The position numbers and the translations under genes were made by a program. This document shows, one piece after another, positions 1 through 64,000 of a DNA stretch of 64,000 nt. Positions within the stretch are counted from its first letter, which is position 1. Each line of letters begins with the position of its first letter. The stretch lies in IMG/VR virus record IMGVR_UViG_3300024252_000005. The stretch is one strand, 5' to 3'. The notes beneath the pieces are model-generated. The model was not told where the DNA came from and ran no database searches. It saw nothing but the letters and a program-made list of their open reading frames with translations. This stretch comes from a virus (taxonomy: Duplodnaviria > Caudoviricetes).

Positions 1-10
1 TTATGTTCTT

Positions 11-40
11 ATTATATATCAATGCAAGTTAAGTTGCACG
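11..40 (-). promoter_or_regulatory. Promoter copy P1 CGTGCA-N18-TATAAT
   Basis: Read directly on reverse complement; its gene lies left of the window. Confidence 0.8.
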
Positions 41-238
41 TTATAGGTAACTCTCTGTCTCTGTGATGTATGTGTTGATTGGAGTGAGTTGCTCACCAGT
101 ATGCAGTGTCATCCACTTATCCTGAACGTGAGTATATCCAGAACTCTTAAGCTCTTTAAGCTTATTAACACGTTGCTCAACGTCGTGGGGAAGATTAATG
201 TTTTGATCATCTTGATCGTAGTGGACATGAAATACCAT
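41..238 (-). CDS. Hypothetical early protein (65 aa)
   Basis: ORF track; AAGGA RBS upstream; lies directly downstream of promoter copy 272-302; stop codon abuts the next promoter copy. Confidence 0.7.
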   Translation of the reverse strand: MVFHVHYDQDDQNINLPHDVEQRVNKLKELKSSGYTHVQDKWMTLHTGEQLTPINTYITETESYL

Positions 239-271
239 GTTAAGTTCCTTTAGTGATATGGATTATGGTTT

Positions 272-302
272 ATTATAATACCTTTATTAACTGAGTTGCA
301 CG
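272..302 (-). promoter_or_regulatory. Promoter copy P2 CGTGCA-N19-TATAAT
   Basis: Read directly; the only copy with a 19-nt spacer. Confidence 0.75.
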
Positions 303-322
303 CCAACTCGACGACCCAGAGC

Positions 323-847
323 CTATGCAGGCTGTGTAAGATCCTCGTTGCGTGCCTTAACATCCTCTAGGAAATCAAGGATCTTCTTCTCATGGCCGTC
401 AATGTGCGAAGTATCGAGACCACCAGAAGCCTGAACATCACGCATCTTGTCGAGGCGAAGCTGAAACCATTGGAATCCGTCAAGCAAGATAGTCTTTGGT
501 GAAATGTTTACCGGAGTAAACTCTTCGCTCATATCGATGTCTTTGTTGTTCATGTGATCCCATTTGTTGACACCGTGATAGTGACCCAAGATGTCTTCAT
601 AATCAGTACAATTCGACCAACCTGAGTTCCAGTAAACGTAGCCATGAACTTCTTTCATGAAAGCGTTCGCATCGTTGAATGACTTGCGAAGACCCGGATC
701 AAGTGACTCGATGAAGTTGTCACGGATATCTCTGAGCTCTTGCGTCTCTCGGAATCGTTCACGTGGTGTCTCAATTGAGCTCCACTTTTCGTTATACGTA
801 TTGTGGTTATATGTAATTGTATCTCGAACTTGTTGTCTCGTTGGCAT
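323..847 (-). CDS. Hypothetical early protein (174 aa)
   Basis: ORF track; AAGGA RBS between the upstream stop (859-861) and ATG. Confidence 0.8.
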   Translation of the reverse strand: MPTRQQVRDTITYNHNTYNEKWSSIETPRERFRETQELRDIRDNFIESLDPGLRKSFNDANAFMKEVHGYVYWNSGWSNCTDYEDILGHYHGVNKWDHMNNKDIDMSEEFTPVNISPKTILLDGFQWFQLRLDKMRDVQASGGLDTSHIDGHEKKILDFLEDVKARNEDLTQPA

Positions 848-858
848 GTCAGTTTCCT

Positions 859-1047
859 TTAGTGAAGTGTTTTACGAATAGGCAGAGCGATAGAGTCATC
901 GTACGACTTAAGAAGCTTTCGAACTTCTTGACGATCAATACGCGTGAAAAGTCGCAACTCATTACGACCAACTGCTGTATAACCAAGTCGTTTATTTGTA
1001 TGAGATCGCGAACCGAGGCGATGAGAGTGTCGATTAATTGCTGCCAA
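859..1047 (-). CDS. Small basic hypothetical protein (62 aa, TTG start)
   Basis: AAAGGA 7 nt before TTG, downstream of promoter 1081-1110; preferred over the overlapping 849..1052 frame. Confidence 0.55.
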   Translation of the reverse strand: MAAINRHSHRLGSRSHTNKRLGYTAVGRNELRLFTRIDRQEVRKLLKSYDDSIALPIRKTLH

Positions 1048-1080
1048 GTCACTGTCCTTTGTTGATGTTGATTATGGTTT

Positions 1081-1110
1081 ATTATACCACGTCGTTAAAC
1101 GTATTACACG
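1081..1110 (-). promoter_or_regulatory. Promoter copy P3 CGTGTA-N18-TATAAT
   Basis: Read directly on reverse complement. Confidence 0.8.
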
Positions 1111-1335
1111 TCAAATGATCTTGGTTGTCGGGTTCTGATCGTCCATCACACCATCACAAATCTCTCCTGGGTCGAATTCGTAGAGATGAAAACTCCCGTC
1201 GCTCATAACAACTGTTATTACGTTACCACGCGTCGTCACAGTCTTTACTTCACGAGGATTCACGTTCAATTCGTCACACACTTCTTGAAGGTCGATCTCT
1301 ACTCGAGTTGAGTAAGTTATTTGAATCGTTGACAT
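1111..1335 (-). CDS. Hypothetical early protein (74 aa)
   Basis: GAAAGG RBS; own promoter at 1384-1413; stop abuts next promoter. Confidence 0.75.
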   Translation of the reverse strand: MSTIQITYSTRVEIDLQEVCDELNVNPREVKTVTTRGNVITVVMSDGSFHLYEFDPGEICDGVMDDQNPTTKII

Positions 1336-1383
1336 AGTTAACCTTTCGAAACGTCGTTAATGATTGGTTGTCCTTACATCTAT

Positions 1384-1413
1384 ATTATAGACTAAGGTAT
1401 TGTTATTTGCACG
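1384..1413 (-). promoter_or_regulatory. Promoter copy P4 CGTGCA-N18-TATAAT
   Basis: Read directly on reverse complement. Confidence 0.8.
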
Positions 1414-1448
1414 CCGAGCTCGACGCTACAAGCCGTAGCCACTGCGAA

Positions 1449-1850
1449 TCAGTAACCCATGACTTCGTTGTAAGCTTCACACCCACCCATCATACCAGCC
1501 TCCATCGCGATCTCACGTCTCCAGTCTTCCATCCAGTCATCGTCATCACCATCCTCCGTCGCTTCACGAACAAGCTTGATGTCGTCAGTGTCCCAAGGAT
1601 TGAACTTTTGACCATATCTCACACCGCCGTTGAGGAGCTCCATATTCTTTCCCATGGCGTTTTCCTTGTCCTCCCAGTCTTCGCCTTCGTAAACCCAGAT
1701 CGCGTCACCATCACCACACCTCGCAAGACTCACCAACTCTTCGAGAGTATACTCTCTGCCCACCTCGAGAATAACCGTGTCACACCAGTCGTCGTTGTGA
1801 ATTGGGTCGACGTTGCTCCCAGTAGTCATTAAACATTTGATGATTCCCAT
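1449..1850 (-). CDS. Acidic, Trp-rich hypothetical early protein (start reassigned to ATG 1850)
   Basis: GAAAGG RBS sits just before ATG 1850, not before GTG 1868; own promoter at 1900-1929. Confidence 0.75.
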   Translation of the reverse strand: MGIIKCLMTTGSNVDPIHNDDWCDTVILEVGREYTLEELVSLARCGDGDAIWVYEGEDWEDKENAMGKNMELLNGGVRYGQKFNPWDTDDIKLVREATEDGDDDDWMEDWRREIAMEAGMMGGCEAYNEVMGY

Positions 1851-1899
1851 AGTAAAACCTTTCGTCACGTTGTTAATGTTTGTTTGTCCTTACATCTAT

Positions 1900-1929
1900 A
1901 TTATAGACTAAGGAATTGATTGTTACACG
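1900..1929 (-). promoter_or_regulatory. Promoter copy P5 CGTGTA-N18-TATAAT
   Basis: Read directly on reverse complement. Confidence 0.8.
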
Positions 1930-1945
1930 TCGTTTCGACGACGTG
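1926..1945. terminator. Perfect 8-bp hairpin CACGTCGT-TTCG-ACGACGTG overlapping the -35 of P5
   Basis: Perfect inverted repeat downstream of the 2022..2801 gene; no U-tract, so terminator function is uncertain. Confidence 0.35.
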
Positions 1946-2021
1946 GAGCCTTGTCACGGCGAATCAGATCTTTGTAAGATCGATCCTATCGAAGCGAGGC
2001 CAAACGACCTAGGTCTTTGAA

Positions 2022-2801
2022 TCAGAAGATGTCATCGTTGAGGTCGTCGTCGTAGTCATCCTCGAACTCGTCGTTACTGAGGCCTTGTGATGAGAGGTAA
2101 GCTTCCCAAGCTTCAGGATCATCAGAGTCAGGGACATCACTCGGAGTCTCGTCGTCTGGTGTCTCCACCTCGTCAACGACTTCAGTTGTCTCGGTCTCCT
2201 CAGCTTCAGGCTCTTTGGCTTCGCTCGGTGAGGCAATGACCTCGAGCTTCTCTGAGTGGGGAGTTCCTCCTAATGGAGAGATCACATCGTCAAGTCCAAC
2301 AGCAGGTAAGATAAGCAACTGCCTTTGATGATCATCTTTGGATCCACTTGTTCGAACTTCGAAGGCTGCCATATGAGCCTTGCTTTTAGGGTCGACGCGA
2401 GGTCCTGAGTAGCGAACCCATGCGTAGCCAGCTTGCGTCGTCCATGCCTTGTAGGCTGAGCAATCGATGCCATCCTCCTCGAACTCGTCAAGACTTGGGT
2501 TAACGACGTCAAGGGCAACTTGAACCCACTTCGCTCCGCGACCAGCAAACATTGCCTTCTGCTCACGACGCCAATCGGAGCCAGATCCATTGGCAGTCTT
2601 GCCAGATCCTGAGCAAAGGTGCTTGATGTCAGTCTTGATGAGACCATCAATATGCTTCTTGAAAGCAGTTACCTTAGGATCGCCTCCAGCTGCAATAAAC
2701 TGCTCGAACAAAGCTTTAATATGATTAACTTCTGTCATTGTATCCTCAATTGTTGGGTTTGATGTTGGGATGTTTTGGGTAGATTGAGTATCAGTTGTCA
2801 A
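2022..2801 (-). CDS. Hypothetical early protein with long acidic C-terminal tail (259 aa, TTG start)
   Basis: AGGAG RBS 5 nt before TTG; own promoter at 2833-2862; D/E-rich last ~70 aa. Confidence 0.8.
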   Translation of the reverse strand: MTTDTQSTQNIPTSNPTIEDTMTEVNHIKALFEQFIAAGGDPKVTAFKKHIDGLIKTDIKHLCSGSGKTANGSGSDWRREQKAMFAGRGAKWVQVALDVVNPSLDEFEEDGIDCSAYKAWTTQAGYAWVRYSGPRVDPKSKAHMAAFEVRTSGSKDDHQRQLLILPAVGLDDVISPLGGTPHSEKLEVIASPSEAKEPEAEETETTEVVDEVETPDDETPSDVPDSDDPEAWEAYLSSQGLSNDEFEDDYDDDLNDDIF

Positions 2802-2832
2802 AATGACTCCTAAATGGTTGGGGTGATGTTTT

Positions 2833-2862
2833 ATTATAATAGGATTAGATTAATGTTACACG
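2833..2862 (-). promoter_or_regulatory. Promoter copy P6 CGTGTA-N18-TATAAT
   Basis: Read directly on reverse complement. Confidence 0.8.
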
Positions 2863-2936
2863 ATAGATGATGGACCTGTTGTTTCCTTAATAATTAACTT
2901 TGATTCATATTTAACTCCTTTCCTCTAGTACTTTTT

Positions 2937-2966
2937 ATTATACCATCTGTCTCAATTAGTTACACG
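2937..2966 (-). promoter_or_regulatory. Promoter copy P7 CGTGTA-N18-TATAAT
   Basis: Read directly on reverse complement. Confidence 0.8.
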
Positions 2967-2992
2967 ATCCAACTCGACGACCCGAAGGGCTG

Positions 2993-3058
2993 TCAACGCA
3001 AGTTCTCGAGATCAATGATGATCGATGCAGCTAAGAAGAGAATAATCAAGGTAAGCAT
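2993..3058 (-). CDS. 21-aa hydrophobic mini-protein MLTLIILFLAASIIIDLENLR
   Basis: Below ORF-track cutoff; GAAAGG RBS 6 nt before ATG; dedicated promoter copy 3122-3151; hairpin after the stop. Confidence 0.5.
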   Translation of the reverse strand: MLTLIILFLAASIIIDLENLR

Positions 3059-3121
3059 ATGATGCCTTTCAACTTAAGGCTCTAACATGAGGACGAAGGC
3101 CTCGTTTTTGCCTGACCTGTT

Positions 3122-3151
3122 ATTATATAACCTTCAGGCGATAGTTACACG
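3122..3151 (-). promoter_or_regulatory. Promoter copy P8 CGTGTA-N18-TATAAT
   Basis: Read directly on reverse complement. Confidence 0.8.
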
Positions 3152-3303
3152 ATTAATACGCCGGACGCCAGAGTTCTCACATCATCACCAAGAAACGTGT
3201 AACTTGGTAATTCAACTGACCGGGAAACCAACGATGTCAAAGATCTGAAGGGAAGAGGCATGCCTCTTTTGGAACCACCGTTCCTATCCCCCCTTATGTT
3301 CTT

Positions 3304-3333
3304 ATTATAATATGCCACGTCGCCGGTTACACG
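3304..3333 (-). promoter_or_regulatory. Promoter copy P9 CGTGTA-N18-TATAAT
   Basis: Read directly on reverse complement; rightmost copy, abuts the GC-rich junction. Confidence 0.8.
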
Positions 3334-3470
3334 TAGGCCCCGGGGCTCTAGAGGGCCCCTTTTAGGCCCCCTCTGCGTGTATCTAAAACTCAGTGGGACT
3401 CCGGCCCAGGGGGGGTTTAGTCCGCTACCAGCATTTTCTTCCCGGGAACTTTTCGAAAAGCTTTTAGGTA
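3334..3470. other. GC-rich, palindrome-dense junction between divergent genome blocks
   Basis: GCCCCGGGGC, GGGCCC, and abutting/overlapping palindromes TTCCCGGGAA (3439-3448), CTTTTCGAAAAG (3449-3460), AAAAGCTTTT (3456-3465); strand and composition switch here. Confidence 0.7.
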
Positions 3471-3584
3471 TCACATTTGAATACATCTAATTTGTGAAAA
3501 AAACTCCAGGAGACTTTTTTAATAACTTTTTGATATTTAGAGATATATTTATATTTAGTTATATTAATAGAAAGAGTTTTAAAT

Positions 3585-4280
3585 ATGAGAATAACTGAGA
3601 GTAAATTACGAAGTTTGATAAGGAGTGTGATTAAAGAAACATTTGATCACGTAGGAAAATTTGCCGCAATGTATATGATGCCTAAAAGAGGAATATCATC
3701 AAGAGATATTAAAAACTTATGTCCTTCTAGAGAATGTGAATTTATATCTGTTGGAAATGTTGACAGTTATGATAGTTATAGACCTTTTGAAGATGATCAT
3801 GGTTTTTTCATAGATGCTTTTGAAAATTGTGTTAATCAAATTGACATAGGCGAAGGAAACGAAGAAGCTGAACGTGTTGTTAGTAGTTCTGGTTTTGTTA
3901 GTAGTATTATGCCTTTAAAAGTTTTTTATGATTCTAATGATGGTGGTCGTTTAGTATACTGTACAAAAGGTACCTTTAATACATCAGAGGGTGAAGGAAA
4001 TGTTTGGTTTAGTTTACCTATAGATACGCAAAAGTTTGAAAGAAGATGTAATAATGAGTTTGGTCAAATCAATTCATCAGGAGTTGAATATGAATCAATG
4101 ATTCATTCTAGAGAAAGAGAAGAGCAGGCAAAAAGAAGAGATAGATTAGATCGAGAATTTGGTCGAGGAGTCTATGCTAATCCTTACTCAGGAGAGACAG
4201 AAGCAGAAACTAGAGCAAGACTTCGAAGAGATGATACTGAGCGTGATCATCTAAGAAAAATTAGAAAAGAAATGCTTTAG
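3585..4280 (+). CDS. Leader-bearing hypothetical protein (MRITESKLRSLIRSVIKE...)
   Basis: ORF track; shared N-terminal leader. Confidence 0.85.
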   Translation: MRITESKLRSLIRSVIKETFDHVGKFAAMYMMPKRGISSRDIKNLCPSRECEFISVGNVDSYDSYRPFEDDHGFFIDAFENCVNQIDIGEGNEEAERVVSSSGFVSSIMPLKVFYDSNDGGRLVYCTKGTFNTSEGEGNVWFSLPIDTQKFERRCNNEFGQINSSGVEYESMIHSREREEQAKRRDRLDREFGRGVYANPYSGETEAETRARLRRDDTERDHLRKIRKEML

Positions 4281-4411
4281 TATTTGCAAATAATTTAATT
4301 CTTGTCGAGCTGGGTGTCTCCTGAGTCATGACGTTTATGTGAGTTAAATATTTTATATTGACATGATTAAACATATGTAGTTGTGTTGAAATATTTAACA
4401 GGGATAACATT

Positions 4412-4915
4412 ATGAATCGAAAAGAAACAAAATTATTGGTTGAAGGTTGGAGAAATCTATTAAAAGAGACGCGTGAGACTGCAATAGCTAGTGATGTTGA
4501 AGTGGTATTTCCTGATGGCATACCGGAAGACTTGTTAATGAAGGGAGATTCTGATGGTGAGATAAGTGGTTTTGTTTATCCTCATGATGTGAGTAGAGCT
4601 CGAGGGGGAATATATTGGAGAGGTGACTTAGTTGGGTTTATGACGCCTAGAGAAGAGAAAGGCGGGTGGAGAGTTGGAGCTGTTTATATTGATAGTGAAG
4701 CGAGAGAGAGAGTCAAGGGTATAGGGAGTATAGCGATATCGAAGTTTTTCGAGTGTAGAGAAGCTGCTGATTTGCTTATTGGAGTCGATAATATTTCTTC
4801 GCAGAGAGCGTTTAGTAATGCTGGATTTGAAGATACAGGAAAGAAGTATGTTGATAAAAGTGATGGTTGGGAAGCGACTGTGTGGAGTAGGGTGTCTCTA
4901 GAGTCACAGACGTAA
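4412..4915 (+). CDS. GNAT-family acetyltransferase with N-terminal KLLVEGWRNLLKE leader
   Basis: Motif A-like VYIDSEARERVKGIGS and motif B-like NISSQRAFSNAGFE. Confidence 0.75.
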   Translation: MNRKETKLLVEGWRNLLKETRETAIASDVEVVFPDGIPEDLLMKGDSDGEISGFVYPHDVSRARGGIYWRGDLVGFMTPREEKGGWRVGAVYIDSEARERVKGIGSIAISKFFECREAADLLIGVDNISSQRAFSNAGFEDTGKKYVDKSDGWEATVWSRVSLESQT

Positions 4916-5051
4916 CAGAATAGTTTTGAGTTTGTTAAACTGTTTTGCTGAATTTGTGAAAAAAACTTCGGGAGAAATTTCGGAAAACTTTTTGTATGTT
5001 TAGTAATAAATAGAGTTATACAATATTGTTAAACAAAGAGAGGCTTAAGGA

Positions 5052-5153
5052 ATGAAAATAACTGAGAGAAGATTGAGAAGTCTTATAAGACAAGTGGTGG
5101 TTACAACACGCCCGGGAATCCTGACGATTATTGATCTTATTGTTAATTTATAG
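5052..5153 (+). pseudogene. Leader-only remnant ORF MKITERRLRSLIRQVVVTTRPGILTIIDLIVNL (33 aa)
   Basis: Read by hand; AAGGA RBS; leader intact for ~15 codons, then unrelated sequence and a stop that runs into module X. Confidence 0.6.
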
Positions 5154-5255
5154 AGCTGGGTGCCTCCTGAGTCACGACGTTTATGCTTGTTAAATGTTTT
5201 ATATTGATTTGATTGTATATATATAGTTATGCTATAAGTTTAAGCAGGAGACAAT

Positions 5256-5657
5256 ATGAGAATATCTGAAAGAAGATTAAGATGCATGATAAGAGAAATT
5301 ATTATTGAGAGTGGAGAGGTTGATCCTTGGGTAAAAATCCAGAGAGACAATATAAATAAAGCAAATAGAAATATAGAGTCTCAGTATACTGTTGATGATG
5401 ATGAGACGGTCTTGGGCGTAGGATTATATGACTATGCTATTAGAGTTTTAGATAGATGTTCAAGCTTAGACTATACTAGGACATTTGTTGATGATGATTC
5501 AATGTTTTTGAAAGAGCCAATACAGATTGGAAAATCTTATAGAGACTTAGTTGATATTAGAGATGTTTTGAATAATTGTTTTAAAAATAGCATGTCTATA
5601 AGAGACTGTGCTGATGATTGTATTTTAAAATGGAAGAATATTAATAATATTAATTAA
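5256..5657 (+). CDS. Leader-bearing hypothetical protein (MRISERRLRCMIREIIIE...)
   Basis: ORF track; AGGAG RBS; shared leader. Confidence 0.85.
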   Translation: MRISERRLRCMIREIIIESGEVDPWVKIQRDNINKANRNIESQYTVDDDETVLGVGLYDYAIRVLDRCSSLDYTRTFVDDDSMFLKEPIQIGKSYRDLVDIRDVLNNCFKNSMSIRDCADDCILKWKNINNIN

Positions 5658-5670
5658 GTAGAGATAAAAT

Positions 5671-6468
5671 ATGTTGTTAAGAGAATATGTTTCGCGATAT
5701 ATTAAAGAAGCTATATCATATAGCTTGTTAAATTTAGTTTCAACAGAGTTGAATAATATAACGAAAAATTATAAAGTTTCGAATAATAATCATCATATAT
5801 ATTATGATTTAGTTAAAGTTGTTGACAAGTTTGGTCTTAAGCCTATAGGCGCTGGAGTTTATCGTCATGTATATTCTATACCAGAAGAGGATTGGGTTTT
5901 AAAGTTTTCTTATGAAGGTAGTGGAGGCGAGTGGGCAAATGCTGAAGAGGTTGCAATTAGTGTTGGAAGTCACGGAATAGGAGCGCGAGATTTATTTGTT
6001 AAGATATTTGAATGGGACAAGATAAGTGAAAATCCAGAATGGATTATTGCAGAAAAAGTGATAACATTATCAGCAGCTGGAAGATCAATGTCATTTTCAG
6101 TCTTAAAGAAAATATTTCCTACTTTTTGGGATGCGTTATATAATGATGCAAACGAAAAAACTTCTGTCAGCTTTTTCTGTGATTTTGTTGCTGATACTTT
6201 GCGTGAGCTTAGTATAGAATCTGAGCCAGAGCAAAATGCTAGCGGCTTAAATGCTGAAGCATTTTATATTGCAATGAAGGAAGCAGCAATCTCAGAATTA
6301 AACATCATGCCTTTTGAAGCAATTAGATTTAGTGAAGATTTTTATATAATTGCTAGAGCATGTGCATATAGCAGGCCAGATGACATGCATAGCGGTAATA
6401 TTGGAATAATACCTTCAAGCCAACCTAGCCCAAAAGACATTGTTATTCTTGATTATCTAATATCTTGA
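5671..6468 (+). CDS. Protein-kinase-like fold protein
   Basis: Gly-loop GAGVYRHVY, VLK lysine, alphaC-like E, hinge WIIAEKV, catalytic DMHSGN, DFG-like ILDY. Confidence 0.75.
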   Translation: MLLREYVSRYIKEAISYSLLNLVSTELNNITKNYKVSNNNHHIYYDLVKVVDKFGLKPIGAGVYRHVYSIPEEDWVLKFSYEGSGGEWANAEEVAISVGSHGIGARDLFVKIFEWDKISENPEWIIAEKVITLSAAGRSMSFSVLKKIFPTFWDALYNDANEKTSVSFFCDFVADTLRELSIESEPEQNASGLNAEAFYIAMKEAAISELNIMPFEAIRFSEDFYIIARACAYSRPDDMHSGNIGIIPSSQPSPKDIVILDYLIS

Positions 6469-6508
6469 AACATATATAGATATATTGAAAGATTAAACAG
6501 GAGTTAGT

Positions 6509-7804
6509 ATGTACATGACAGAGTGTAGACTGAGACAGATTATAAGAAGCGTTTTGATTGAAAACAGAAAGAATAGTATTTTAAAAGAAAGTAATGGATT
6601 AAAAAAAAGCATCCATGTTGATATGTTTACTACTTTTTGTGAACTAACTTTTTATCTTAAGAATGCTTTGCTTAATGAAGATGCTTCTCACAGTGTGTTT
6701 TTTTTTATTGCAAGTAAAATTTTAAGAAAAACTCATGAACCTATTTATATTAATGAAAACTTTATATCAAAGTCTAAAGAATTTTTAAAAGCAATTGGTG
6801 AAGTATTTTCAGTATATAAAAACAGTCTAGATGATGACTTACTTGATGAAAAAAATATTAATGTTTCAAATTATTTAGACGAAAATTATTCTTTTAGAAG
6901 TGATAGTAGAATAGCTTTGGAGAAATATTTTAGTTTAGTTTTGTATTTGAAAAGCAATGCAAATTTTCAAAAGTGCCTAAACGTTTTAAAAAAAAGGTTA
7001 AAGTCTATATCTATTTTTGATGAGTTTAATATTAACAATGTCAAAGGAAAACAATTAATCAATACAGCAACAGAGTTTTTAAATTACTTTTCTAAAGTAA
7101 ACAAGCTTTTAGATAAAAATAAAAAAGATTTCCCTTCAGAAGGAAGAACAAATATTGTCAAAGTTTTAAAAGTCATAGACAGATATTTAGAGAAATTACC
7201 AAAGAGCGTTGACATAGAAGCTCAAGAAATATTTGAAAAAGGTTTTATATTACAACGAAAATGGATGATTTTTACTAAAACCATAGAATCAGAAGATAAA
7301 GTGATTTATACAGAGCAGCCTTTTGATTTGAGTAGGATTTCTAGCATAGCGCTGAAGCAAGGATTAAAACCTGATGGTGTTTGGTATTCTTTTGGTAATG
7401 ATTGGGATGATTTCTGTCAGCAAAATAGATTTAATACTAATAAATATAATTTCAAGTATCTTATAGAAGTTGATGAATCTAAAATTTTTACAATTAGTGA
7501 TGAAAGTGATCTTAAGCAATTTGAAAGCTTATATTATATTGAACCTGATGAGATTGGTTTAGATTATATTGATTGGGGAAAAGTTGAAAATGACGGGTAT
7601 TCTGGTTTTCAAATAAAAAACTGGGATACTTTAATGTATAAAGCAATAAAAAATATGCAAACAGGACAAAACTGGCTATCAAAATATGATATTAGTTCTG
7701 GATGTATATGGAATAAAAATGTCGTAATAGATTTTCATGATTTGAGCTATAAATATACACCTGCTATTTTTGCACGTAACAAGCAAAAATTAGAAAATCT
7801 ATAG
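6509..7804 (+). CDS. Leader-bearing protein with C-terminal KPDGVWYS...IDW...GYSGFQI domain of unknown function
   Basis: ORF track; AGGAG RBS; leader MYMTECRLRQIIRSVLIE. Confidence 0.8.
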   Translation: MYMTECRLRQIIRSVLIENRKNSILKESNGLKKSIHVDMFTTFCELTFYLKNALLNEDASHSVFFFIASKILRKTHEPIYINENFISKSKEFLKAIGEVFSVYKNSLDDDLLDEKNINVSNYLDENYSFRSDSRIALEKYFSLVLYLKSNANFQKCLNVLKKRLKSISIFDEFNINNVKGKQLINTATEFLNYFSKVNKLLDKNKKDFPSEGRTNIVKVLKVIDRYLEKLPKSVDIEAQEIFEKGFILQRKWMIFTKTIESEDKVIYTEQPFDLSRISSIALKQGLKPDGVWYSFGNDWDDFCQQNRFNTNKYNFKYLIEVDESKIFTISDESDLKQFESLYYIEPDEIGLDYIDWGKVENDGYSGFQIKNWDTLMYKAIKNMQTGQNWLSKYDISSGCIWNKNVVIDFHDLSYKYTPAIFARNKQKLENL

Positions 7805-7881
7805 TTTAAAAAATAATTGAAGAAATAGGCGGTTGTGAAGCGTGGATAGATAAATTGTATTAAAGATATTTTTAAATAATG

Positions 7882-8827
7882 TGTTGATAAATATATAATA
7901 GATAAAAGGAGTTTATTTATGCGTATTACTGAAAGGAAACTAAGAAATATTATAAAAAGTATTATTTGTGAAAAAAGGAGTAATAAGAAATTAAATGTTG
8001 AAATTGATAGACGAATACTAAAACAAGTAGAATATATGTTTGAATATAATTATTCTATTTTTGTAGAAGACAAAGAAAACCAATTAATTGTAGCTATGCA
8101 TAAGATGGATAGAGTTCGTAAAAGCCAAGAAGAACGTAAATTAAATACAATTGGAAGATTTAAAAGAAAGCCTGGCAAAAAAGTTGGTTCTGTTATTTTT
8201 GATAAATACACCAGAAAAGAAGGTAAAGTAATTCCTTTAGGGGTTAAAGTTGGTGGTAGTAAAAGAAAAGGTGTTTGGTGCGTTGGTTTATCAGAGCTTA
8301 AAAATCATGATGAATTAGGTTTAGGGCCTATCATGTATGAAGTTGGTATAGAGTATATAAGTAGGCATAAAAACTGTGCTGTTGGTGCTCATTTTAATGG
8401 TGGTTCATCTAAACATGCTTTTAGAGTCTGGGAAAAATTTGACAACAGAGAAGACTTTGAAAAATATCAATTTGATATAGATTTAGATTACGAAGACTTT
8501 AAGGGTAACAAGAGAGAGGAAAATAATTTAACAAAAAATATTTCTCAAATAACACCTGAAGATGATAGTGATGATATTGGATTTGGTTTGAACAACTTAA
8601 ATTACACTTTGAATTTAAAAAAGTCTGAATTTGTAAAAAGTTGGTTTAAATCACCTTTGACAAGAGGTTTTTTTAACAATAAAGGTAGAGTTATTAAGCT
8701 GTTACATTCTAAAGATTTAATATTTAAATGTTGACATTAATTAAGTATAGATAGATTATGTTGATAAATATATAATAGATAAAAGGAGTTTATTTATGCG
8801 TATTACTGAAAAGAAACTAAGAAATAT
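7882..8827 (+). repeat. 69-bp near-exact duplication (7882-7950 and 8759-8827; 1 mismatch) covering promoter region, AAGGAG RBS and the first leader codons
   Basis: Direct comparison; first 53 bp identical. Confidence 0.9.
7919..8734 (+). CDS. Leader-bearing protein, possible GNAT-like domain
   Basis: Leader MRITERKLRNIIKSIICE; GLGPIMYE...SSKHAFRVWEKF resembles GNAT motifs A/B. Confidence 0.6.
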   Translation: MRITERKLRNIIKSIICEKRSNKKLNVEIDRRILKQVEYMFEYNYSIFVEDKENQLIVAMHKMDRVRKSQEERKLNTIGRFKRKPGKKVGSVIFDKYTRKEGKVIPLGVKVGGSKRKGVWCVGLSELKNHDELGLGPIMYEVGIEYISRHKNCAVGAHFNGGSSKHAFRVWEKFDNREDFEKYQFDIDLDYEDFKGNKREENNLTKNISQITPEDDSDDIGFGLNNLNYTLNLKKSEFVKSWFKSPLTRGFFNNKGRVIKLLHSKDLIFKC

Positions 8828-9536
8828 CATAAGATATGTTTTGGCTGAAGCTGTTGTGCGACCAAAAGCTAGAGTAGATCATAAATTTATGTTCGATCAA
8901 TGGTTGCACACTGTATTTTTAGGTGTTGAAGATAATTTTAGACCTTACGTCAAAGCTGTATATAAGACAAAATCAAAGCAAGACAGGCTTTTAGCGAGAT
9001 GGATGCTGCTTAAGAGTAAAAAGAATCAAACTAACGAACCATTAGAAGTATTTTATGAATATATTAGCAATAGAGTAGAAAACAATGGAGATCTTTTTAA
9101 AAAAGAAATGCTAGGTGACTTTTTCATGGATAATGATGTTAATCCTTATGATATATTTTATTATTTGAAATATTTTATTAAACCTAAAAAAGATTTTAGC
9201 AAATTCAATAAAAATAAAATTCCTTCATCTACTGCTTCTTCTAAAGATTTTGCTATTGAAATTGATGTATTGGGTTGGGATATGTTAAAGTCAGTTAGAG
9301 AAAAGTACGGAAATGAAAGACTTGATCTTAATAATTTACAAGATAAAACTCATATTGACAATGATATGTATAATGATGATAGTGATGAAGTGCTCAAGAG
9401 ATTTTGCAAATTAATTGGAATTGACTTTAATGACAAAAGAGCACTAGCAAACTACTTTTCAGATCAAGCTGCTTCTTCAGGCGTTGATAGCTGGGGAAAT
9501 AGATTACCTAAAATAGATACTTACGAAGAACAATAA
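8796..9536 (+). CDS. Leader-bearing hypothetical protein (MRITEKKLRNIIRYVLAE...)
   Basis: ORF track; shared leader. Confidence 0.85.
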   Translation: MRITEKKLRNIIRYVLAEAVVRPKARVDHKFMFDQWLHTVFLGVEDNFRPYVKAVYKTKSKQDRLLARWMLLKSKKNQTNEPLEVFYEYISNRVENNGDLFKKEMLGDFFMDNDVNPYDIFYYLKYFIKPKKDFSKFNKNKIPSSTASSKDFAIEIDVLGWDMLKSVREKYGNERLDLNNLQDKTHIDNDMYNDDSDEVLKRFCKLIGIDFNDKRALANYFSDQAASSGVDSWGNRLPKIDTYEEQ

Positions 9537-9550
9537 AAAGGATACTAAAT

Positions 9551-9931
9551 ATGAGAATTACAGAGAAAAAATTAAGAAAGCTAATAAGAGAAACAATAGA
9601 GTCAACAATGAGGGAGTCAGATTATGACGAGTATAGCTCAGACCCTAGATTTAGAGATTTTGGAGATTCTGCAGCTATTGGGAGTGAAGATGACGAGCTA
9701 GAAGATAATGACATGTACGCTGAAGAACACTACATGTCTGACATGGAATCTTCTGATTTAAATTCATCTGGTACTTCTGGAATAGTACCAGATGACCTAG
9801 ATGATTGGAGAAATACAGATTCATACAGGGGTTTAGATGATGAAGAATTACAACCAGATGATTATAATCTAGATTTAATTGAAGACCCTATGTATATGGA
9901 TGCAGAAGATACTGATTATTTTGAAAACTAA
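9551..9931 (+). CDS. Leader-bearing, extremely acidic small protein
   Basis: Leader MRITEKKLRKLIRETIE; roughly one third D/E after the leader. Confidence 0.85.
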   Translation: MRITEKKLRKLIRETIESTMRESDYDEYSSDPRFRDFGDSAAIGSEDDELEDNDMYAEEHYMSDMESSDLNSSGTSGIVPDDLDDWRNTDSYRGLDDEELQPDDYNLDLIEDPMYMDAEDTDYFEN

Positions 9932-9933
9932 GT

Positions 9934-10089
9934 TTAATTATTGCATAATACATTTACTGACTTGTCTATTTTAAGACGCTCTTCAGCTGTGAATGTATTT
10001 CTTTTAACAGCTTCTTCTAGAATAGCTATTAATATGTTAACACATTTAACTTGATTGTGGTTTATAACATATAAATTTATTTTTGTCAT
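9934..10089 (-). CDS. Small helical hypothetical protein (51 aa, MTKINLYVINHNQVKCVNILIAILEEAVKRNTF...)
   Basis: Read by hand; fills the gap exactly; below ORF-track cutoff. Confidence 0.5.
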   Translation of the reverse strand: MTKINLYVINHNQVKCVNILIAILEEAVKRNTFTAEERLKIDKSVNVLCNN

Positions 10090-10107
10090 GATATTTATTT
10101 TATTGTT

Positions 10108-10350
10108 ATGAAAAAGTTTTATATATTATTGATAGTTTTGTTTTCTTTTACAATTAATTGTGATGACAAAAATAACAACGAAGATAAAAAGTCTTCTGAG
10201 TGTCAAAAAATAATAGAAAAAGTTGAAGATTGCATGAATTTACACAGAGGAGCATTTAGTTATATTAATTCATGTGGAAAAGTAGAAATAAATGAAGTTA
10301 ACAGACTAAATTCATGTGATCAGTTATTAGAATATATTCTTGGCAAGTAA
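10108..10350 (+). CDS. Putative lipoprotein
   Basis: MKK + hydrophobic stretch ending TINC (lipobox-like Cys), followed by several Cys. Confidence 0.6.
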   Translation: MKKFYILLIVLFSFTINCDDKNNNEDKKSSECQKIIEKVEDCMNLHRGAFSYINSCGKVEINEVNRLNSCDQLLEYILGK

Positions 10351-10352
10351 AG

Positions 10353-11120
10353 TTACCAACTAAAAATTATTCCACCTTTCAGCATAAAGTCTGTATTTTC
10401 TACTTTTTCTGACGGTACTGTGTCGTACAAATAAGTAATAGCTGTATCTATTCCTAGACTATATTCACTTCTATTAACAATAGAAGATCTAAGTTTAATC
10501 TCGCTATTAATTCTATAGTCACTATGATTAAACAATAAGGGCTGATAGTAAGTTACAACAGAGACAAAACTGGAATCATTTTCATTGAAATATTTTGTTA
10601 AAGTAAAATAAGAAGTTATTCTTGAGTGTGTTGTTGTTTCATAAGATAATTGCTCATGATCTGACATTATGCCTAAACCTGAAGATATTTGGAAAAGATT
10701 ATTGTTTTGTAGAGGCTTTTCAAATCTTATACCGACACCATTGAGTTGTCTTAAGCTTAAGTCTCTAAATTCATTATACTGAGTTTGAGTAAATATTTCA
10801 TATCCTAAAAATTCATGCAACATAATAGTATATCTAAAGTGGACAAAAGCGTTATTCTTGTAAATCTCTTTGTCTTGAAATCCTTTGCTTGCTGAACCCT
10901 TTAGCAAGATATGATTTTTGTTTAATTTATAGTGTAAGTCTTTTTTAATTTCGTATACTTGAGAATTAACATTGCCTTTTTGAAATTGAATATTTACTTT
11001 AAACTCTCCGTAAAAGCCTGTTTTAGTTGCTGAGTTCCTAAAAGATTCAATGTTTACTTGCGCAAACAAAGTATTGCAAGAAAGCAATACTATTATTAAT
11101 GTTGATATTATGCTTTTCAT
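10353..11120 (-). CDS. Outer-membrane beta-barrel protein, DUF481-like
   Basis: Cleavable signal peptide (...TLFA|QVNIE), alternating hydrophobic beta-strand pattern, C-terminal aromatic motif IIFSW. Confidence 0.65.
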   Translation of the reverse strand: MKSIISTLIIVLLSCNTLFAQVNIESFRNSATKTGFYGEFKVNIQFQKGNVNSQVYEIKKDLHYKLNKNHILLKGSASKGFQDKEIYKNNAFVHFRYTIMLHEFLGYEIFTQTQYNEFRDLSLRQLNGVGIRFEKPLQNNNLFQISSGLGIMSDHEQLSYETTTHSRITSYFTLTKYFNENDSSFVSVVTYYQPLLFNHSDYRINSEIKLRSSIVNRSEYSLGIDTAITYLYDTVPSEKVENTDFMLKGGIIFSW

Positions 11121-11137
11121 TTAAATTCCATTTGATC

Positions 11138-12532
11138 TTATAAGTTTCTCTGCAATTTGGGAAATACAGCTTTTAAGTTTTTAGGTAGTTTAACTCTACT
11201 ACTGTTTTTAATTTGATCTATAACTTCTTTAGACAAAGTTATGGCTTTAGGAGCAGATCCAAATATTTCTTTAAGATTAAGTATTTGTGCAATTTCTGGC
11301 ACACCTTTTTTACTCCCATCAATATATTTTTTATGTGAATAAACTGTGCCCCCACCACCTTCTGTATTTCCTTCTACAGTTTCATACCACATTCTACCTG
11401 ATTTGTTGTCTATTCCTACATCTTTGACAATAGCAAAATGTTGTGCATAAGGAGAATGTTTTTTAGGATAAAGTGCAACTATGCTCCCAACGAACAATAC
11501 TTTTTTAATTGCATTTGATTTTTCTTTAATAGATCTGTCTTTAAAATCTTCATGATTATAAGCCATATCTTCGCTATCTATATAATTTTTATATACTCGG
11601 CGAGCGCTAGCAAAAGATGATATTTTCGTATCTATTTCACCTCTAGATAGAATTCCAGCAATCATTACACCACACCAAGATACTTTCTCTAGACTGTCTG
11701 GAACTTTATCTGTGCTTATTCCTAAATCATTTTTTATATTTTTATAAAGGTCTTCTGTGAGCCATACTGTAATTGTGTTAGTTCTTGCAGTTGAAGCAAT
11801 AGATGAAACCATTGCTGAATATTCTTTCCATTTAGGGTGAGACTGACATTCTTTTTTAATTTCTGACATTTCTTTGTTTGATTCTATTGATTTCCCATCG
11901 TTAACTGTATACTTATAGAACAACTTGTATCTATTTTCTCTATTTAGCTCTAATGCTCTTTGACCCTTTTTAGCGCTACCTATTGTCTGGTAAAGTAATT
12001 TGTTTTTTGCAAAAAGTGTAGTTATCCATATAGATTTAAGATAAGGGTCGTTTTGATACTCTTGATAATCAGAAGTTTGTCCTTTGGCCGCTGACAAGAC
12101 TTTTCTAACTTTTTCTACTTGTTCCTCTATTTCTTTTGCTTTGTTTAACTTGCTTTTTAATGAAGCACCTTTTACTTTGCCTCTTTCAGAATATTTTTCT
12201 ATGTCTTTTTTTATTTCGTCAATTAACTCTTTTGGTGACTTCTTGCTCTTGTCAACAGTACCTGAATCACCGTCAACAGAAGCTATTTTTTCTAAATGCT
12301 TTATAGAATCCTTAGGCATTTCACTACTGATATCGCTCGTAGAATTACCAGCTAATATACCAGTTCCTATACCTGAGAGTAGAGCTGCCAAAGCTAACTC
12401 TTTTGTTCCTTCATTTAACAAAAGATCTTCTTCTATTTGTTCAAACAGCTTATCACTTTTATATGAAACATTATTTTTTTTCATTGACAATAGCTTTTTA
12501 TATGTTTCTATTTCTAGACTTTTTACTTTCAT
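11138..12532 (-). CDS. CHAP-domain (Cys/His amidase-peptidase) protein, possibly virion-associated
   Basis: SWCGVMIA (Cys), QHFAIV (His), ETVEGNT; N-terminal LLLNE followed by a hydrophobic segment. Confidence 0.65.
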   Translation of the reverse strand: MKVKSLEIETYKKLLSMKKNNVSYKSDKLFEQIEEDLLLNEGTKELALAALLSGIGTGILAGNSTSDISSEMPKDSIKHLEKIASVDGDSGTVDKSKKSPKELIDEIKKDIEKYSERGKVKGASLKSKLNKAKEIEEQVEKVRKVLSAAKGQTSDYQEYQNDPYLKSIWITTLFAKNKLLYQTIGSAKKGQRALELNRENRYKLFYKYTVNDGKSIESNKEMSEIKKECQSHPKWKEYSAMVSSIASTARTNTITVWLTEDLYKNIKNDLGISTDKVPDSLEKVSWCGVMIAGILSRGEIDTKISSFASARRVYKNYIDSEDMAYNHEDFKDRSIKEKSNAIKKVLFVGSIVALYPKKHSPYAQHFAIVKDVGIDNKSGRMWYETVEGNTEGGGGTVYSHKKYIDGSKKGVPEIAQILNLKEIFGSAPKAITLSKEVIDQIKNSSRVKLPKNLKAVFPKLQRNL

Positions 12533-12591
12533 TTTATTCCTTTATAAATAATTTTAATACAATACTTTAATTATTAAACAAAGAATGGAAA

Positions 12592-12894
12592 ATGAAAGTA
12601 AAAGATAATTTATATATAATACAGTCTGATTTAACTGGAATGATAAAAATAGGTAGATCTAAAGATCCAGCGAAAAGATTAAAACAGCTTCAAACTGGTA
12701 ATCCTAATAAACTAAAATTGATCGCTTGTTTTGAAGGTGAAGGATGGAAAGAAAAAATATTACATGAAAGATTAGAAAAGTTTAGATTGCAAGGCGAATG
12801 GTTTAGTTATAGTTGCGTAGGAAGTATACCTGATAGTATTTATGAAAAAATAAATTGGGGATCTTTTGATAATTGGTGGGAAAGTAATATTTAG
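12592..12894 (+). CDS. T5orf172/MUG113 (GIY-YIG-like) nuclease domain protein
   Basis: LYIIQ...IKIGRSKDPAKRLKQLQTGNP...EKILH...GEWF. Confidence 0.85.
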   Translation: MKVKDNLYIIQSDLTGMIKIGRSKDPAKRLKQLQTGNPNKLKLIACFEGEGWKEKILHERLEKFRLQGEWFSYSCVGSIPDSIYEKINWGSFDNWWESNI

Positions 12895-12915
12895 CTTTAA
12901 AAGAAAGGAATCTTA

Positions 12916-13390
12916 ATGAAAGTTTTTTTTAGAAGAAATTCGTAAAAGAGGCGGCTTTTCATGTCATCATGCACATTTTGATAAAGCTTACCTTGTAGAT
13001 AAAGAAAATTTTATAAGGTCACAGGCTTCTTTACAAGATAAAATAAAAATAGATATTGCAATTCAACCTTTAGAAGGCCTAGAAGATATAAAAAGTAGAG
13101 AAAATTTTATAGAAGCATGTAATAAAGCTGATTATATAGGAGGTTTGTCTGATAGGGACTCATCATCTGAGATCAGCACATACTACATTTGCGATGTTAC
13201 TATCTCAGGTGACTGTATTGCAAAGTTGAGCGGTGCTGCTAGTGCAAGCGGCTGTGACTTGTATGCTACATCAACAGGTCTATTGACAGCGTCTGCATCA
13301 CGTGATGTTGTTGCAATGCTAGCGCCTCGAGCTTATCCATTATTGAATGACTATGCAGACTCAGAGCTTGTCTCAGTAGTGATCAGATGA
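12916..13390 (+). pseudogene. Frameshifted, internally deleted amidohydrolase (cytosine-deaminase-like) relic fused to an unrelated C-terminal fragment
   Basis: GAAAGGA RBS; removing one T from the T8 run (12923-12930) gives MKVFLEEIRKRGGFSCHHAHFDKAYL... with an HxHxD metal motif, in frame to the TGA at 13388-13390. Confidence 0.6.
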
Positions 13391-13408
13391 TCAATATCAA
13401 GTAACCTT

Positions 13409-13894
13409 TTAAATATCTTTTTCTCTATCAGTTTCTGGCAACCATTCAGCGACGTGTTTATTCAATATGATATCTTCTTCTGTATTGTGTTTTATTATTT
13501 TTTTTCCGTTCCATATAGGCAGTTTTTCAACTAGCGCAGTTTGAATGTCATTCAACTGCTCAGTTTTAAGTTGGATTTGTATTTGAGCATCTCTAAGTCT
13601 TCCTATTAGTGCTTCTCGATCAGCATTAGCAGCTGATAGCTTGTCTTTTAGCTCATCTATTTCTGCTGGGTCTTTACCTGCAGCAATCGAGAGCATGCTT
13701 GAAATGCTGCCAGTTAACATTCCTATTATACCTATTAGTATATCACGGTTTTCTTCTTGTATTTTAACGTACGTTAAAAATATGATCAATGCGACTATTA
13801 AAAGCATAAAGACTACAGACGCCCACCATCCCCTTTTAGCTTTTTCTATCTGATTAAACTGTTTATTTGTTTTTTCTTCTTTTTGATCGTTCAT
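13409..13894 (-). CDS. Membrane protein (2 TM + coiled coil)
   Basis: Two hydrophobic helices then heptad-rich segment. Confidence 0.75.
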   Translation of the reverse strand: MNDQKEEKTNKQFNQIEKAKRGWWASVVFMLLIVALIIFLTYVKIQEENRDILIGIIGMLTGSISSMLSIAAGKDPAEIDELKDKLSAANADREALIGRLRDAQIQIQLKTEQLNDIQTALVEKLPIWNGKKIIKHNTEEDIILNKHVAEWLPETDREKDI

Positions 13895-13906
13895 TAGTAA
13901 ATCTCT

Positions 13907-14341
13907 TTATATGTCAACTTTTTTAATTAGAAGATAAGAGAAGTCGTTGTTTATAGAACATGTACCACCTACAGCAGTAACTTTTACTTTAACGGTCTTT
14001 GTACCTGACTCAACTGTTACAGCTGCAACAGATCCATCTATTCCTACTTTATTGTCTTGTGTAGATGAACCTTTAGTGTCTTGCTCAACATTGTCTACTA
14101 GTATGTTCCATTCAGCATAGTTTGAAATATTGTTTGAATTATTTATACCTAGACAACACTCTATAAGATAGTGTCCAGAGGATATAACAATATTATCTGA
14201 ATTTATTGTTGTTCCATTGGTATTATTATAAATAGCTGCAGTATTAAAGTCAACTAAGTCATTTAAAGACAAATTGCCTGAGTTGTTTGTTTTTATAAAC
14301 GCAACCTTCATCGTTTTATATTCTACAGATATATGTGTCAT
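13907..14341 (-). CDS. Small beta-rich hypothetical protein (start reassigned to MTHISVEYK)
   Basis: ATG at 14341 follows the upstream stop (14343-14345); the ORF-track extension overlaps the upstream gene. Confidence 0.7.
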   Translation of the reverse strand: MTHISVEYKTMKVAFIKTNNSGNLSLNDLVDFNTAAIYNNTNGTTINSDNIVISSGHYLIECCLGINNSNNISNYAEWNILVDNVEQDTKGSSTQDNKVGIDGSVAAVTVESGTKTVKVKVTAVGGTCSINNDFSYLLIKKVDI

Positions 14342-14342
14342 G

Positions 14343-14843
14343 TTAAAGTCTCCATATACAACATCTTGCTCTTCCTGCGTAGATTTGACTCGAGTCATCA
14401 TCGTCAATATCATCTATACCAACTGCGTTTAGTATTCTTAGCTCATATGCGTTGTTTTGATTTGTTATAAATATTGCTTTTTCATCAGCTACAGTACCGA
14501 ACGTTCTGCCTTCATTATAATTATAAGATCCAGCGATAAAAGCTTTTATTCCTACATAAGCAGCATTTGTTACGTCATACCACTGGTATGTTACATATGA
14601 ATCAAGTCCTCCACTAGCTAGATGTGTATTAGAAGTCAAATTAGCTTCTAAAATATATGTTTTGCTGTCATTTGGCAATGTAAATTGTGCTCCGTTTTTT
14701 GTTAAAGAAAAATTATTGCTAAAACTAGAGTCTAAACTAGACCATGTAACAGGTTCATCTTGCCCTATTGTCGCTGAACCGCTGTGATAAATATTTAGAT
14801 TTCCATTTATTTTTTTGTTAATAATGTCTTTAATATAAGTCAT
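14343..14843 (-). CDS. Small beta-rich hypothetical protein (MTYIKD...)
   Basis: ORF track; ATGA overlap with upstream gene. Confidence 0.75.
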   Translation of the reverse strand: MTYIKDIINKKINGNLNIYHSGSATIGQDEPVTWSSLDSSFSNNFSLTKNGAQFTLPNDSKTYILEANLTSNTHLASGGLDSYVTYQWYDVTNAAYVGIKAFIAGSYNYNEGRTFGTVADEKAIFITNQNNAYELRILNAVGIDDIDDDDSSQIYAGRARCCIWRL

Positions 14844-15256
14844 GACAGATCTATTCTTATTATTTTCATATTTGCTCTTTCAACATCTTGTGCTAGTGTT
14901 ATTGAAAGAGAGTTTTGATATTTTGGATAGTGTGAATTACCGTTATAAATAGCAATGTCATCGCTTCTTACAGATGCGCCAGCACCAGTAATAGAACTTT
15001 CAGGCATATTTGATCCCATTAGATGTAAATTACTAGTATTGCCGCTGTAATGAATTCTAGCTAGTCCGTAAGCATTTGAGTTTGGAGAAAAACAAGCCTC
15101 ACTATAATAGCTGCTATTATCAGAGGATAGTATATTGTCTCCACTCAAGCTTAACCAGTTAACATTAAAAGTATTAAACGTGGCGTCTGTAGTTCCTGAT
15201 ATTTTTCCTATATCGAAAGGTGAAACTTCTCTAGCAGTATTTTTTATATAAGTCAT
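14840..15256 (-). CDS. Small beta-rich hypothetical protein (MTYIKN...)
   Basis: ORF track; similar N-terminus to neighbours. Confidence 0.75.
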   Translation of the reverse strand: MTYIKNTAREVSPFDIGKISGTTDATFNTFNVNWLSLSGDNILSSDNSSYYSEACFSPNSNAYGLARIHYSGNTSNLHLMGSNMPESSITGAGASVRSDDIAIYNGNSHYPKYQNSLSITLAQDVERANMKIIRIDLS

Positions 15257-15333
15257 TTTTCACCTACAGCCGTAGCATATCCATCTATTCCTGTTTTATT
15301 TTTTTGCTTCTTTATAGAAATCATTTTTTTTCT

Positions 15334-16200
15334 TTATATTATGTCTTTTATTTTTCTTATTAGAGGTTTTAAATTTTCAACAATGAAATCCCTTACTACA
15401 TCTAAGTATTCGAAAGGTTTTAATATTAAATAGTCGACACCCCAGAGATTTTTCGATTCGCTGTTAGAGATAAAAGGCCAAGTTATGCATATAATATAAA
15501 ATATTGATATAACAGCAAGTTTTGGTAGCAACCATAGTGTCAATTCTTTTATTTTTTTATCTCGCAGCTTACTTTTTACTTTTTTTGGTCCACCAAGTCT
15601 TTTAGCTTTTTCGTTGCCCTCTGGAGGTTGTAGTGATTCGATTAATTCTCCTACAGCGTATATAACTTGAGTCTCTGCTACACCTTTAAACTTATATAGA
15701 CCCACCATTACATATCTAGTGCCTTTTGGTGTCCAATGATTAGTTCTATTCTTAATTGCTGAAAATGCTTCTTTAGTCAAAAGAACTTGCTTTGGACCAC
15801 AAATGCTCATAGTTCGAGCAGCGATATTTTTGCCAATTCCTTCGAGTTCAACGCCCTTAGCACCCATAAGTGCATATAGTTCATCTTGTTGAACTTCTAT
15901 TACTTTACCCCAGTGAATACCTATTCTTGTATCTAATTTTGTTTTTTGTGGTATAGTTTTTTGGTAGTGCAAGGCAAAATTAACAGCGTCTATTGTAGTG
16001 TCAAAAGACATTAAGAAGCCGTCACTTCTATCTATTTCTCTTCCTTGAAATTTATAGCATAGATTTCTTGCCATTCTGTCGTGATATTGAAACCACTCAG
16101 CAGCTTTTACAGCGCCATACTTTTGAACAAAAGCAGTTGAGTCTATTATATCTAATAGAACTATAGCAAGATTTTTTTCTTTTAAAGTTATAGGTGACAT
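15334..16200 (-). CDS. Class III nucleotidyl (adenylate/guanylate-type) cyclase domain protein with C-terminal TM helix
   Basis: LLDIIDST and RSDG metal-binding Asp motifs, RIGIHWG, KNIAAR (Asn/Arg); hydrophobic helix near the C-terminus. Confidence 0.8.
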   Translation of the reverse strand: MSPITLKEKNLAIVLLDIIDSTAFVQKYGAVKAAEWFQYHDRMARNLCYKFQGREIDRSDGFLMSFDTTIDAVNFALHYQKTIPQKTKLDTRIGIHWGKVIEVQQDELYALMGAKGVELEGIGKNIAARTMSICGPKQVLLTKEAFSAIKNRTNHWTPKGTRYVMVGLYKFKGVAETQVIYAVGELIESLQPPEGNEKAKRLGGPKKVKSKLRDKKIKELTLWLLPKLAVISIFYIICITWPFISNSESKNLWGVDYLILKPFEYLDVVRDFIVENLKPLIRKIKDII

Positions 16201-16250
16201 ACTTATTACTTCTTAAATGTATAGTTATAATTATAATGTAGGAGTCTTAC

Positions 16251-16532
16251 ATGCAAGACAAAATGCCCTTGAAATCAAAAAAGTTCATTGCTTATCTATT
16301 AGCAGAGTTTGGATGGAAGTTAATAATTTTATTCCTGTTGTATCAAATACAAGGAAAGATTGATCATTATTCACTTGCGCTTTTAGTTACAACTGTCATA
16401 GTATCTGGATTCATTCAGATAGGTTATATACTAGGACAGGCAGCGCTGGACAAATATGTTAATGCTGCAGTAGAAATATTTGATAAAGACGAAGAAAAGC
16501 CAATAGAGCAACAAAAAAATGAAAAAAAATAA
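16251..16532 (+). CDS. Small 2-TM membrane protein, holin-like
   Basis: AGGAG RBS; two hydrophobic helices, charged C-terminal tail. Confidence 0.55.
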   Translation: MQDKMPLKSKKFIAYLLAEFGWKLIILFLLYQIQGKIDHYSLALLVTTVIVSGFIQIGYILGQAALDKYVNAAVEIFDKDEEKPIEQQKNEKK

Positions 16533-17016
16533 TAAAATTATCTTAAATGAGTTAAGATATAATAGGTGTTCTATTCTATTGGATGAAGTTAGCAATAAAT
16601 ATTTAAATGAAGAAATCAATAGACTAGCAAAAGAAAAGAATCTAAACCTAACTAGAATTGAACAATTAATAGAAAACATCTATATTAATAACGATATAAG
16701 ATATTTTAATAGTAGTCATATTACTGCTATATCTAAAGACATATTGGATAGAGTTAAAAAAAAACTAAGTGAAGCAGTTGGAAGAAATTTGCATACTGTA
16801 AATACAGATCCTATAGGCAATGAAGCAATTCTTACTTTAAATACTTTAAAGTCAGCTGATGACGCTGTTCCTGTATTTAAAAGCATAGAAGCCACAATAT
16901 GTCCTAATACGGGAAAGTGGACTGTAACATATATAATTGACACATCAAGAGAAGTAAAATACTTCAATACAGAAGCAGAATCAAATTTATTCATTCAGAA
17001 TTTAAGGAAATTTTAA
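16519..17016 (+). CDS. Hypothetical protein with repeated (I/L)xE motifs
   Basis: ORF track; ILNE, LLDE, YLNE, LIE, LSE. Confidence 0.7.
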   Translation: MKKNNKIILNELRYNRCSILLDEVSNKYLNEEINRLAKEKNLNLTRIEQLIENIYINNDIRYFNSSHITAISKDILDRVKKKLSEAVGRNLHTVNTDPIGNEAILTLNTLKSADDAVPVFKSIEATICPNTGKWTVTYIIDTSREVKYFNTEAESNLFIQNLRKF

Positions 17017-17261
17017 ATCTTAGATTTCCAAATATTTCTTTCTTTATACATTAAATCAAAAAATGCTTGCATTACTTCTTTAGATACTTCTTCAATTTTT
17101 TTTTCATAGTTTTTGTCTATATCTTTTAAATCTTTAAATTCTTTTTTAACAATTGATTTTATTTTTTTCTCCAACTCTTTTTTCTTGAAATCTTTTATTT
17201 CTTTTTTAATCATTTTTTTTATTTTTGATATATCTTTTCTTGTCAAATCTTCATTAATCAT
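17013..17261 (-). CDS. Small Lys/Glu-rich helical protein (MINEDLT...)
   Basis: ORF track. Confidence 0.65.
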   Translation of the reverse strand: MINEDLTRKDISKIKKMIKKEIKDFKKKELEKKIKSIVKKEFKDLKDIDKNYEKKIEEVSKEVMQAFFDLMYKERNIWKSKI

Positions 17262-17299
17262 TTATTATAAACCTTTAAAGTTGAAAGCAAATTTATTAT

Positions 17300-18925
17300 A
17301 TGAGCAATACATGGATTAAATATTTTCCTTATGAGAAACCTAGAGAGCAACAAACTAATGTTATTGATAAAGTGCTTAAAGAATTTGAGAGTGGCAAAAA
17401 ATATGCTGTTATAGATTGCGGAACAGGAGTTGGTAAGTCTGCAATTGGTTTAACTATTGCAAGCAAAATAAACAATTCTTCTAATTTTGAAGGAAATTAT
17501 GAAAATGGTGCATATTTTTTAACGACACAAAAGATACTACAAAATCAGTATGAAAAAGATTTTTCAAAAAACGGATTAATTTCTCTTTATTCTTCTTCTA
17601 ATTATACTTGTACTACAGATAAAAAAGCTTCTTGCAAAGAAATACAGACTGGAATTAGATCTAACAGTCTTCCTGAAAAGTATAAGTCTTGTAGTTATAA
17701 TTGTGTTTATAAACAAAAAAAGAAAAGTTTTATAGAGAAAGATTTAGGAATAACAAACTTCAGTTACTTTCTTACAGAGAAGAATTATAGTAAAAAATTA
17801 CCGCATAAGAAAGTTTTAATAGTTGATGAAGCGCATAATTTAGAGAACGAACTTTCTAGATTTATAGAGATTAGTGTATCTTCCCACTTTTCAGACAAAA
17901 TATTAAAAACAAAAATACCTAGTGAGATTAACACTCAGTTTAAAGCATTTAAGTGGATTAAAGATGTTTATTTAGATAAAGTTACTTCAAAAGTTAATTT
18001 TATTAATGCACAAATAGAAAAATTTGGAATTACCTCTTCTAAGCTAGACGACTTTAAAAAGATAACAGCTAGGCTTGATATGTTATCTTCACATCAAAAG
18101 AAAATAAGTCAATTTATAGAGATATATGACAAAGACAACTGGGTTTTTGATTTTGAAAAATCATCAAAAGACAATTTCAAGTTTATTTTTAAGCCTATAG
18201 ATATATCTTCTTATGCAAAACAATATTTGCTTGATTTTGCAGACTATGTAATCTTTATGTCTGCTACAATTATATCACACGAAGGATTTAGTATATCTTT
18301 AGGTTTGTCTTATGAAAAAACTGTATTTATCAAAGAAGAATCACCTTTTCCAGTAGAAAATAGACCTGTTTTGTTTTGTCCTGCAGGCAGCATGTCATAT
18401 AGAGCTATAGATAAGACTTTGCCTAATTTAGTAAAAATGTTAGAAGCAATATTTGATAATCACAAAGAAGAAAAAGGTATTGTTCATACACATAGCAATA
18501 AAATTGCTTATTACATTAAGAATAATATAAACAAAAAGTATAAGAGAAGAATACTGCTTGCATTTGGTGAAGATCGAGAAAAAATGTTATTAAAACATAA
18601 GAACTCTAATCAGAAAACTGTTTTGATTTCTTCTTCTATGTCTGAAGGTGTCGATTTAAAAGGTGAGCTTTCAGAGTTTCAAGTATTATGTAAAATACCT
18701 TTTCCGTTTCTTGGCGACAAAGTCGTAAAAAAGAAGATGAACAAGTGGAGTTGGTGGTATAACACGGAAACTGTTAGAACTATTATACAAAGTATTGGAA
18801 GAAGCATAAGATCTGAAGATGACAAAGCAGTCACATATATACTTGATGGTGACTGGAAAAGAATCAAATCAAAATCATCAGGTATGCTTCCAAGCAACTT
18901 TTATAAAAACTATCACGAGTATTAA
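17300..18925 (+). CDS. DinG/Rad3-like SF2 ATP-dependent DNA helicase
   Basis: GTGVGKS Walker A, DEAHN Walker B, SAT motif III, EGVD, QSIGRSIR motif VI; Cys cluster in the Fe-S position. Confidence 0.9.
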   Translation: MSNTWIKYFPYEKPREQQTNVIDKVLKEFESGKKYAVIDCGTGVGKSAIGLTIASKINNSSNFEGNYENGAYFLTTQKILQNQYEKDFSKNGLISLYSSSNYTCTTDKKASCKEIQTGIRSNSLPEKYKSCSYNCVYKQKKKSFIEKDLGITNFSYFLTEKNYSKKLPHKKVLIVDEAHNLENELSRFIEISVSSHFSDKILKTKIPSEINTQFKAFKWIKDVYLDKVTSKVNFINAQIEKFGITSSKLDDFKKITARLDMLSSHQKKISQFIEIYDKDNWVFDFEKSSKDNFKFIFKPIDISSYAKQYLLDFADYVIFMSATIISHEGFSISLGLSYEKTVFIKEESPFPVENRPVLFCPAGSMSYRAIDKTLPNLVKMLEAIFDNHKEEKGIVHTHSNKIAYYIKNNINKKYKRRILLAFGEDREKMLLKHKNSNQKTVLISSSMSEGVDLKGELSEFQVLCKIPFPFLGDKVVKKKMNKWSWWYNTETVRTIIQSIGRSIRSEDDKAVTYILDGDWKRIKSKSSGMLPSNFYKNYHEY

Positions 18926-18926
18926 T

Positions 18927-19406
18927 ATGGAAAAAAAACAAAAGCCTTCAGGTGCAGGAATAGTATGTTACTTTGATAATAGGTCTGGTGATATAAAAAA
19001 ACATGAAAAAGATATTCTATATCTATGTTTAACAACTCATAAAGGAAGATACGACTTCCCTAAAGGAGCGATTGACTATAAAGAAGAAATTGAAGCATGC
19101 GCGCTTAGAGAAACATATGAAGAGTGTAATTTAGATCTTTTTGACTTTGCAAGTTTATCTGACTACAGCTTTCAGTGTGGAAGAGGATTGTTCATGTTTC
19201 TAGGAGAGATAAAGTCAAGTTCTATAAAGAGCATAAAGATAAAAATGAATCCTAAAATTAAAATATACGAACATACGGGATTTAAGTTTCTTACTATTGA
19301 AAGTATATTAAAAAAAGATGAAATTCTAGGCAAACAAAGACTTTACAGTTATCTAATAGATTCTCTAAAATGGGCAGATTATATTATACGTGATGCTCTA
19401 GAATAA
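18927..19406 (+). CDS. Nudix hydrolase (start reassigned to ATG 18927)
   Basis: Nudix box GAIDYKEEIEACALRETYEECNL; PKG before the box as in Ap4A-hydrolase-like members. Confidence 0.85.
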   Translation: MEKKQKPSGAGIVCYFDNRSGDIKKHEKDILYLCLTTHKGRYDFPKGAIDYKEEIEACALRETYEECNLDLFDFASLSDYSFQCGRGLFMFLGEIKSSSIKSIKIKMNPKIKIYEHTGFKFLTIESILKKDEILGKQRLYSYLIDSLKWADYIIRDALE

Positions 19407-19432
19407 TATAATAAAATAAAAAAAGAGTAAAA

Positions 19433-20626
19433 ATGAATAGCAACTTATTATCATTACATAGTGCATTAAAAGTTTTATGCAAAAAAAACAAAGAAAATAA
19501 GTTTAGGTATTATACAAACAAAAATGTATATAACAGCAAGTTTTTGTTTTTTAACAATATTTTGTTAGACGAAAGAATAAAAGATAATCCGTATAGAAAT
19601 TTATTATTTAATTATCTTTTAAAGGCTGAGAATTATGTTCCAGGAGGATCTTATATACTGTCAGAAATGTTTTTAGAAATTTTTAATAGTAACAATAACA
19701 TTGAAGAAAAAAGATTAACTGGTAAAAAAATAGAAACATTTAAAAAGTTGCTCGATCAATTCGTAATGGAAGAAAAAAATAGAAGGCTAATTTTCAATAT
19801 ACTGAATTTCTCTGGTCCCGATGCTTCTATTGTTTGTATTCCTAGTAAGAACAATGAAATAGAAATTAAAAAGAGCAATCAGCCTAAGATAAGCATTAAC
19901 ATACACGAAGATTTTAGAGGAATATACTTTTCTAATCAAAAAACTACAACCAAAGATTTTATAACTGTAGCAATGGATTCTTACATAGAGCGAGAATCAG
20001 AAATAAATGAAATATTTGAACATGCAAAATTAAACAATCTTCCTATAGTTTTGTTCTGCAGAGGAATATCAGATAGTGCGATTAGAAATATAAAAAGTAT
20101 ATTATTAAAAAATAACATAAAGCTATATCCTTATTTGATAAAGTTTGATAATAATGATCCTTTTTTATTAAGCGACATATCTAAAGCCTTGGGCTCAAAG
20201 CTATTGTCTGTAGAGTCTGGCGGGTCTTTTAATAAAGATTTAGTCGGAAACTCTTCTATTAAAAAATTAAGATTAAGCACAGCTTTCATTGAAATATTCG
20301 AGCCAGAAGATGATTTGTCAAAAGAAATAAATGAAAAGCTAGCTGTAGTTAGTGATAAAGACTTATTAAAGTATTTACATAAAAGAAAGAAAAGGATATC
20401 ACCTAATATTGTTGAAGTAAAGATTCCTGAAAGTGATATTAGACTTATAAATGAAATAAAATCAATTATAAGGTATTATAATAATGCAGCAATTTCAGGC
20501 TTTACAGTATATAATGGTTTTTTATACCCAAAAAACGTAATAAACGCAATGAAAAACTTATCAATTAGCATGAAGAAAAATTTCAATAATATTGGATATG
20601 TCTTAAAGATTAAAGAAGATGAATAA
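19433..20626 (+). CDS. Degenerate chaperonin (GroEL/Cpn60-like) protein
   Basis: Segment DSYIERESEINEIFE...LPIVLFCRGISD...LLSDISKALGSKLLS matches the GroEL apical-domain pattern; GDGTT motif absent. Confidence 0.55.
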   Translation: MNSNLLSLHSALKVLCKKNKENKFRYYTNKNVYNSKFLFFNNILLDERIKDNPYRNLLFNYLLKAENYVPGGSYILSEMFLEIFNSNNNIEEKRLTGKKIETFKKLLDQFVMEEKNRRLIFNILNFSGPDASIVCIPSKNNEIEIKKSNQPKISINIHEDFRGIYFSNQKTTTKDFITVAMDSYIERESEINEIFEHAKLNNLPIVLFCRGISDSAIRNIKSILLKNNIKLYPYLIKFDNNDPFLLSDISKALGSKLLSVESGGSFNKDLVGNSSIKKLRLSTAFIEIFEPEDDLSKEINEKLAVVSDKDLLKYLHKRKKRISPNIVEVKIPESDIRLINEIKSIIRYYNNAAISGFTVYNGFLYPKNVINAMKNLSISMKKNFNNIGYVLKIKEDE

Positions 20627-21101
20627 TAATCAATACGTTAAACATTTAGTAGAATGTCAATGCACATTACCTATTTTTAAAAACAAAACAGCTCCTGTAT
20701 ACCACAAGATCCCTGTTTTTTCTAAAGTTTTAGATGAAAACGATGAAATAGAAGAAAAGTATATTATCTGTGAAAATTGTGATATTGTTCATAAAGTACA
20801 CGAGGTTTTTAAAAGTGATCTTAAGTGGGGAATAGAAGGATTAAACAGCTTAGTATTGACAAAAGAAGACGTAAAGTTTAATTTAGTATCACAAGGTTAT
20901 GAAAGACTTGTCGATGTTTTAGAAAAAAATCAACTCCACGTTTCAGACTGGGAATTGACAGAATTCTTGATTGAAAACGAACAATCAGGAAACATTGTCC
21001 TAGAAAAAAACGAAACAGATAATAATATAATAATTAACATGTTGTCAATAGACAAAGGAAAATTTAAAATAAAAAAAGAGATTGTACAAAGGTATTTGTA
21101 A
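20619..21101 (+). CDS. Hypothetical protein with Cys motifs (CQC, CENC)
   Basis: ORF track; possible Zn ribbon. Confidence 0.75.
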   Translation: MNNNQYVKHLVECQCTLPIFKNKTAPVYHKIPVFSKVLDENDEIEEKYIICENCDIVHKVHEVFKSDLKWGIEGLNSLVLTKEDVKFNLVSQGYERLVDVLEKNQLHVSDWELTEFLIENEQSGNIVLEKNETDNNIIINMLSIDKGKFKIKKEIVQRYL

Positions 21102-21337
21102 TGAATTTAGATCCAAATAATCCAGACGACTTTGCTTCCTTTGAAAAATGTAGAAGCATACACAAAGAAATAATTGACTTTGGCATCAACCAAAAAGAAA
21201 TTATAAAAATAATAGAACTTTTATCTTTAGAGCTAGAAGATGTATCTACGATGAAAGATATTATTTCTATTATTAAAAAAGAAGAGGATAAAGAAAACAA
21301 AAAAGATTTACAGAAAGCTGAACAGCTGATATTATAA
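21101..21337 (+). CDS. Small helical hypothetical protein
   Basis: ORF track; coupled start/stop. Confidence 0.7.
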   Translation: MNLDPNNPDDFASFEKCRSIHKEIIDFGINQKEIIKIIELLSLELEDVSTMKDIISIIKKEEDKENKKDLQKAEQLIL

Positions 21338-21365
21338 TGCAATATTATATGAAAGGAATACTTAC

Positions 21366-21587
21366 ATGAGTATTGAAGAAACACTAATCGAAGAAGATAC
21401 TACTCTACCCACTCCTGATTCTGTAGAGGCTTATTATGGTAGGCTAAGACTGTTAGTTGAGTCAATGGAATCTGACGCTTTGAAGTCAAACAAAGGTAAC
21501 AAAGCTGCTGGAATTAGATTGAGAAAAGGTCTTCGTCACCTAAAAGGTTTTTCAGGGGACTTTGTTAAGTTTACATTGCAAAAGTAG
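21366..21587 (+). CDS. Hc1/histone H1-like nucleoid protein
   Basis: KGNKAAGIRLRKGL signature of the Hc1-like family. Confidence 0.65.
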   Translation: MSIEETLIEEDTTLPTPDSVEAYYGRLRLLVESMESDALKSNKGNKAAGIRLRKGLRHLKGFSGDFVKFTLQK

Positions 21588-21819
21588 CTTTTTTTCTTAT
21601 CTTAGCTATTGATTGTTTTTCTATTTGACACACTCTCATTCTAGTAATACCAAATAGATTACCAACTTCCTGTAGTGTAAAATCTTCTTGCTTTTTGACT
21701 TTGTTTAGAATGCAATTAGATGAATCATTTAAATCGTGCCAAAATCTGCACGATTTATTTTGGCACGATTTGTTATTCTCTTCGTGAGCAGCAAAGCATG
21801 CTAATTTATTTGTTGACAT
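21571..21819 (-). CDS. Stand-alone sigma-70 region 4 (HTH) protein with N-terminal Cys/His cluster
   Basis: FTLQEVGNLFGITRMRVCQIEKQSIAKIR matches region 4.2; AAAGG RBS. Confidence 0.85.
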   Translation of the reverse strand: MSTNKLACFAAHEENNKSCQNKSCRFWHDLNDSSNCILNKVKKQEDFTLQEVGNLFGITRMRVCQIEKQSIAKIRKKATFAM

Positions 21820-21886
21820 ATTTTTAACCTTTCTAAATTGAAAAATATTTATATATTATCTTAGAATCATTTGAAAGGTTTTATAA

Positions 21887-23218
21887 ATGATACCAAATAA
21901 AAGCAAAAAACTTTTTATTGTCGATACGAGCGTTTTATTGTATGATAAAAATTGTATCAATAATTTAAAAAACAATGATATAGTAATCCCTATGATTGTT
22001 TTAGAAGAGCTTGATAAGTTTAAGTCAAGAGAAGGAATATTGGGCGAGAACTCTAGATATTTCAATAGATTTCTAGATGAAGCAAGGGCACATGGAAACT
22101 TACAGAAAGGTATTTACATAAAAGAGACAAATGCTTCAATAAAAGTTGAGGCAAATCAGAGCTGGGATAAAATAGAAGTTCTAGATAGAAGCCTTAATGA
22201 TAATATTATTATGTCTAATGTAAATTATTTGCAAAACAATTTTTCAGAACAATATTCAGATATTATTCTTATAACAAAAGATATCAATCTTAGAGTTAAA
22301 TGTGATGCAGCAAATATTGCAGCCAATGATTATTACGCTGATTATGAATTTATTGAAGAAGATAATTTATTCAAAGGCATGGCTAGCGTAGACTCTTCTC
22401 TTGATGTTATAAACGGTCTATACTCTAATAAAGTAATTAGAATAGAAAAACTAGAAATGCAGTCTTCTGATCTTTGTGAAAACGAGTGTCTTGTAGTAAA
22501 GTCAAATGAAAGCATTTCGTCTTCAGCGCTATGCATAAAGAAAAGAGATCATTTAAAGCTAGTACTTAGCAAAAGTGAAATACAGAAAAAGACTGGGATT
22601 GAGCCAAAAAACAAAGAGCAGATATTTGCTTTGAATTTATTACTAGACAAAGATATATCACTTGTTACTCTTACAGGTGTTCCTGGCAGTGGTAAAACTT
22701 ATTTGACTTTGATGACAGCTTTGAAAGAAATTGAAAAAGAAACTAAAAAAAGAATAATATTTACAAGGCCTATACAGACTGTGGGCAAAGATATTGGTTT
22801 TCTTCCAGGAACACTTAATGAAAAAATGGCACCATGGTTAGCACCTATTGTTGACAACTTCAGAAATCAGTTTGGTGATCTGTCTTATTTTGACATAATG
22901 ATAGAAAAAGGATTGATAGATGTAGCACCTTTATCTTACATAAGAGGAAGAAGCTTTAATGATGCTATAATTATAGTTGATGAAGCGCAGAATGCTACTG
23001 TCCATGAGTTAAAGACTGTTATTACAAGAACAGGAAGAAATTCAAAAATAATACTATTAGGCGATATTGAACAAGTAGATCTGCCATATGTAAATAAGTA
23101 TTCAAATGGTTTGACTATTGTTGCTGAAAAATTAAAAAACGAGACTTTAACTGGTCATGTTAACTTTGAAAAAGGTTACAGATCAGATCTTGCAAATATT
23201 GCAGCATTAAAGCTGTAG
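21887..23218 (+). CDS. phoH: PIN-domain PhoH-family ATPase (PhoH2-type)
   Basis: N-terminal PIN (VDTSVL...LEELD...ND...TKD); GVPGSGKT, GRS, DEAQN, GDIEQVD. Confidence 0.92.
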   Translation: MIPNKSKKLFIVDTSVLLYDKNCINNLKNNDIVIPMIVLEELDKFKSREGILGENSRYFNRFLDEARAHGNLQKGIYIKETNASIKVEANQSWDKIEVLDRSLNDNIIMSNVNYLQNNFSEQYSDIILITKDINLRVKCDAANIAANDYYADYEFIEEDNLFKGMASVDSSLDVINGLYSNKVIRIEKLEMQSSDLCENECLVVKSNESISSSALCIKKRDHLKLVLSKSEIQKKTGIEPKNKEQIFALNLLLDKDISLVTLTGVPGSGKTYLTLMTALKEIEKETKKRIIFTRPIQTVGKDIGFLPGTLNEKMAPWLAPIVDNFRNQFGDLSYFDIMIEKGLIDVAPLSYIRGRSFNDAIIIVDEAQNATVHELKTVITRTGRNSKIILLGDIEQVDLPYVNKYSNGLTIVAEKLKNETLTGHVNFEKGYRSDLANIAALKL

Positions 23219-23226
23219 GAGTTATT

Positions 23227-23553
23227 ATGACAAAAATATATGATTTAAGTAGAATTAAAAAGACTTATCCTCTGTTGAGAGAAAAGCCTATTTATAAGCA
23301 ATTGTGTGATAGTGATGGTACTGTTTCATCAGGAATTGACGCTGAAGTAGAAATTTTAAACTTTGACAATACACATACTGGATCATATACTTTTAAAAAG
23401 ACTTATACGTCTATACCAATAATTGCTGCTACAGCTGCTGATGAAAATGTCAATGTTTTTGTGACATCATTAAATCTAACTTCAGTAACAATAGAATCTT
23501 CGGCAGAATTTACTGGTAAAGTACATCTACAAGTATTTAAGGATGACGAGTAA
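23227..23553 (+). CDS. Putative virion structural protein
   Basis: AGGAG RBS; beta-rich; heads the fibre operon. Confidence 0.6.
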   Translation: MTKIYDLSRIKKTYPLLREKPIYKQLCDSDGTVSSGIDAEVEILNFDNTHTGSYTFKKTYTSIPIIAATAADENVNVFVTSLNLTSVTIESSAEFTGKVHLQVFKDDE

Positions 23554-23762
23554 TGAAATCTGAAAAAGGTAAAGTTACCTTAAATAATGTGTCTGAGATA
23601 ACTGTAAATCTCAATAAGACGTACATTAAACCCGTTATAAAAATAACACCGAGTGAAGATATTAATGTTTACTTGTCTGAAGTGACTAATAGTTATTTTA
23701 AAATTAGTTCTAGTTCTGAAGTTAGTTCAGATATTTATTATGTAGTAATAGAAGGAAACTAA
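23553..23762 (+). CDS. Putative virion structural protein (similar fold pattern to upstream gene)
   Basis: ORF track; coupled start. Confidence 0.6.
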   Translation: MKSEKGKVTLNNVSEITVNLNKTYIKPVIKITPSEDINVYLSEVTNSYFKISSSSEVSSDIYYVVIEGN

Positions 23763-23764
23763 AA

Positions 23765-24292
23765 ATGGCAAAAGACTTTAAGAGTAATCAAGTTAAAGTA
23801 AAAAAAATAATAGCTTCAGGTTTAAACTCTAGCGATGAGCCTAAGCTGATTGTTTATGGAGACTCTAGTTCAACTGACAGTGTTGGTGGCATTAACACTG
23901 ACATGCTAAACAATGTTGGCAACGACGTATTTTTATTTGTTAGTGGATCAATTTGTGGCAAACAAAACAATATACCAAAGTCAGTAACGGTATTTGGTGG
24001 TGACGTTGTAGTAAGTGGATCACTTTATGGTTTGAAGTCTGATGCTACTTTATGGGAAATAGATTCTGTGTTTGATGACAGTTTAACACCTACAAATATA
24101 CTTGATGGTGATACAGGATTGTTTGCTATTGATTTTAATGAGTTTACTGATATTGACAGTACATTTATATATTCTCAGTATACAATGACGAATAGAAGAG
24201 AAGCAGCTGATAAGTATTTTGAATTTGATAGTGATGGTAATGTAATGCCTAGAGACTTAGTTGCAGATGCAGCTTTATGTCAAACTTCATAG
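23765..24292 (+). CDS. Putative tail-fibre adaptor/structural protein
   Basis: FVSGS/FGGDVVVSGSL fibre-type motifs; C-terminal FEFDSDGNVMPR. Confidence 0.55.
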   Translation: MAKDFKSNQVKVKKIIASGLNSSDEPKLIVYGDSSSTDSVGGINTDMLNNVGNDVFLFVSGSICGKQNNIPKSVTVFGGDVVVSGSLYGLKSDATLWEIDSVFDDSLTPTNILDGDTGLFAIDFNEFTDIDSTFIYSQYTMTNRREAADKYFEFDSDGNVMPRDLVADAALCQTS

Positions 24293-24376
24293 GTCAATAT
24301 TTTTAATTCTTTTTAAATAATACAATTGGCTAGAATAATTAAAATAAAACAATAATATATTAGGAGTCTTCATAAG

Positions 24377-27300
24377 ATGGCAACAAAAAATTTAGTACCA
24401 AGAGCAGACAATGAAGGTAAATTAGGCCTAAGAGATACAACGCCTAAAAGAAGATGGCTAGAGTCAAACGCTGTAAGTGGTTCTTTTGATTATTTAAGAA
24501 CAGATGAATTAAAAAACTTAAGCAATTTTGATTTATTAGAAGCTGGTGACAATATAACGATTGCTAGAGAGGAAGATGCAAATGAAGGCTGGAGATACAA
24601 AATATCTTCAACAGCTTCAGGCGGAAGTTCAGCTGAAACTCATAGGATATTTGCAGATGATACTGGAACAAGAAGCGAAGTTTTAGTATCAGATGACAAT
24701 ACACAAAGTAATACTTTTATTAATTTTAAGTTAGACGGAAATGATCAGTGGAGAATCTCAAAAACTAGTAGTAATGAGTTCCCATTCTTGCCTATGACAG
24801 ATGCTAGCGATTTAGGTAGCATAACAAATGAAGTAAGATCTTTATACGTCAAAAACACAGCTTCTTCAGGAGAATCATTTGGTATAAACTTTTCTGATGG
24901 AACTGAATGGAAGTCAAACTTAAGCTTAAGTTCTACAAATAGACTAAGATTTTCTAGCACAAAAGATGGCAGCAATTTAGTATTTGATAACATACCAGTT
25001 TTTAAAGAGCCTGTTAAAGTTGCGACAAAAGAAAACTTAAACTATACTTATAACTCTTCTACAGGAGAGTTAACTGAAGTTGCGACAACAGGTACATTAA
25101 GTATTGACGGTATAACTTCTTTTGTTGTCGGCGATAGAATTCTTGTTAAAAATCAAACAAGTTCAGTTCATAATGGCTTATATAAAGTAAAAACAATGAC
25201 AACTAGTTCATCTGTTGTCCTAGAAAGAGATATTGATTTAAAAGTAGGCGAAGACTTTGAAAACATTATAGTTTTTGCTTTACAAGGAACAAAAAATAGT
25301 GGAACATGCTTTATTTCTCGTCCTGACGGAGTGACAGCAAACACTGTAGGGTCTCATAATTTAAATTGGTCTACAACTACTTCAAGAGGAATTGAGTCTG
25401 TTAGCGAAGATACTGCTCCGTCACTGGGTGGTGATTTAAATGTAGGAACAAATTCAATAAAATCATCATCTAGCAGCATTAAATTTTTACCTGGAAGTCA
25501 AACTTTAAACGGCACAGAGATTTCTGATGGCTTAGTTTCAATAAACAATAACAGTACATCTGGTTCAGAGTTAAGGCTTTATACAAATAACTCTTCTAGT
25601 TCTAACTTATATGTTAGCATAAAAGCACCGGAAAATAGCTCAAACAGCATATTTGCAAATAATAGCAACATCACTCTAAATCTACCTACCCATGATGGCT
25701 CTAATAATAATACTTTAGCAACAGAAGAATGGGTTGATTTAAGAGGTTATGCTACAGAATCATGGGTAGGTATTCAAGGATTTATAACAAGCTCTTCGCT
25801 TAATGGTTATGCTACAGAATCATGGGTAGGTAGTCAAGGATTCATAACAAACTTGACCAACTATTCAACTACAACACAGATGAATGCAGCAATTGATAGT
25901 AAAATATCTGGATTTGATGAAATACTAACCCCGGTAAAAGCTGCAACAGAACAGAATCTAGGTTTTACATATAATAATTCATCACAAACTCTCACAGGAT
26001 CAGGCACTTCACTTGTAGTTGATACGAGTTACACAGTTTCAGCTGGTGATAGAATACTTGTTAAAAATCAGGCAGACAAGAAACATAATGGCGTCTATAC
26101 AGTAACAGCTTTAACGCCTGCAGTAGTATTAACAAGAGCAGATTTTGTATCTAACCCAGCAGCTGCAATAGATACAAAATTTGTTTTTGTAGAAGATGGT
26201 GCGTCTAATAAAGATTCTGGTTTTATATCGTCAGGAACTGGAAACGTAGGCGCTGTTGACCTTGAATTTAGAAAATTCTCTTCAGCAGCAAACTTTTCTG
26301 CTGGACTAGGATTAAGTCAAATTGGGAACACAATATCAGCAAAATTAAAATCAGCAGGTGGTTTAGCAGTATCTACAGATGGTTTATCAATAGCAACATC
26401 AGGTGTTACAAATGCAATGTTAGCTGGATCTATTGCTGATACAAAATTAAGTAAGATAACAACATCAGATAAAATAGGAATTACTGCTATTGATATAGAC
26501 GGTGGTACTGAGCTATCGTCTGATACACTTAAGTCTACTGGGCTTATTATTGCTGACATTGATGGGCAAGGAAACAATAGAAAAGTAAAAATATCAGAAC
26601 TATCTAATGTTATATTTGGAAGCAGCTCAAATAATGTTTCTTCTTGGGGTTTAAATATAGGAAGTGGCGGAGAAGTTTACTTAGACTCTGGAGGTTCTTC
26701 ACCTTTATTAAAAATTGTTGATAGTAAAGTAACTACTTCTAAGCTAGCTGATGGCTCTGTATCAAGTTCAAAGCTTAATAGCAATTTAATAACTGGCATT
26801 ACTAATACAATAACAGCAACTAATTTAAAAATTAACAGATCATCAACAAGGCTTTTAGTAGAATATAATAATGCTTTATATAAGCCTACAATATCTGATT
26901 TATTAACTGACGTGTTGAATATAGATAGTTATCCTACATACGCATCAGCTAGTCAAACGATATCAAAAGACAATGATATGCTTGTTGTTTATGATCTAGA
27001 CAAGCAAGTGCATAGAAAGGCATCAGTTTCTGAAATAGTTTCTGCAGCTGCAGATGCTATAACAAGCACAAGCAATCTAACGTTTGAAACATTTGACTAT
27101 AGTAATAATCATCTTCCTGGCACAAATAATTACTCTAATAATGAACCACTTAGCACAGACGGTGAAGATTTAATTTCTAATAGAGTTCATACAGTAATAC
27201 AAAGAAGTAATGCCGGCTTTTCTACAGCAAGTGGAGGTTATGTTCATAGATTTAATCTTCCTGCTATTAACAATATACACTCAAAAACTGGTGATCTTAT

Positions 27301-29488
27301 AATAATAAGATTTCAAATAAAAGATCACCCTAATCAAAGCAATAATATAAGTACTACAACAAGCACTTTTCAAACAAAGTATGGTGATAAACATAGTTTT
27401 GGCCTTCATGGAAGATTAGATATTAGGCCCAAAAGTGGTAGTGGTACATTAGCTTCATATGACATTAACAAGCTAGTAAACGGTGAAGTTTTATTAAGAT
27501 TTAATGGCACTGAATGGCTATTACCAAGTACTGTAACTAAAGAAGAAATACATCATACACCCGCTACTACATTAATTTTAGCGACTGGCGGGGTATCTTT
27601 GTGGGGAAAGACAGTCTTATTTACAGCAGAACAAGAAACGCCTAGAACAATTTATCTTCCTCCGCCAGACTTTGCCATTCATGGCAAGTCTTCTATGCGA
27701 ATTATTTCTTGGGGTAAAAGCCAGACATTTACAATTAATACAGGAGACGGTTCTGAGTCTATTCTTGATCATAAAAACTCTCCAGGCAATTCAGTCTCGC
27801 CAAGCCTTTCAAAAAGTATAACAATAAATTCTGGCCCAGGAATAATAGAAATTATTTATAGTAATTTAAATATTACAGCAGGCAGCAATGGTACACATAA
27901 TTTTCAATGTTGGGTAATTTCTTACCCTGAATCCGGAACATTTACAACACAAACTTTCCTTACAGCAATGAAGGGATCACCTCAAAGTGGAGATTCAGGA
28001 TTAAATGATAAGATTCCAACATTTCAAAGTAATTCGCCTACAGTAATTGAAGCTAGAAAAGTATACACAAACTTAATAGAAGACAGTGCAATAACAACAG
28101 GTAAAATTTTAGATGATGCAATAAGTTCAGGCAAACTACAATCCAGTGCAGTTGTAACTGCAAAGATATCAGATAGTGCAGTTATTGCTAGTAAAATTGC
28201 AGACAATGCTGTTGTGACATCAAAGATTCTTGACGACAATATTACAAAAGCGAAAATAGAAAAGATAAGTCCATATAAGATTTTAGGAAATGTACCACAA
28301 GATCCTACAGTATCAAATTCAAATGCAAACCCACTAGAAACGACTGTTGATGTAGAACTAGATGCACAAAATGTTGCTGGAAATCACTCTTCAATAGCAA
28401 CTACGAGAGCTATAAAATCTTATGTTATTCAAAAACTACAAGACTTTCAACCATCTGCTACTAGCGACCAATACAAATATATAACATTTAATGAAAGCAC
28501 ACCTCCGGGACAAATTTACTCAGTATCTGCTAACGATTTTATAGGTGATACAGCACATGTAGTAGTTAAAAACGAACGATGGAGAAGGAACCTTTCAGTC
28601 AATAAAATAAATCCTAGTTCAGAATCATGGGCAAACAAAGCTCCGACCGCAAGGTATAAAGATACAAGCACAGATGGATTTTTTCAAGGCAGATACCCTG
28701 TTTACCCAGTAATGTCAGGTGGTTATCAACAATTAATGGGTATAGAACTGCCTAAAACTTCTAATATTACTCCCGGAATAAAAATATGCTTCTACTATAT
28801 TTCTACAATAAATACGTCTTCACTTGACACAAGCTTAACTGGATCTTACACACACATTCCCGGTAATATAAAGCTGTTTACAAACAAAAACGATAAAATA
28901 TACCAAAATTTTAATGAAAAATATGTAGCATATAACCTTCATAATCCTAATAATACTCATGGTTACAGTGATAAATTTCAAGTAGATCTAAGTGATTCTA
29001 GCATTTATGATTCTAGCAAGTCTGAACAAGAAAACATGATTACAATATATAACAGTATTAAAAGTGCTATTACTAGCATAAATTTGCCAAGAACGGGTTT
29101 ACATGTTTATAATACTTATAATGCAATGCAATCAATAATGGTACCTAAAGGCTTCAGAGACTTTTCAGATACTAGTTTGATAACTTCTAATCTAAAAGAA
29201 GCGACGTTTATTAGGAGCTATACGGGGAGATTGCCATATCAGTCAGGTTTAATGGGTCTCACAAATCACCATTCAAGCAGTTATAGTCGAAACAATGGTG
29301 CTGATTCAGGATATATACAATACTTCAGAGGCCCAGGTATGGGCGCGCCGAGGAGATTTCCATCATCAACGCAACAAAACACGCATTGCGTTAAAAATAC
29401 TTATGAACTAGTTCATGAAAGAAATCTTGGCGTAACATGGAGATTTATGCTTGCTGAAGTCGTTGAAATACCAAGCACAATATCATAA
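24377..29488 (+). CDS. Long tail fibre-like protein (1703 aa)
   Basis: Two VKVAT...DRILVKNQ...HNG(L/V)Y modules, VTxKIxD repeats, S/T/N-rich. Confidence 0.8.
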   Translation: MATKNLVPRADNEGKLGLRDTTPKRRWLESNAVSGSFDYLRTDELKNLSNFDLLEAGDNITIAREEDANEGWRYKISSTASGGSSAETHRIFADDTGTRSEVLVSDDNTQSNTFINFKLDGNDQWRISKTSSNEFPFLPMTDASDLGSITNEVRSLYVKNTASSGESFGINFSDGTEWKSNLSLSSTNRLRFSSTKDGSNLVFDNIPVFKEPVKVATKENLNYTYNSSTGELTEVATTGTLSIDGITSFVVGDRILVKNQTSSVHNGLYKVKTMTTSSSVVLERDIDLKVGEDFENIIVFALQGTKNSGTCFISRPDGVTANTVGSHNLNWSTTTSRGIESVSEDTAPSLGGDLNVGTNSIKSSSSSIKFLPGSQTLNGTEISDGLVSINNNSTSGSELRLYTNNSSSSNLYVSIKAPENSSNSIFANNSNITLNLPTHDGSNNNTLATEEWVDLRGYATESWVGIQGFITSSSLNGYATESWVGSQGFITNLTNYSTTTQMNAAIDSKISGFDEILTPVKAATEQNLGFTYNNSSQTLTGSGTSLVVDTSYTVSAGDRILVKNQADKKHNGVYTVTALTPAVVLTRADFVSNPAAAIDTKFVFVEDGASNKDSGFISSGTGNVGAVDLEFRKFSSAANFSAGLGLSQIGNTISAKLKSAGGLAVSTDGLSIATSGVTNAMLAGSIADTKLSKITTSDKIGITAIDIDGGTELSSDTLKSTGLIIADIDGQGNNRKVKISELSNVIFGSSSNNVSSWGLNIGSGGEVYLDSGGSSPLLKIVDSKVTTSKLADGSVSSSKLNSNLITGITNTITATNLKINRSSTRLLVEYNNALYKPTISDLLTDVLNIDSYPTYASASQTISKDNDMLVVYDLDKQVHRKASVSEIVSAAADAITSTSNLTFETFDYSNNHLPGTNNYSNNEPLSTDGEDLISNRVHTVIQRSNAGFSTASGGYVHRFNLPAINNIHSKTGDLIIIRFQIKDHPNQSNNISTTTSTFQTKYGDKHSFGLHGRLDIRPKSGSGTLASYDINKLVNGEVLLRFNGTEWLLPSTVTKEEIHHTPATTLILATGGVSLWGKTVLFTAEQETPRTIYLPPPDFAIHGKSSMRIISWGKSQTFTINTGDGSESILDHKNSPGNSVSPSLSKSITINSGPGIIEIIYSNLNITAGSNGTHNFQCWVISYPESGTFTTQTFLTAMKGSPQSGDSGLNDKIPTFQSNSPTVIEARKVYTNLIEDSAITTGKILDDAISSGKLQSSAVVTAKISDSAVIASKIADNAVVTSKILDDNITKAKIEKISPYKILGNVPQDPTVSNSNANPLETTVDVELDAQNVAGNHSSIATTRAIKSYVIQKLQDFQPSATSDQYKYITFNESTPPGQIYSVSANDFIGDTAHVVVKNERWRRNLSVNKINPSSESWANKAPTARYKDTSTDGFFQGRYPVYPVMSGGYQQLMGIELPKTSNITPGIKICFYYISTINTSSLDTSLTGSYTHIPGNIKLFTNKNDKIYQNFNEKYVAYNLHNPNNTHGYSDKFQVDLSDSSIYDSSKSEQENMITIYNSIKSAITSINLPRTGLHVYNTYNAMQSIMVPKGFRDFSDTSLITSNLKEATFIRSYTGRLPYQSGLMGLTNHHSSSYSRNNGADSGYIQYFRGPGMGAPRRFPSSTQQNTHCVKNTYELVHERNLGVTWRFMLAEVVEIPSTIS
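25745..25850 (+). repeat. 60-bp-period tandem repeat encoding GYATESWVGxQGFIT
   Basis: Copies start at 25745 and 25805. Confidence 0.85.
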
Positions 29489-29517
29489 GAAATTATACTA
29501 AGACTAAAGGTAAAGAA

Positions 29518-31005
29518 ATGAACATAAATTTTTTAAAGATAACTGATAATATAGAATTTACAGACGACGACGGAAGAGTTTTCTATGAAATAGAAGGATA
29601 CAGCGGTGATTATGATGATCTAAACTCTGAATATTATGATGTATCAGAAGTACTGAAATTAGGTGATATTGAAAGCTTAGGCGACGTAAGTATAACAAGC
29701 ATAGCTGATAGTCATTTCTTTGTATACGATAATGCATCATCAAATTGGATAAATAAACAACCTTCAGATGCTATAATATCTTTAGGCATTACTGCAACAG
29801 CTGCTGAACTTAACTATTTAGATGTAACAACATTAGGTACTTCTGAAGCTGGCAAAGCAATTACTGTTAATGCAAGTGGAGATTTAATCATACCAGATAG
29901 TGATAAATTCCTGTTTGGTGCCGGGCTAGACATGACGTTATATCACGACGGTACAGACTCATATATCACAAACTCTACAGGCACTCTAAAGCTTGCAACA
30001 GAAACTAGTGGAATTGCAGTTCAAATAGGTCATGAAACGTCTGAGGTCACAATTGGTGATAACTTAACTGTAACTGGTAACTTAACAGTTAATGGTACAA
30101 CAACTACAGTTAACTCTACTGTAACAACATTAGACGACCCGATCATTACGCTCGGCGGTGATACAGCTCCTTCTTCAGACGATAACAAAGACAGAGGTGT
30201 AGAGTTTAAGTGGCACAACGGTTCATCAGCTAAAGTTGGCTTCTTTGGATATGATGATTCAGCATCAAAGTTTACATTTATTCCAGACGCTACAAATTCA
30301 TCAGAAGTATTTAGTGGTTCAGCAGGTGATGTTACATTTGGTGCTGCAGATTTTAGTGGAACAGTAACAACAACTTCAGACGTAGTCATAGATAACGCAA
30401 AGTCACTTAAATTAAGTGAGTTAGATTCTAATGGCTCGCATACTGTTTCTATCAAGGCACCAGATTCTGTTACAGCAGACATAACTCTAGTACTTCCTGA
30501 TGGCACGGGTTCAAATGGCCAAGCTCTTACAACTAACGGAAGTGGTGTTTTAAGTTGGTCAACAGTATCAGGTGGTTTAACTTCTACAGATATTACTGGT
30601 CAAACAGCAAAAACAACAGTACATAATGATGACTTAGTAATTTTAGCAGACTCACAAGACTCAAATAATCTAAAGAAGATGACAAGAGCAAATTTTGTTG
30701 ATGGTTTAACGGCAAACAAAACTTATTCTTCTAAAACATCAAACTTCACAGCTGCTGTAAACTATCATTATAGTGTTAATACAACAAGTGGTGCGATTAC
30801 TGTTAGTTTACCACAACTTTCAGCAACAACTTCAGGTGAAAGTATTACTATTAAATTTAGAGCAGGAACAAACTTTTTAACAATGACACCTTACTCAGGT
30901 AATACAATAGAAGGTTTAAACAATCTAATCTTAACTGATTCAGCAGCGCCTGGACAGAGTATAACTCTTGTTTCAAACGGATCTACAGCTTGGGAAATAA
31001 TTTAA
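29518..31005 (+). CDS. Tail fibre-like protein (495 aa)
   Basis: TVTGNLTVNGTTTTVNST and D...DRGVEF fibre motifs; C-terminal TVSLP...WEII domain. Confidence 0.8.
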   Translation: MNINFLKITDNIEFTDDDGRVFYEIEGYSGDYDDLNSEYYDVSEVLKLGDIESLGDVSITSIADSHFFVYDNASSNWINKQPSDAIISLGITATAAELNYLDVTTLGTSEAGKAITVNASGDLIIPDSDKFLFGAGLDMTLYHDGTDSYITNSTGTLKLATETSGIAVQIGHETSEVTIGDNLTVTGNLTVNGTTTTVNSTVTTLDDPIITLGGDTAPSSDDNKDRGVEFKWHNGSSAKVGFFGYDDSASKFTFIPDATNSSEVFSGSAGDVTFGAADFSGTVTTTSDVVIDNAKSLKLSELDSNGSHTVSIKAPDSVTADITLVLPDGTGSNGQALTTNGSGVLSWSTVSGGLTSTDITGQTAKTTVHNDDLVILADSQDSNNLKKMTRANFVDGLTANKTYSSKTSNFTAAVNYHYSVNTTSGAITVSLPQLSATTSGESITIKFRAGTNFLTMTPYSGNTIEGLNNLILTDSAAPGQSITLVSNGSTAWEII

Positions 31006-31020
31006 TCAAAGGAAAAACAC

Positions 31021-31296
31021 ATGTCTACAGGTATAAAAAAAATAAACGTTGACGAAAACAATAACGCATTTGCTACAACAACAAAAGTTGCAGGTGATGG
31101 TAGTGTTTTCATAAAAAGTGGTGATGATTATATCCTTCAAGATGATCTTAGAAACGGAACGGGAATATTCTTGGTTGATATTACAACAACAAATTCTTCT
31201 GGCGTACTTACTGTAAGTCCTCCAGTGAGTGTATTAACAAATTTAGATTCTAATTTTGAACTAGATTCAAATAATGATATTACACCAAAAACATAG
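31021..31296 (+). CDS. Putative tail-fibre adaptor (91 aa)
   Basis: AAGGA RBS; C-terminal FELDSNNDITPK. Confidence 0.6.
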   Translation: MSTGIKKINVDENNNAFATTTKVAGDGSVFIKSGDDYILQDDLRNGTGIFLVDITTTNSSGVLTVSPPVSVLTNLDSNFELDSNNDITPKT

Positions 31297-31345
31297 CTTA
31301 TATAATATATAATAACGTATTTACAGATCAAAAGGATATTAATTA

Positions 31346-34300
31346 ATGGCAAATTTAGTACCAAAGGTGGACAACAGTGGCACGCTAGGCACAAGCGCTA
31401 AAAAGTGGGCAAACGTTCATGCTACAACTTTAACACCAAGCGCTCAAGCTTCGTCGCTGAGCTTGAATTCTCAAAAAATAACAGACTTGGCAGCACCAAC
31501 ATCAGCAAATGATGCTGCAACAAAACAATATGTTGATCAAACTTCACAAGGACTAGACGTTAAAGCATCTGTAAGGGTTGCTACAACAGCAAACATTACA
31601 ATAGCAACAGCACTTAATGTTGGTGATGCTATTGATGGAGTAACTCTTGCTGATGGTGATCGTGTCTTAGTTAAAGATCAATCGACAGCATCACAAAATG
31701 GCATTTATGTAGCAGGTGCATCACCAGCAAGATCAGCAGACATGGCAGCTTCTTCAGAAGCTGCCGGTGTTTTTGTCTTTGTCGAAGAAGGCTCTACAAG
31801 CGCTGATCATGGATTTGTATGTACTACTAATGATAGTGCTGATACTGTTGGTACACACAGTTTAGCATTTGTACAGTTTTCTGGTGCAGGTCAAATTACT
31901 GCTGGCAGTGGTTTATCAAAAGCAGCAAACACACTTTCAGTTGATATTCCTGGATCCGCTGAGATGACCGGTGACGTCGCAGACACAGATGAGCTTTTAG
32001 TATCTGATGGTGGTACGTTGAAGCGAGCTGGCTTTAGTGTTATACGTGATGCTATATTCAACGACATATCTGGAAATGCTACAGTAGCAGCTGGTGGAGC
32101 TCTTACAATTGCTTCAGCATCAATTACAGGACAAACTGCAGAGGCTTCTATTGCCGATGATGACTTAATTCTAATTTCAGATACTTCTGCATCAGGTGCA
32201 TTAAGAAAAATGACAAAGGCAAACTTTGTTAGTGGGCTAGGTGGTGGCACATTAGCTAATGTTGTAGAAGATACAACACCACAGCTTGGTGGAGCTTTAG
32301 ATGTTAATGGTAAAGATATTGTTTCTTTGTCAAACGGAAATATTACGCTTATACCAAATGGATCCGGAGTAGTTAGAATTGATGGTACTTCTGGCATTGA
32401 CATGGAGAGCGGATCAATCTCAGTAAAGAATAGCGGATCAGTTTCAAACATTAAACTTTATTGTGAGTCTAGTAATTCACACTACACACAATTGCAATCT
32501 GCAGCACATGCAAGCTATAGTGGCAATGTTACCTTAACTTTACCAGCAACAACGGGTACTTTAGTAGGAACTGGAGATACAGGATCAGTTTCAAATACAA
32601 TGCTTGCTGGATCTATTGCAAATGCTAAGTTAGCTAACTCTGCATTAACGGTAACTGCAGGTGATGGACTTTCAGGCGGCGGTTCAGTTGCATTAGGTGC
32701 TTCAACTTCATTAGCATTAGATCTTAATGAATTAACTGCTGCAGTTGTTGATGTTGCTAATGACAGTATTGTTATTATTGATGCTAATGATAGTAATGCT
32801 TCAAAGAAAGAATCAGTTGTTGATCTTGTTGCAGGTGTAGCAGGTACAGGATTAAGCGCTTCAAGCGGTCAGTTATCAATTGATGGAACAGTAACTACTT
32901 TAGCAGGTTCTCAAACATTGACCAATAAGACGCTTACAAGCCCAGCGCTTAATACAGGTGTTTCAGGTACTGCAGTTCTTGATGAAGATGATATGAATTC
33001 TAACAGCGCTACAAAGCTTGCAACACAGCAATCAATCAAGGCTTACGTTGATGCACAGGTTGCTGGTGGTGGTCTTAATATTGATGGATATAGTGCTTTA
33101 GGCGGATCTGGAGTTCATCAAACTCAAGATCACTTTGTTTTATCTGATAATGGTACAGAGAAGAAGATTACTTTTTCAAATCTTGAGGATGCAATCTTTG
33201 CAAACATTTCTGGTGATGCTACAATTGCTGCTGGTGGAGCTCTAACAGTTGGTGCAAATGCTGTAGAAGGTTCAATGCTTAACAACAACACTATTTCAGG
33301 ACAAACTGAAATGACAGGTGACGTCGCCGATGCTGATGAACTTCTAATTTCTGATGCTGGTACATTAAAGAGAGCGGATTTCAGTGTTGTACGAGATGCA
33401 GTATTTAACGATGTTAGCGGAGACGCTACAGTAGCATCAGGTGGTGCTTTAACAATTGCTGCTACTTCTGTTGAGAACAGCATGCTTGCTGGTTCAATTA
33501 CAGCTGCAAAGATGAACAATGCAATATTTGCTGATCTTGAAACTCTCGGTGCTCCAGCATCTGATGGACAATTTATTGTAGCAACAGGTTCGGGTGCTTT
33601 TGCTTACGAAAGCGCAAATACAGCAAGAACTTCGTTAGGTTTAGGAACAGGTGACAGTCCTACATTTACTAGCTTGGCACTTTCAGGTCAAGCAGCAGCT
33701 CTTGCAATGAACAGCCAGAAAATTACTGGATTGGCAACACCTACAGCTGACGGTGATGCTGCAACAAAGAGCTATGTAGACTCTGTAGCACAAGGCCTAT
33801 CAGCTAAAGACTCAGTTAGAGCAGCAACAACTGCCAACGGAACTCTAGGTTCTGCGTTTGCTAACAGTCAGGCTATCGATGGTGTAACTTTAGCAACTGG
33901 TGATAGAATTCTCATTAAGGATCAATCAACTGCTTCAGAAAACGGTATTTATACAGTTAATGCTTCAGGCGCTCCGACACGAGCTGTAGACTTTGACGCA
34001 AATGCAGAAGTAGCTAAAGGAGCATTTATCTTCGTAGAAGAAGGAACAACAAACGCTGATGCTGGCTTTGTATTGACTACAGACGGAGCAATTACTTTAG
34101 GTTCTACATCTTTAGCGTTTACACAGTTTAGTGGTGCAGGTGACATTACTGCAGGCTCAGCTTTGACAAAGAGCGGCAATACACTCAATGTAGCTGTAGA
34201 TGACAGCTCAATCGAAGTTAGCTCAGATGCAATTAGAGTAAAGGCATCAGGAATTACAAGCGCAATGCTTGCTGGTTCAATTGCAAACTCTAAGCTTAAC

Positions 34301-36445
34301 GCAATTACAACTGCTAATAAGGTTGCTCTTTCTTCGCTTGATCTAGACGGTGGTACAGACATTGGTGCAGATCTTGCTGATGCTGATCTTATCGTTGTTG
34401 ATGATGGTGCAGGTGGTACTAATCGTAAGGCAGCACTTTCTAGAATGAAGAAATATGTTTACTCTTCAATTAGTGGTGATGCTACAGCTTCTGATGCAGG
34501 CGCGTTAACAATTGCAGCTAATGCTGTAGAAGGTTCAATGCTTAATAATAATGCTATTTCAGGTCAAACTGAGATGACGGGCGATGTTGCAGATACAGAC
34601 GAGCTTATGATCTCTGATGCTGGTACATTAAAGCGAGCTGACTTTAGCGTTGTAAGAGACGCAGTCTTTAACGACGTGAGTGGTGATGCTACAGTAGCAG
34701 CAGGAGGCGCGCTTACAATTGCTTCTGGTGCTGTTGAGACTGCAATGGTTAATGCTAACGTTTTGACAGGCCAAACTGCAGAAACGTCTATTGCTGATGA
34801 TGATCTTGTACTTATCTATGATACTTCAGCAACAGCGTTAAGAAAGATGACAAAAGCTAATTTCGTTAGTGGCTTGAGTGGCGGTGCAGCTGCAGATGAT
34901 ATTACAACAGGTGACGCTGCTGTTACTTTAGCAACATCTTCAGGTAATATTACAATTGATGCCCAAGGTAATGATACAGATATTATATTCAAGGGAACAG
35001 ATAACAATTCAGATATTACAATGTTAACCTTGGATGGTTCTAATGCAGGTGCTGCAACATTTAACTCAAGTGTTACTGTAGGCGGCTCATTGCTACCTTC
35101 AACTGCAAATAATCGCACTTTAGGTTCATCTTCGGCTGAGTGGTCGGATTTATATCTTGGTGATTCAAGCGTCATATACTTTGGTAATGATCAAGACGTA
35201 AGATTAACTCATGACCCAGATGATGGTCTTCGTTTTGATTTAGGAGGGTCTGAAGGTTCACACGATCCACAGCTTCAACTTAAAAGCAATAACGCATCAA
35301 GTGCTGGCCCTCGTTTAACATTTACACAGGAAAGTGCTTCTCCAGCAGCTCATGATAAATTAGGTCAAATTCTTTTTCAAGGTCATGACAGTGCTGGTAA
35401 TTTACAAGATTACGGTTATATTCATGGTAAAATATCAGACCCTGCAGACAGTTCAGAAGCAGGTACGATTTCAATACTTGCGTGGCCAGCATCAGGTAAT
35501 ACTCGTGGATTACACGTATCAGCGATCAACGATGGAACCGCACTATTGTCAAAAGTAAATATTGACCACGGAGCTGGGTATGGATTATACTTAAATAATA
35601 CACTAGTAACTTCGACAGCAGCTGAATTAAACTTACTTGATGGCGCTACTTCAGCTACTTCGACAACTTTAGTTGATGCTGACAGGGTTATTGTTAATGA
35701 TGCAGGAACAATGAAGCAGGTAGCACTTTCAGATGTTAAGACGTATATAGGAGCTGGCGCTGCAGATGATCTGACTACAGGTGACGCAGCAGTTACTTTA
35801 GCAACATCTTCAGGTAATATTACAATTGATGCTCAAGGTAATGACACAGATATCATATTCAAGGGAACAGATAACAATTCTGACATTACAATGTTAACCT
35901 TAGATGGTTCAGAAGCTGGTGACGCAACATTTAATAGAAACGTTACTGTAACTGGCGACATTATTCTTGATGACGGCGGATCTATTAAGGAAGCAGGCGG
36001 AACTGCTGCTATTACAATTGATGCTTCTGGTGAAGTGACTAAGATTGGACAAGATTCACCTTCAGACGGACAGGTATTAACTTGGGACAACTCAAACTCA
36101 AAAGTAGTTTGGTCTGCAGCTAGTGGTGGTGGATCTCAATTACCGCCAGAAGTAAAGACAGTCTCAACAACTGCAACTATTTCGCTAACACCTTCAAATG
36201 CTTCTACATACAATGCAATTGAAGTAATTTACACTACAACAGGATCAAGTGCTTATACAGTTACACTACCTACAGCTGCAAGTATTGAAGGTAAGAAGAT
36301 CCATGTTAAGAGGCTTGCAACTGCTAATGTCACAGTTGACGGACACAGTTCAGAAACAATTGATGGATCAGCAACGTTTGTATTGACAACACAATATAGC
36401 TCTGTAACAATGATTTCAGACGGTACAAATTGGTTGATTATCTAA
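31346..36445 (+). CDS. Long tail fibre-like protein (1699 aa), internally repetitive
   Basis: KIT.LA.PT..DAATK.YVD, two VR.AT...DR.L.KDQ..QNGIY modules, three EMTGDVAD modules, C-terminal TVTLP...WLII domain. Confidence 0.85.
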   Translation: MANLVPKVDNSGTLGTSAKKWANVHATTLTPSAQASSLSLNSQKITDLAAPTSANDAATKQYVDQTSQGLDVKASVRVATTANITIATALNVGDAIDGVTLADGDRVLVKDQSTASQNGIYVAGASPARSADMAASSEAAGVFVFVEEGSTSADHGFVCTTNDSADTVGTHSLAFVQFSGAGQITAGSGLSKAANTLSVDIPGSAEMTGDVADTDELLVSDGGTLKRAGFSVIRDAIFNDISGNATVAAGGALTIASASITGQTAEASIADDDLILISDTSASGALRKMTKANFVSGLGGGTLANVVEDTTPQLGGALDVNGKDIVSLSNGNITLIPNGSGVVRIDGTSGIDMESGSISVKNSGSVSNIKLYCESSNSHYTQLQSAAHASYSGNVTLTLPATTGTLVGTGDTGSVSNTMLAGSIANAKLANSALTVTAGDGLSGGGSVALGASTSLALDLNELTAAVVDVANDSIVIIDANDSNASKKESVVDLVAGVAGTGLSASSGQLSIDGTVTTLAGSQTLTNKTLTSPALNTGVSGTAVLDEDDMNSNSATKLATQQSIKAYVDAQVAGGGLNIDGYSALGGSGVHQTQDHFVLSDNGTEKKITFSNLEDAIFANISGDATIAAGGALTVGANAVEGSMLNNNTISGQTEMTGDVADADELLISDAGTLKRADFSVVRDAVFNDVSGDATVASGGALTIAATSVENSMLAGSITAAKMNNAIFADLETLGAPASDGQFIVATGSGAFAYESANTARTSLGLGTGDSPTFTSLALSGQAAALAMNSQKITGLATPTADGDAATKSYVDSVAQGLSAKDSVRAATTANGTLGSAFANSQAIDGVTLATGDRILIKDQSTASENGIYTVNASGAPTRAVDFDANAEVAKGAFIFVEEGTTNADAGFVLTTDGAITLGSTSLAFTQFSGAGDITAGSALTKSGNTLNVAVDDSSIEVSSDAIRVKASGITSAMLAGSIANSKLNAITTANKVALSSLDLDGGTDIGADLADADLIVVDDGAGGTNRKAALSRMKKYVYSSISGDATASDAGALTIAANAVEGSMLNNNAISGQTEMTGDVADTDELMISDAGTLKRADFSVVRDAVFNDVSGDATVAAGGALTIASGAVETAMVNANVLTGQTAETSIADDDLVLIYDTSATALRKMTKANFVSGLSGGAAADDITTGDAAVTLATSSGNITIDAQGNDTDIIFKGTDNNSDITMLTLDGSNAGAATFNSSVTVGGSLLPSTANNRTLGSSSAEWSDLYLGDSSVIYFGNDQDVRLTHDPDDGLRFDLGGSEGSHDPQLQLKSNNASSAGPRLTFTQESASPAAHDKLGQILFQGHDSAGNLQDYGYIHGKISDPADSSEAGTISILAWPASGNTRGLHVSAINDGTALLSKVNIDHGAGYGLYLNNTLVTSTAAELNLLDGATSATSTTLVDADRVIVNDAGTMKQVALSDVKTYIGAGAADDLTTGDAAVTLATSSGNITIDAQGNDTDIIFKGTDNNSDITMLTLDGSEAGDATFNRNVTVTGDIILDDGGSIKEAGGTAAITIDASGEVTKIGQDSPSDGQVLTWDNSNSKVVWSAASGGGSQLPPEVKTVSTTATISLTPSNASTYNAIEVIYTTTGSSAYTVTLPTAASIEGKKIHVKRLATANVTVDGHSSETIDGSATFVLTTQYSSVTMISDGTNWLII
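34891..35910 (+). repeat. ~150-bp intragenic duplication (34891-35040 and 35761-35910)
   Basis: Direct comparison; differences mostly synonymous third positions. Confidence 0.85.
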
Positions 36446-36511
36446 TATTAATTAATTAAGTTATAAATTGGATATCTCTTTCATATAATATAATAGAAAG
36501 AGAGGTCTGTT

Positions 36512-37345
36512 ATGACTGTATTGAAAGAACATGTTTCATTTTCTGAAATGAAGCAATGGAAAGAATGTTCTTGGCGGCACAAATTATTATATATTGATAA
36601 ACTATCTACTTTTGAAGAATCACCTCACTTGCATTATGGAACAATAATCCACGATGCATGTGAGCATTTTTTAAAAACTAGAGAGCTAAAAATAGACGAA
36701 GCAAAAGCTAAGATAAAAAAAGCTTGGGATGAAAATGGTTTTGACTCTGACGACTTTATACAGTTGCAGAGTCAAAAATCAAAGTTGCAAGGTTGGAATT
36801 ATAATCACAGTAAATTAGAAGACTGGCTCAAATGGACTGAGGCTTCTTTGAATTCTTTAGAAGAGTTTCTTGATGATACATTTCCTGATTGGGAGCTAGT
36901 ATCAGCAGAAGACCCACTTTATGAGAGCATAGATAATATATCCACTAAATTTAAAGGATACATAGACTGCATTATAAAGATACCATATAAGAATGACTAC
37001 AAGTACTGGATTATCGACTGGAAAACTTCTAACGGTAGAGGCTGGTCTATTGAAAAGCAAAGAGACTTTTTAACTCAATCACAAATAATTTTATATAAGC
37101 ACTTCTGGGGAAACAAAAACAATATTGATATGAAAAAAATACAATGTGGCTTTGTACTACTAAAAAAAGTTAAAAAGCAAGGAAAAGCATGTCAATTAAT
37201 AAAGGTTTCTAGTGGGCCTAAGAGTATTGAAAAAGCAAGCAAAATTATAAGAAGTATGATAAAAAATGTAAGCAAAAGCATATATTTGAAAAATAGAATG
37301 TCTTGTAAATTTTGTATATTTAAAGATACAGATCATTGTAAGTAG
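36512..37345 (+). CDS. PD-(D/E)XK nuclease, Cas4/AddB-like with Fe-S Cys motif
   Basis: KGYIDC, IIDWKTS, Q..LY; N-terminal Cys plus C-terminal CxxCxxxxxxxC. Confidence 0.85.
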   Translation: MTVLKEHVSFSEMKQWKECSWRHKLLYIDKLSTFEESPHLHYGTIIHDACEHFLKTRELKIDEAKAKIKKAWDENGFDSDDFIQLQSQKSKLQGWNYNHSKLEDWLKWTEASLNSLEEFLDDTFPDWELVSAEDPLYESIDNISTKFKGYIDCIIKIPYKNDYKYWIIDWKTSNGRGWSIEKQRDFLTQSQIILYKHFWGNKNNIDMKKIQCGFVLLKKVKKQGKACQLIKVSSGPKSIEKASKIIRSMIKNVSKSIYLKNRMSCKFCIFKDTDHCK

Positions 37346-37352
37346 GTTTTAA

Positions 37353-38600
37353 TTGGAAAAGAAAAAAATATTAGTTATTTCTGATCATGCATATTCTCCA
37401 AGTGGAGTAGGTGTTCAAACAAAATACTTAATAGAAGGTCTTTTAGACAAAAACAAATACAAGTTCATTCAGCTTGGTTGCGCTTTGAAACACTATGATT
37501 ATAGAACAAAAAAAGTATCAGAAGATTTCATAATTAAACCTATAGACGGCTTTGGGAATGCAAATTTGTTAAGAACTGTGCTGCTAAAAGAACAACCTTC
37601 AGCAATAATAATATTTTCAGACCCAAGATTTTTTACTTGGTTATTTGAAATAGAAGACGAAGTTAGAAAGCTTTGTCCTATATTGTGGTGGCATGTGTGG
37701 GATAATCTCCCTTACCCAAAGTTTAACGAATGGATGTATAAATCAGTTGATGCAATTAATTGTCACTCTTATTTGACGTATAGCATGTGCAAAGATAACT
37801 TTCCAGAAAAAACTACTTTTATACCGCATGCTCTTCCTAGCAATATATTTTATAGACTCAATAAGCGCGAAATTTTAGATGAGAAGAGTAGAATACTAGG
37901 TGAAGAAAGAAAAGATAATTTTGTATGCCTATGGATGAACAGAAACTGCAAAAGAAAAAGACCTGCAGATGTTCTGCGTTCTTGGAAACTGTTTTTAAAT
38001 ATGATTCCAGAAAAAGAAAGAAACAATGTAACGTTGCTAATGCATACTAACCCAGAAGATAAAGCTGGTAACGATTTATACGAAGTAGGCAAAATGCTTG
38101 ATATACTTGATTCTTTAGCTTTTTCAACTGAAGTCTTAGAAGAGAAGCTAATTAATATAATTCACAACATATCAGATGTATGTTTAAATATAAGCTTCAA
38201 TGAAGGCTTTGGGCTTGCAACATTAGGATCAATGCAAGTAGGAAATCCAATTATAGCATCTAAAACTGGTGGGCTATATAGGCAAGTAATAAATTATAGA
38301 GATGGTACTATGAATGGTATAGGTTTAGAACCTAAACTTAAAACTCTTGTAGGCAGTCAAAATATACCTTATATCTTTGAAGAATACGTCAGCTGTGAAG
38401 ATACTGCTATAGCATTAAAAAACATCTATAGACTAAATGATCGTGAAAAAGATAAGATTAGTAAAAAGGTAGAGCTATATGTAAAAGAAGAGTTTTCTTA
38501 TAAAAAGACAATAGAATTGTGGCATAAATCAATTCAAGATGTTATTGATATTCATAAAATCAAAAAAACGCAAAAATCTGCGAGAATTACTAATTTATGA
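37353..38600 (+). CDS. GT-B (family 4-like) glycosyltransferase
   Basis: SGVGVQT, NRNCKRK, NEGFGLATL, GG. Confidence 0.85.
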   Translation: MEKKKILVISDHAYSPSGVGVQTKYLIEGLLDKNKYKFIQLGCALKHYDYRTKKVSEDFIIKPIDGFGNANLLRTVLLKEQPSAIIIFSDPRFFTWLFEIEDEVRKLCPILWWHVWDNLPYPKFNEWMYKSVDAINCHSYLTYSMCKDNFPEKTTFIPHALPSNIFYRLNKREILDEKSRILGEERKDNFVCLWMNRNCKRKRPADVLRSWKLFLNMIPEKERNNVTLLMHTNPEDKAGNDLYEVGKMLDILDSLAFSTEVLEEKLINIIHNISDVCLNISFNEGFGLATLGSMQVGNPIIASKTGGLYRQVINYRDGTMNGIGLEPKLKTLVGSQNIPYIFEEYVSCEDTAIALKNIYRLNDREKDKISKKVELYVKEEFSYKKTIELWHKSIQDVIDIHKIKKTQKSARITNL

Positions 38601-39775
38601 AAAAGAAAAAAGTTTTATTAAAGGGGCCTCTACTTACTAACAGCGGTTATGGTGTTCATTCTAGACAAGTATTTAGTGCTTTAATCAGTAGAAAAGACAT
38701 AGATTTGTATGCAATACCTACAAGATGGGGCAATACTTCATGGATTCTAGACAGAGAATTTAATAATGGCTTGATTGGAGAAATATTTGACATATGCCTT
38801 AAAAGCAAAAACAATATTTCTTTTGATGAGTCATATCAGGTTTTAATTCCGAACGAGTGGAGCTTATTAGCAAATAAAAATATAGGCATTACAGCTGGTT
38901 TTGAGTCAGATATTGTTAAATTATCTTGGATCTCTAAAGTAAACGAAATGGACCATGTAATAGTACCATCTATGTTTACCAGAAATGCTTTTGTTAGAAC
39001 TTCTTTAGAAAAAGGTGTAAACATAAATGCAGATATTGAAGTGATAAACGAGTGGTATTACGATAACTTTGATAAAATTGAGTTAAAAGAAGATATTTTT
39101 GACTGCTTAAGACATGAAAACAATATATTGGTAATGTGTCAAATAACAGCTAGTAGTACGTTATCTGATAGAAAAAATGCATATAAGACTATATCAACAG
39201 CTTTAGAGTTTATAAGAGACAAAAAAGACTTTGGATTATTGCTTAAGATTAATACGGGCAATTATTCTCAAAAGTGCTTTGAAAAGATTGACAAAGATAT
39301 ATTTGATAATTTTGGTGACTTATGTAAAGACAAAGTATCTATTATAAGTGAAAGCTTGAGCATAGAAGGTTTAATGCACTTATATTCTTCTCAAAAAGTA
39401 AAGTGCATGCTTTCAGGAACTAGAGGAGAAGGTTGGGGCTTACCTTTTGTCGAAGCAAGTTCTTGTGGTTTACCTATAATTTCAACAAATTACTCATCAT
39501 ATTTAGAGTTTTTAGAAGAAGATTTGCTTGGAGTTGACTATGACTTAGTAGATATAAAATTAGATGATGAAATGTTTACTGATAGTGACTCTTCACCTAA
39601 GTGGGCAGAGTTTAGAGGAGAAAGCATGCTTGAAGAATTGAATAAATTAGCAAATAATTATGATTTTTACAAAGAAATTGCTGTAAAAAGATCAAAAATT
39701 ATTAAACAAAAATATAGCATTGAGTCTATAATGAATACTTATAAATTATTTTTTGAGAAAATTGAACAACAATGA
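38597..39775 (+). CDS. GT-B (family 4-like) glycosyltransferase
   Basis: SGYGVHSR, GEGWGLPFVEASSCGLPII. Confidence 0.85.
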   Translation: MKKKKVLLKGPLLTNSGYGVHSRQVFSALISRKDIDLYAIPTRWGNTSWILDREFNNGLIGEIFDICLKSKNNISFDESYQVLIPNEWSLLANKNIGITAGFESDIVKLSWISKVNEMDHVIVPSMFTRNAFVRTSLEKGVNINADIEVINEWYYDNFDKIELKEDIFDCLRHENNILVMCQITASSTLSDRKNAYKTISTALEFIRDKKDFGLLLKINTGNYSQKCFEKIDKDIFDNFGDLCKDKVSIISESLSIEGLMHLYSSQKVKCMLSGTRGEGWGLPFVEASSCGLPIISTNYSSYLEFLEEDLLGVDYDLVDIKLDDEMFTDSDSSPKWAEFRGESMLEELNKLANNYDFYKEIAVKRSKIIKQKYSIESIMNTYKLFFEKIEQQ

Positions 39776-40089
39776 GTTTTTTAATAGCAGTACTTGTATT
39801 TTTTATTGTTTTTTTTGGGTTTTTTTGTATAAAATTTGCAATTGCATTAATTAGAGTACAAGAAGCAATAGAAGATGCGTTAGATGAAATAGACGCAAAA
39901 TACAATAGCATAAGTAGAATTTTGCAGATACCTGTATTTTTTGATAGCCCAGAAGTTAAAAGAATAGTTAGCGAAATTTATGATGTAAGAGAATCAATCA
40001 TTTATGTTGCAGATAGACTTTCAAATTCAGTTAACAAAAAAACAAAAACAGGAATTACAAGCGAAAGTGAAGAAGATTTAGAATCTTAA
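39772..40089 (+). CDS. Single-TM membrane protein
   Basis: Hydrophobic N-terminal helix. Confidence 0.7.
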   Translation: MSFLIAVLVFFIVFFGFFCIKFAIALIRVQEAIEDALDEIDAKYNSISRILQIPVFFDSPEVKRIVSEIYDVRESIIYVADRLSNSVNKKTKTGITSESEEDLES

Positions 40090-40098
40090 TGAAAAGAG

Positions 40099-40860
40099 TT
40101 GACTTTGAAAAAGAAAGATTTACCATCTAACAAAAAAGAGGAACCAAAAAAGAAGAAAAAGAAGAAGTCTAATTATTATTTTACACTTGATACACAAAAT
40201 AAAATTGTAGAATATCAGCAGTTAAAAAATAAAAGAAGACAAGACAAAATTTATACTGAACATATTCAGCCAGCTTTTACAGAATTAGTACACAATCTCG
40301 TATCAGTTTATAAGTTTAAATCTTCTATAGAGGACATTAATCATTTAAAACATGATTGTGTTGTTTTTTTATATGAAACTCTATATAAGTGGAAGCCTGA
40401 GAATGGTACTAAAGCTTTTTCATATTTTAATGTAGTTGCTAAAAACTGGTTGACAATTCATTCAAGAAGATTATTAAAACATTCTAGGCGAAGTGTCTCT
40501 ACAGATAATCCTACAGATTTTACATCTTATGAAAAATCTCAGCTCAACAAAATAGACAAAGATGTTGCTGAAGAGTATGAAGATGCAATAAAAATAGAGG
40601 CATTTCCTACTACATTTCGAAACATACTAAGTCAAGTTAAAGTTAAGTTAAAAGATAACAGAGACTTTAGATGTATTGATGCTATACAACAAGTATTTGA
40701 CAACGTTGAAAATTTGGATTATCTAAATAAAAGGGCTGTTTTCGTATATTTGAGAGAAATATCAGGTCTAAATAGCACAGAATTATCTTCAAGCTTGTCA
40801 AATATTAGAAAACATTACAGAAAAATAATCGGGTCAGAGATTGACTTTGATTTCTTTTGA
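40099..40860 (+). CDS. Late sigma-like transcription factor (T4 gp55-like)
   Basis: YFT..., LKHDCVVFLYETLYKWKPENGTKAFSYFNVVAKNWL resembles the gp55/sigma region 2 pattern. Confidence 0.6.
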   Translation: MTLKKKDLPSNKKEEPKKKKKKKSNYYFTLDTQNKIVEYQQLKNKRRQDKIYTEHIQPAFTELVHNLVSVYKFKSSIEDINHLKHDCVVFLYETLYKWKPENGTKAFSYFNVVAKNWLTIHSRRLLKHSRRSVSTDNPTDFTSYEKSQLNKIDKDVAEEYEDAIKIEAFPTTFRNILSQVKVKLKDNRDFRCIDAIQQVFDNVENLDYLNKRAVFVYLREISGLNSTELSSSLSNIRKHYRKIIGSEIDFDFF

Positions 40861-40870
40861 GAGGTATTAA

Positions 40871-41248
40871 ATGAACGATAAAGATGTAGAAAAAGTATCT
40901 AATAACTTAGACAAAAATGAAAAAAAAGAAAATGCTATAAAGAACTTTGCAGACATACTTGACAGCATTGACACGCTAGAAAACAAAAAGAAGATGCTGT
41001 GGAAAGAGATATACGAAAATGCGCTTGAAGATAGAGAGAAGTCAAAGCTAATGTTTAATGATGCATATATTGGAATGCAAGGTGGAATAAACGAGCATAT
41101 GAATATAGGAGGTATTATGTCTAAGTACATTGAGAGAATGAGTAAGTCAAACGATCAGATACTTAAGTTAGCTGAATTAATTGCAAAAGAAGAAGAAAAA
41201 GAAGAAACAATATCAGACGATGATATTTTTAGTAAAATTAGCATTTAG
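40871..41248 (+). CDS. Coiled-coil hypothetical protein (terminase small subunit-like size and pattern, unproven)
   Basis: Helical, acidic tail; only weak resemblance. Confidence 0.4.
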   Translation: MNDKDVEKVSNNLDKNEKKENAIKNFADILDSIDTLENKKKMLWKEIYENALEDREKSKLMFNDAYIGMQGGINEHMNIGGIMSKYIERMSKSNDQILKLAELIAKEEEKEETISDDDIFSKISI

Positions 41249-41256
41249 AGAAGACT

Positions 41257-43164
41257 ATGTTTATACAAACAAGATGTTTATATGTTGTAGGGAGTGACAG
41301 ACAAAATAGTCAAAAAATCTATTCTAGTCTTGATAATCTAGGATTAATTAACAAGCTATTTTCTAAAAGCGAAGATAGTATTGATGCTATTCATGGCTTT
41401 TTGCAGCTTTTACCAGATCAGACAGTTTTTTCAAAAAAAGTTGCTAATGTTGAAAAAGATTCAACGGGCTACTATATAAGCTTACCACTTTTCAGTTCTC
41501 ATTTGAAAATGCCAGTAAAATGTGGTGAATATATTTGGGTATATCCATATGAGTCAAGCTCACAATTATATTCTGCTTTTTCTATTAACTCATACTGGGT
41601 AAGTAGAGTGCATGGTCTAGATCATTCTGAAGATGCTAATTTTACATTTAACGATAGAGATTTTATATCAAACTTTTCAAGCAAGCGTCTGAGTAAAGAC
41701 TTTGAAGAAGAAAAAGAATCAAGAGCTAGAAAAAAGAAAGTCTTGAAAGCATACAAGTCTGATCAAAAAAACAATATTGTTAAACCTTCAATAAACTTTG
41801 GCGAATCTACATTTGAACTTGATAAAAGAGAAATTGAGTACTTGGAAAATAATTTGTCTTCATATACAAATAACTGTGTACCAAAAATCACAAATCAGTC
41901 TGAAGATTTGCTTGTTCAAGGATCTAATAATACATTTATAAAAATGACTTCTGATGGTGTTGATGTATATGGAAGTTATGCTAGAAACGCTGCAGGAAGT
42001 GGTGAAATAAAAATAGTTTCCGGCCCAGGAAAATATAGTAAAGGTTACGAATATTCTAAATCTGGTTTGTTTATAAATCAAAAAGGCCAGAAGTATTTAG
42101 ACTCACCTTATAATCTTTTAGTTTCTAGTGATTCACCTTCTCCAACGAAGTTAATTCACGAAAAAGAAAATTTTGAAGAAAATATAAAAAATGTTAACTT
42201 GTACTCTTTAGAAAACATTGAAAAAAATAGAAAAGATGAAGGAGCATTTGACATATTAGATGACTCTTCAAAAATACTAGTTTCAGAGAATGCAAATTAT
42301 AATAATGTCCTAAATGACAATTTTGATATTTATTTAAATTTGAGTAGTTTTTCTTTAGAAAAAATGACTTTTGGAATACCATCAAGTTTATTATCTGAAG
42401 AAGATTTAACGTTTAATATAAATAACTTTCAAAATAACTATGCAAACATTTCAGATTTTAATATGCCTTCTATTAGTTTAATATCTAATAGTATCAACAC
42501 ATTTTCAAGAATGGGTGCCGGTAGTATTTCTTTTATAAAAGAGTATTTCTCTTATGATCTTGAAAGACAATTAAACTCATATATAAGATTAGATAAAGAT
42601 GGTAACATATATATAGATGGAAATAGAATTTTTATAGGTAGCGAATCTCTAGAAAAAGAAAAAGGAACATTTGAAAACGGTAAAGGAACAATTGTTAATA
42701 TTGGTTTAGGAGAAGAAAGCCAATCACTTGTGCTGGGTGAACAACTAAAAGAGTACATTCAAGAAATGATATATGTAAATAGAGAAGACATGGATCTTAC
42801 AAAAAAGCTCTTTGAAGAAGTTAAAAATACACAGGCTGACATGGATAGCAATACTTTTGCTGAACTTGAATTTGCATTAAACGGAACAGTTCAAAGTTTG
42901 TTAGGCGAATCTGCAAGTATTATTGGCGCAGCTGGTCCAGCTTCTGGTGCAGTTACACAAATATTAGCAACTATAAATAGTCTAGTAACAGATTTACTGT
43001 CTGCAATAAATAGTGCAAATAGTGCAAATTTAGATAGATTACAAAAGCTATCAGACGAAATAGTTTTATCAAAACTTAAAAAAGACGAAGAGCTTTCTAG
43101 TAGAATGTTAAAGATTTCAGATAATATTGATAAAATTTTAAGTAAAATTAGTAAAACATCTTAA
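41257..43164 (+). CDS. Baseplate hub/spike (gp5/gpV-like) protein
   Basis: DLLVQGSNNTFI, beta-helix-like middle, QSLVLGEQL C-terminal motif; adjacent to the gp25-like gene. Confidence 0.55.
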   Translation: MFIQTRCLYVVGSDRQNSQKIYSSLDNLGLINKLFSKSEDSIDAIHGFLQLLPDQTVFSKKVANVEKDSTGYYISLPLFSSHLKMPVKCGEYIWVYPYESSSQLYSAFSINSYWVSRVHGLDHSEDANFTFNDRDFISNFSSKRLSKDFEEEKESRARKKKVLKAYKSDQKNNIVKPSINFGESTFELDKREIEYLENNLSSYTNNCVPKITNQSEDLLVQGSNNTFIKMTSDGVDVYGSYARNAAGSGEIKIVSGPGKYSKGYEYSKSGLFINQKGQKYLDSPYNLLVSSDSPSPTKLIHEKENFEENIKNVNLYSLENIEKNRKDEGAFDILDDSSKILVSENANYNNVLNDNFDIYLNLSSFSLEKMTFGIPSSLLSEEDLTFNINNFQNNYANISDFNMPSISLISNSINTFSRMGAGSISFIKEYFSYDLERQLNSYIRLDKDGNIYIDGNRIFIGSESLEKEKGTFENGKGTIVNIGLGEESQSLVLGEQLKEYIQEMIYVNREDMDLTKKLFEEVKNTQADMDSNTFAELEFALNGTVQSLLGESASIIGAAGPASGAVTQILATINSLVTDLLSAINSANSANLDRLQKLSDEIVLSKLKKDEELSSRMLKISDNIDKILSKISKTS

Positions 43165-43205
43165 GTATTATTTATTAAGCTAAATATTTATGTTTGAGGT
43201 GTAAC

Positions 43206-43703
43206 ATGTCAGAAATTAAATTTTTAAATACAGGGCAAACATTACAAGAAAAAAACGAGAAAGAACTACTCGACTCAAAGAGTATCAAAAGTGATATTTT
43301 ACCATTAGGTATTAAAATGCCGCTTGAAAGAGGTTCAAAATCATATGAATCGTTATTCAAGATGAATACAAATATTTTTGATCAAGTTTCAAACAACTTC
43401 AAAACTTTTTTGATGACAAAAAAAGGCGAATTACTTTGCAAACCTAACTTCGGAACTATATTACATGAAATATATAATAAGACTGACTTAGAACTAGACG
43501 ATATAGAAAATATTGTTATGGAAGAAATACAAAGCAGTGTTTCAGAGTTTTTTCCTTTTATTAATTTAATAGATTTTGAGTCAAAAGAAGTTACAAATAA
43601 TAGCAATGATGCAAATTATATGCTTGTTACTATAAGATATTTTATTCAGGGCTTCGAAAATAGAAAAAATAGTTTAGAGCTAAGAATTAGGAGATCTGTT
43701 TAA
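43206..43703 (+). CDS. Baseplate wedge protein, gp25/GPW family
   Basis: NFKTFLMTKKGE...PNFGT motif. Confidence 0.85.
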   Translation: MSEIKFLNTGQTLQEKNEKELLDSKSIKSDILPLGIKMPLERGSKSYESLFKMNTNIFDQVSNNFKTFLMTKKGELLCKPNFGTILHEIYNKTDLELDDIENIVMEEIQSSVSEFFPFINLIDFESKEVTNNSNDANYMLVTIRYFIQGFENRKNSLELRIRRSV

Positions 43704-45565
43704 TGTCTATAAACGTATCTAAAAAATTAATCAATCAAAGAAAAAATCAATATATAAACAAAACATTCGAAGATTTTAGAAATGAGCTGATTAACTATGC
43801 AAATACAAACTTTTCAAATCAAATACAAGACTTTTCTGAAAGTTCGTTGGGAGGAATGCTGTTAGACTTTGCTGCTATTGTAGGTGACTCTTTGTCTTTT
43901 TATGTTGAACAACAATTTAGCGAATTAAGTTATGAAACAGCTACAAGTACATCAAATATTGTTAAGCATCTAAGAAAAGCAGGCGTTAAAGGTGGAAATG
44001 CTTCACCGTCTAGTGTATATGTAACATTTTTTATTGAAGTTGACATTGATACAGACGCAAGCATAAATGATATGCTTCCAGATGCTAATCAGCTTCCAAT
44101 AATCAAAGCAGGTACGACTTTAATTTCTGATGACGGTATTGATTTTATACTATCTGAAGATGTTGATTTCAGATCAAACTATGTAAAAGAAATATCAGAA
44201 GAAGGTGAGAATGGCGCTGCTATAAAGCTAATACTTGAGAAGAAAGGTTTATGTACGTCAGGAATTTTTACTTCTGAAACTGTTTCTTTTGACTCAGACA
44301 ATCAAAACTTTTTCTTATCATATAATATACAGAACGAAAACGTACAAAATATTGTTAAAATAGTTGATAGCGATTTAAATGAATATTATGAAGTTGAATT
44401 TTTAAGCCAAAATACTGTCTATTTAAAAGTAGAAGATGCAAAAGAAAATTATTTGTACCCAACTTCAGCACCTTTTAGATACGTTGTAGAAAGAAACTTT
44501 CAAAATAATACTTCTACAGTTAGATTTGGAAATGGAAGTGGAAAAACAATTGAAGATAATATCTTGACTAACCCTGAAGATTTGCTTGTTCCTTTAAAAA
44601 ATAGAAGTTATAGCGAGAGTATATCATTAGATCCAAATAGCTTGATTAAATCTAATTCTCTAGGTGTTTCTCCTGCAGGCAAAACGTTGACGATTGAGTA
44701 TATTTATGGAGGTGGAGAAGACCATAATGTTGCAGCAGGATCAATTGAAACAATTGTCAACCCGATATTAGTTTTCCCTAATGTGGGTGATGGCAATGCG
44801 GATATTGATGGAATAATTTCAAGTGTCACAGAAACTCTAGATGCTTTTAACGAAGAAGAAGCTGTTGGTGGAACGAATAGCTTGACATTAGAAGAACTAA
44901 GACTACAAATACCAAATACTTTGGTATCACAAAATAGAATTGTAAATGAAAAAGATTTAATATCTAGAATCTATACAATGCCATCAGACTATGGTAAAGT
45001 TCATAAAATTGCATTATTAGAAAATCAATATACTAACCTGTCAAAAGATCTTTTTGTTATATGCAAAAACAATGTGGGCTTTTACGTTCATGCAAATGAT
45101 GCATTAAAAATGAATCTCAAGAATTTCATAAATAACTACAGAGTCCTAGGTGATAGTTTTAATATATTAGATACGTCTATTTATAATTTTGGAATAGAAT
45201 TAACTATTAAAGTAAAATCATCATTTGTTGTTGAAAATGTTTTAGATAACGTTATATCAAGAATTATACAGAATATGAGATTCGAAACTTTACAGATTAA
45301 CGAAGCTATAAATGTTAACGATATTATTAATATAGTCTTAAATACTGATGGCGTTTCTAGTATAGTAACGTTACCTGAAAATATTGTTAATTCAAAAAGC
45401 TTCCAGGATGACTTCTTTGACGAAGAAGAAGAAATAGACATAGAGTATTCAAATAGTAATTTTTCTCCAAAGCAACAATTTCAGGATGGTTTTATTTATC
45501 CCTTAAGAGGCGGAATATTTGAGTTCAAGCATGACAACTATGATATTGTTGTTAGAAATGGATAA
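43703..45565 (+). CDS. Baseplate wedge protein, gp6/baseplate J-like
   Basis: DFSESSLGGMLLD...D.LSFY, GG...LEELR...QNRIV..D. Confidence 0.8.
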   Translation: MSINVSKKLINQRKNQYINKTFEDFRNELINYANTNFSNQIQDFSESSLGGMLLDFAAIVGDSLSFYVEQQFSELSYETATSTSNIVKHLRKAGVKGGNASPSSVYVTFFIEVDIDTDASINDMLPDANQLPIIKAGTTLISDDGIDFILSEDVDFRSNYVKEISEEGENGAAIKLILEKKGLCTSGIFTSETVSFDSDNQNFFLSYNIQNENVQNIVKIVDSDLNEYYEVEFLSQNTVYLKVEDAKENYLYPTSAPFRYVVERNFQNNTSTVRFGNGSGKTIEDNILTNPEDLLVPLKNRSYSESISLDPNSLIKSNSLGVSPAGKTLTIEYIYGGGEDHNVAAGSIETIVNPILVFPNVGDGNADIDGIISSVTETLDAFNEEEAVGGTNSLTLEELRLQIPNTLVSQNRIVNEKDLISRIYTMPSDYGKVHKIALLENQYTNLSKDLFVICKNNVGFYVHANDALKMNLKNFINNYRVLGDSFNILDTSIYNFGIELTIKVKSSFVVENVLDNVISRIIQNMRFETLQINEAINVNDIINIVLNTDGVSSIVTLPENIVNSKSFQDDFFDEEEEIDIEYSNSNFSPKQQFQDGFIYPLRGGIFEFKHDNYDIVVRNG

Positions 45566-45568
45566 AAG

Positions 45569-47482
45569 ATGATAATAACAGAAAATGCTGTAAAAGACAC
45601 ATACGTTACAGATCTTTCAACGCAATATAATAAAGGAGTAGATGCTAACTTTGGTCAAGCATCAACACTTGACTTATTTAAAATCGTAGGTGAAAATAAA
45701 AACGTTAAGCCTAGGTCACTTTTTACAATATTAGATGTCACTAGTGATCTTGTAGCTAGTAAAACGTTTACTTTAAAAGATAGTAGTGACAATAGTGTAG
45801 TTTTTATTATAGATAGTGGCTCAACGCATGAAGACGGTAGAGTTGATGCTAGTGGAAGAGTTATCATAGGAATTAACAACGTTTCTGCTGGTGTTAATCA
45901 ACTTCAGAAAGTAATAAATGCTATAAATAGTGTTTCTAGCTTTAATCAATCTGATCAAGGCGCTCCTGCTCCAGATGGTCAACAAAACTTAAAGCTTAAT
46001 ATTACTGCAACAAAATTAGAGGATTCAAAAATTCTGCTAGAACAGAATATAGCAGGAAAATCAGGTGATGGAGTAGTTACACATGATGCATCTGGCAATT
46101 TTAGCATTACACCTTTTAGAAGATTTGAGCACTCGTCAATATTACTTAAATTTGATCTTGCCTCTTTTAAAACAAACAATGTTACTACTTATGGAAGCTC
46201 TGCATTTAATAGTAATTTTAAAGCACAGTTAAAGCTAAAAGATGTTGGGAGTTCATCTGTAAGACCAAAAGACTTTAAGTTAAGACTAAGAGTTTTAAAT
46301 GAAGATTTTAATGAAGGTTTAGGCAGGGACACAGTCCACTTTTCAGATTTAGGTGATGCTAACTTTAAAACAATTAACACTAAAACAAGCAAAGTCTGGA
46401 CAAAAGAAGGTATTGTTACTTCGACAGATACATCATTACTAGCACAAGCTGTCTTTTCAACATTAGACATAGAAGATGGGAGCGAAGACATAGTTTTTGA
46501 TATAACTTCATATATTCAACATTATCTTAATACAGGTAGTAGTTTAAGTCAGTGTTTTGTAATTGATTTTGATCATGAAAACATGTTTGATGCAAATACT
46601 TATTTTTTAAAAAGGTTTGCTAGTAGAAATAACTTTAATAAAAACTACCATCCAAAAATTGAAATGAAAATAAAAGACACAGTCTTTGACATTATCACAT
46701 ATAAAGATAAAAAAAGATATCTAGATAATACAGAAAATTTTTATTTAACAAATATAATCGATAAGTCTCCAACAGCTTTTAGTGCAAACTTAAAGTTAGA
46801 GTTTTCATATTTAGATACAGATGGTTCAACAAATATACTGAGTAATAATGTAATAGATGCCACTGCAGTTAAAAATTACAAAGGTTCAGACATCCCGGGA
46901 ATTAAAAAGTTTGCTTTGACAAATAATGTTATTCAAAGCACAGAATCAAATTCAAAATTTAAAGCTGAGCTGATTAAAAATGGTTATGTAGATATAACTT
47001 TAAAATATTTTTATGACAGCAACACAGATGGTGACGTTGATAGTGACGAAATAATACTGAAAACAGAAACAGTTAAGTTTTACTTGCCTGATAGTAATCT
47101 TGAGGTATTTAGAAATGTAAGAGTTGTTGTTGACTCAGATCACAAGTCTATGAAAGTTAACAATGACTTCAAGCAGCTTAAGTTAAGTTTTATTGATACG
47201 AAGAAACAATATGATGCTGTTAAGGTTCCTGTAGACTTAATATCAGAAAATATTGGGAATGTTAATTACTCAATGTTTGATGTTGACACAGGTGAAGAGA
47301 TAATTTCAAAAGATGGTTATTACACAAAGCTTATTTACAATGGAGAATATTATCATTTGAATCTATATGCATCTAAAAATTACAAGAATAAAAGAGCAAG
47401 CTTTGTTTTCTATTATACAGACTATTTTTCTGGTCTTGAAAAACAAATATTTGACAAAAGTTTAATTATAAGGTTTGAATAA
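45569..47482 (+). CDS. Putative baseplate/tail structural protein
   Basis: ORF track; KDTYV...N.G motif; within the baseplate operon. Confidence 0.55.
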   Translation: MIITENAVKDTYVTDLSTQYNKGVDANFGQASTLDLFKIVGENKNVKPRSLFTILDVTSDLVASKTFTLKDSSDNSVVFIIDSGSTHEDGRVDASGRVIIGINNVSAGVNQLQKVINAINSVSSFNQSDQGAPAPDGQQNLKLNITATKLEDSKILLEQNIAGKSGDGVVTHDASGNFSITPFRRFEHSSILLKFDLASFKTNNVTTYGSSAFNSNFKAQLKLKDVGSSSVRPKDFKLRLRVLNEDFNEGLGRDTVHFSDLGDANFKTINTKTSKVWTKEGIVTSTDTSLLAQAVFSTLDIEDGSEDIVFDITSYIQHYLNTGSSLSQCFVIDFDHENMFDANTYFLKRFASRNNFNKNYHPKIEMKIKDTVFDIITYKDKKRYLDNTENFYLTNIIDKSPTAFSANLKLEFSYLDTDGSTNILSNNVIDATAVKNYKGSDIPGIKKFALTNNVIQSTESNSKFKAELIKNGYVDITLKYFYDSNTDGDVDSDEIILKTETVKFYLPDSNLEVFRNVRVVVDSDHKSMKVNNDFKQLKLSFIDTKKQYDAVKVPVDLISENIGNVNYSMFDVDTGEEIISKDGYYTKLIYNGEYYHLNLYASKNYKNKRASFVFYYTDYFSGLEKQIFDKSLIIRFE

Positions 47483-50400
47483 TGTCTAGACAAGCAGGAT
47501 CAGCTTCTTTAAGAAGATTACATGTTAATAATTCTATTTTTAAAAAAAAAGGGTATAATAGCAACACGAAATTAACTTCTGTTGAAAGAACAGCGAAAAA
47601 CAAACATATTACTAAGGATAGTGAAACTCTATTTAACGAGGATAAATCTGAGTACTTTGGTAGAATAGACGATTACGAAGGGCTTTTTACAACTCAACAG
47701 CTTGTAAACGTTGATTTTTCTAAATTTGAAAATCACGTATTTTTTGATTCTGCAGTAAGTAAAGTTCATTATGCATACAGAAAAATACTCAATGAATTTC
47801 CATATGACAAAACAGAATACGATGTTAATCAGTATTTTCTAAACTTAGATGGATTTACAAAACATATTTATGACAATCACATACCTAAAAACTTAGGATA
47901 TTTAAGATTTGATGGAAACAATGAAGTTTTCATAAAAGATAAAAATGGAAACTTGTTTAATGATTACAAAGGCGAAGTAAAATCAGGTCTTTTTGATATA
48001 AATAGAAACAAGTTTAGCTTTGACTTTTGGTTATATATTGACTCTCAAGCAAATAGTACAGCTTTTGGAACACAAATAATATTCCAGAAAAAAGATGATT
48101 CAGATAATGGAATAACAATATATGCAGATAACTTTACTACTTTAGATAACATTAATTACTGCGATTTAAATCTAGTAATATCAAACAATAATAATTTCCA
48201 TAAGTCTGTTTCGCAAGTAGAGCTAGGAAAATTCAATCATGTTAACTTTACAACAATTATTGTTCAAGGAAAAAGATTTACAAATTTTTATTATAACGGC
48301 AAACAGAAAAGTGTAACTCAAGATGGATCTTTAAACGTAAGCGAAAAGCTACAAAATGACTTTATTAAATCTAATGCTTTTATTGGAAATGGATCTAATC
48401 ACGCAATATTAGCAAATAACACTTTAAATGTGACAAGGACTTCGGGTCTAATAGGTTATATAGATGAATTTAGATTCTTTGTAAATTCTAGAAAAAGAAA
48501 AGACATTGTAGTAGAAAAAAATAAAAACATACATTCAGTTCCAGCACTAAATATATATTATAAGTTCAATGAGCCTTCCGGAGTATATACTAATAACAAT
48601 ATATGTTTAGATTCTTCTGGCAAAAAAGTTCACGGGCTAATAAGGAAAAATTCTGGTGGTAGCGCTTGGCAAGAATCAGAAATAAGTGAATATAGAACAA
48701 AAGACATAAATATTGATACACCAATAAAGTATGAAGTATTAAATAAATCACCTGTTATATTTCCTAATTTTTCCAATACTTTGCTAAGCCAAAAATCTTT
48801 ATTAGAAAATGCAGAAATTTATGATAAACAAAATCCTAACGTATTCTGGAAACTTTTTCCCAAGTATTTATTTGTAGAATCATCTGATAATGACGGTGTT
48901 GACAATATATTTGTAACAAAAGAAGAAGTTGCTATAGATCAAACAAACACTAAAGTGTTATTTGGAGTTACTGAACCTGGAAACTCTACGTTGATAAATC
49001 TAATTACTATATGGTCAAGGTTTTTTGATCAATTAAAATGCTATATAGATAACATATCTAAGATTATTGACTTAAACTATGACGACTTAAACAATAATAA
49101 ACAATCTAGCATAATATTGCCAACTGCTTTGTCACAAATGGGATTTGAATTTAAAGAAATATTTCCAGATATTATTCTAGACAAACTGGAAGGTAAAAAT
49201 TTAACTCATGAAGAAGTATTTAGTCAAAAATCAATTAGACAGATTCAAAACGTATTATGGAAAAGATTTTTAATTAATTCACAAGATTTCATAAGAAGCA
49301 AAGGAACAATAAACTCTATAAAATCTGTTTTCAATAGCTTTGGATTAGAACCTGATACATTTGTTAGTATAAGAGAGTTTAACTCTCAAAACAAGCTTAA
49401 TATGTCTACTTCATTTATAGAAAAAAATAAAGCACTGAAACTTGTAGACTTTTTTGATAATGGTATAATTAATACTTCTGAAACTTTTGACAATGTAAGC
49501 GGTTATCCCGCTAATAGATTGTTATTAGAGACACAAATGTATGACTCAAACAATAATATATTTTTAGATTTTACATCTAATTGGTCGTTAGAAGCGTATG
49601 TCAAATTTGATCAGCTTAAGCTAGAATCTTACAACAATAAACAATCAATATTTAGAATAGACAAAGAGGACAATGTTAATAGCAAAGTTCCCTATATAAA
49701 CTTAGTATTTTCTAGAGATAAATCTACAGACATTTCAGGCACTTTTACATTGTATGTTAGGGAAACAAATAATAATAGTCAAATCGTAGCATCTAGCTTG
49801 AACGACGTTAACTTGTTTGACGGTAAGTTACATTATATATGCATAAACAGAAAACATTTAACTGATAGCTATTCTCGTTACAATTTGTTTGAGTGCAATT
49901 CAGATTTTGGATCTAAAAACAAAGCAATTAATCAAGTTGAGTCTGTAGTTAACATAAAAGATAAAGACTTTTCTATAAATAAACCTTTTGTTAGAACAGG
50001 CATTGTCAAATCAGGTTTTTATGATAATGTAGTTACAAGCGAAAATATAAATTATACTAGGTTTGAGGGATTAATTGGCACAATTAGGCTTTGGCAAAAA
50101 GAGTTGACAAAAAAAGAAATATTAGTACATAAAACTGATATTTCCAATTCAGGCGTAGATTCATCAAACATAAAAGATGTTCACGATACGCTGATATTGC
50201 ATACAAATCTAAGAGAGAAATTAGAAACTAACTCAAATGGATTAGTAGGAATTGATAATAATTATTTTGAGCTATTTAATGAAGTAACAAGAATAAACAA
50301 TACTGCAAATGATATAAAATCTAAAATATATATAGATAATAATTACTTGACGTTGACAAAAAACATATTTAAGTTAATTGACTATATAGTTCTAGAACAA

Positions 50401-51036
50401 ACAAGTAAAATTGATTATCCAGAAAATTTTAGTAGAGTAAACATAAACTCTTTAAGCAACACAAAGTTAATGGAAGATTATGAAAATTTTAACGTTAATC
50501 CTAACTTCTCTACAGAGTCTAAATTTGCAAACTTTGAAGATATAAGATTATCTATAGACTTTTCTGTTTCCAATTTTATTGACAAAGAAATATCAAAAAT
50601 AATACTTGTAAACGATTATTTTACTCAAAACCTTAGTAATGCTTCATCTTTGTTTGAAGATAGTTACCAAAGTTTACATGAGCTAAGAAATGTATTTTAT
50701 GAAAAACTTGAAAAAGAGCTAAATATAAAAATACTATACCAAATTTACAAATATTATGATAATATTCTTGAAGACATTCTCTATCAGGCAGTACCTAGCA
50801 AGGTTCACTACCATGGCTTTAATTTTGTTTATGAATCTTCGATTGCTGAAAGAAATAAGTATCAATATAGAATGTCTGATAGTAGAATTGGATATGTTGA
50901 CTTGGAAAGCTATGTAAGTTTTGATACTTATAACAAAAGATATTCTGCAGAATTTAATATCAACGGTTTTTCAAGAAGAAACACAATATCAGATTTGAAT
51001 CCAGACAATAGCATTATAAGAAAGAGTTGGACATGA
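47482..51036 (+). CDS. Baseplate wedge-like protein with two LamG/concanavalin-like domains
   Basis: FSFDFWLY...GYIDEFRF and WSLEAYV...GTIRLW; RSKGTINSI...FG (gp7/P2 gpI-like motif). Confidence 0.6.
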   Translation: MSRQAGSASLRRLHVNNSIFKKKGYNSNTKLTSVERTAKNKHITKDSETLFNEDKSEYFGRIDDYEGLFTTQQLVNVDFSKFENHVFFDSAVSKVHYAYRKILNEFPYDKTEYDVNQYFLNLDGFTKHIYDNHIPKNLGYLRFDGNNEVFIKDKNGNLFNDYKGEVKSGLFDINRNKFSFDFWLYIDSQANSTAFGTQIIFQKKDDSDNGITIYADNFTTLDNINYCDLNLVISNNNNFHKSVSQVELGKFNHVNFTTIIVQGKRFTNFYYNGKQKSVTQDGSLNVSEKLQNDFIKSNAFIGNGSNHAILANNTLNVTRTSGLIGYIDEFRFFVNSRKRKDIVVEKNKNIHSVPALNIYYKFNEPSGVYTNNNICLDSSGKKVHGLIRKNSGGSAWQESEISEYRTKDINIDTPIKYEVLNKSPVIFPNFSNTLLSQKSLLENAEIYDKQNPNVFWKLFPKYLFVESSDNDGVDNIFVTKEEVAIDQTNTKVLFGVTEPGNSTLINLITIWSRFFDQLKCYIDNISKIIDLNYDDLNNNKQSSIILPTALSQMGFEFKEIFPDIILDKLEGKNLTHEEVFSQKSIRQIQNVLWKRFLINSQDFIRSKGTINSIKSVFNSFGLEPDTFVSIREFNSQNKLNMSTSFIEKNKALKLVDFFDNGIINTSETFDNVSGYPANRLLLETQMYDSNNNIFLDFTSNWSLEAYVKFDQLKLESYNNKQSIFRIDKEDNVNSKVPYINLVFSRDKSTDISGTFTLYVRETNNNSQIVASSLNDVNLFDGKLHYICINRKHLTDSYSRYNLFECNSDFGSKNKAINQVESVVNIKDKDFSINKPFVRTGIVKSGFYDNVVTSENINYTRFEGLIGTIRLWQKELTKKEILVHKTDISNSGVDSSNIKDVHDTLILHTNLREKLETNSNGLVGIDNNYFELFNEVTRINNTANDIKSKIYIDNNYLTLTKNIFKLIDYIVLEQTSKIDYPENFSRVNINSLSNTKLMEDYENFNVNPNFSTESKFANFEDIRLSIDFSVSNFIDKEISKIILVNDYFTQNLSNASSLFEDSYQSLHELRNVFYEKLEKELNIKILYQIYKYYDNILEDILYQAVPSKVHYHGFNFVYESSIAERNKYQYRMSDSRIGYVDLESYVSFDTYNKRYSAEFNINGFSRRNTISDLNPDNSIIRKSWT

Positions 51037-52064
51037 TTATCGTTAATATCGAAGGCTATCCGTCACATTTATTCAAAGAAGGCTCAGGTTATTTCGTAGA
51101 ATACAAAAGAAGAAATTCTAATACTTTAAATAGAAAATCAAATAACTATATAAAAAAAGAATCAAATAGTTATACAGTTAGAATGAGTTTCAATGCACTT
51201 GATTTTGTAAAAAGAAATATTAATAGTCAAAAATATTCAAATTTTTTCAAAGAAGACAAAGAAATATATATAAAACCTTATAATGATACAAGTAACGAAT
51301 ATATCGACTTACCTTTGAATACTTCTTTTTATAGAAAAAATATTGGTCATTATGACAACAATGAATCACAATTAAATATTGACTTTGATTACTTTAAAGA
51401 TAGACATAAGTTTGAAACAATAGACTACATAGGTATAAGTGAGTCTGAAATGGGAGAATATCCGCACCCAATCAGATTTAACGATTCAGACTTTTATAGA
51501 AGGGGAGCAAGAATAGAAGTTTTTGATAGTGTTAAGAGAATACAACAGTATAGTTTTGGTGTAGACAGCTTAAAAGGTATTAAAGGGAGCTCTTTTAGTA
51601 ATGGCGTTAATGGAATAAAAGAAAACGTTCATATTAAAAATTATACTATAAAAGATCAAATGCCAAACAGTTTTTTTGAAGATGGCATATTAGAAGGAAT
51701 ACTTTATAACAGTAATGATAAGTACAAAGTTGAATATAACGATCATATTCCTCCTGTGTTAGTAGAAGTAAAAACAAATAGACATTCTAATGAACCTAGA
51801 TTTGTAACCTTTAATTCTCAGAAAACAGAACCTTTTAAAGATGTAGCTTCTAATAAAAGAGATATTCTTGTAAATAATGATTCAAATTTCTTCTATAATA
51901 AATTAAGAGATGAATCTTTAAATGATATATTAATATTAAACAGAAATAATAATAATATTTATGATCTTGAAGAAGAAAAGATATATTCTAAACTAGGAAA
52001 AGCTATAGACTATTCAAAAAACACTGGTGAAGAGTCCTTTTTTTATCATGAAAGTATAGACTAA
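51027..52064 (+). CDS. Hypothetical structural-region protein
   Basis: ORF track; overlaps the upstream stop. Confidence 0.7.
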   Translation: MDMIIVNIEGYPSHLFKEGSGYFVEYKRRNSNTLNRKSNNYIKKESNSYTVRMSFNALDFVKRNINSQKYSNFFKEDKEIYIKPYNDTSNEYIDLPLNTSFYRKNIGHYDNNESQLNIDFDYFKDRHKFETIDYIGISESEMGEYPHPIRFNDSDFYRRGARIEVFDSVKRIQQYSFGVDSLKGIKGSSFSNGVNGIKENVHIKNYTIKDQMPNSFFEDGILEGILYNSNDKYKVEYNDHIPPVLVEVKTNRHSNEPRFVTFNSQKTEPFKDVASNKRDILVNNDSNFFYNKLRDESLNDILILNRNNNNIYDLEEEKIYSKLGKAIDYSKNTGEESFFYHESID

Positions 52065-54334
52065 TGCCGAAAATAAGAACGAAACAAATTTACAAGTCAA
52101 GTGATGGTAGCTTTATTAAAAAGTCAGGTATATTAACTAGATCTTTAAAAAGTGCAATTAAAAAAGAAAATGAATATAAGTCTTTTTTCAAAGACAGCTT
52201 TTATCATAATAACCTAGGCAAACATATAAACTCTTTGCCATATAATGACAATAATACTGTTGACTTTATAGAAAAAACAGTAAACAATACATTTCCTGTT
52301 GAAGAAGTATATAAATTAAATAACAAGATATTGCATTCACCTAATGAGTTTGATACTTCTAATAAGATTAATAAAATAGTTACTTCAACACACTATAATA
52401 TGTTTTTAAAAGAAAATTACATAGATGACAATGAAAGCTTGTTTAATGATTCTACAATACTAAGTAGAGATGAGTTAAGTAATAACGAAAAAGAAATAAG
52501 AATAAATCTAAGTTTTTCTGAGCCTTGTAGACTTTCTTTTAATAAAGACAGTAATAGTAATCAAGCTGTAAACCTTGACAATACAAATTATAACTGTATT
52601 AATGCTCCAACTGTATATTATAATTTTGCAGACAAAAAATGGGACTATTTAGGTGACATAGAAAAGAACTATTATAATTCAATAACAGATTTTAAAGAAT
52701 CTCCTATAGCATTTAATTCAATCAATACATCGAAAACAAACAAAATAAGCAATCAATCTTTAGGCTATCCTATTAATACTTTCGGCTTTCCTTTTGATGA
52801 TAGATATCAAGGTCTAGATAGACATTTACTAAAAGCAAGCAAGTATATAACTAAACCTTTTTTGTTGGAAAAAATAAAAATAAAGTTTAAAGGTTCTAGT
52901 AGAGCTGAAACTGATTCAAATCTCAGTCTTTCTATTCTTAACTCATTGAATTTTTTCATAATCAATCAAAGAAAGAATTTAAATAAGAATTCTTTTACTA
53001 ATCTTAGTTTAGACTCTGGGAGCTTTGACTATTTTACAGTTACACAAGTTTCTGGAAGTGGTGTTTATAATCATAATACAGAATCAATCACTTACAGTGT
53101 AGATGAATTTCCAGCTTTTTCTAGCATACAAAATACTGGCAATTCTAGCGAAAGTATAAGTCTAAAAGATACACATGATTCAAATAACACTTATAGCGAA
53201 CTTTCTTCTTCACAAAGAGAATTAATATCTTATTTAAGTATAGTAAATTTTGCTTCTGGCGGTACTGATGAATCTGCAATGAATATAGACATAGAAAGCA
53301 TAAGAAATAATTCGGACTATATCCATGAAGATTCATCAAAACCTTCAGATGCAGCTTTTTTTGCAAAGTGCAACTACGACAAAACTATAGAAGTTATAGG
53401 TGACATAAAAACTCCTTCATATAATGAAAAAATTGAGAGTTTTAGCAGTTTTAACATCTATCCATTTTCAAAGTATGTTAATAGAACTGGAACAGAGTAT
53501 AATACAGAAAGATCAGAAAAATCAGACTATACAATTTCTCATGATATAACAACATCAACTGATGATGCGAGTAAAGAACTTAGCATTAGCAAAAATTCTA
53601 GTAAGACTAATCATTACGTTCTTTTACCATCAGATGAACTTATTTTAGGGTTTAGTTTTAATCCCTCTATGAAGCTTTTAAGTAACAATAAAGTAGGTAG
53701 AGATGTTTATTTATTAAACGATATAGTCGAAGTTTCTCTGATAGGGAATTATTATCAAAAAGAAAAGAAAACAAAAACAAACAGAGTTACTTTCAAAAAT
53801 AATTCTTATAAAAAAATAAATTATTTTGACAGCGTAAGTAACACAGATGAAGTTGGAATGAACAATATTTACCTGAACAAAGGTGCTTATTATGATAAAA
53901 AAATTACCCGCACAATCAATTTGATTGCTCCACTCTTCCCGGGAGGTCCTACAGAGTATACGTTTACCCTCGATAATGTTAACTCAGGAGCAGTTTTTGA
54001 AAAACAAAATATTAGTGGTACTACACTTGCAACAATTGCAGCAAAAACTTTTACAAATTTTAAAAAAGCAAGTGATGAAAACGAAGAAAACTTAGACACA
54101 CTTCCGGAAGGTAGTAAAGACTATACTAATCAATATTTGAGTTATTTTAAGTCTGGAAACCCTAGTAATAGACTAAATTATAATAGATTTTCACCATTCA
54201 AAGATTTGGCTTTAAACAAATTATATTATACTGTTATTAAAAAGTTTAGAGATAGTTCTTTTAATGAAATAACATCAACAAAGTCTTATAATAGCAACAA
54301 GTATTCTATATTAGATGTTACATTTAAAGAATAG
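52064..54334 (+). CDS. Hypothetical structural-region protein (756 aa)
   Basis: ORF track; coupled start. Confidence 0.75.
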   Translation: MPKIRTKQIYKSSDGSFIKKSGILTRSLKSAIKKENEYKSFFKDSFYHNNLGKHINSLPYNDNNTVDFIEKTVNNTFPVEEVYKLNNKILHSPNEFDTSNKINKIVTSTHYNMFLKENYIDDNESLFNDSTILSRDELSNNEKEIRINLSFSEPCRLSFNKDSNSNQAVNLDNTNYNCINAPTVYYNFADKKWDYLGDIEKNYYNSITDFKESPIAFNSINTSKTNKISNQSLGYPINTFGFPFDDRYQGLDRHLLKASKYITKPFLLEKIKIKFKGSSRAETDSNLSLSILNSLNFFIINQRKNLNKNSFTNLSLDSGSFDYFTVTQVSGSGVYNHNTESITYSVDEFPAFSSIQNTGNSSESISLKDTHDSNNTYSELSSSQRELISYLSIVNFASGGTDESAMNIDIESIRNNSDYIHEDSSKPSDAAFFAKCNYDKTIEVIGDIKTPSYNEKIESFSSFNIYPFSKYVNRTGTEYNTERSEKSDYTISHDITTSTDDASKELSISKNSSKTNHYVLLPSDELILGFSFNPSMKLLSNNKVGRDVYLLNDIVEVSLIGNYYQKEKKTKTNRVTFKNNSYKKINYFDSVSNTDEVGMNNIYLNKGAYYDKKITRTINLIAPLFPGGPTEYTFTLDNVNSGAVFEKQNISGTTLATIAAKTFTNFKKASDENEENLDTLPEGSKDYTNQYLSYFKSGNPSNRLNYNRFSPFKDLALNKLYYTVIKKFRDSSFNEITSTKSYNSNKYSILDVTFKE

Positions 54335-54402
54335 TAAATTAGTTCAAAGAATTTAATTAGATTTAATATTTAGATATACTAAGATAAAACTAGGACTTTT
54401 AA

Positions 54403-55437
54403 ATGGCAGGATTTTTAGATAAGAAAAAAAGGTTAATAGACTACAAATTAACTGAACATGGTAGAAGTCAATTATCTACAGGTGATATTAGATTTAAGTA
54501 TTATGCATTTACAGATAGTTCAATAGTCTATAACAAAGAGCTATCTGTTTTAGATTCATTAATACCTAACATTCCAGAGTCAGAATTTTTTTATTTACCT
54601 ACTGAGGTTTCTACAGATCCCGGGATGTACTACAATCCAGAATTTTACTTGAGTAACGAAGCTATATACGACAATTATGAAAATGATTCAATTTTCAACT
54701 TTACAAGGACACAAAAAACATTTGCAGAAAATTTTTCATCTAGCGAATATATTTCTGACAGGGTTCTTGCAAACAAAAACTTAGATAATAACAGTTTAAC
54801 ACTAGAAAGCTCTGATTTACCTGATTCGTTTGATTTTATAGACGAAACTTATTCTAGGAAATATCCAACTGTGCATTATCTAAAAGAAAACGTAGAAAAT
54901 TTACCAGAAGTAAAAAAAGACTATAGATTTTCTAATTATTTAAAGTTCAAGAGGTTAGACCCTATAGATTCACAAGGAAATATTTTAGGATCACAAAGCG
55001 AGGATGGATTTGTTACAGACAGCTCACCTAGAAATCCTATACATTTCATCTACAAAACACTAGATTTTAAAAATGAAATATTTATAGGTGATGAAAGAGA
55101 AGATGCCATAGCTAAGGTAGTTAACTTACTTTCAAAAAATAGAGACAAGTTATTCTATTTAGATTATAATCTTGATAATTCTTTCTCTAGAGCAAATGAC
55201 AATTATGTGTTTGAAATGCACAAAATAAAAGATAATAATTTAAGTAAACTACCTTTTATAAATCTAGGTAGAATATTTGATAAATTCAATCAAAAATTTG
55301 TAAAAGTTTTCTTGATTGGAAAGTTTATTAAAAAAGAAGTTGTTAAAGAATCTTTTAACTTAGAAAACAATACAACTATAGTTGATTTATCTAATGATTA
55401 CTATTTTGTTAATTTATTTACGTTGGTGATTGAATAA
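54403..55437 (+). CDS. Putative baseplate/tail-collar protein
   Basis: MAGFLD...IDYKLTEHGRSQL.TG...YYAFTDSSIVY N-terminal motif typical of tail-collar/gp8-like proteins. Confidence 0.55.
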   Translation: MAGFLDKKKRLIDYKLTEHGRSQLSTGDIRFKYYAFTDSSIVYNKELSVLDSLIPNIPESEFFYLPTEVSTDPGMYYNPEFYLSNEAIYDNYENDSIFNFTRTQKTFAENFSSSEYISDRVLANKNLDNNSLTLESSDLPDSFDFIDETYSRKYPTVHYLKENVENLPEVKKDYRFSNYLKFKRLDPIDSQGNILGSQSEDGFVTDSSPRNPIHFIYKTLDFKNEIFIGDEREDAIAKVVNLLSKNRDKLFYLDYNLDNSFSRANDNYVFEMHKIKDNNLSKLPFINLGRIFDKFNQKFVKVFLIGKFIKKEVVKESFNLENNTTIVDLSNDYYFVNLFTLVIE

Positions 55438-58400
55438 TGTTAAAAAAAGCAATAAAAGGTCAAGTAATAAAAAATATTAAAAAAGAAGATGCTTTTAAAA
55501 GCGGCAATGTTTTTTATTTACCTATAGAAATACACAAACCTTCAGCTGAATTTTTTGATGTTGAAAGCTTGATTGTTTCTTACATTCCGGATACATTCAT
55601 ACAAAATTACACTACTGTATCTATGTTAGAAAGCAAAGAAAACGAAGGTTTTAAAAAAAGTGCTAAACCTCTGTACGTCAATTCTAAATCTAAGAATTTA
55701 AATTATTTCGATGAAAAAGATATAGAAGAATTTTCTTCATCTAACAGACTTTATAGAACAATTTATTCAAAAAACATAGCATCAACATTTGGTCAAGAAA
55801 TTTTTCTAGAAGATGCTACACCAATAAATTTTTCAAACAATGATAGCGAAGATATTACAGTAGCTTGTAGATCTAGTATTGACTTGATAAAGCAAAAAAC
55901 ATGTACTTTAAATTCTGAGTCTATGACACCCATAATGACACCTATATCATCACCTAAATCATCACCTAAATCAAATCCAAGACAAGTAAAATATCGATCG
56001 GGAGATGCATTGACACTTCCAGATCTCACAGTAACTTTAGACACAGAAGGTTTAAGTAGGAGACTAGACAGGGGATCAAGAGAACTTGATGCATGGACAA
56101 GAAATAGAATCGCTAACAGCGCTGATGCTGGTGAGGTGGGAAATACAACAGAACCTAGCATAGACTTAGACAAAGATGAAAACAAAGACATAAGAGAACT
56201 ATTTAGTGGAAAAGAATCTGATAATTTCCATGTTTGTTTTGGAATGAAAATAAAAGTATATGCTTTAAATAAGAAAGGCGAAGTTGTAGATAAGCTAGAA
56301 ATTAAATCTATTGCGATAGACAGATATAGTAATAGTACAAATTCAGAAATAGAAAAATCTCTAATGCTTGAAAATAGATTGAGTTTTTTTGCTGAAGATT
56401 TTTTAATGGAATTTCGACCTTATTCTTTACCTATACAAACAAATATAAGCAACAATATACCTGTAAATGGACCAATACTAAGCTATAGTAATTCTAGACT
56501 TAACAGTATCTTTTTCAATTTTTCAAATATAGAAAGTATTGATGTAACTTTAAGCTCTGACTTGATAAACAAAAATTTTAAAGTAAAAACATTTACTTCT
56601 GGCTCAAATAGTCTTGTAGACAGTACATCTCAAAGAGACTTTTCTATTGCTCTATTGGGAAATACAGATTTTGTAGATTTTGTCATAGAATCAAAAAACT
56701 ATATAGACAACAATAATTTAAGCTTCTTAAATGTTGCTTATAGCTTTAACGTAATTCTAGAAAACAAAGATATTAACATCTTTAATGAAAGCATTATTGA
56801 CAAAGAATCTATAAATCAAATTTATAACGATATTTTATTCTATAAGTTTGAAAAAGACATAAGTTCAGGCAACGTCATTAACGTAGAAATTGAAAAAATT
56901 GATATAAACGTAATAGAAAATATTTACAAAATAAAAATTAATCTTAATACAGAGAATTATTTAAGAGAGCAAATTTTGCAAAACGCAATATCTTTTAACT
57001 TTTTTAATTTAACAGGTGAGCCTATCGTAGGAATAGAAAACTTTTACTTTGATGAAAATTTAACAGATAACAACAAGTTGTCATCAAGACTTTTGAGTTT
57101 AGATAATATATTTTTTGAAAACAATACTGCAATAGTTTACATTAGAAATCCTAGCGTTGAAAGAGATCTTATAAAAGAATGTGAGTTATTATTTCATTCT
57201 GATATTTCGCCTAATCCTATTTCTATTGGAATATTTAAGTCTAAAATTCATAATATTGACTCTTTAGTGACAAATGTTTTTGAAGATTGCGCTTCAAAAA
57301 TTGGTGATTTAATAAATCCAAAATCTAACTTTAAAAACTACCCTTATGATATAATAATAAACAATATTGACCCAGATGATACTTTTGTATTAAGCATAGG
57401 AAAACTATCGGGTGATATTAGTTTTAAAAAAATAGGTTACTTTTCGACATCAACTAATGAATCAGAAAAAGAAAGATTAAACGAAATTATTAACAATACC
57501 TTAGTCAAGGTAACAAAATCAATTAAAATAAACAATCTAGAGCTAAATAGAAAAAGTGGCTATTACTTATTAAGCGATCTATGTAAAGATATTGATGATT
57601 CTTTAAACTGCAAACTTAATACATCAAGTCTAAAAATATCTGATTTCAATATTAGACAAAGTATATCAAGAAACAGTACGATAAAAAATATATATGACAT
57701 ATTAATAAATGTAAATTCTCTTGAAAGACTTTCACAAATAACCGATGAGTTTAATGCTAAATATGAAGTACTTTTAGATTTTGCTGTATTGGAAAATAAT
57801 ACTGTAGTGAACTTTGGTGAAGATACTAACATTGATCAAAGTAGAGAAAACTTAATTGATTTTATAACTTTTAATAATAACAATTTTGAAATGTCAAGAA
57901 CTATACGACTAACAGAAGCTATGTTTAGTGATTCGTTTTTTGAAAACAAGTCATCTATGTTTGAAGAAATATATAGACAATCTGATATTTTAGACACAAC
58001 TGATTATAAAAGCGAAGCAATTTCTCAAATACAAGACTTTGTTTCATTGAGAAGCAATAATGTTAATCAACTGCCTGTTGAAGACAATATATTTACATCT
58101 GACATTTCACGTTTGAATGACTTCAATTTTGAAAATGTTCAAGTTTTTTCTTCAAACATTAAATTAAGCAATGTAAATAGAAACTTTTCAATTATAAAAG
58201 AAGTAAAAAACGAAAAGCTTTTAGAGATAAGAGGGAACAATATATCTAGGCTAATAAGGAGTTTTAGAAGATATGAAAACTCAACTATATTAAAATCTTA
58301 CTGTAAGCTAGAGTATAAATTCAAAAACTCTTTACCTAACCCCACTTTCAATATCAATGATATTGAAAGGCGAGGGTTTACAATCTTAGAAAGTGATGAT

Positions 58401-58841
58401 GATAGCAGTTGTATATTTTTATTCAAAGAAGAAGAAGAAAATTCTTTACCGATTACAGTAAATATGCATGATGACTCAATACACTGTGACATAATTAGAG
58501 AAAATGAATATTTTGAAAAGTTTTCAAGTAACGACTATTATGATTCTGTTGCCAGTTTAATTGGAAAGCGACTTTCGAGAAGAAGAGATAATACTTCTGA
58601 GTCATATCCATCATTAATAGTTAAAAATATTATACTTAGAATTTATATAATTTTAACTATTAATGGAAAGCGAAATATAATGTTGTGCAATGTACCGGTT
58701 GAGCCTGATTTGCAAATGAAAGAGTATATTAGATTAAATTCTCCTTCTTTTCAAAGAAACTACTTGAATTTAGATGTAGTTGATAGCAGCAAGGTTATTT
58801 ATAAGCCAAGCATAATATATAAAGGAAGTACTAGACAATGA
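55437..58841 (+). CDS. Large hypothetical structural-region protein (1134 aa)
   Basis: ORF track; coupled start. Confidence 0.75.
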   Translation: MLKKAIKGQVIKNIKKEDAFKSGNVFYLPIEIHKPSAEFFDVESLIVSYIPDTFIQNYTTVSMLESKENEGFKKSAKPLYVNSKSKNLNYFDEKDIEEFSSSNRLYRTIYSKNIASTFGQEIFLEDATPINFSNNDSEDITVACRSSIDLIKQKTCTLNSESMTPIMTPISSPKSSPKSNPRQVKYRSGDALTLPDLTVTLDTEGLSRRLDRGSRELDAWTRNRIANSADAGEVGNTTEPSIDLDKDENKDIRELFSGKESDNFHVCFGMKIKVYALNKKGEVVDKLEIKSIAIDRYSNSTNSEIEKSLMLENRLSFFAEDFLMEFRPYSLPIQTNISNNIPVNGPILSYSNSRLNSIFFNFSNIESIDVTLSSDLINKNFKVKTFTSGSNSLVDSTSQRDFSIALLGNTDFVDFVIESKNYIDNNNLSFLNVAYSFNVILENKDINIFNESIIDKESINQIYNDILFYKFEKDISSGNVINVEIEKIDINVIENIYKIKINLNTENYLREQILQNAISFNFFNLTGEPIVGIENFYFDENLTDNNKLSSRLLSLDNIFFENNTAIVYIRNPSVERDLIKECELLFHSDISPNPISIGIFKSKIHNIDSLVTNVFEDCASKIGDLINPKSNFKNYPYDIIINNIDPDDTFVLSIGKLSGDISFKKIGYFSTSTNESEKERLNEIINNTLVKVTKSIKINNLELNRKSGYYLLSDLCKDIDDSLNCKLNTSSLKISDFNIRQSISRNSTIKNIYDILINVNSLERLSQITDEFNAKYEVLLDFAVLENNTVVNFGEDTNIDQSRENLIDFITFNNNNFEMSRTIRLTEAMFSDSFFENKSSMFEEIYRQSDILDTTDYKSEAISQIQDFVSLRSNNVNQLPVEDNIFTSDISRLNDFNFENVQVFSSNIKLSNVNRNFSIIKEVKNEKLLEIRGNNISRLIRSFRRYENSTILKSYCKLEYKFKNSLPNPTFNINDIERRGFTILESDDDSSCIFLFKEEEENSLPITVNMHDDSIHCDIIRENEYFEKFSSNDYYDSVASLIGKRLSRRRDNTSESYPSLIVKNIILRIYIILTINGKRNIMLCNVPVEPDLQMKEYIRLNSPSFQRNYLNLDVVDSSKVIYKPSIIYKGSTRQ

Positions 58842-61800
58842 CTATTAAACTTTTTCAAAGCAAAAACTCGTCTAATAAAATAATTGTTAAAAAAGAATCA
58901 AATGATATTTCATTAGCACCAAGTCTCGAGTTATCACAAAACTTGAGTAGTTTGTTTTCTGAAAGTGAAATAAATTCATATAACGCAAATAATAAAATAA
59001 TAAATAATAACTTTGAAGTAAGTTTGTCGTTAGAAGAATTATCTGAGCCTATCCTGGAAGAAAATGATGAAAACTTTTATCTACATCCTACTGTGTATGA
59101 TGCTTACATAGATAATCACAAAGTATTTGTTCCTTCTAGCTTAAGCACTTTATTGTCTAAGTCACTTAAGAGAACTAATGATTTAGAAATAAATATACTT
59201 TCACACGAAATAATACATTTATCGTCAAAAGCCGGCACTTTTGATTCAAACATTACTTTTTTATATCAAGACGACATAGAAAATGAAACTTTTTTAAAAT
59301 TAAAACTGGGAATGATTAACAAAGTAGAGTCTATATGCGATAGATTTTTTAAATTTGTTGACCCATCTATTCACAATGATTTAGCAAGTAGTAGCTATGA
59401 CAATTGTCTGAGTATATATGACAATCTTGACAATTTAACAACGTTTTCTAATAAATTAGAAAAAGAAATTAACTATGGTAATATAGCAGAAAATTTTATT
59501 ACTTCTGGGCATAGCAAGATTAACGGGAAAATATCTAACTTAACGCTAGGAGTTCATGAATCTTCTTTGTTTTTTACTGGCAGCGACGATGAAAGATTGC
59601 TAGATGAACAAACAACTAATGAAACATCTTTGTTAAGTGTAGATGATTTAAAGATATTTTATGAAAAAATATCTGGCTTTAAAATATCTAGAAAAAATAT
59701 AGAATTTGACGAGAGTTTTTTAAATTATGAAATATTAAACTCAGATAGACTAGTTGGTCAACTAATGCTAAATTGTGGTGTGTCAATGTATAGCTTATAT
59801 CCTAATATTGACAATATTAGCAATAATGATCTTGAAACAAAAAGAATTAAAGTTAATTCAAATGCTATGCAAAGATATCCTATAATTCAAGTTTATAATT
59901 TGAGTCCAAACTCTGATATGTTTAGAGGTAATAATTATGATGTGTTGGGTATTAATGGTAGTTCATTCAACTCAAATATTTTAAAATCTTCACTATCAGG
60001 GCAAAAAATTTCATTATTTGATGATGACTTAGAAGATAAAAGATTAATTATTAAAAATCAAATGCCAGTAAAAGTTGATTATTCGCAAAAACGTAGTTTC
60101 TATGGCACTAAATTTAAAAGACAAAATAATTTTAATAACAATATTTTCAGTTTTACTATAAAATCTGGTAATAGTATTAGACTTTATGAAAATATATTCT
60201 TTGACGTTAAATCTAGTTTTGATCACTTTACACCAACATTCATTCAGCTACCAACGAGATGGATAACAAACCATAGTAGATCGGAAGACAGTGCTAACAA
60301 TGTTGCAGAAGTTACAGGAGACGATGCAAGTTTTTTTAGAAGTTTTAGCAGTTATAATTATGAAAAAAACAAGCAGGAAATAACTAATGTTTTTAAAGAA
60401 AAAATAAAAAAAGATAGCGAAGACAATTCTACTGCTAGAGCTCGAAATAGCATGATAAATGTTATATTCGACAAAATGTTCGCTAATACTTTAGCTAATA
60501 GATATCTTGACAATATAAAAAAATTTACTAATATTTATCCCGCTAATGAGTTAACTTTCGCCGGCGGTTTTCTTGAAAGCTATCATAAACATTACAACAT
60601 CACGAGAGAAATAGACAGTTCTTATAGTGATAACTTTGAAGGCCCACATAGCAATGAAAAAGGTTTGTCTTCAGAAGAAAACTTGATGGATGCTTTACAA
60701 ACAGGTTCTTGGGCAAGTGAGTACAATGAATCTATTGCAGATATTTATACTAACGACTTAAACAGCGATAATTTCATAAGCGACTCTTTTGTTTTCTTAG
60801 CAAGTAATTCGTTTTTAAGCAAGAAAGAGCTAAACAAGTTTTCTTATGAGAGAGAAATATTTTCTGAAAATAGACAAAGCTCAAAGTATATTAAAACTTT
60901 TTCCGAAAAGCTTCTCAATGGAAGAAATTCTAGCGACAACTTGAAAAATATAACCACGATTAATAGTAGTGACACTAATGACTATATAATAAAAATAGCA
61001 TCTAGCTGCAATATTGCAAGAAGAAATCTTGCAAGCGCAGAAAGTATAGATAAATTTAACGATTTTGTTAAAAAAGCTAATAGTAAAATTTCTCAAGGAG
61101 AAGAGTTTGCTTTTTTATATGATGATATTGAAGAAACCAGCTTGGATACTTTTGAAAATAGCAAGTTTATATCAAAAGGTTTAGTTTACAAAAATAATTT
61201 TTCAAAATCATTTGATAGAAATGTAAAAAATACAAGCAAAGTTTTCTCTGATTCTTTTAATGAAAGACTAGAGGATCAAGATCACATTTTTAGTTCAAAA
61301 GACTACAGAGAGTTTTTGTCAAAGTACTATACAAAATCATTTTTTAGAAATAAAAAAAGCTTATTGTTAAGAATGATAAGAGACAATATCGATATTTTTT
61401 CTACAAACAACAGTTTTTATACTAATAAAGAGTATTTTGCTTTTGATATTTTATTGGCAACTTCTCTTTCTAATGAATCAAATTTAGATAAAAATTCCAA
61501 TATTGAAAATGTAAAATTAATATTGAAAAATGCAATAATGAACATGTCAGGAGTTGATCAACAAGTTTCATTTTTGAAAAGTCAACCGGTAGACAATATT
61601 TCATTTTTTAATAAAAATATTAAAAATAATCTTGCTAGTAATAGCAAAGAATATGAATTAAGTAAGTTCTTAAAGAAAGAATTTAAAAAAGAGAGTATTG
61701 ATAAAGTAATATCTAGTATTTTCAATAAAGATACAATAAAAAATCAAGAAAATTTTATAATAAGAACAACTGCTAAGAAAGATTTAACAGTAGAAGATTT

Positions 61801-64000
61801 CAGTATGACAAAACAGAGTATAAACATAAAAAATTCTGAGAATTCTGACAGTGCTGGTGAATTCAAAAACATCCCCGGGTATTTATGTACACTAAAATTC
61901 CCGTTCATAGTTAAAAAACATGATTTTTTTAAAGATAATGTTTTAGGAAAAATAAAGTCAGCTATGTACATGAGTGATATTCTTTTTGGTGATGACGATA
62001 ACTCATATACTTCATTTTACAGAGAATATTTGAAAATATTGACAAAGTCGGCTTATAATCATGATATATTTTTTGACGAAAATAATACCGGTATTGTTTT
62101 TTACAAATCTGAAGGTGATGAAAAGATAATTGGCGGCTATAGTTTTAATGATGACTTAATTCAAAAAGGAATAATTGCAAATTTGAGCTATTTTGATTTT
62201 GATTTTACAGAAAATTCTGGCAGTTTTATAGAATTAGCTGAATTTTTTAAGTCTACATTATTGAGATTCGTGCCAGACACCGGTGAGTCTACATTATTTA
62301 GATACCTGCCAAACATCGGTGAGTCGACTCTAGAGGAGCTAGGTTTTAAGATCGATCTAAATACAGGATCTTGGGATAATTTAGTACTAGAAAATAATGA
62401 AAAAATCCTTTCAGCTTATACAAGTAATAATTTTAAAATACCTTATAGCTATTTTTATTTAGCTAGTACACCGGGTACTTTTTCAAACAAGATAACTTCG
62501 TTTGCTGAAGATGTGTTGAAAGTTTTCAAAGTTGATTTTAGCAAAATGAATAACATAGGTGATATAGATAGCTTTGTAGACAATAACAGCTTTTACGTAA
62601 GACTATTACAAGATTCTTTAGAAGCATTTTCCAGTATGTTTGTTGAGTCATATAATATTTTTAATAACTTGCTTGTTGATGAAATTAAAATTAATCTTGA
62701 AGACAAAGACGAAGAAAAAAGTAAAGCTTTTTTCAATAACATAGAAAACTTTTACAGCTTCGATAATACTTCGATTAGAAATAAGATAGTTGACGATCTT
62801 AAAAAAATATACAATGACAATATAGCAAGTCAAGGAAATTTTAAATATCAAGATAAAGAATTAGAAACCAGCTTAATAACAGATTTAGATGATAGCAATT
62901 TAAAAGTATATACTGGAAGATATGTAAAATTAAAAGAAGTCATGAGAGTATTAAGCAATAGTGATATTTCTGAAAGTATTTGTCATGATTTGATACACGG
63001 ATATTTTTTAAATTTCGAAAATAACTTAATCAATGCCGGAGAAAACACTTTAGAATTAGATCAGTCTATGGACTTTATAAGCAATGAATTAGACAACATT
63101 AGTCTAGATATATTTGATAATTTTAACAATCTGATTGGCAACGAGTTTTACCAGAATAAAATTTCAAAAGATTTACAAGAAATAATCTACTATAAAAACA
63201 TTTATAACGAAACATTTATAAGAAACAATACTTTTAACACAATAGCAGAAAAGTATGATGAGGGTAACGTTTTTAATCATAGAAAGTTATTAGCTAGTAA
63301 CATGTTTAAAAAAGCATCTGACGGTTGTGGAGTTATTTCTCGAGATATTAGTAGTTACGATACATTTGGTGTTAGCACTAGCGGGATCGCTTTACGCAGG
63401 GAAATTGAATCAAACAAAAAAATAGATATAATAAGGTTGCCTATTGATTACGAACTTTTAAGTAAAATAGGAGAAAGAGGAATACTGGAAATTTCAATTT
63501 TGCCTATTAACGTAAAGTATCCTGAAATTGAGTATGATGAGTTAAAGTATTATTACACTCCCTTTTTAACAGATGTTACTAGTAATTTCTTTTCTGATTC
63601 AGGAATATCTACTGGGAACTATTTAGGATTTTACAATGATGCACAAAAAATATCTAATCGTTATAGCGTAGTTGATAAAAGAACAGCTTTAAATGAAGTT
63701 AAAAATGTGCTTAATGATTCTTTAAGTCGAAGTGCTGAAATTTCTGGTTCACTTAGAGCAGAAAAAGTTGAAAAAGTGGCAAGAAAGCTAGTTGATGATT
63801 CAATTATGTCAAGTGCTATTAAATCTATTAACTATGTAAGCCAAAAACATTTAGATGAAAATGTAAAACTATCAAGTGAAGATACAGAAAATTTAATATC
63901 AGGACAGACTATAAGTATGACATCTTCTCTTACAGAAGACGACTTAGTAAAGATTTTTGATACGTACAGTATCAATGAATTTGAATTTATAAGTGACGAT
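58838..64000 (+). CDS. Very large hypothetical protein (>1720 aa, 3'-partial; missing from the ORF track)
   Basis: ATGA overlap with the upstream stop; hand translation (MTIKLFQSKNSS...) stays open to the window end. Confidence 0.8.
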   Translation, partial: MTIKLFQSKNSSNKIIVKKESNDISLAPSLELSQNLSSLFSESEINSYNANNKIINNNFEVSLSLEELSEPILEENDENFYLHPTVYDAYIDNHKVFVPSSLSTLLSKSLKRTNDLEINILSHEIIHLSSKAGTFDSNITFLYQDDIENETFLKLKLGMINKVESICDRFFKFVDPSIHNDLASSSYDNCLSIYDNLDNLTTFSNKLEKEINYGNIAENFITSGHSKINGKISNLTLGVHESSLFFTGSDDERLLDEQTTNETSLLSVDDLKIFYEKISGFKISRKNIEFDESFLNYEILNSDRLVGQLMLNCGVSMYSLYPNIDNISNNDLETKRIKVNSNAMQRYPIIQVYNLSPNSDMFRGNNYDVLGINGSSFNSNILKSSLSGQKISLFDDDLEDKRLIIKNQMPVKVDYSQKRSFYGTKFKRQNNFNNNIFSFTIKSGNSIRLYENIFFDVKSSFDHFTPTFIQLPTRWITNHSRSEDSANNVAEVTGDDASFFRSFSSYNYEKNKQEITNVFKEKIKKDSEDNSTARARNSMINVIFDKMFANTLANRYLDNIKKFTNIYPANELTFAGGFLESYHKHYNITREIDSSYSDNFEGPHSNEKGLSSEENLMDALQTGSWASEYNESIADIYTNDLNSDNFISDSFVFLASNSFLSKKELNKFSYEREIFSENRQSSKYIKTFSEKLLNGRNSSDNLKNITTINSSDTNDYIIKIASSCNIARRNLASAESIDKFNDFVKKANSKISQGEEFAFLYDDIEETSLDTFENSKFISKGLVYKNNFSKSFDRNVKNTSKVFSDSFNERLEDQDHIFSSKDYREFLSKYYTKSFFRNKKSLLLRMIRDNIDIFSTNNSFYTNKEYFAFDILLATSLSNESNLDKNSNIENVKLILKNAIMNMSGVDQQVSFLKSQPVDNISFFNKNIKNNLASNSKEYELSKFLKKEFKKESIDKVISSIFNKDTIKNQENFIIRTTAKKDLTVEDFSMTKQSINIKNSENSDSAGEFKNIPGYLCTLKFPFIVKKHDFFKDNVLGKIKSAMYMSDILFGDDDNSYTSFYREYLKILTKSAYNHDIFFDENNTGIVFYKSEGDEKIIGGYSFNDDLIQKGIIANLSYFDFDFTENSGSFIELAEFFKSTLLRFVPDTGESTLFRYLPNIGESTLEELGFKIDLNTGSWDNLVLENNEKILSAYTSNNFKIPYSYFYLASTPGTFSNKITSFAEDVLKVFKVDFSKMNNIGDIDSFVDNNSFYVRLLQDSLEAFSSMFVESYNIFNNLLVDEIKINLEDKDEEKSKAFFNNIENFYSFDNTSIRNKIVDDLKKIYNDNIASQGNFKYQDKELETSLITDLDDSNLKVYTGRYVKLKEVMRVLSNSDISESICHDLIHGYFLNFENNLINAGENTLELDQSMDFISNELDNISLDIFDNFNNLIGNEFYQNKISKDLQEIIYYKNIYNETFIRNNTFNTIAEKYDEGNVFNHRKLLASNMFKKASDGCGVISRDISSYDTFGVSTSGIALRREIESNKKIDIIRLPIDYELLSKIGERGILEISILPINVKYPEIEYDELKYYYTPFLTDVTSNFFSDSGISTGNYLGFYNDAQKISNRYSVVDKRTALNEVKNVLNDSLSRSAEISGSLRAEKVEKVARKLVDDSIMSSAIKSINYVSQKHLDENVKLSSEDTENLISGQTISMTSSLTEDDLVKIFDTYSINEFEFISDD

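Follow-up and report, generated by a model that had tools for sequence, protein, structure and literature searches.

A GTGYAA-N17/18-TATAAT promoter class in a large marine phage and a putative split RpoD-like sigma factor as its reader

The 64-kb window, by which we mean the whole stretch of DNA analysed, belongs to a marine metagenomic myophage of about 255 kb. A pattern search of the window for CGTGYA-N18/19-TATAAT finds exactly nine matches, all on the minus strand (Table 1); shuffled windows give a mean of 0.06 matches and a maximum of 1. All nine copies described in an earlier note on this DNA are thus present, and the one said to have a longer spacer is copy 2. As also described there, the spacers are mostly unrelated between copies, while both boxes and the distance between them are constant. 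Two other CGTGYAA sites, at about 7775 and 35515, indeed lack a good -10 element and have TATAGC and GATGCT there instead. Nine is nevertheless an undercount for the phage, since the array continues past the window edge. The locus L001 holds 19 copies and 130 kb of the phage holds 41.

Six of the nine copies are followed by a Shine–Dalgarno (SD) sequence and a real ORF. The three most upstream copies head no real gene, and the earlier statement that nearly every copy has one was therefore slightly generous. The stretch without an ORF after copy 9 has no Rfam match and its folding is not unusual. In copies 4 and 5 the end of the spacer and the leader are near-identical (about 71 nt at 89%). Neither the 174-aa nor the 259-aa protein has a relative in IMG/VR; altogether three proteins of the island have no relative there or only a marginal one. 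The rest of the window, from 3.4 to 64 kb (60 kb of structural genes), contains zero copies of GTGYAA-N17/18-TATAAT.

Table 1. Promoter copies and associated features at the left end of the window
Feature	Coordinates	Strand	Remarks
Right end of ~10-kb G+C-richer island	1..3480		38-47% GC vs 27-31% elsewhere; densest part of the array
Promoter copy 1	11..40	-	CGTGCAA, spacer, TATAAT; heads a 137-aa gene outside the window on the left, L001 10888-11301
65-aa ORF	41..238	-	No known family; SD and ATG 33 nt past TATAAT
Promoter copy 2	272..302	-	Longer spacer; heads ORF 41-238
Two abutting orphan ORFs	323..1052	-	67 aa (849-1052), GTG start at 1052, then directly 174 aa (323-847)
Promoter copy 3	1081..1110	-	TGG precedes TATAAT (extended -10-like); heads ORFs 849-1052 and 323-847
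Promoter copy 4	1384..1413	-	Heads ORF 1111-1335, 74 aa
Promoter copy 5	1900..1929	-	Heads ORF 1449-1850, 133 aa
Promoter copy 6	2833..2862	-	Heads ORF 2022-2801: 259 aa, TTG start, acidic tail
Promoter copy 7	2937..2966	-	TGG precedes TATAAT; then only SD and a 4-codon ORF, then copy 6
Promoter copy 8	3122..3151	-	Then a 21-codon hydrophobic mini-ORF, 3058 down to 2993
Promoter copy 9	3304..3333	-	First of the array, adjoins the divergence point; then 146 nt without an ORF

The genome-wide counts cover 130 kb, about half of the phage. Against the 41 copies of GTGYAA-N17/18-TATAAT, shuffled sequence gives 0.47; the 19 copies of L001 lie within 10 kb. The upstream hexamer is placed at 17 ± 1 bp from the -10 element, with N17 in 21 copies and N18 in 20, and matches TTGACA at 3 of 6 positions. 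The -10 hexamer is a perfect TATAAT in 9/9 window and 41/41 genome copies, in part because the search pattern requires it. Further positions are also constrained: C precedes the box in 36/41 copies, A follows TATAAT in 37/41 and the ninth base past TATAAT is A in 38/41. This last A is a possible hint of the transcription start, which in sigma-70-type promoters falls 6-9 nt past the -10 element. With conserved C on either side of the hexamer, the consensus becomes (c)GTGYAA(c)-N17/18-TATAAT-A. Conversely, 36 of the 41 CGTGYAA heptamers in the 130 kb are followed by TATAAT at the expected spacing. When the hexamers upstream of all 352 TATAAT sites are counted without a preset pattern, GTGTAA at N17/18 comes out on top and TTGACA does not show up. 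TTGACW-N16-18-TATAAT occurs once in the 130 kb and also once in the control, and the phage shows no TTGACA-type promoter class; a sigma-70 consensus scan of the island likewise gives no enrichment (24 sites vs 26.3 in shuffles). The strand of every copy is the direction of the genes behind it, and an SD sequence with a start codon lies 19-63 nt downstream in 33 of the 43 copies found with relaxed matching. The promoters head genes of the replication type (helicase, AAA ATPase and sigma) as well as small early ORFs. Several copies share longer identity that includes spacer and leader. The motif is conserved in relatives.

Walking the contig located the sigma gene, at 17472-18224 of L021 on the minus strand. 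It encodes 250 aa with the Pfam domains Sigma70 r1.2, r2 and r3, and aligns to residues 376-587 of Salmonella RpoD as well as to solved SigA/RpoD chains. The Y/W/W/Q motif that reads the -10 element is kept (FSTYACWWIKQ). RpoD, of 615 residues, can be aligned to about residue 587 and no further: the phage protein ends after the region 4.1 motif RLRFGI, with a conserved tail, NFPVTxEMxEYL. More than 120 clusters of homologues have the same length of 247-254 aa and no region 4 (Sigma70_r4). As judged from these sequences, the lack of a -35-reading region is the natural state of this sigma. A GTGYAA-type promoter, conserved in relatives, is located 25 nt upstream of the gene. If a sigma gene depends on its own product, its first expression is hard to account for, which weighs against reading by the phage sigma.

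The next ORF overlaps the sigma gene by 11 nt and encodes a 92-aa helix-turn-helix (HTH) protein containing LYDIAKIM...KMNHSTVRNIINRS. Its KMNH-TVRNI stretch is invariant in 26 homologues of 58-92% identity, and S33 is present in at least 90% of them. Neither this protein nor the sigma carries the N-terminal MRITExKLRxIIRSV leader seen in neighbouring proteins. A Pfam search at E up to 0.1 gives no match for the HTH protein, to Sigma70_r4_2 or any other family, and in a profile comparison it does not resemble RpoD region 4 (hhalign probability 0.2); it has no sequence match among solved structures, and its fold model resembles nothing in the PDB. By language-model features, the nearest named clusters are all small viral Sigma70_r4 proteins (scores 0.83-0.87), a likeness that we treat as a lead only. 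Prediction of a complex between sigma residues 190-250 and the HTH protein gives a weakly supporting score of 0.40, the best of three controls reaching 0.00; between runs, at least 72% of contacts are shared, and pLDDT of the partner is at least 63. The mark used for these predictions is reached by 58/80 solved complexes and 2/110 mismatched pairs, and those passing it at a score of 0.60 or under include only 7/80 solved complexes and both of the passing mismatches.

We compared 80 IMG/VR loci with relatives of the sigma, 63 with the split module and 17 without it; the set includes near-duplicate contigs and its loci are not phylogenetically independent. Every one of the 63 split loci retains the overlapping HTH gene. 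These loci (23-56% GC, 1.13 Mb) contain 60 GTGYAA-N17/18-TATAAT promoters, with 1 in the reversed control, and 2 of the form TTGACW-N16-18-TATAAT. The 17 others (278 kb), in which the sigma is complete or no sigma lies beside an HTH gene, contain 0 GTGYAA and 13 TTGACW promoters. Among the relatives of 54-56% GC there are only 2-7 TATAAT per 20 kb, one of them with the box at the proper spacing. Contigs selected from IMG/VR for being rich in the motif are fragments and have no sigma gene on them. One relative has an altered helix (MNHNNVRA). It has 0 GTGYAA promoters, and 14 TTGTAA-N16/17-TATAAT in 117 kb (control 2). That one lineage has TTGTAA in place of GTGYAA suggests that the box may be retuned by changes in the HTH helix.

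We consider it probable that the copies form a phage-private promoter class for pre-replicative genes, read by the phage sigma together with the HTH protein. The class would drive small orphan genes, the helicase, ATPases and the sigma gene itself. Host core RNA polymerase would carry the phage RpoD-like sigma, which presumably reads TATAAT as a primary sigma does because it retains regions 1.2, 2, 3 and 4.1. The GTGYAA box would occupy the exact position of the -35 hexamer and be read by the small HTH protein from the overlapping gene, standing in for the missing sigma region 4.2. Because the sigma gene has the same promoter, the likeliest start would be a first round fired by host sigma-70 on the perfect -10 element, possibly aided by the TG and final A that GTGYAA shares with TTGACA, and then positive feedback; this part of the scheme is pure inference. 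More tentatively, a large clade of uncultured marine jumbo phages infecting hosts of very different G+C could run its entire pre-replicative programme on GTGYAA-N17/18-TATAAT, with sigma domain 4 made of two polypeptides and the HTH helix retuning the box. The earlier note had proposed a phage-specific class with an unusual reading of the -35 element. This stands in part, on the motif, its orientation and conservation, and the co-occurrence with the sigma/HTH pair.

The copies could instead be ordinary early promoters of the host primary sigma holoenzyme, the phage sigma serving other promoters. GTGYAA would then be the natural -35 element of the host clade, or a weak one tolerated because the -10 element is perfect. 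Every copy does have a perfect group-1 -10 hexamer at a spacing of 17-18 nt, and the T, G and last A of GTGYAA are common to TTGACA. In T4-type phages, densely arrayed early promoters are read by host sigma-70 (PMC2839356, PMC2988021), and with the sigma gene behind such a promoter something must fire before the phage sigma exists. The box is, however, common to phages of 23-56% GC, hardly one host clade, and the conserved C before and after the hexamer extends past the sigma-70 -35 element. In the 17 loci without the split module, which came from the same search, TTGACW and GTGYAA promoters number 13 and 0, against 2 and 60 in the split loci. We therefore regard host-only reading as unlikely. 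Of the two readers that the earlier note had offered, an unusual host primary sigma is the less favoured, given that the box is shared across phages of such different GC and that those with a complete sigma carry TTGACW; the phage-supplied -35 reader is favoured.

A reading in the style of T4 middle promoters would have host sigma-70 or the phage sigma recognise TATAAT, and a protein other than the HTH neighbour bind the box at -35 to -29 and recruit polymerase. A sigma-70-type -10 element with a phage-specific box in place of the -35 is indeed the T4 middle architecture (PMC2988021), and the 92-aa protein is tied to the box only by the adjacent position of its gene and by co-occurrence. With N17/18, the box keeps the canonical spacing of a -35 element, whereas the MotA box is 12-13 bp from the -10 element. 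Moreover, the sigma lacks exactly the -35-reading helix-turn-helix, the adjacent gene is found in every split locus, and the helix variant accompanies a changed box, so that such an activator appears decidedly improbable. That the repeats are no promoters at all, and mark recombination or cassette borders or sites for replication or packaging proteins with TATAAT incidental in AT-rich DNA, is very hard to credit. The longer identity of several copies through spacer and leader does recall duplicated cassettes, and three window copies head no real gene. The spacers, though, are mostly unrelated while both boxes and their distance are fixed, every copy is oriented like its genes, with an SD and start codon at 19-63 nt, and even where TATAAT is rare, in the relatives of 54-56% GC, one still has the box at the right distance.

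If reading by the phage sigma and HTH protein is correct, abundant ocean phages would neither borrow the host's promoter language, as T4 does early, nor remodel sigma-70, as T4 does in its middle phase. They would come with a primary-type sigma whose -35 reader is detachable, and with promoters to match, which would add a third route by which phages redirect host RNA polymerase. This would explain how one regulatory system works in phages of 23-56% G+C, and would offer synthetic biology a compact, natural and portable orthogonal sigma/promoter pair. For annotation, the motif would be useful in practice for flagging pre-replicative genes across a large group of uncultured phages.

We found no published description of this promoter class with a split sigma in the literature. 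The closest known systems are T4 middle promoters, PeSL cassettes and two-subunit sigma factors. T4 middle promoters combine a MotA box with a sigma-70 -10 element in sigma appropriation by AsiA/MotA (Hinton 2010, PMC2988021). Their box, (a/t)(a/t)TGCTT(t/c)a, is centred at -30, 12-13 bp from the -10 element; MotA reads it and AsiA remodels host sigma-70 (PMC2988021). Both systems have a TATAAT-type -10, a phage-specific box replacing the host -35, pre-replicative genes behind it and, on the reading proposed here, a specificity altered at sigma region 4. Here, in contrast, the box is not that of MotA: CGTGYAA(C) sits at the true -35, 17-18 bp from the -10, and the phage brings its own sigma without region 4.2 and a small HTH gene.

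The PeSL (promoter-early stem-loop) cassettes of T4-type phages consist of the E. coli sigma-70 consensus and a stem-loop terminator (Arbiol et al. 2010, PMC2839356). They too show dense, near-identical promoters, each before a small orphan gene, in a plastic region adjoining conserved modules; the present cluster packs 19 copies into 10 kb, some with about 70 nt in common, leader included. The non-canonical -35 sets our promoters apart from the host consensus. Terminator-like hairpins number 5 in 11 kb vs 7.1 in shuffles, none regularly placed, by a simple scan that may miss weak ones. L001 and L002 are colinear at 99.98%, and hence no cassette gain or loss is seen between these two strains; the contigs of relatives end inside the island.

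In the two-subunit sigma factors B. subtilis SigO-RsoA, Tn916 Sig7-Sig8 and T4 gp55/gp33, adjacent genes divide promoter recognition, and these sigmas are ECF-like or highly diverged. The putative split proposed here likewise lies between two polypeptides from adjacent genes, but involves a group-1-like RpoD homologue cut inside domain 4, after 4.1. Two-subunit sigma factors are mentioned in bioRxiv 10.64898/2026.10.01.756105 and PMC7826278.

Promoters of ECF sigmas have an 'AAC' -35 element, TGTAAC for B. subtilis SigX and TGCAAC for SigM, and a CGTC/CGAC-like -10. The -10 here is TATAAT, the phage sigma is RpoD-like and the HTH protein has no Pfam Sigma70_r4_2 match, in contrast to the ECF case; the box TG(T/C)AAC nevertheless equals their -35 letter for letter, at a similar distance from the -10.

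The nine minus-strand copies of CGTGYA-N18/19-TATAAT that an earlier note had described between window positions 11 and 3333 were recovered, where shuffled sequence would give 0.06; inspection of the sequence also bore out that the spacers are unrelated between most copies. The same note held that nearly every copy is followed by a ribosome-binding site and a gene. This is so for six of the nine, which have a Shine–Dalgarno (SD) site and a start codon, but not for the three most upstream (copies 7 to 9, numbered from the left edge of the window; table). The two further CGTGYAA sites that it named have no usable -10. The observation as made stands; the count of nine was too small, as the class extends outside the window. 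Copies 7 to 9 form a promoter battery, with three full copies in 400 bp (window 2937–3333). Copies 4 and 5 have about 71 nt in common at 89% identity, comprising the spacer end, the -10 and the leader (TAGTCTATAATATAGATGTAAGGACAA...), and two leader families, AAACCATCACCAC... and A(T/A)A(G/C)ATGTAAGGACAAC..., recur across the genome. The ORF-free stretch behind copy 9 contains the palindrome AAGAGGCATGCCTCTT; a small RNA at this place was considered and rejected, with no Rfam match and a folding z-score of -0.97. The neighbouring non-coding stretch (window 3334–3480) is rich in G/C runs and palindromes and sits exactly where the minus-strand island and the plus-strand genes diverge. Its folding as RNA is not better than that of shuffles (z = +0.64).

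Coordinates of the promoter copies, candidate reader genes and related features (L021, locus to the left of the window; L001, longer contig locus containing the G+C-richer island)
Feature	Position	Strand	Description
Sigma gene	L021 17472–18224	-	250 aa; Pfam Sigma70 r1.2, r2, r3
Promoter of sigma gene, GTGTAA-N18-TATAAT	L021 18249–18279, ~64 kb left of window		25 nt upstream of the gene; within end of 59-aa ORF
HTH gene	next ORF, overlaps sigma stop by 11 nt		92 aa; pattern LYDIAKIM...KMNHSTVRNIINRS
Copy 4	window 1384–1460 (shared segment)	-	shares segment with copy 5
Copy 5	window 1900–1976 (shared segment)	-	shares segment with copy 4
Copy 7	window 2937–2966	-	heads only a 4-codon ORF
Copy 8	window 3122–3151	-	heads only a 21-codon hydrophobic ORF (3058 down to 2993)
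Copy 9	window 3304–3333	-	heads 146 nt without ORF
ATATAATA(G/T)A signal	window 7830–7918, 8707–8795; also before 31346 and 36512	+	AT-rich
Island	window 1–3480, on to ~6,200 bases left of window (L001 7000–17000)		~10 kb

The wider distribution was assessed in a composite of 130,226 bp (contig positions 33,426–163,651, about half of the genome), whose overlaps are conflict-free and whose left 8 kb were taken from a sibling contig with 99.99% identity. It holds 41 GTGYAA-N17/18-TATAAT sites against 0.47 in shuffles, confined to contig 35.5–103 kb and always oriented with the genes; in L001 a stretch of 10 kb carries 19 copies, all on the same strand, and none occurs among the structural genes at window 3.4–64 kb. 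An SD site and start codon lie 19–63 nt downstream in 33 of 43 slightly relaxed copies. A ranking of all hexamers 14–23 nt upstream of the 352 TATAAT sites is led by GTGTAA at N17/18 and lacks TTGACA. The consensus is (c)GTG(T/C)AA(c)-spacer-TATAAT-A, with C 5′ of the box in 36 of the 41 copies and A at the ninth base after TATAAT in 38; the composite has 41 CGTGYAA heptamers in total, 36 of them within such a promoter. Standard sigma-70 consensus sites are not enriched in the island (24 versus 26.3 in shuffles), and loose TTGACA-like matches are scattered over both strands, unrelated to genes. In anatomy these are bipartite sigma-70-family promoters whose -35 element alone has been replaced. 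Copies stand ahead of many orphan genes, and also of the sigma gene and of genes for an AAA_5 ATPase, a Gad2-like protein and a ResIII helicase. Given that the genes behind it comprise replication-type functions and the sigma gene in addition to orphans, we regard the class as pre-replicative and not strictly early.

A T4-type late promoter, TATAAATA, was tried before the structural genes and rejected, only one of 22 sites preceding a gene. Another AT-rich signal, ATATAATA(G/T)A, lies 20–30 nt before the starts of plus-strand genes outside the island and has no GTGYAA box. Two of these genes, at 7919 and 8796, are identical in their upstream stretch and first codons. The signal may represent a second, later promoter class.

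The product of the sigma gene matches solved SigA/RpoD chains with E = 1e-41 and aligns to residues 376–587 of the 615 of Salmonella RpoD. It retains the -10-reading motif FSTYACWWIKQ and the region 4.1 motif RLRFGI; at its C-terminus a conserved tail, NFPVTxEMxEYL, takes the place of the region 4.2 helix-turn-helix (HTH). The same length (247–254 aa) and the lack of a Sigma70_r4 domain recur in more than 120 homologue clusters, so the truncated protein is the native form. The gene has a promoter of the class of its own; in close relatives (L025–L027) the box before the sigma gene is kept and the -10 is weaker (TATTAT, TAAAAT). This suggests that the sigma is autoregulated, which raises a start-up problem, because its gene needs some first transcription. 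In the first round, host sigma-70 might weakly use these promoters through their perfect -10.

The overlapping HTH gene is the other half of the candidate reader. Neither its product nor the sigma carries the leader MRITExKLRxIIRSV that is present on neighbouring proteins. Among 26 homologues of the HTH protein (58–92% identity) KMNH-TVRNI is invariant, with S33 in at least 90%. The protein has no match in Pfam, profile searching of PDB sequences yielded no relevant match, and hhalign against region 4 of Salmonella RpoD returned a probability of 0.2; its AlphaFold model (pLDDT 77) has no significant Foldseek match in the PDB. The nearest named clusters by language-model features, at 0.83–0.87, are all small viral Sigma70_r4 proteins, which we treat as a lead. 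Prediction of a complex between sigma residues 190–250 and the HTH protein scored 0.40, the best of three controls scoring 0.00; contacts agree by at least 72% between runs and the partner pLDDT is at least 63. Of 80 solved complexes 58 reach the mark for this score, as do two of 110 mismatched pairs; only 7 of the 80 and both passing mismatches do so at 0.60 or under, and the prediction thus lends weak support. The evidence that the HTH protein is the equivalent of region 4.2 is accordingly mixed. The truncated sigma and its HTH neighbour are the obvious candidate for reading the box.

A sigma profile search yielded 80 IMG/VR loci at 36–83% identity. We classed as split those whose sigma ORF stops short of region 4.2 and is followed by an HTH ORF with an MNH[SA]T[VA]RN-type helix. 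In the 63 split loci (23–56% GC, 1.13 Mb) there are 60 GTGYAA-N17/18-TATAAT sites (reversed control, 1) and two TTGACW-N16–18-TATAAT sites, and in the other 17 loci, whose sigma is full-length or which lack such an HTH (278 kb), the corresponding numbers are 0 (reversed control, 1) and 13; the 80 loci are interrelated, some being near-duplicates, and the counts are not independent events. All motifs in split loci are co-oriented with the sigma gene, many of them 100–500 nt upstream of it. Phages of 54–56% GC have only 2–7 TATAAT per 20 kb, and even in these one TATAAT is accompanied by the box at the right distance. Helicase-based relatives of the phage of the window have the motif at the syntenic position. 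Among the matches listed for CGTGYAAC-N16/17-TATAATA in IMG/VR, the multi-copy contigs are 3–18% fragments without a sigma gene. The contig G010 of one relative (116,707 bp, 23% GC) encodes a different HTH helix, MNHNNVRAIM; it has 14 TTGTAA-N16/17-TATAAT sites (control, 2) and no GTGYAA promoters, and the phage of the window has two of the former (control, 2). Comparison of the sequences gives a hint, from this one lineage, that HTH helix and box may co-vary.

The earlier note had read the sites as a phage-specific promoter class, recognised either by an unusual host sigma or by a phage-supplied reader. The box might instead be simply the standard -35 of the host. Against this, it is common to phages of very different GC, these lack TTGACA promoters, and phages with a complete sigma show the opposite; we therefore favour a phage-encoded reader. 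TG(T/C)AAC presumably resembles the -35 of Bacillus subtilis SigX and SigM; however, neither the -10 nor the type of sigma found here fits those systems. Among known systems, the two-subunit sigmas SigO–RsoA and Sig7–Sig8 come closest to the candidate reader. T4 middle promoters combine a host-type -10 with a phage box, located at -30, and their MotA and AsiA act on host sigma-70 (PMC2988021). The present class is similar in that a phage box replaces the -35 beside a host-type -10. PeSL cassettes consist of consensus sigma-70 promoters and stem-loops (PMC2839356). They too are promoter arrays ahead of orphan genes, but here the -35 differs and terminator-like hairpins are not enriched. We found no description in the literature of a GTGYAA promoter class or of an RpoD-like sigma divided within domain 4, and the HTH gene is in no GenBank phage.

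The densest part of the array sits in the island, with 38–47% GC against 27–31% in the rest of the phage. GC is raised at all three codon positions (0.52/0.36/0.45 versus 0.39/0.32/0.27). The homologous contig ends of two relatives (G001 and G002) have 41–52% GC, so the trait is conserved, which argues against recent import. IMG/VR contains no close relatives of the island proteins. L001 is colinear with the near-identical strain locus L002, and no cassette shuffling was seen. Both relatives' contigs end within their own promoter island (first 1–2 kb), which suggests that assemblies break there from repeated promoters or strain variation.

The gene content of the window, with PhoH, a DNA helicase, a baseplate wedge protein and structural proteins of huge size, marks the phage as a large myophage. 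A 255,251-bp contig from an ENA metagenome, to which the contig positions given above refer, encodes the 174-aa island protein, as do near-identical contigs of other samples. The GenBank phage collection contains no match to the island DNA, the HTH protein or a distant HTH relative; there is thus no cultured relative in it. Among genome contigs, the HTH alignment matched only two MAG contigs (Bdellovibrionota and Paceibacterota, 39–41% identity), which are probably binned phage DNA and uninformative on the host. Moraphages were considered as the phage group and rejected, as they form another lineage that has neither sigma nor polymerase genes (PMC12619734). The window has no tRNA genes. Two further minus-strand genes were noted: the product of one (window 15334–16200) has an adenylate/guanylate cyclase domain of borderline score (21.5 bits, cut-off 21.9), and the other (window 10353–11120) encodes a DUF481 outer-membrane-type protein.

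What the first reader, a model, noticed from the sequence alone, without database searches (positions are those of the whole stretch)
3585..9931. Modular leader + cargo array: candidate capsid-targeting system loading diverse effectors into the virion
Seen: seven ORFs in a row start with variants of one basic amphipathic leader (3585 MRITESKLRSLIRSVIKE, 5052 remnant, 5256 MRISERRLRCMIREIIIE, 6509 MYMTECRLRQIIRSVLIE, 7919 MRITERKLRNIIKSIICE, 8796 MRITEKKLRNIIRYVLAE, 9551 MRITEKKLRKLIRETIE). In five of them (I/L)16-x-E18 is exactly positioned. The two interleaved genes have other leaders ending LKE/IKE. After the leader the proteins are unrelated (kinase-like, GNAT-like, acidic, unknown). Established: T4 internal proteins carry a short N-terminal capsid-targeting sequence removed by the gp21 prohead protease at (I/L)-x-E and are injected with the DNA; IPI* blocks GmrSD restriction. 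Inference: a distinct, longer targeting peptide used to package a swappable arsenal of host-modifying or anti-defence enzymes.
Basis: partly seen in the sequence, partly recalled or inferred. Interest (0 to 1): 0.9.

Follow-up and report, generated by a model that had tools for sequence, protein, structure and literature searches.

The report
Shared leader tag on phage proteins
An uncultured marine T4-like jumbo phage puts the same 18-19-residue N-terminal helix on a row of unrelated proteins, and the tag looks like a new, longer version of the phage T4 signal that loads proteins into the capsid for injection with the DNA, though no cleavage or packaging has been shown.

Summary
Six full ORFs and one 33-aa remnant at 3585-9931 begin with M-R-I-T-E-x-K/R-L-R-x-I-I-R-x-V-I-x-E-S, and there is no other copy in the 64 kb. 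Two interleaved ORFs carry other leaders ending LKE/IKE.

A leader profile finds 991 protein clusters (E<=0.001) among 1.84 billion representatives. Nearly all match at residue 1, and the cargos are unrelated, small and free of Pfam domains. Synonymous codons vary freely, so it is the peptide that is selected.

The tag is essentially virus-only. All five carrier contigs that are at least 41% complete and contain a head module, including a complete 239.5-kb relative, encode a T4 gp21-type (S77) prohead protease. None encodes a radical-SAM enzyme.

The leader end (Q/S)-V-I-K-E|S closely matches the conserved Q-V-L-K/R-E|S at the end of the capsid-protein propeptide. Homologous cargos carry interchangeable leader classes. 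T4's own ipII and ipIII genes show the same layout.

Best reading (about 0.55): a new capsid-targeting, protease-removed leader family. This rests on sequence comparison only. The scan has flagged the same kind of leader system before on other phage DNA, with different leader sequences. I found no paper describing this motif.

The parts
3489..3584 (+). Upstream cassette 'Y' of the first leader gene. It is a conserved intergenic block and a promoter-like region.
   Evidence: Direct repeat D4, 3489-3532 with 4951-4994, 82% identity. The same block precedes leader genes in L007, L004 and L011. There is no significant RNA fold.
3585..4280 (+). Class A leader (3585-3641) plus a 231-aa cargo of unknown function.
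   Evidence: 44.8 bits. Orthologues with 90-93% identity over the leader region (residues 1-40) exist in other metagenomes. No Pfam or PHROG family.
4302..4402 (+). Intergenic cassette 'X', repeated at 5148-5248.
   Evidence: Direct repeat D3, 78% identity. Related sequence lies upstream of leader genes in L007, L004 and L002. No stable fold.
4412..4915 (+).
   Evidence: The same leader class heads other cargos in L007 (7772, 8987) and in G007, where such genes sit just downstream of the capsid gene. No Pfam hit.
4951..5051 (+). Second copy of cassette Y, containing AATAAATAG.
5052..5153 (+). Remnant: a class A leader followed by only 14 further codons. The E18 is lost.
   Evidence: 40.8 bits.
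5148..5248 (+). Second copy of cassette X.
   Evidence: D3.
5256..5657 (+). Class A leader (5256-5312) plus a 133-aa cargo of unknown function.
   Evidence: 41.5 bits.
5671..6468 (+). Class C leader (MLLREYVSRYIKE|A) plus a 265-aa kinase-like cargo.
   Evidence: The Atlas lead is Phage_T7_kinase. A weak match to phrog_4301. The homologue in G007 (36.9% identity, E 4e-43) carries a class B leader instead.
6509..7804 (+). Class A leader variant (MYMTECRLRQIIRSVLIE|N) plus a 431-aa cargo.
   Evidence: 42.6 bits. The C-terminal part matches phrog_8582, of unknown function, at 6e-12.
7859..7918 (+). Upstream cassette shared with 8736-8795 (GATAAATATATAATAGATAAAAGGAG).
   Evidence: Direct repeat D2, 114 nt at 82% identity, runs into the leader.
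7919..8734 (+). Class A leader (7919-7975) plus a 271-aa GNAT-like cargo.
   Evidence: With the leader removed, the cargo is homologous to L007 proteins that carry class B and class C leaders (E 4e-10 and 3e-9). Orthologues carry several leader types. In the AF2 model the leader is a helix at residues 5-19, followed by a low-confidence linker at 16-27, with the next helix of the cargo at 31. Foldseek top hits are nearly all GNATs but weak.
8796..9536 (+). Class A leader (8796-8852) plus a 246-aa cargo of unknown function.
   Evidence: 42.4 bits. No family and no phage-database match.
9551..9931 (+). Class A leader, one residue shorter (MRITEKKLRKLIRETIE|S), plus a 126-aa strongly acidic cargo.
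   Evidence: 38.0 bits.

Best explanation
The 18-19-residue leader M-R/K-I-T-E-S-K/R-L-R-x-I-I-R-x-V-I-x-E-S is a portable N-terminal propeptide. It works like the capsid-targeting sequence (CTS) of the phage T4 internal proteins.

Proposed mechanism, all steps inferred:
1. The leader forms a basic amphipathic helix that docks the attached protein onto the assembling prohead core.
2. After the shell closes, the T4 gp21-type (S77) prohead protease cuts after Glu18 of V-I-x-E|S, and possibly also after Glu5 of R-I-T-E|S.
3. The mature, mostly small cargo stays in the head and enters the next host cell with the DNA.

What is shown:
- The leader is a peptide-level, N-terminus-only, sharply bounded module on hundreds of unrelated cargos.
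- It is exchangeable with two other leader classes that share only helix character and a hydrophobic-hydrophobic-x-Glu end.
- Carrier phages are T4-superfamily jumbo phages with an S77 protease.
- The capsid protein of these phages has a near-identical motif where its propeptide should be cut.

The locus is a hot spot. Cassettes consisting of a conserved upstream block, a leader and a variable cargo are swapped there, as in the T-even ip loci.
For: (1) Module nature.
- The profile search gives 991 clusters at E<=0.001, nearly all matching at residue 1.
- Among 146 top hits, I3, E5, L8 and I12 are invariant and V15, I16 and E18 are above 94%. Residue 19 is Ser or Asn in 112 of 146. Conservation vanishes at residue 20, followed by a stretch rich in Asp, Gly, Pro and Ser.
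- Cargos have a median length of 114 aa and fall into 116 BLAST families among 141. Only 3 marginal Pfam hits were found in 150 proteins.

(2) Peptide-level selection. Invariant residues use synonymous codons freely: third-position entropy is 1.0-1.3 bits, Leu is coded TTA or CTA, and Arg is coded AGA or CGT.

(3) Leader swapping.
- The 7919 cargo family carries class A, B, C and other leaders.
- The kinase-like cargo has class C in the window and class B in G007.

(4) Protease.
- PF03420 (S77) is present in G001, G006, G007 (complete, 239.5 kb), G008 and G009 at E 1e-28 to 1e-29.
- The window is syntenic with G007; core proteins are 37-74% identical.

(5) Site match.
- The capsid protein is a T4 gp23 homologue (E 1e-33).
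- It has conserved ...AAQVL(K/R)E|SS 11-19 residues before the start of the conserved fold, followed by a linker of variable length.
- The leader end is (S/Q)-V-I-K-E|S.
- The protease's own N-terminus has (L/I)-I-T-E|W. This parallels T4 gp21 LIE-9 (PMC9026906) and the invariant I-T-E|S at leader residues 3-5.

(6) Genome-wide signal in G007.
- 69 of 284 proteins have hydrophobic-hydrophobic-x-E ending at residues 8-26. Within-N-terminus shuffles give 37.4 +/- 5.6, and the rate is 2.4 times the internal rate.
- These include head-module proteins and class B leader genes directly downstream of the capsid gene.

(7) T4 control. ipII and ipIII share MKTYQEFIAE|A and a conserved upstream promoter block, and ipI ends I-T-E|A. 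The literature describes the Ips as unrelated except for the packaging leader (PMC12373910; PMC9026906).

(8) Distribution. One hit in 185,579 prokaryote species genomes against 29 IMG/VR loci.
Against: - There is no virion proteome, no observed cleavage and no cultured carrier. The leader has no tblastn match in 50,697 phage records.
- The class A genes are not in the head module. In the window they sit next to a strand switch and a block of small leftward genes with sigma-70-like promoters.
- Their own upstream blocks only approximate the TATAAATA element. That element precedes the capsid, scaffold and tail genes in G007. No T4 gp55 homologue was detected, so late expression is not shown. 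This objection is weakened by the fact that the T4 ip genes also have early-type promoters.
- The leader has no sequence similarity to the T4 CTS and is strongly basic, unlike it.
- If all N-terminal helices of this type are tags, about 10% of the proteome would be head cargo. That set includes HAD-like enzymes, which is a lot.
- The exact capsid-protein cleavage site is inferred, not known.
Confidence: 0.55

Rival explanations
1. The leader is a shared interaction or regulation helix on host-takeover proteins that are made after infection and never packaged. Examples would be a handle for a common host or phage partner, an oligomerisation helix, or a degron that times their removal.
For: - The genes have their own promoter-like cassettes. 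They lie beside an apparent early region with small leftward genes carrying GTGYAA-N18-TATAAT-type promoters.
- The kinase-like cargo resembles T7 gp0.7-type kinases, which are early and not packaged.
- Leader-like N-termini also occur on metabolic-type enzymes such as a HAD-like protein in G007.
Against: - This reading does not explain the invariant terminal Glu followed by Ser, or its match to the capsid propeptide end.
- It does not explain why three leader classes of different charge (+4 to -2) are interchangeable on one cargo.
- It does not explain why head-module proteins and genes next to the capsid gene carry the same kind of N-terminus.
- T4 ip genes also have early-type promoters, yet their products are packaged.
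Confidence: 0.25
2. The leader is an in-plane amphipathic membrane-targeting helix that brings diverse proteins to the inner membrane.
For: Class A is a cationic amphipathic helix with hydrophobic moment 0.62 and net charge +4. AF2 predicts a helix at residues 5-19.
Against: - The interchangeable class C leaders are acidic with a low hydrophobic moment (0.12, charge -2).
- The strictly conserved I-T-E and E18-S19 have no role in membrane binding.
- Many cargos are highly acidic, soluble-looking proteins.
Confidence: 0.07
3. The leader is a recognition sequence for one dedicated modifying enzyme, in the manner of RiPP systems. An earlier follow-up in this scan proposed this for a radical-SAM-linked tag in phage RB43.
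For: The logic is one tag on many unrelated proteins. The earlier scan finding e1-127136 shows that such tags can have non-capsid explanations.
Against: No Radical_SAM (PF04055) gene was found in the complete genome G007 or in G001, G006, G008 and G009, while the same search rings in 14 of 14 control genomes. The enzyme that does co-occur with the leader is the S77 prohead protease, which is the best explanation itself.
Confidence: 0.05
4. The conserved element acts at the nucleic-acid level, as a translation-initiation or repressor operator, or as a recombination homology block. On this reading the peptide is incidental.
For: Upstream DNA is also repeated (families D1-D4). Cassettes X and Y recur across contigs. 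This recalls the PeSL-mediated shuffling of T4-like phages (PMC4122927).
Against: - Synonymous sites inside the leader are close to saturated while the amino acids are invariant.
- The leader occurs behind unrelated upstream sequences and in genomes from 27 to 51% GC.
- Cassettes X and Y show no significant RNA structure (z from +0.2 to +1.75).
- Recombination at the cassettes may still explain how cargos are swapped.
Confidence: 0.03

Closest known systems
Phage T4 / T-even internal proteins (Ip1, Ip2, Ip3 and the polymorphic ip loci) with the capsid-targeting sequence removed by prohead protease gp21
   Same: - A short N-terminal leader shared by otherwise unrelated, mostly small proteins.
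- The leader ends in (L/I)-x-E.
- The phage has a gp21-family protease and a gp23-family capsid protein.
- Genes sit in tandem with conserved upstream cassettes in a variable hot spot.
- I verified the T4 layout on T4 DNA itself: ipII and ipIII begin MKTYQEFIAE|A behind similar promoter blocks, and ipI ends ITE|A.
- The literature describes these proteins in these terms.
   Different: - There is no sequence similarity to MKTYQEFIAE.
- The leader is 18-19 residues and strongly basic, with two invariant (I)-x-E|S motifs.
- Cargo diversity is orders of magnitude larger: 991 clusters against about 10 Ips.
- At least three interchangeable leader classes exist.
- Carriers are uncultured marine phages of 240-255 kb.
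- Packaging, cleavage and injection are unproven here.
Propeptides of head and ejection proteins of giant phages phiKZ, 201phi2-1 and SPN3US (cleaved at S/A/G-x-E or A-x-E)
   Same: - Jumbo phages with many head-internal proteins that are processed after Glu by a T4-related prohead protease.
- Identical N-termini on diverged paralogues (SPN3US gp53 and gp54) are read as CTS-like (PMC5694885).
   Different: - Those propeptides are mostly longer than 100 residues and are not one stereotyped leader on unrelated cargos.
- The P3 residue is small there, not Ile or Leu.
- Those phages are chimalliviruses with virion RNA polymerases.
PeSL promoter-terminator cassettes that mediate modular shuffling in T4-like phages (Comeau, Arbiol and Krisch 2014, PMC4122927)
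   Same: Conserved intergenic blocks flank swappable genes in a hyperplastic region. Blocks X and Y recur in the window and in related contigs.
   Different: No stable stem-loop was found. Here the conserved unit extends into the coding sequence as a selected peptide.
Encapsulin cargo-loading peptides
   Same: A short terminal peptide directs diverse cargo into an HK97-fold shell. This comparison is conceptual and rests on my own knowledge.
   Different: Encapsulin peptides are usually C-terminal, are not cleaved, and the cargo is not delivered to another cell.

Membership tests
T4-type capsid-targeting sequence (CTS) / internal-protein system | A short leader (10-19 aa) at the extreme N-terminus | tested here: met
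   The leader is 18-19 aa. Nearly all of the 150 listed top matches start at residue 1 of the protein. All 7 window copies lie at ORF starts.
T4-type capsid-targeting sequence (CTS) / internal-protein system | The leader ends in the prohead-protease motif (L/I)-x-E | tested here: met
   I/L16-x-E18 is present in 5 of 7 window copies. I16 is found in 138 and E18 in 143 of 146 top hits. A second invariant I3-T4-E5 is also present.
T4-type capsid-targeting sequence (CTS) / internal-protein system | The same leader sits on proteins with no other similarity | tested here: met
   116 families among 141 cargos. Mean column identity outside the leader is 5%. The window cargos are unrelated.
T4-type capsid-targeting sequence (CTS) / internal-protein system | The phage encodes a gp21-family (Peptidase S77) prohead protease and a gp23-family capsid protein | tested here: met
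   Met in relatives. PF03420 is found in G001, G006, G007, G008 and G009. The capsid protein matches T4 gp23 at E 1e-33. The window's own head module lies outside the window and I could not read it. An unchecked first-stage note (e1-5410832) places a capsid protein, protease and scaffold beyond its end. The window is syntenic with G007.
T4-type capsid-targeting sequence (CTS) / internal-protein system | Sequence homology to the T4 CTS MKTYQEFIAE | tested here: not met
   The T4 ipI, ipII and ipIII N-termini read from T4 DNA show no similarity beyond the terminal (I)-x-E. This is therefore a functional analogue or a separate family, not a sequence member.
T4-type capsid-targeting sequence (CTS) / internal-protein system | The proteins are physically in the head, with the leader removed, and are ejected with the DNA | not testable with these tools
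   This needs virion mass spectrometry and genetics. No cultured carrier was found.
RiPP-like recognition tag served by a radical-SAM enzyme | A radical-SAM/SPASM enzyme is encoded alongside the tagged genes | tested here: not met
   PF04055 is absent from G007 (complete) and from four other carriers. The control search rings in 14 of 14 control genomes.
PeSL (promoter-early stem-loop) shuffling cassettes | A conserved intergenic block with a terminator stem-loop plus an early promoter, flanking variable genes | tested here: inconclusive
   Repeated blocks are present. The folds are no better than shuffles. The promoter class is unresolved.
Sec/Tat signal peptide | A hydrophobic core after a basic N-region | tested here: not met
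   The leader is amphipathic with mean hydrophobicity -0.42 and no hydrophobic core. It is followed by acidic or polar sequence. One cargo (P0106) has a separate Tat-like motif after the leader.

The most novel reading that the evidence does not exclude
The class A leader, together with the interchangeable class B and C leaders, is a general capsid-loading and injection code of a large clade of uncultured marine T4-superfamily jumbo phages. It would tag about a tenth of each proteome. It would also define, from sequence alone, an 'injectome' of about a thousand unrelated protein families delivered with the DNA. Those families include kinase-like and GNAT-like enzymes and at least one protein with a downstream Tat signal. 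This is far beyond the handful of internal proteins known in T4.
Probability: 0.45. Interest if true: 0.8.

Novelty: new variant of a known kind. Interest (0 to 1): 0.62.

Why it matters
Injected phage proteins act before any phage gene is expressed. In T4 all three internal proteins turned out to be specific inhibitors of GmrSD restriction enzymes (PMC12373910). They are normally impossible to recognise from sequence.

If this leader is a packaging signal, a simple profile would label about a thousand families of first-strike proteins in abundant, uncultured marine phages. That would give a ready catalogue for finding anti-defence and host-takeover functions. It would also provide a portable tag for loading foreign proteins into large capsids.

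The work further shows that the T4 CTS principle may be widespread and much expanded in jumbo relatives. If the reading is false, the leader still marks a very large undescribed family whose shared N-terminal helix needs another explanation.

Tried and rejected
- **Complex prediction.** I tested the G007 scaffold-like protein against leader residues 1-45. The result was no verdict (score 0.00, both folds low-confidence). It is evidence neither for nor against binding.
- **Pfam on the eight window proteins.** No families.
- **PHROGs on the eight window proteins.** Only two hits to families of unknown function.
- **blastn and tblastn of the region, a cargo and two leader versions against 50,697 phage records.** Nothing relevant.
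- **Word-based homologue search restricted to the leader.** Only close orthologues, because the tool needs several shared 5-mers.
- **Literature search for the motif strings and DUF5661.** No paper found.
- **Whole genome of the window.** Not held. An exact 41-mer from the window is not in IMG/VR. The look-up of encoding contigs returned only a 9.9-kb copy. I therefore could not read the window's own protease.
- **T4 gp55, gp45 and gp44 against G007 by phmmer and tblastn.** No significant hit, so a T4-type late transcription system is not shown.
- **Promoter typing.**
  - TATAAATA is enriched before the capsid, scaffold and tail genes of G007 (11 genes against 4 expected).
  - Class A genes carry only 7/8 variants inside a shared cassette.
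  - I rejected promoter class as a deciding argument either way, because the T4 ip genes have early-type promoters.
- **Rfam on 1-12000.** Only a sub-threshold snoRNA-model match, taken as chance.
- **RNA folds of cassettes X and Y.** No better than shuffles.
- **Radical-SAM rival.** Rejected.
- **P1' Ser after [LIV]-x-E in head-core proteins.** Only modestly enriched (17.7% against 9.5%, p=0.03). I treat this as weak.
- **AF2 model of the 7919 protein.** Low quality (mean pLDDT 55). Fold matches are weak, so 'GNAT' remains a lead.

Full report
**What is in the sequence**

The window is part of an AT-rich (about 28-30% GC) phage genome.
- It encodes a helicase closest to those of jumbo phages.
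- It also encodes PhoH, glycosyltransferases, very large virion proteins and a baseplate wedge protein.
- One of its proteins is on record on a 255,678-bp contig.

Between 3585 and 9931 all genes run rightward.
- Six full ORFs (3585, 5256, 6509, 7919, 8796, 9551) and a 33-codon remnant (5052) begin with variants of MRITExKLRxIIRxVIxE(S). A six-frame scan finds no further copy in the 64 kb.
- Two interleaved ORFs begin with other helices: MNRKETKLLVEGWRNLLKE|T (4412, here class B) and MLLREYVSRYIKE|A (5671, class C).
- The proteins are otherwise unrelated and have no Pfam family.
- The upstream DNA is also repeated, as blocks X and Y and a 114-nt repeat before 7919 and 8796.

**The leader is a peptide module**

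In 37 distinct nucleotide versions of the leader, the invariant residues are encoded by freely varying synonymous codons. Third-position entropy is 1.0-1.3 bits. Leu8 is coded TTA or CTA. Arg is coded AGA or CGT. This excludes an RNA operator or a DNA repeat as the selected unit.

A profile of 26 leaders was searched against 1.84 billion representative proteins. It finds 991 clusters at E<=0.001, and nearly all match at residue 1. Among the top hits:
- I3, E5, L8 and I12 are invariant.
- V15, I16 and E18 are above 94%.
- Residue 19 is Ser or Asn in 112 of 146.
- Conservation stops abruptly at residue 20, where a stretch rich in Asp, Gly, Pro and Ser begins.

The cargos are small (median total length 114 aa). 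They form 116 BLAST families among 141, and only 3 marginal Pfam hits were found in 150 proteins.

An AF2 model of the 7919 protein has low overall confidence. It shows the leader as a helix at residues 5-19, then a low-confidence linker at residues 16-27, with the next helix of the cargo at residue 31.

**Leaders are interchangeable**

With the leader removed, the 7919 cargo is homologous to two proteins of the syntenic contig L007. Those proteins carry a class B and a class C leader (E 4e-10 and 3e-9). Its orthologues in metagenomes carry class A, class B-like and other leaders. The kinase-like cargo has a class C leader in the window and a class B leader in G007.

The classes differ in charge, from +4 to -2. 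They share only helical character and an end of the form hydrophobic-hydrophobic-x-Glu followed by a small polar residue.

**Who carries it**

- Degenerate DNA patterns find 29 IMG/VR loci, many with several leader genes.
- The same kind of pattern finds a single contig in one genome each of 185,579 prokaryote species.
- No cultured phage in INPHARED matches.
- CheckV-based completeness puts the carrier contigs at genome sizes of about 240-270 kb for the AT-rich group and up to about 360 kb for the higher-GC contigs G006 and G009.
- All five carrier contigs that include the head region encode a Peptidase_S77 (T4 gp21-type) prohead protease at E about 1e-28. These are G001, G006, the complete 239.5-kb G007, G008 and G009.
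- None of them encodes a radical-SAM enzyme. This removes the RiPP-like rival raised by an earlier finding of this scan.
- The window is collinear with G007 over more than 50 kb, with core proteins 37-74% identical. The leader array corresponds to a G007 region that also holds leader-tagged genes.

**Link to head maturation**

The head module of G001 and G007 runs in this order: terminase, portal, a 277-283-aa protein, S77 protease, several small proteins, an acidic scaffold-like protein, and the capsid protein.

The capsid protein is a gp23 homologue (E 1e-33). In four genomes its N-terminal region ends in conserved AAQVL(K/R)E|SS. A linker of variable length follows, and then the conserved fold begins.
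- This is the last (L/I)-x-E before the fold.
- It is where T4 gp23 is cut.
- It closely matches the leader end (S/Q)-V-I-K-E|S.

The protease itself begins with (L/I)-I-T-E|W. This echoes T4 gp21 LIE-9 and the invariant I-T-E|S at leader residues 3-5. Small head-module proteins start with helices that hold several such sites.

In G007, 69 of 284 proteins have a hydrophobic-hydrophobic-x-E motif ending at residues 8-26.
- Shuffling within the N-termini gives 37.4 +/- 5.6 proteins.
- The rate is 2.4-fold above the internal rate.
- The set includes class B genes immediately downstream of the capsid gene.

**The T4 benchmark**

Read from T4 DNA, ipII and ipIII begin with the identical MKTYQEFIAE|A. 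They lie behind similar promoter blocks of the early type. ipI begins with a 19-residue leader ending I-T-E|A.

Reviews and a 2025 study describe these proteins as unrelated except for the leader that directs packaging. They are cut by gp21 after Glu and injected with the DNA. All three inhibit distinct GmrSD enzymes. Many further ip genes in T-even phages were recognised by the leader alone.

The locus studied here has the same architecture, with an unrelated, longer leader and a far larger cargo repertoire.

**What remains open**

- Nothing shows that the proteins are in virions or that they are cut.
- Expression timing is unresolved. TATAAATA precedes the capsid, scaffold and tail genes of G007 (11 genes against 4 expected). 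Class A genes carry only 7/8 variants inside cassette Y. No gp55 homologue was found.
- A complex prediction gave no verdict.
- The cargo functions are leads only.

I therefore hold the capsid-targeting propeptide reading at about 0.55. A non-packaged shared helix on host-takeover proteins stands at about 0.25, and minor rivals fall below 0.1.

**Novelty**

The principle is known from T4. This scan has flagged similar leader systems, with different sequences, on other phage DNA. This particular leader, its scale and the interchangeable classes were not found in the searchable literature. I rate it a new variant of a known kind.

Noticed in passing
window 1-3480: A block of small leftward genes at 42-44% GC contrasts with 27-34% elsewhere. 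Its promoters are of the form CGTG(C/T)AA-N18-TATAAT. The same GTGYAA-N-TATAAT class precedes about 21 genes in the complete relative G007, mostly small genes at 206-234 kb.
   Followed up: partly
window 2801-3584: About 780 bp without a convincing gene at the strand switch, with GC-rich palindromic stretches. The minus-strand ORF 3145-3486 has a look-alike in L007 (2338-2493). The region is therefore conserved, and it may be non-coding DNA rather than a gene. No Rfam match.
   Followed up: partly
window 2022-2801 (-): A 259-aa protein with an acidic tail ending DDIF. It is conserved in L007 (1143-1775) and in G007 (206798 and 210137). The first stage flagged it as SSB-like.
   Followed up: no
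window 10353-11120 (-): A phage-encoded DUF481 protein with a signal peptide (Pfam 1e-14). It is conserved next to the leader array in L007 and G007. This suggests a Gram-negative host.
   Followed up: no
window 15334-16200 (-): A weak match, just below threshold, to the adenylate/guanylate cyclase catalytic domain (E 2e-4, 21.5 bits against a cut-off of 21.9). It is conserved in G007 at 45% identity.
   Followed up: no
L005 3684-4289 (+) and 6927-8225 (-): In a higher-GC carrier contig, two unrelated proteins end with the same C-terminal motif, LRTY(I/V)(K/R)..I.AG. Several large proteins there start with leader-like helices. This may be a C-terminal counterpart of the tag.
   Followed up: no
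P0106 (metagenomic protein): A class A leader is followed directly by a Tat-like signal (SRRGFLQGLG... then a hydrophobic stretch). If the leader is clipped, a normal Tat N-terminus would remain.
   Followed up: no
L047 245-1003 (Flavobacterium phage immuto, MW353176 113144-113902): A cultured T4-superfamily phage has an ORF starting MKKSQLRQIIKEAL followed by DUF5661 (9.6e-10). This is a weak leader variant (12.4 bits) and a possible experimental handle.
   Followed up: partly
G007 16091-17910 (L031): Five consecutive small genes begin with class C-like leaders of the type M..LLE.(Y/F)I.E(I/F)(L/I)..E. This is a second leader array in the complete relative.
   Followed up: no
window 19433-20626 (+): A 397-aa protein has a weak PHROG match to a GroEL-like chaperonin family (1.5e-8).
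   Followed up: no

Follow-up and report, generated by a model that had tools for sequence, protein, structure and literature searches.

The 64,000-nucleotide stretch of viral DNA analysed here (hereafter, the window) carries a gene whose product a preliminary description read as a membrane-anchored class III nucleotidyl cyclase, with unusual residues at the positions that select the base. The features of the gene are as follows.

15334..16200, minus strand: cyclase gene, 288 aa, ATG start; membrane-anchored class III-type protein of viral clade A of the TIGR04510-type domain
15586..16176, minus strand: predicted cytoplasmic cyclase domain, residues 9–205, from profile alignment and fold match
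15460..15546, minus strand: predicted transmembrane (TM) helix of the cyclase, residues 219–247, from hydrophobicity and the AlphaFold2 model
16150-16152, 16030-16032 and 16021-16023, minus strand: codons of D17, D57 and D60
15847-15849, 15826-15828 and 15814-15816, minus strand: codons of E118, N125 and R129

The AlphaFold2 model of the cyclase, for which 70 family members served as input, has a mean pLDDT of 87.9 and a pTM of 0.76. Among solved structures, Foldseek matched it best to Rv1900c (PDB 1ybt/1ybu) and Ma1120 (PDB 5d0e), with target-normalised TM scores of 0.88–0.92 and RMSD values of 1.6–2.2 Å. The best solved sequence matches are likewise Rv1900c/LipJ (PDB 1ybt, 1ybu) and Ma1120 (PDB 4wp9, 5d0e), with profile E-values of 1.4e-19 and 3.9e-16, respectively, and the LipJ cyclase domain model matches the window protein at 7.7e-11. 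Pfam PF00211 is missed marginally, with 21.5 bits where the gathering score is 21.9, and precomputed PF00211 matches are present on many close homologs. As modelled, the class III cyclase (CHD) fold of the window protein is secure. Identity to the mycobacterial cyclases is about 22%, and the architecture differs: the domains of Rv1900c and Ma1120 are soluble and fused to other modules, whereas the window cyclase is anchored by a TM helix.

This anchor is the only hydrophobic segment of the protein (residues 219–247; Kyte-Doolittle maximum of 2.09 in a 19-residue window). It coincides with a helix at residues 217–245 in the AlphaFold2 model and is followed by a C-terminal tail of approximately 40 residues. 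Since eight Lys or Arg residues lie within the 15 residues ahead of the TM segment, the cyclase domain is placed in the cytoplasm. The same hydrophobicity threshold is reached by 56 of 70 family members, and most of the others fall just short of it. The single C-terminal helix, together with the fold match, bears out the first reading of a membrane-anchored class III cyclase.

The assignment to a phage also holds. Neighboring open reading frames (ORFs) match PHROGs for a DNA helicase (2.2e-108) and PhoH (7e-98), and further matches nearby include a structural protein, a baseplate wedge subunit, and glycosyltransferases. In tblastn searches, the helicase and baseplate proteins are 27–32% identical to their counterparts in jumbo and large myophages. 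The cyclase itself has no match in PHROGs, and among deposited phage genomes there is neither a DNA match to the region nor a protein match to the cyclase (tblastn). Its relatives are found elsewhere: 343 on IMG/VR viral contigs and at least 847 in the protein database, where they are mainly metagenomic, are in several cases labelled "class 3 adenylate cyclase", and include nearest homologs of 93% and 85% identity. Tara Oceans samples are among the protein-database sources of relatives of the cyclase and of its partner, described below. BFVD contains viral proteins of this fold with other architectures; giant viruses and a small number of uncultured Caudovirales are their sources. As for transcription, a CGTGYAA...TATAAT promoter occurs nine times in the window, always within 11–3333; the window scan gave no copy upstream of the cyclase, and a generic promoter and terminator scan remained at background level.

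The catalytic residues were mapped with HMMER, by which both the window protein and the profile of its family were aligned to Rv1900c and Ma1120. D17 and D60 align with the two metal-binding Asp residues, R92 with the phosphate-binding arginine of the RxGxH motif, and N125 and R129 with the transition-state Asn/Arg pair, so that the Asp/Asp/Asn/Arg set first noticed in the letters is indeed retained; the metal Asp residues and the Arg residues are common to all three proteins. D17, D60, R92, and R129, as well as D57, H96, K115, and K124, are invariant in all 70 family members. E118 and E120 are each present in 69 of them and N125 in 62, and the latter is retained in every sampled cyclase of viral clades A and B.

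The base-selecting positions required a correction. Canonical pairs at these positions are Lys/Asp for ATP and Glu/Cys for GTP, and neither is present in the window cyclase. The preliminary description was right in its letters (IDRSD at residues 56–60 and ELEG at 118–121) and in calling the positions atypical, but I56, which simple residue counting puts at the Lys position, is displaced by D57 in the profile alignment to solved cyclases. The column can be identified from Ma1120, whose wild-type and "KDA to EGY" chains differ there, with Lys in the former and Glu in the mutant, and D57 rather than I56 falls in it owing to a hairpin turn that is shorter by one residue. E118 occupies the second base-selecting position. 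D57 and E118 thus stand for Lys and Asp of Ma1120, and for Asn and Asp of Rv1900c, which we take to be N342 and D395; Rv1900c likewise lacks Lys at the first position. In addition, the window cyclase has about five extra residues before E118, including the invariant K115, compared with Rv1900c and Ma1120. In cGMP-forming PucC and in rhodopsin guanylyl cyclase, the Lys position holds an acidic residue, as it does in the window protein, and this residue selects guanine there (preprint 10.64898/2026.08.12.744502). By this analogy, D57 weakly argues against a standard adenine pocket and favors a guanine-like one, which should be regarded as a lead only.

The nearest family accounts for these unusual residues. 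As the preliminary description had suspected, the domain resembles that of NCBIfam TIGR04510, the "putative peptide modification system cyclase" (E 2.4e-44, 152 bits, model positions 7–204 of 814). The two kinds of domain share about 35–41% identity, an extension to approximately residue 205, and a common signature (D17, S21, T22, I56, D57, D60, R92, H96, K115, E118, E120, K124, and R129). Membership in the family itself was rejected: the curated cutoff is 400 bits, true members score 670–795 bits, and the window protein is devoid of the TPR region. Cellular TIGR04510 proteins, from Variovorax, Myxococcota, Rubrivivax, and others, are 800–900 aa long and combine the cyclase with TPR repeats; in the window protein a TM helix replaces the TPR region. 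Among 60 sampled cellular domains of this type, D57, H96, K115, K124, and R129 are present in all and E118 in 56. By these sequence comparisons, the residues described as atypical are thus the signature of the whole TIGR04510-type clade and are not peculiar to this phage.

The two groups are nevertheless distinct. In a tree of 97 viral and cellular domains, the viral anchored cyclases (SH-aLRT 100, stem 0.55) are separated from the long cellular proteins (SH-aLRT 99, stem 0.55), and the viral clade was found only on viral contigs and has its own partner gene. Across the genomes of 185,579 prokaryotic species, the only cyclase relatives are TIGR04510-type domains of no more than 41% identity. 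Viral clade B is nested within clade A on a long branch of 1.04 substitutions per site. Its loci (L173, L174, L175, L191, and L203) carry the motif L[IV]DASDGH and an Asn at the E118 position, and their gap between cyclase and partner is 1.2–3.2 kb, which in L173 contains a 425-aa CHAP-like ORF. The two groups differ also in the transition-state Asn. The window cyclase keeps it, whereas the 60 cellular relatives have Pro (40), Ala (11), or Val (3) among the residues at this position; in this comparison, Asn occurs only in viral clades A and B.

Because the cellular relatives carry Pro, Ala, or Val in place of this Asn, the chemistry of the clade may depart from standard cyclization. The fold might then serve to nucleotidylate proteins or peptides, to form a nucleotide that is linear or unusual, or as no more than a regulatory module that binds nucleotides. 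The signature private to the clade (D57, H96, K115, K124, and, in most members, E118), which characterized cyclases do not use, and the peptide-modification name of the relatives agree with this alternative, as does the lack of any paper mentioning TIGR04510 in the literature searched. However, the metal Asp residues, the phosphate Arg, and R129 are invariant, the Asn is kept in viral clades A and B, and the closest solved structures are active adenylyl cyclases. A cyclase fold that does not form a cyclic mononucleotide is thus regarded as distinctly unlikely. In five genomes, the neighborhood of cellular TIGR04510 genes yielded a single TIGR04509 match, which is below threshold.

Downstream of the cyclase, the following features are found.

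14840-15256, 14343-14843 and 13907-14341, minus strand: three tightly packed small ORFs between cyclase and partner
13409..13894, minus strand: partner gene, 161 aa, two predicted TM helices and a coiled coil

Wherever downstream sequence existed among the 16 IMG/VR loci examined first, a homolog of the partner directly follows the cyclase. The sample was then composed of up to 80 viral loci collected from each gene as a separate seed. Where there was room, the partner is present in 91 of 91 cyclase-seeded loci and the cyclase in 74 of 75 partner-seeded loci, so that the two occur together in 165 of 166 informative loci; in the one exception, a partner-seeded locus, no cyclase lies within 4 kb. 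The genes always share a strand and mainly abut; the projected gap between them has a median of about −36 nt. In five loci, an insert of 1.2–3.2 kb separates them, and in the window the separation is 1.44 kb. The cyclase is therefore one half of a nearly invariant two-gene module, which the preliminary description, confined to the single gene, did not contain. At one locus (L245:4001-5316), the order is reversed, with the partner first and the cyclase 2 nt behind it.

The pair is found on viral contigs only. Relatives of the partner number 305 in IMG/VR and at least 1321 in the protein database; none is present in the representative genomes of 185,579 prokaryotic species, and its closest clusters in the atlas are 100% viral. 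One copy each is present in five genomes of 95% completeness or more (36.5, 37.8, 240, 297, and 312 kb), so the module crosses very different phage types. Its neighbors vary and include ThyX, PhoH, a 2OG oxygenase, and a terminase-like gene. Pairs of closely related loci gave a median dN/dS of 0.055 in the cyclase gene and 0.029 in the partner gene; judged by these ratios, both genes encode working proteins under strong purifying selection.

Within the module, the two genes appear not to have always travelled together. The partner of the window is 85% identical to those of L173 and L174, yet the clade B cyclases of these loci are only 46–47% identical to that of the window. Conversely, where the cyclase shares 69–70% identity with that of the window, as in L003, the identity of the partners is about 58%. 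Since the identities of the two proteins are discordant across these loci, the sequences imply a mosaic history, with recombination between the cyclase and partner genes.

The partner is predicted to span the membrane twice, at about residues 22–43 and 52–72, and to continue after TM2 in a 53-residue helix (residues 76–128); a conserved L..V.EW.P motif lies in its C-terminal part. TM2 contains the invariant small residues G55, G58, T61, G62, and S65, which, from the sequence, would be as expected for tight helix packing. Its structure model is of moderate confidence (pLDDT 66.9, pTM 0.26). No Pfam domain exceeds its threshold in the partner and there is no match to the cNMP-binding domain PF00027, which 10 phage records carrying the module lack as well. 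Longer forms of the partner or fusions with the cyclase were searched for and none was found, which by its nature is weak evidence.

A cyclase encoded next to a small membrane protein recalls the Pycsar and Pucsar TM systems, which likewise comprise two genes, one of them for a class III-fold cyclase. The product of the cyclase could then gate the two-TM partner as a SLATT-like, membrane-disrupting effector, giving a phage-borne version of Pycsar or CBASS logic used for superinfection exclusion or for killing the cell when a competitor invades. SLATT proteins are predicted to be nucleotide-responsive pore formers (PMC7159879), and SLATT_fungal PF18142 matches 30 of 40 partner homologs (best E 3.2e-5). 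The variable surroundings of the module and its spread over phage types would also suit a mobile cassette. Yet none of the PF18142 matches is shown above the 26.5-bit cutoff, and unrelated multi-TM families match the homologs equally often (AbrB 35/40, UPF0014 33/40); the SLATT matches of the partner were therefore judged non-specific. PADLOC gave scattered, inconsistent matches for partners and no family at E ≤ 1 for the window cyclase. In the effectors of Pycsar and Pucsar, a cNMP-binding domain is joined to a TIR domain or to three TM helices, whereas the partner has no such domain and two TM helices. Moreover, the window module is absent from cellular genomes and evolves slowly, unlike those systems; by its dN/dS of 0.03–0.055, it does not look like an arms-race effector. 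Finally, a diffusible signal leaves unexplained why the cyclase is itself membrane-anchored, which the Pycsar and Pucsar cyclases are not. A signal-gated pore is hence rather unlikely, although it is the main rival of the explanation favored below.

Membership in Pycsar and Pucsar was rejected. Neither gene of the module matches the Pycsar or CBASS models, and PycC models gave nothing at E ≤ 1 for the window cyclase, its relatives reaching only E 0.003–0.05. Of the families among which the preliminary description proposed to place the protein by HMM and phylogeny, the TIGR04510 type has thus held, with a viral clade of its own in the tree, and PycC has not. A further known setting of phage cyclases is the curli (T8SS) cluster of pelagiphages, uncultured marine phages of very different genome sizes, which carries CsgG, CsgF, FecR, and an adenylate cyclase reported to be closest to alphaproteobacterial versions (PMC9599517). 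By that description it differs from the window cyclase, which is closest to the TIGR04510 type. CsgG (PF03783) is absent from all 10 module-bearing phage records, eight of which are at least 95% complete, and a link of the module to curli was rejected.

Two distant viral loci bear on the role of the partner. L251:2669-3798 and L252:2648-3768 encode C-terminally anchored cyclases with the motif EIDKTDGF and Pro in place of Asn. Each is preceded by a different small protein (101–103 aa) that combines a single TM helix with a coiled coil, and tail or baseplate-like genes are nearby.

We favor, tentatively and as somewhat less than an even chance when taken as a whole, an active membrane cyclase with a non-catalytic control subunit whose product is read by host receptors. 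The window gene would encode a catalytically competent class III-fold nucleotidyl cyclase whose enzyme domain is cytoplasmic and whose C-terminal helix tethers it to the inner membrane of the host. The partner would be non-catalytic, a membrane subunit that serves as scaffold or gate for the cyclase dimerization needed for activity. Such a role is suggested because the partner consists only of two TM helices and a long helix, because the anchor of the cyclase would be needless if a diffusible signal were the sole link between the two, and because what recurs in L251 and L252 is a membrane anchor plus coiled coil and not a ligand-binding fold. Linkage alone does not show contact, and both the physical contact of the two proteins and the regulatory role of the partner are what we infer from these features. 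While infection proceeds, the complex would synthesize a second messenger of nucleotide type, which is probably a 3',5'-cyclic mononucleotide. No recognizable cyclic-nucleotide receptor is encoded by the phages, so the readers of this signal would be host proteins or the partner.

The small size of the partner, its two TM helices, and its charged cytoplasmic tail would also fit a holin or antiholin, the firing of which the cyclase might tune to time lysis. In the subgroup of the window, the pair indeed lies near an ORF with sub-threshold CHAP or lysozyme matches and a DUF481 outer-membrane protein. This pairing is local, however: the CHAP-like ORF and DUF481 accompany the module in the close subgroup of the window only, and among about 170 loci an endolysin-like ORF is present in one and a DUF481 neighbor in eight, the neighbors elsewhere being ThyX, PhoH, a 2OG oxygenase, or terminase. 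With 42 invariant columns across 40 sequences, the partner is also far more conserved than usual holins. Control of lysis timing is accordingly judged very unlikely. In the window, the region 10353-12532 (minus strand) holds a 464-aa ORF that is 28.5% identical to an L173 ORF with a sub-threshold CHAP match, followed by the DUF481 protein (E 1e-14).

Cyclic nucleotides are central to bacterial antiphage immunity, in which CBASS, Pycsar, Pucsar, and Panoptes participate. To our knowledge, the phage side has consisted mostly of enzymes that degrade these signals and sponges that sequester them. The present module, conserved and restricted to phages on hundreds of marine viral contigs, from 36-kb genomes to 312-kb jumbo phages, points instead to phages that would themselves produce a nucleotide signal at the membrane of the host, since it is phage-only, strongly conserved, and widespread. 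A bolder and rather unlikely extension is that the TIGR04510-type domain makes a nucleotide signal other than cAMP or cGMP and that marine phages have made of it a self-sufficient membrane device of two proteins, which reports the state of the envelope of the infected cell and acts through the partner; this state would be, for example, superinfection or readiness for lysis. If true, it would constitute a virus-specific second-messenger pathway with no cellular counterpart. Because the catalytic signature is common to the module and to TIGR04510, identification of the product would annotate both the viral module and the large cellular clade, and the small soluble cyclase domain and two-gene layout make the module directly testable.

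The three small ORFs (138, 166, and about 144 aa) have the N termini MTYIK, MTYIK, and MTHIS, and showed no Pfam match and no detectable mutual similarity. Downstream of the partner gene, L175 has two of these ORFs and L191 has all three; most loci lack them. Judged by this distribution, they are probably an inserted cassette that moves around the module and not part of its core. Just past the partner, a 100-aa ORF at 12592-12894 (plus strand) contains MUG113/T5orf172 domains (E 1.8e-12 and 1.4e-8) and is present in eight related loci at 69–82% identity; it may be a gene of mobile-element type tied to local rearrangements. On the other side, 2.6 kb from the cyclase and after the helicase, an ORF at 18819-19406 (plus strand) has a NUDIX domain (E 2.2e-7).
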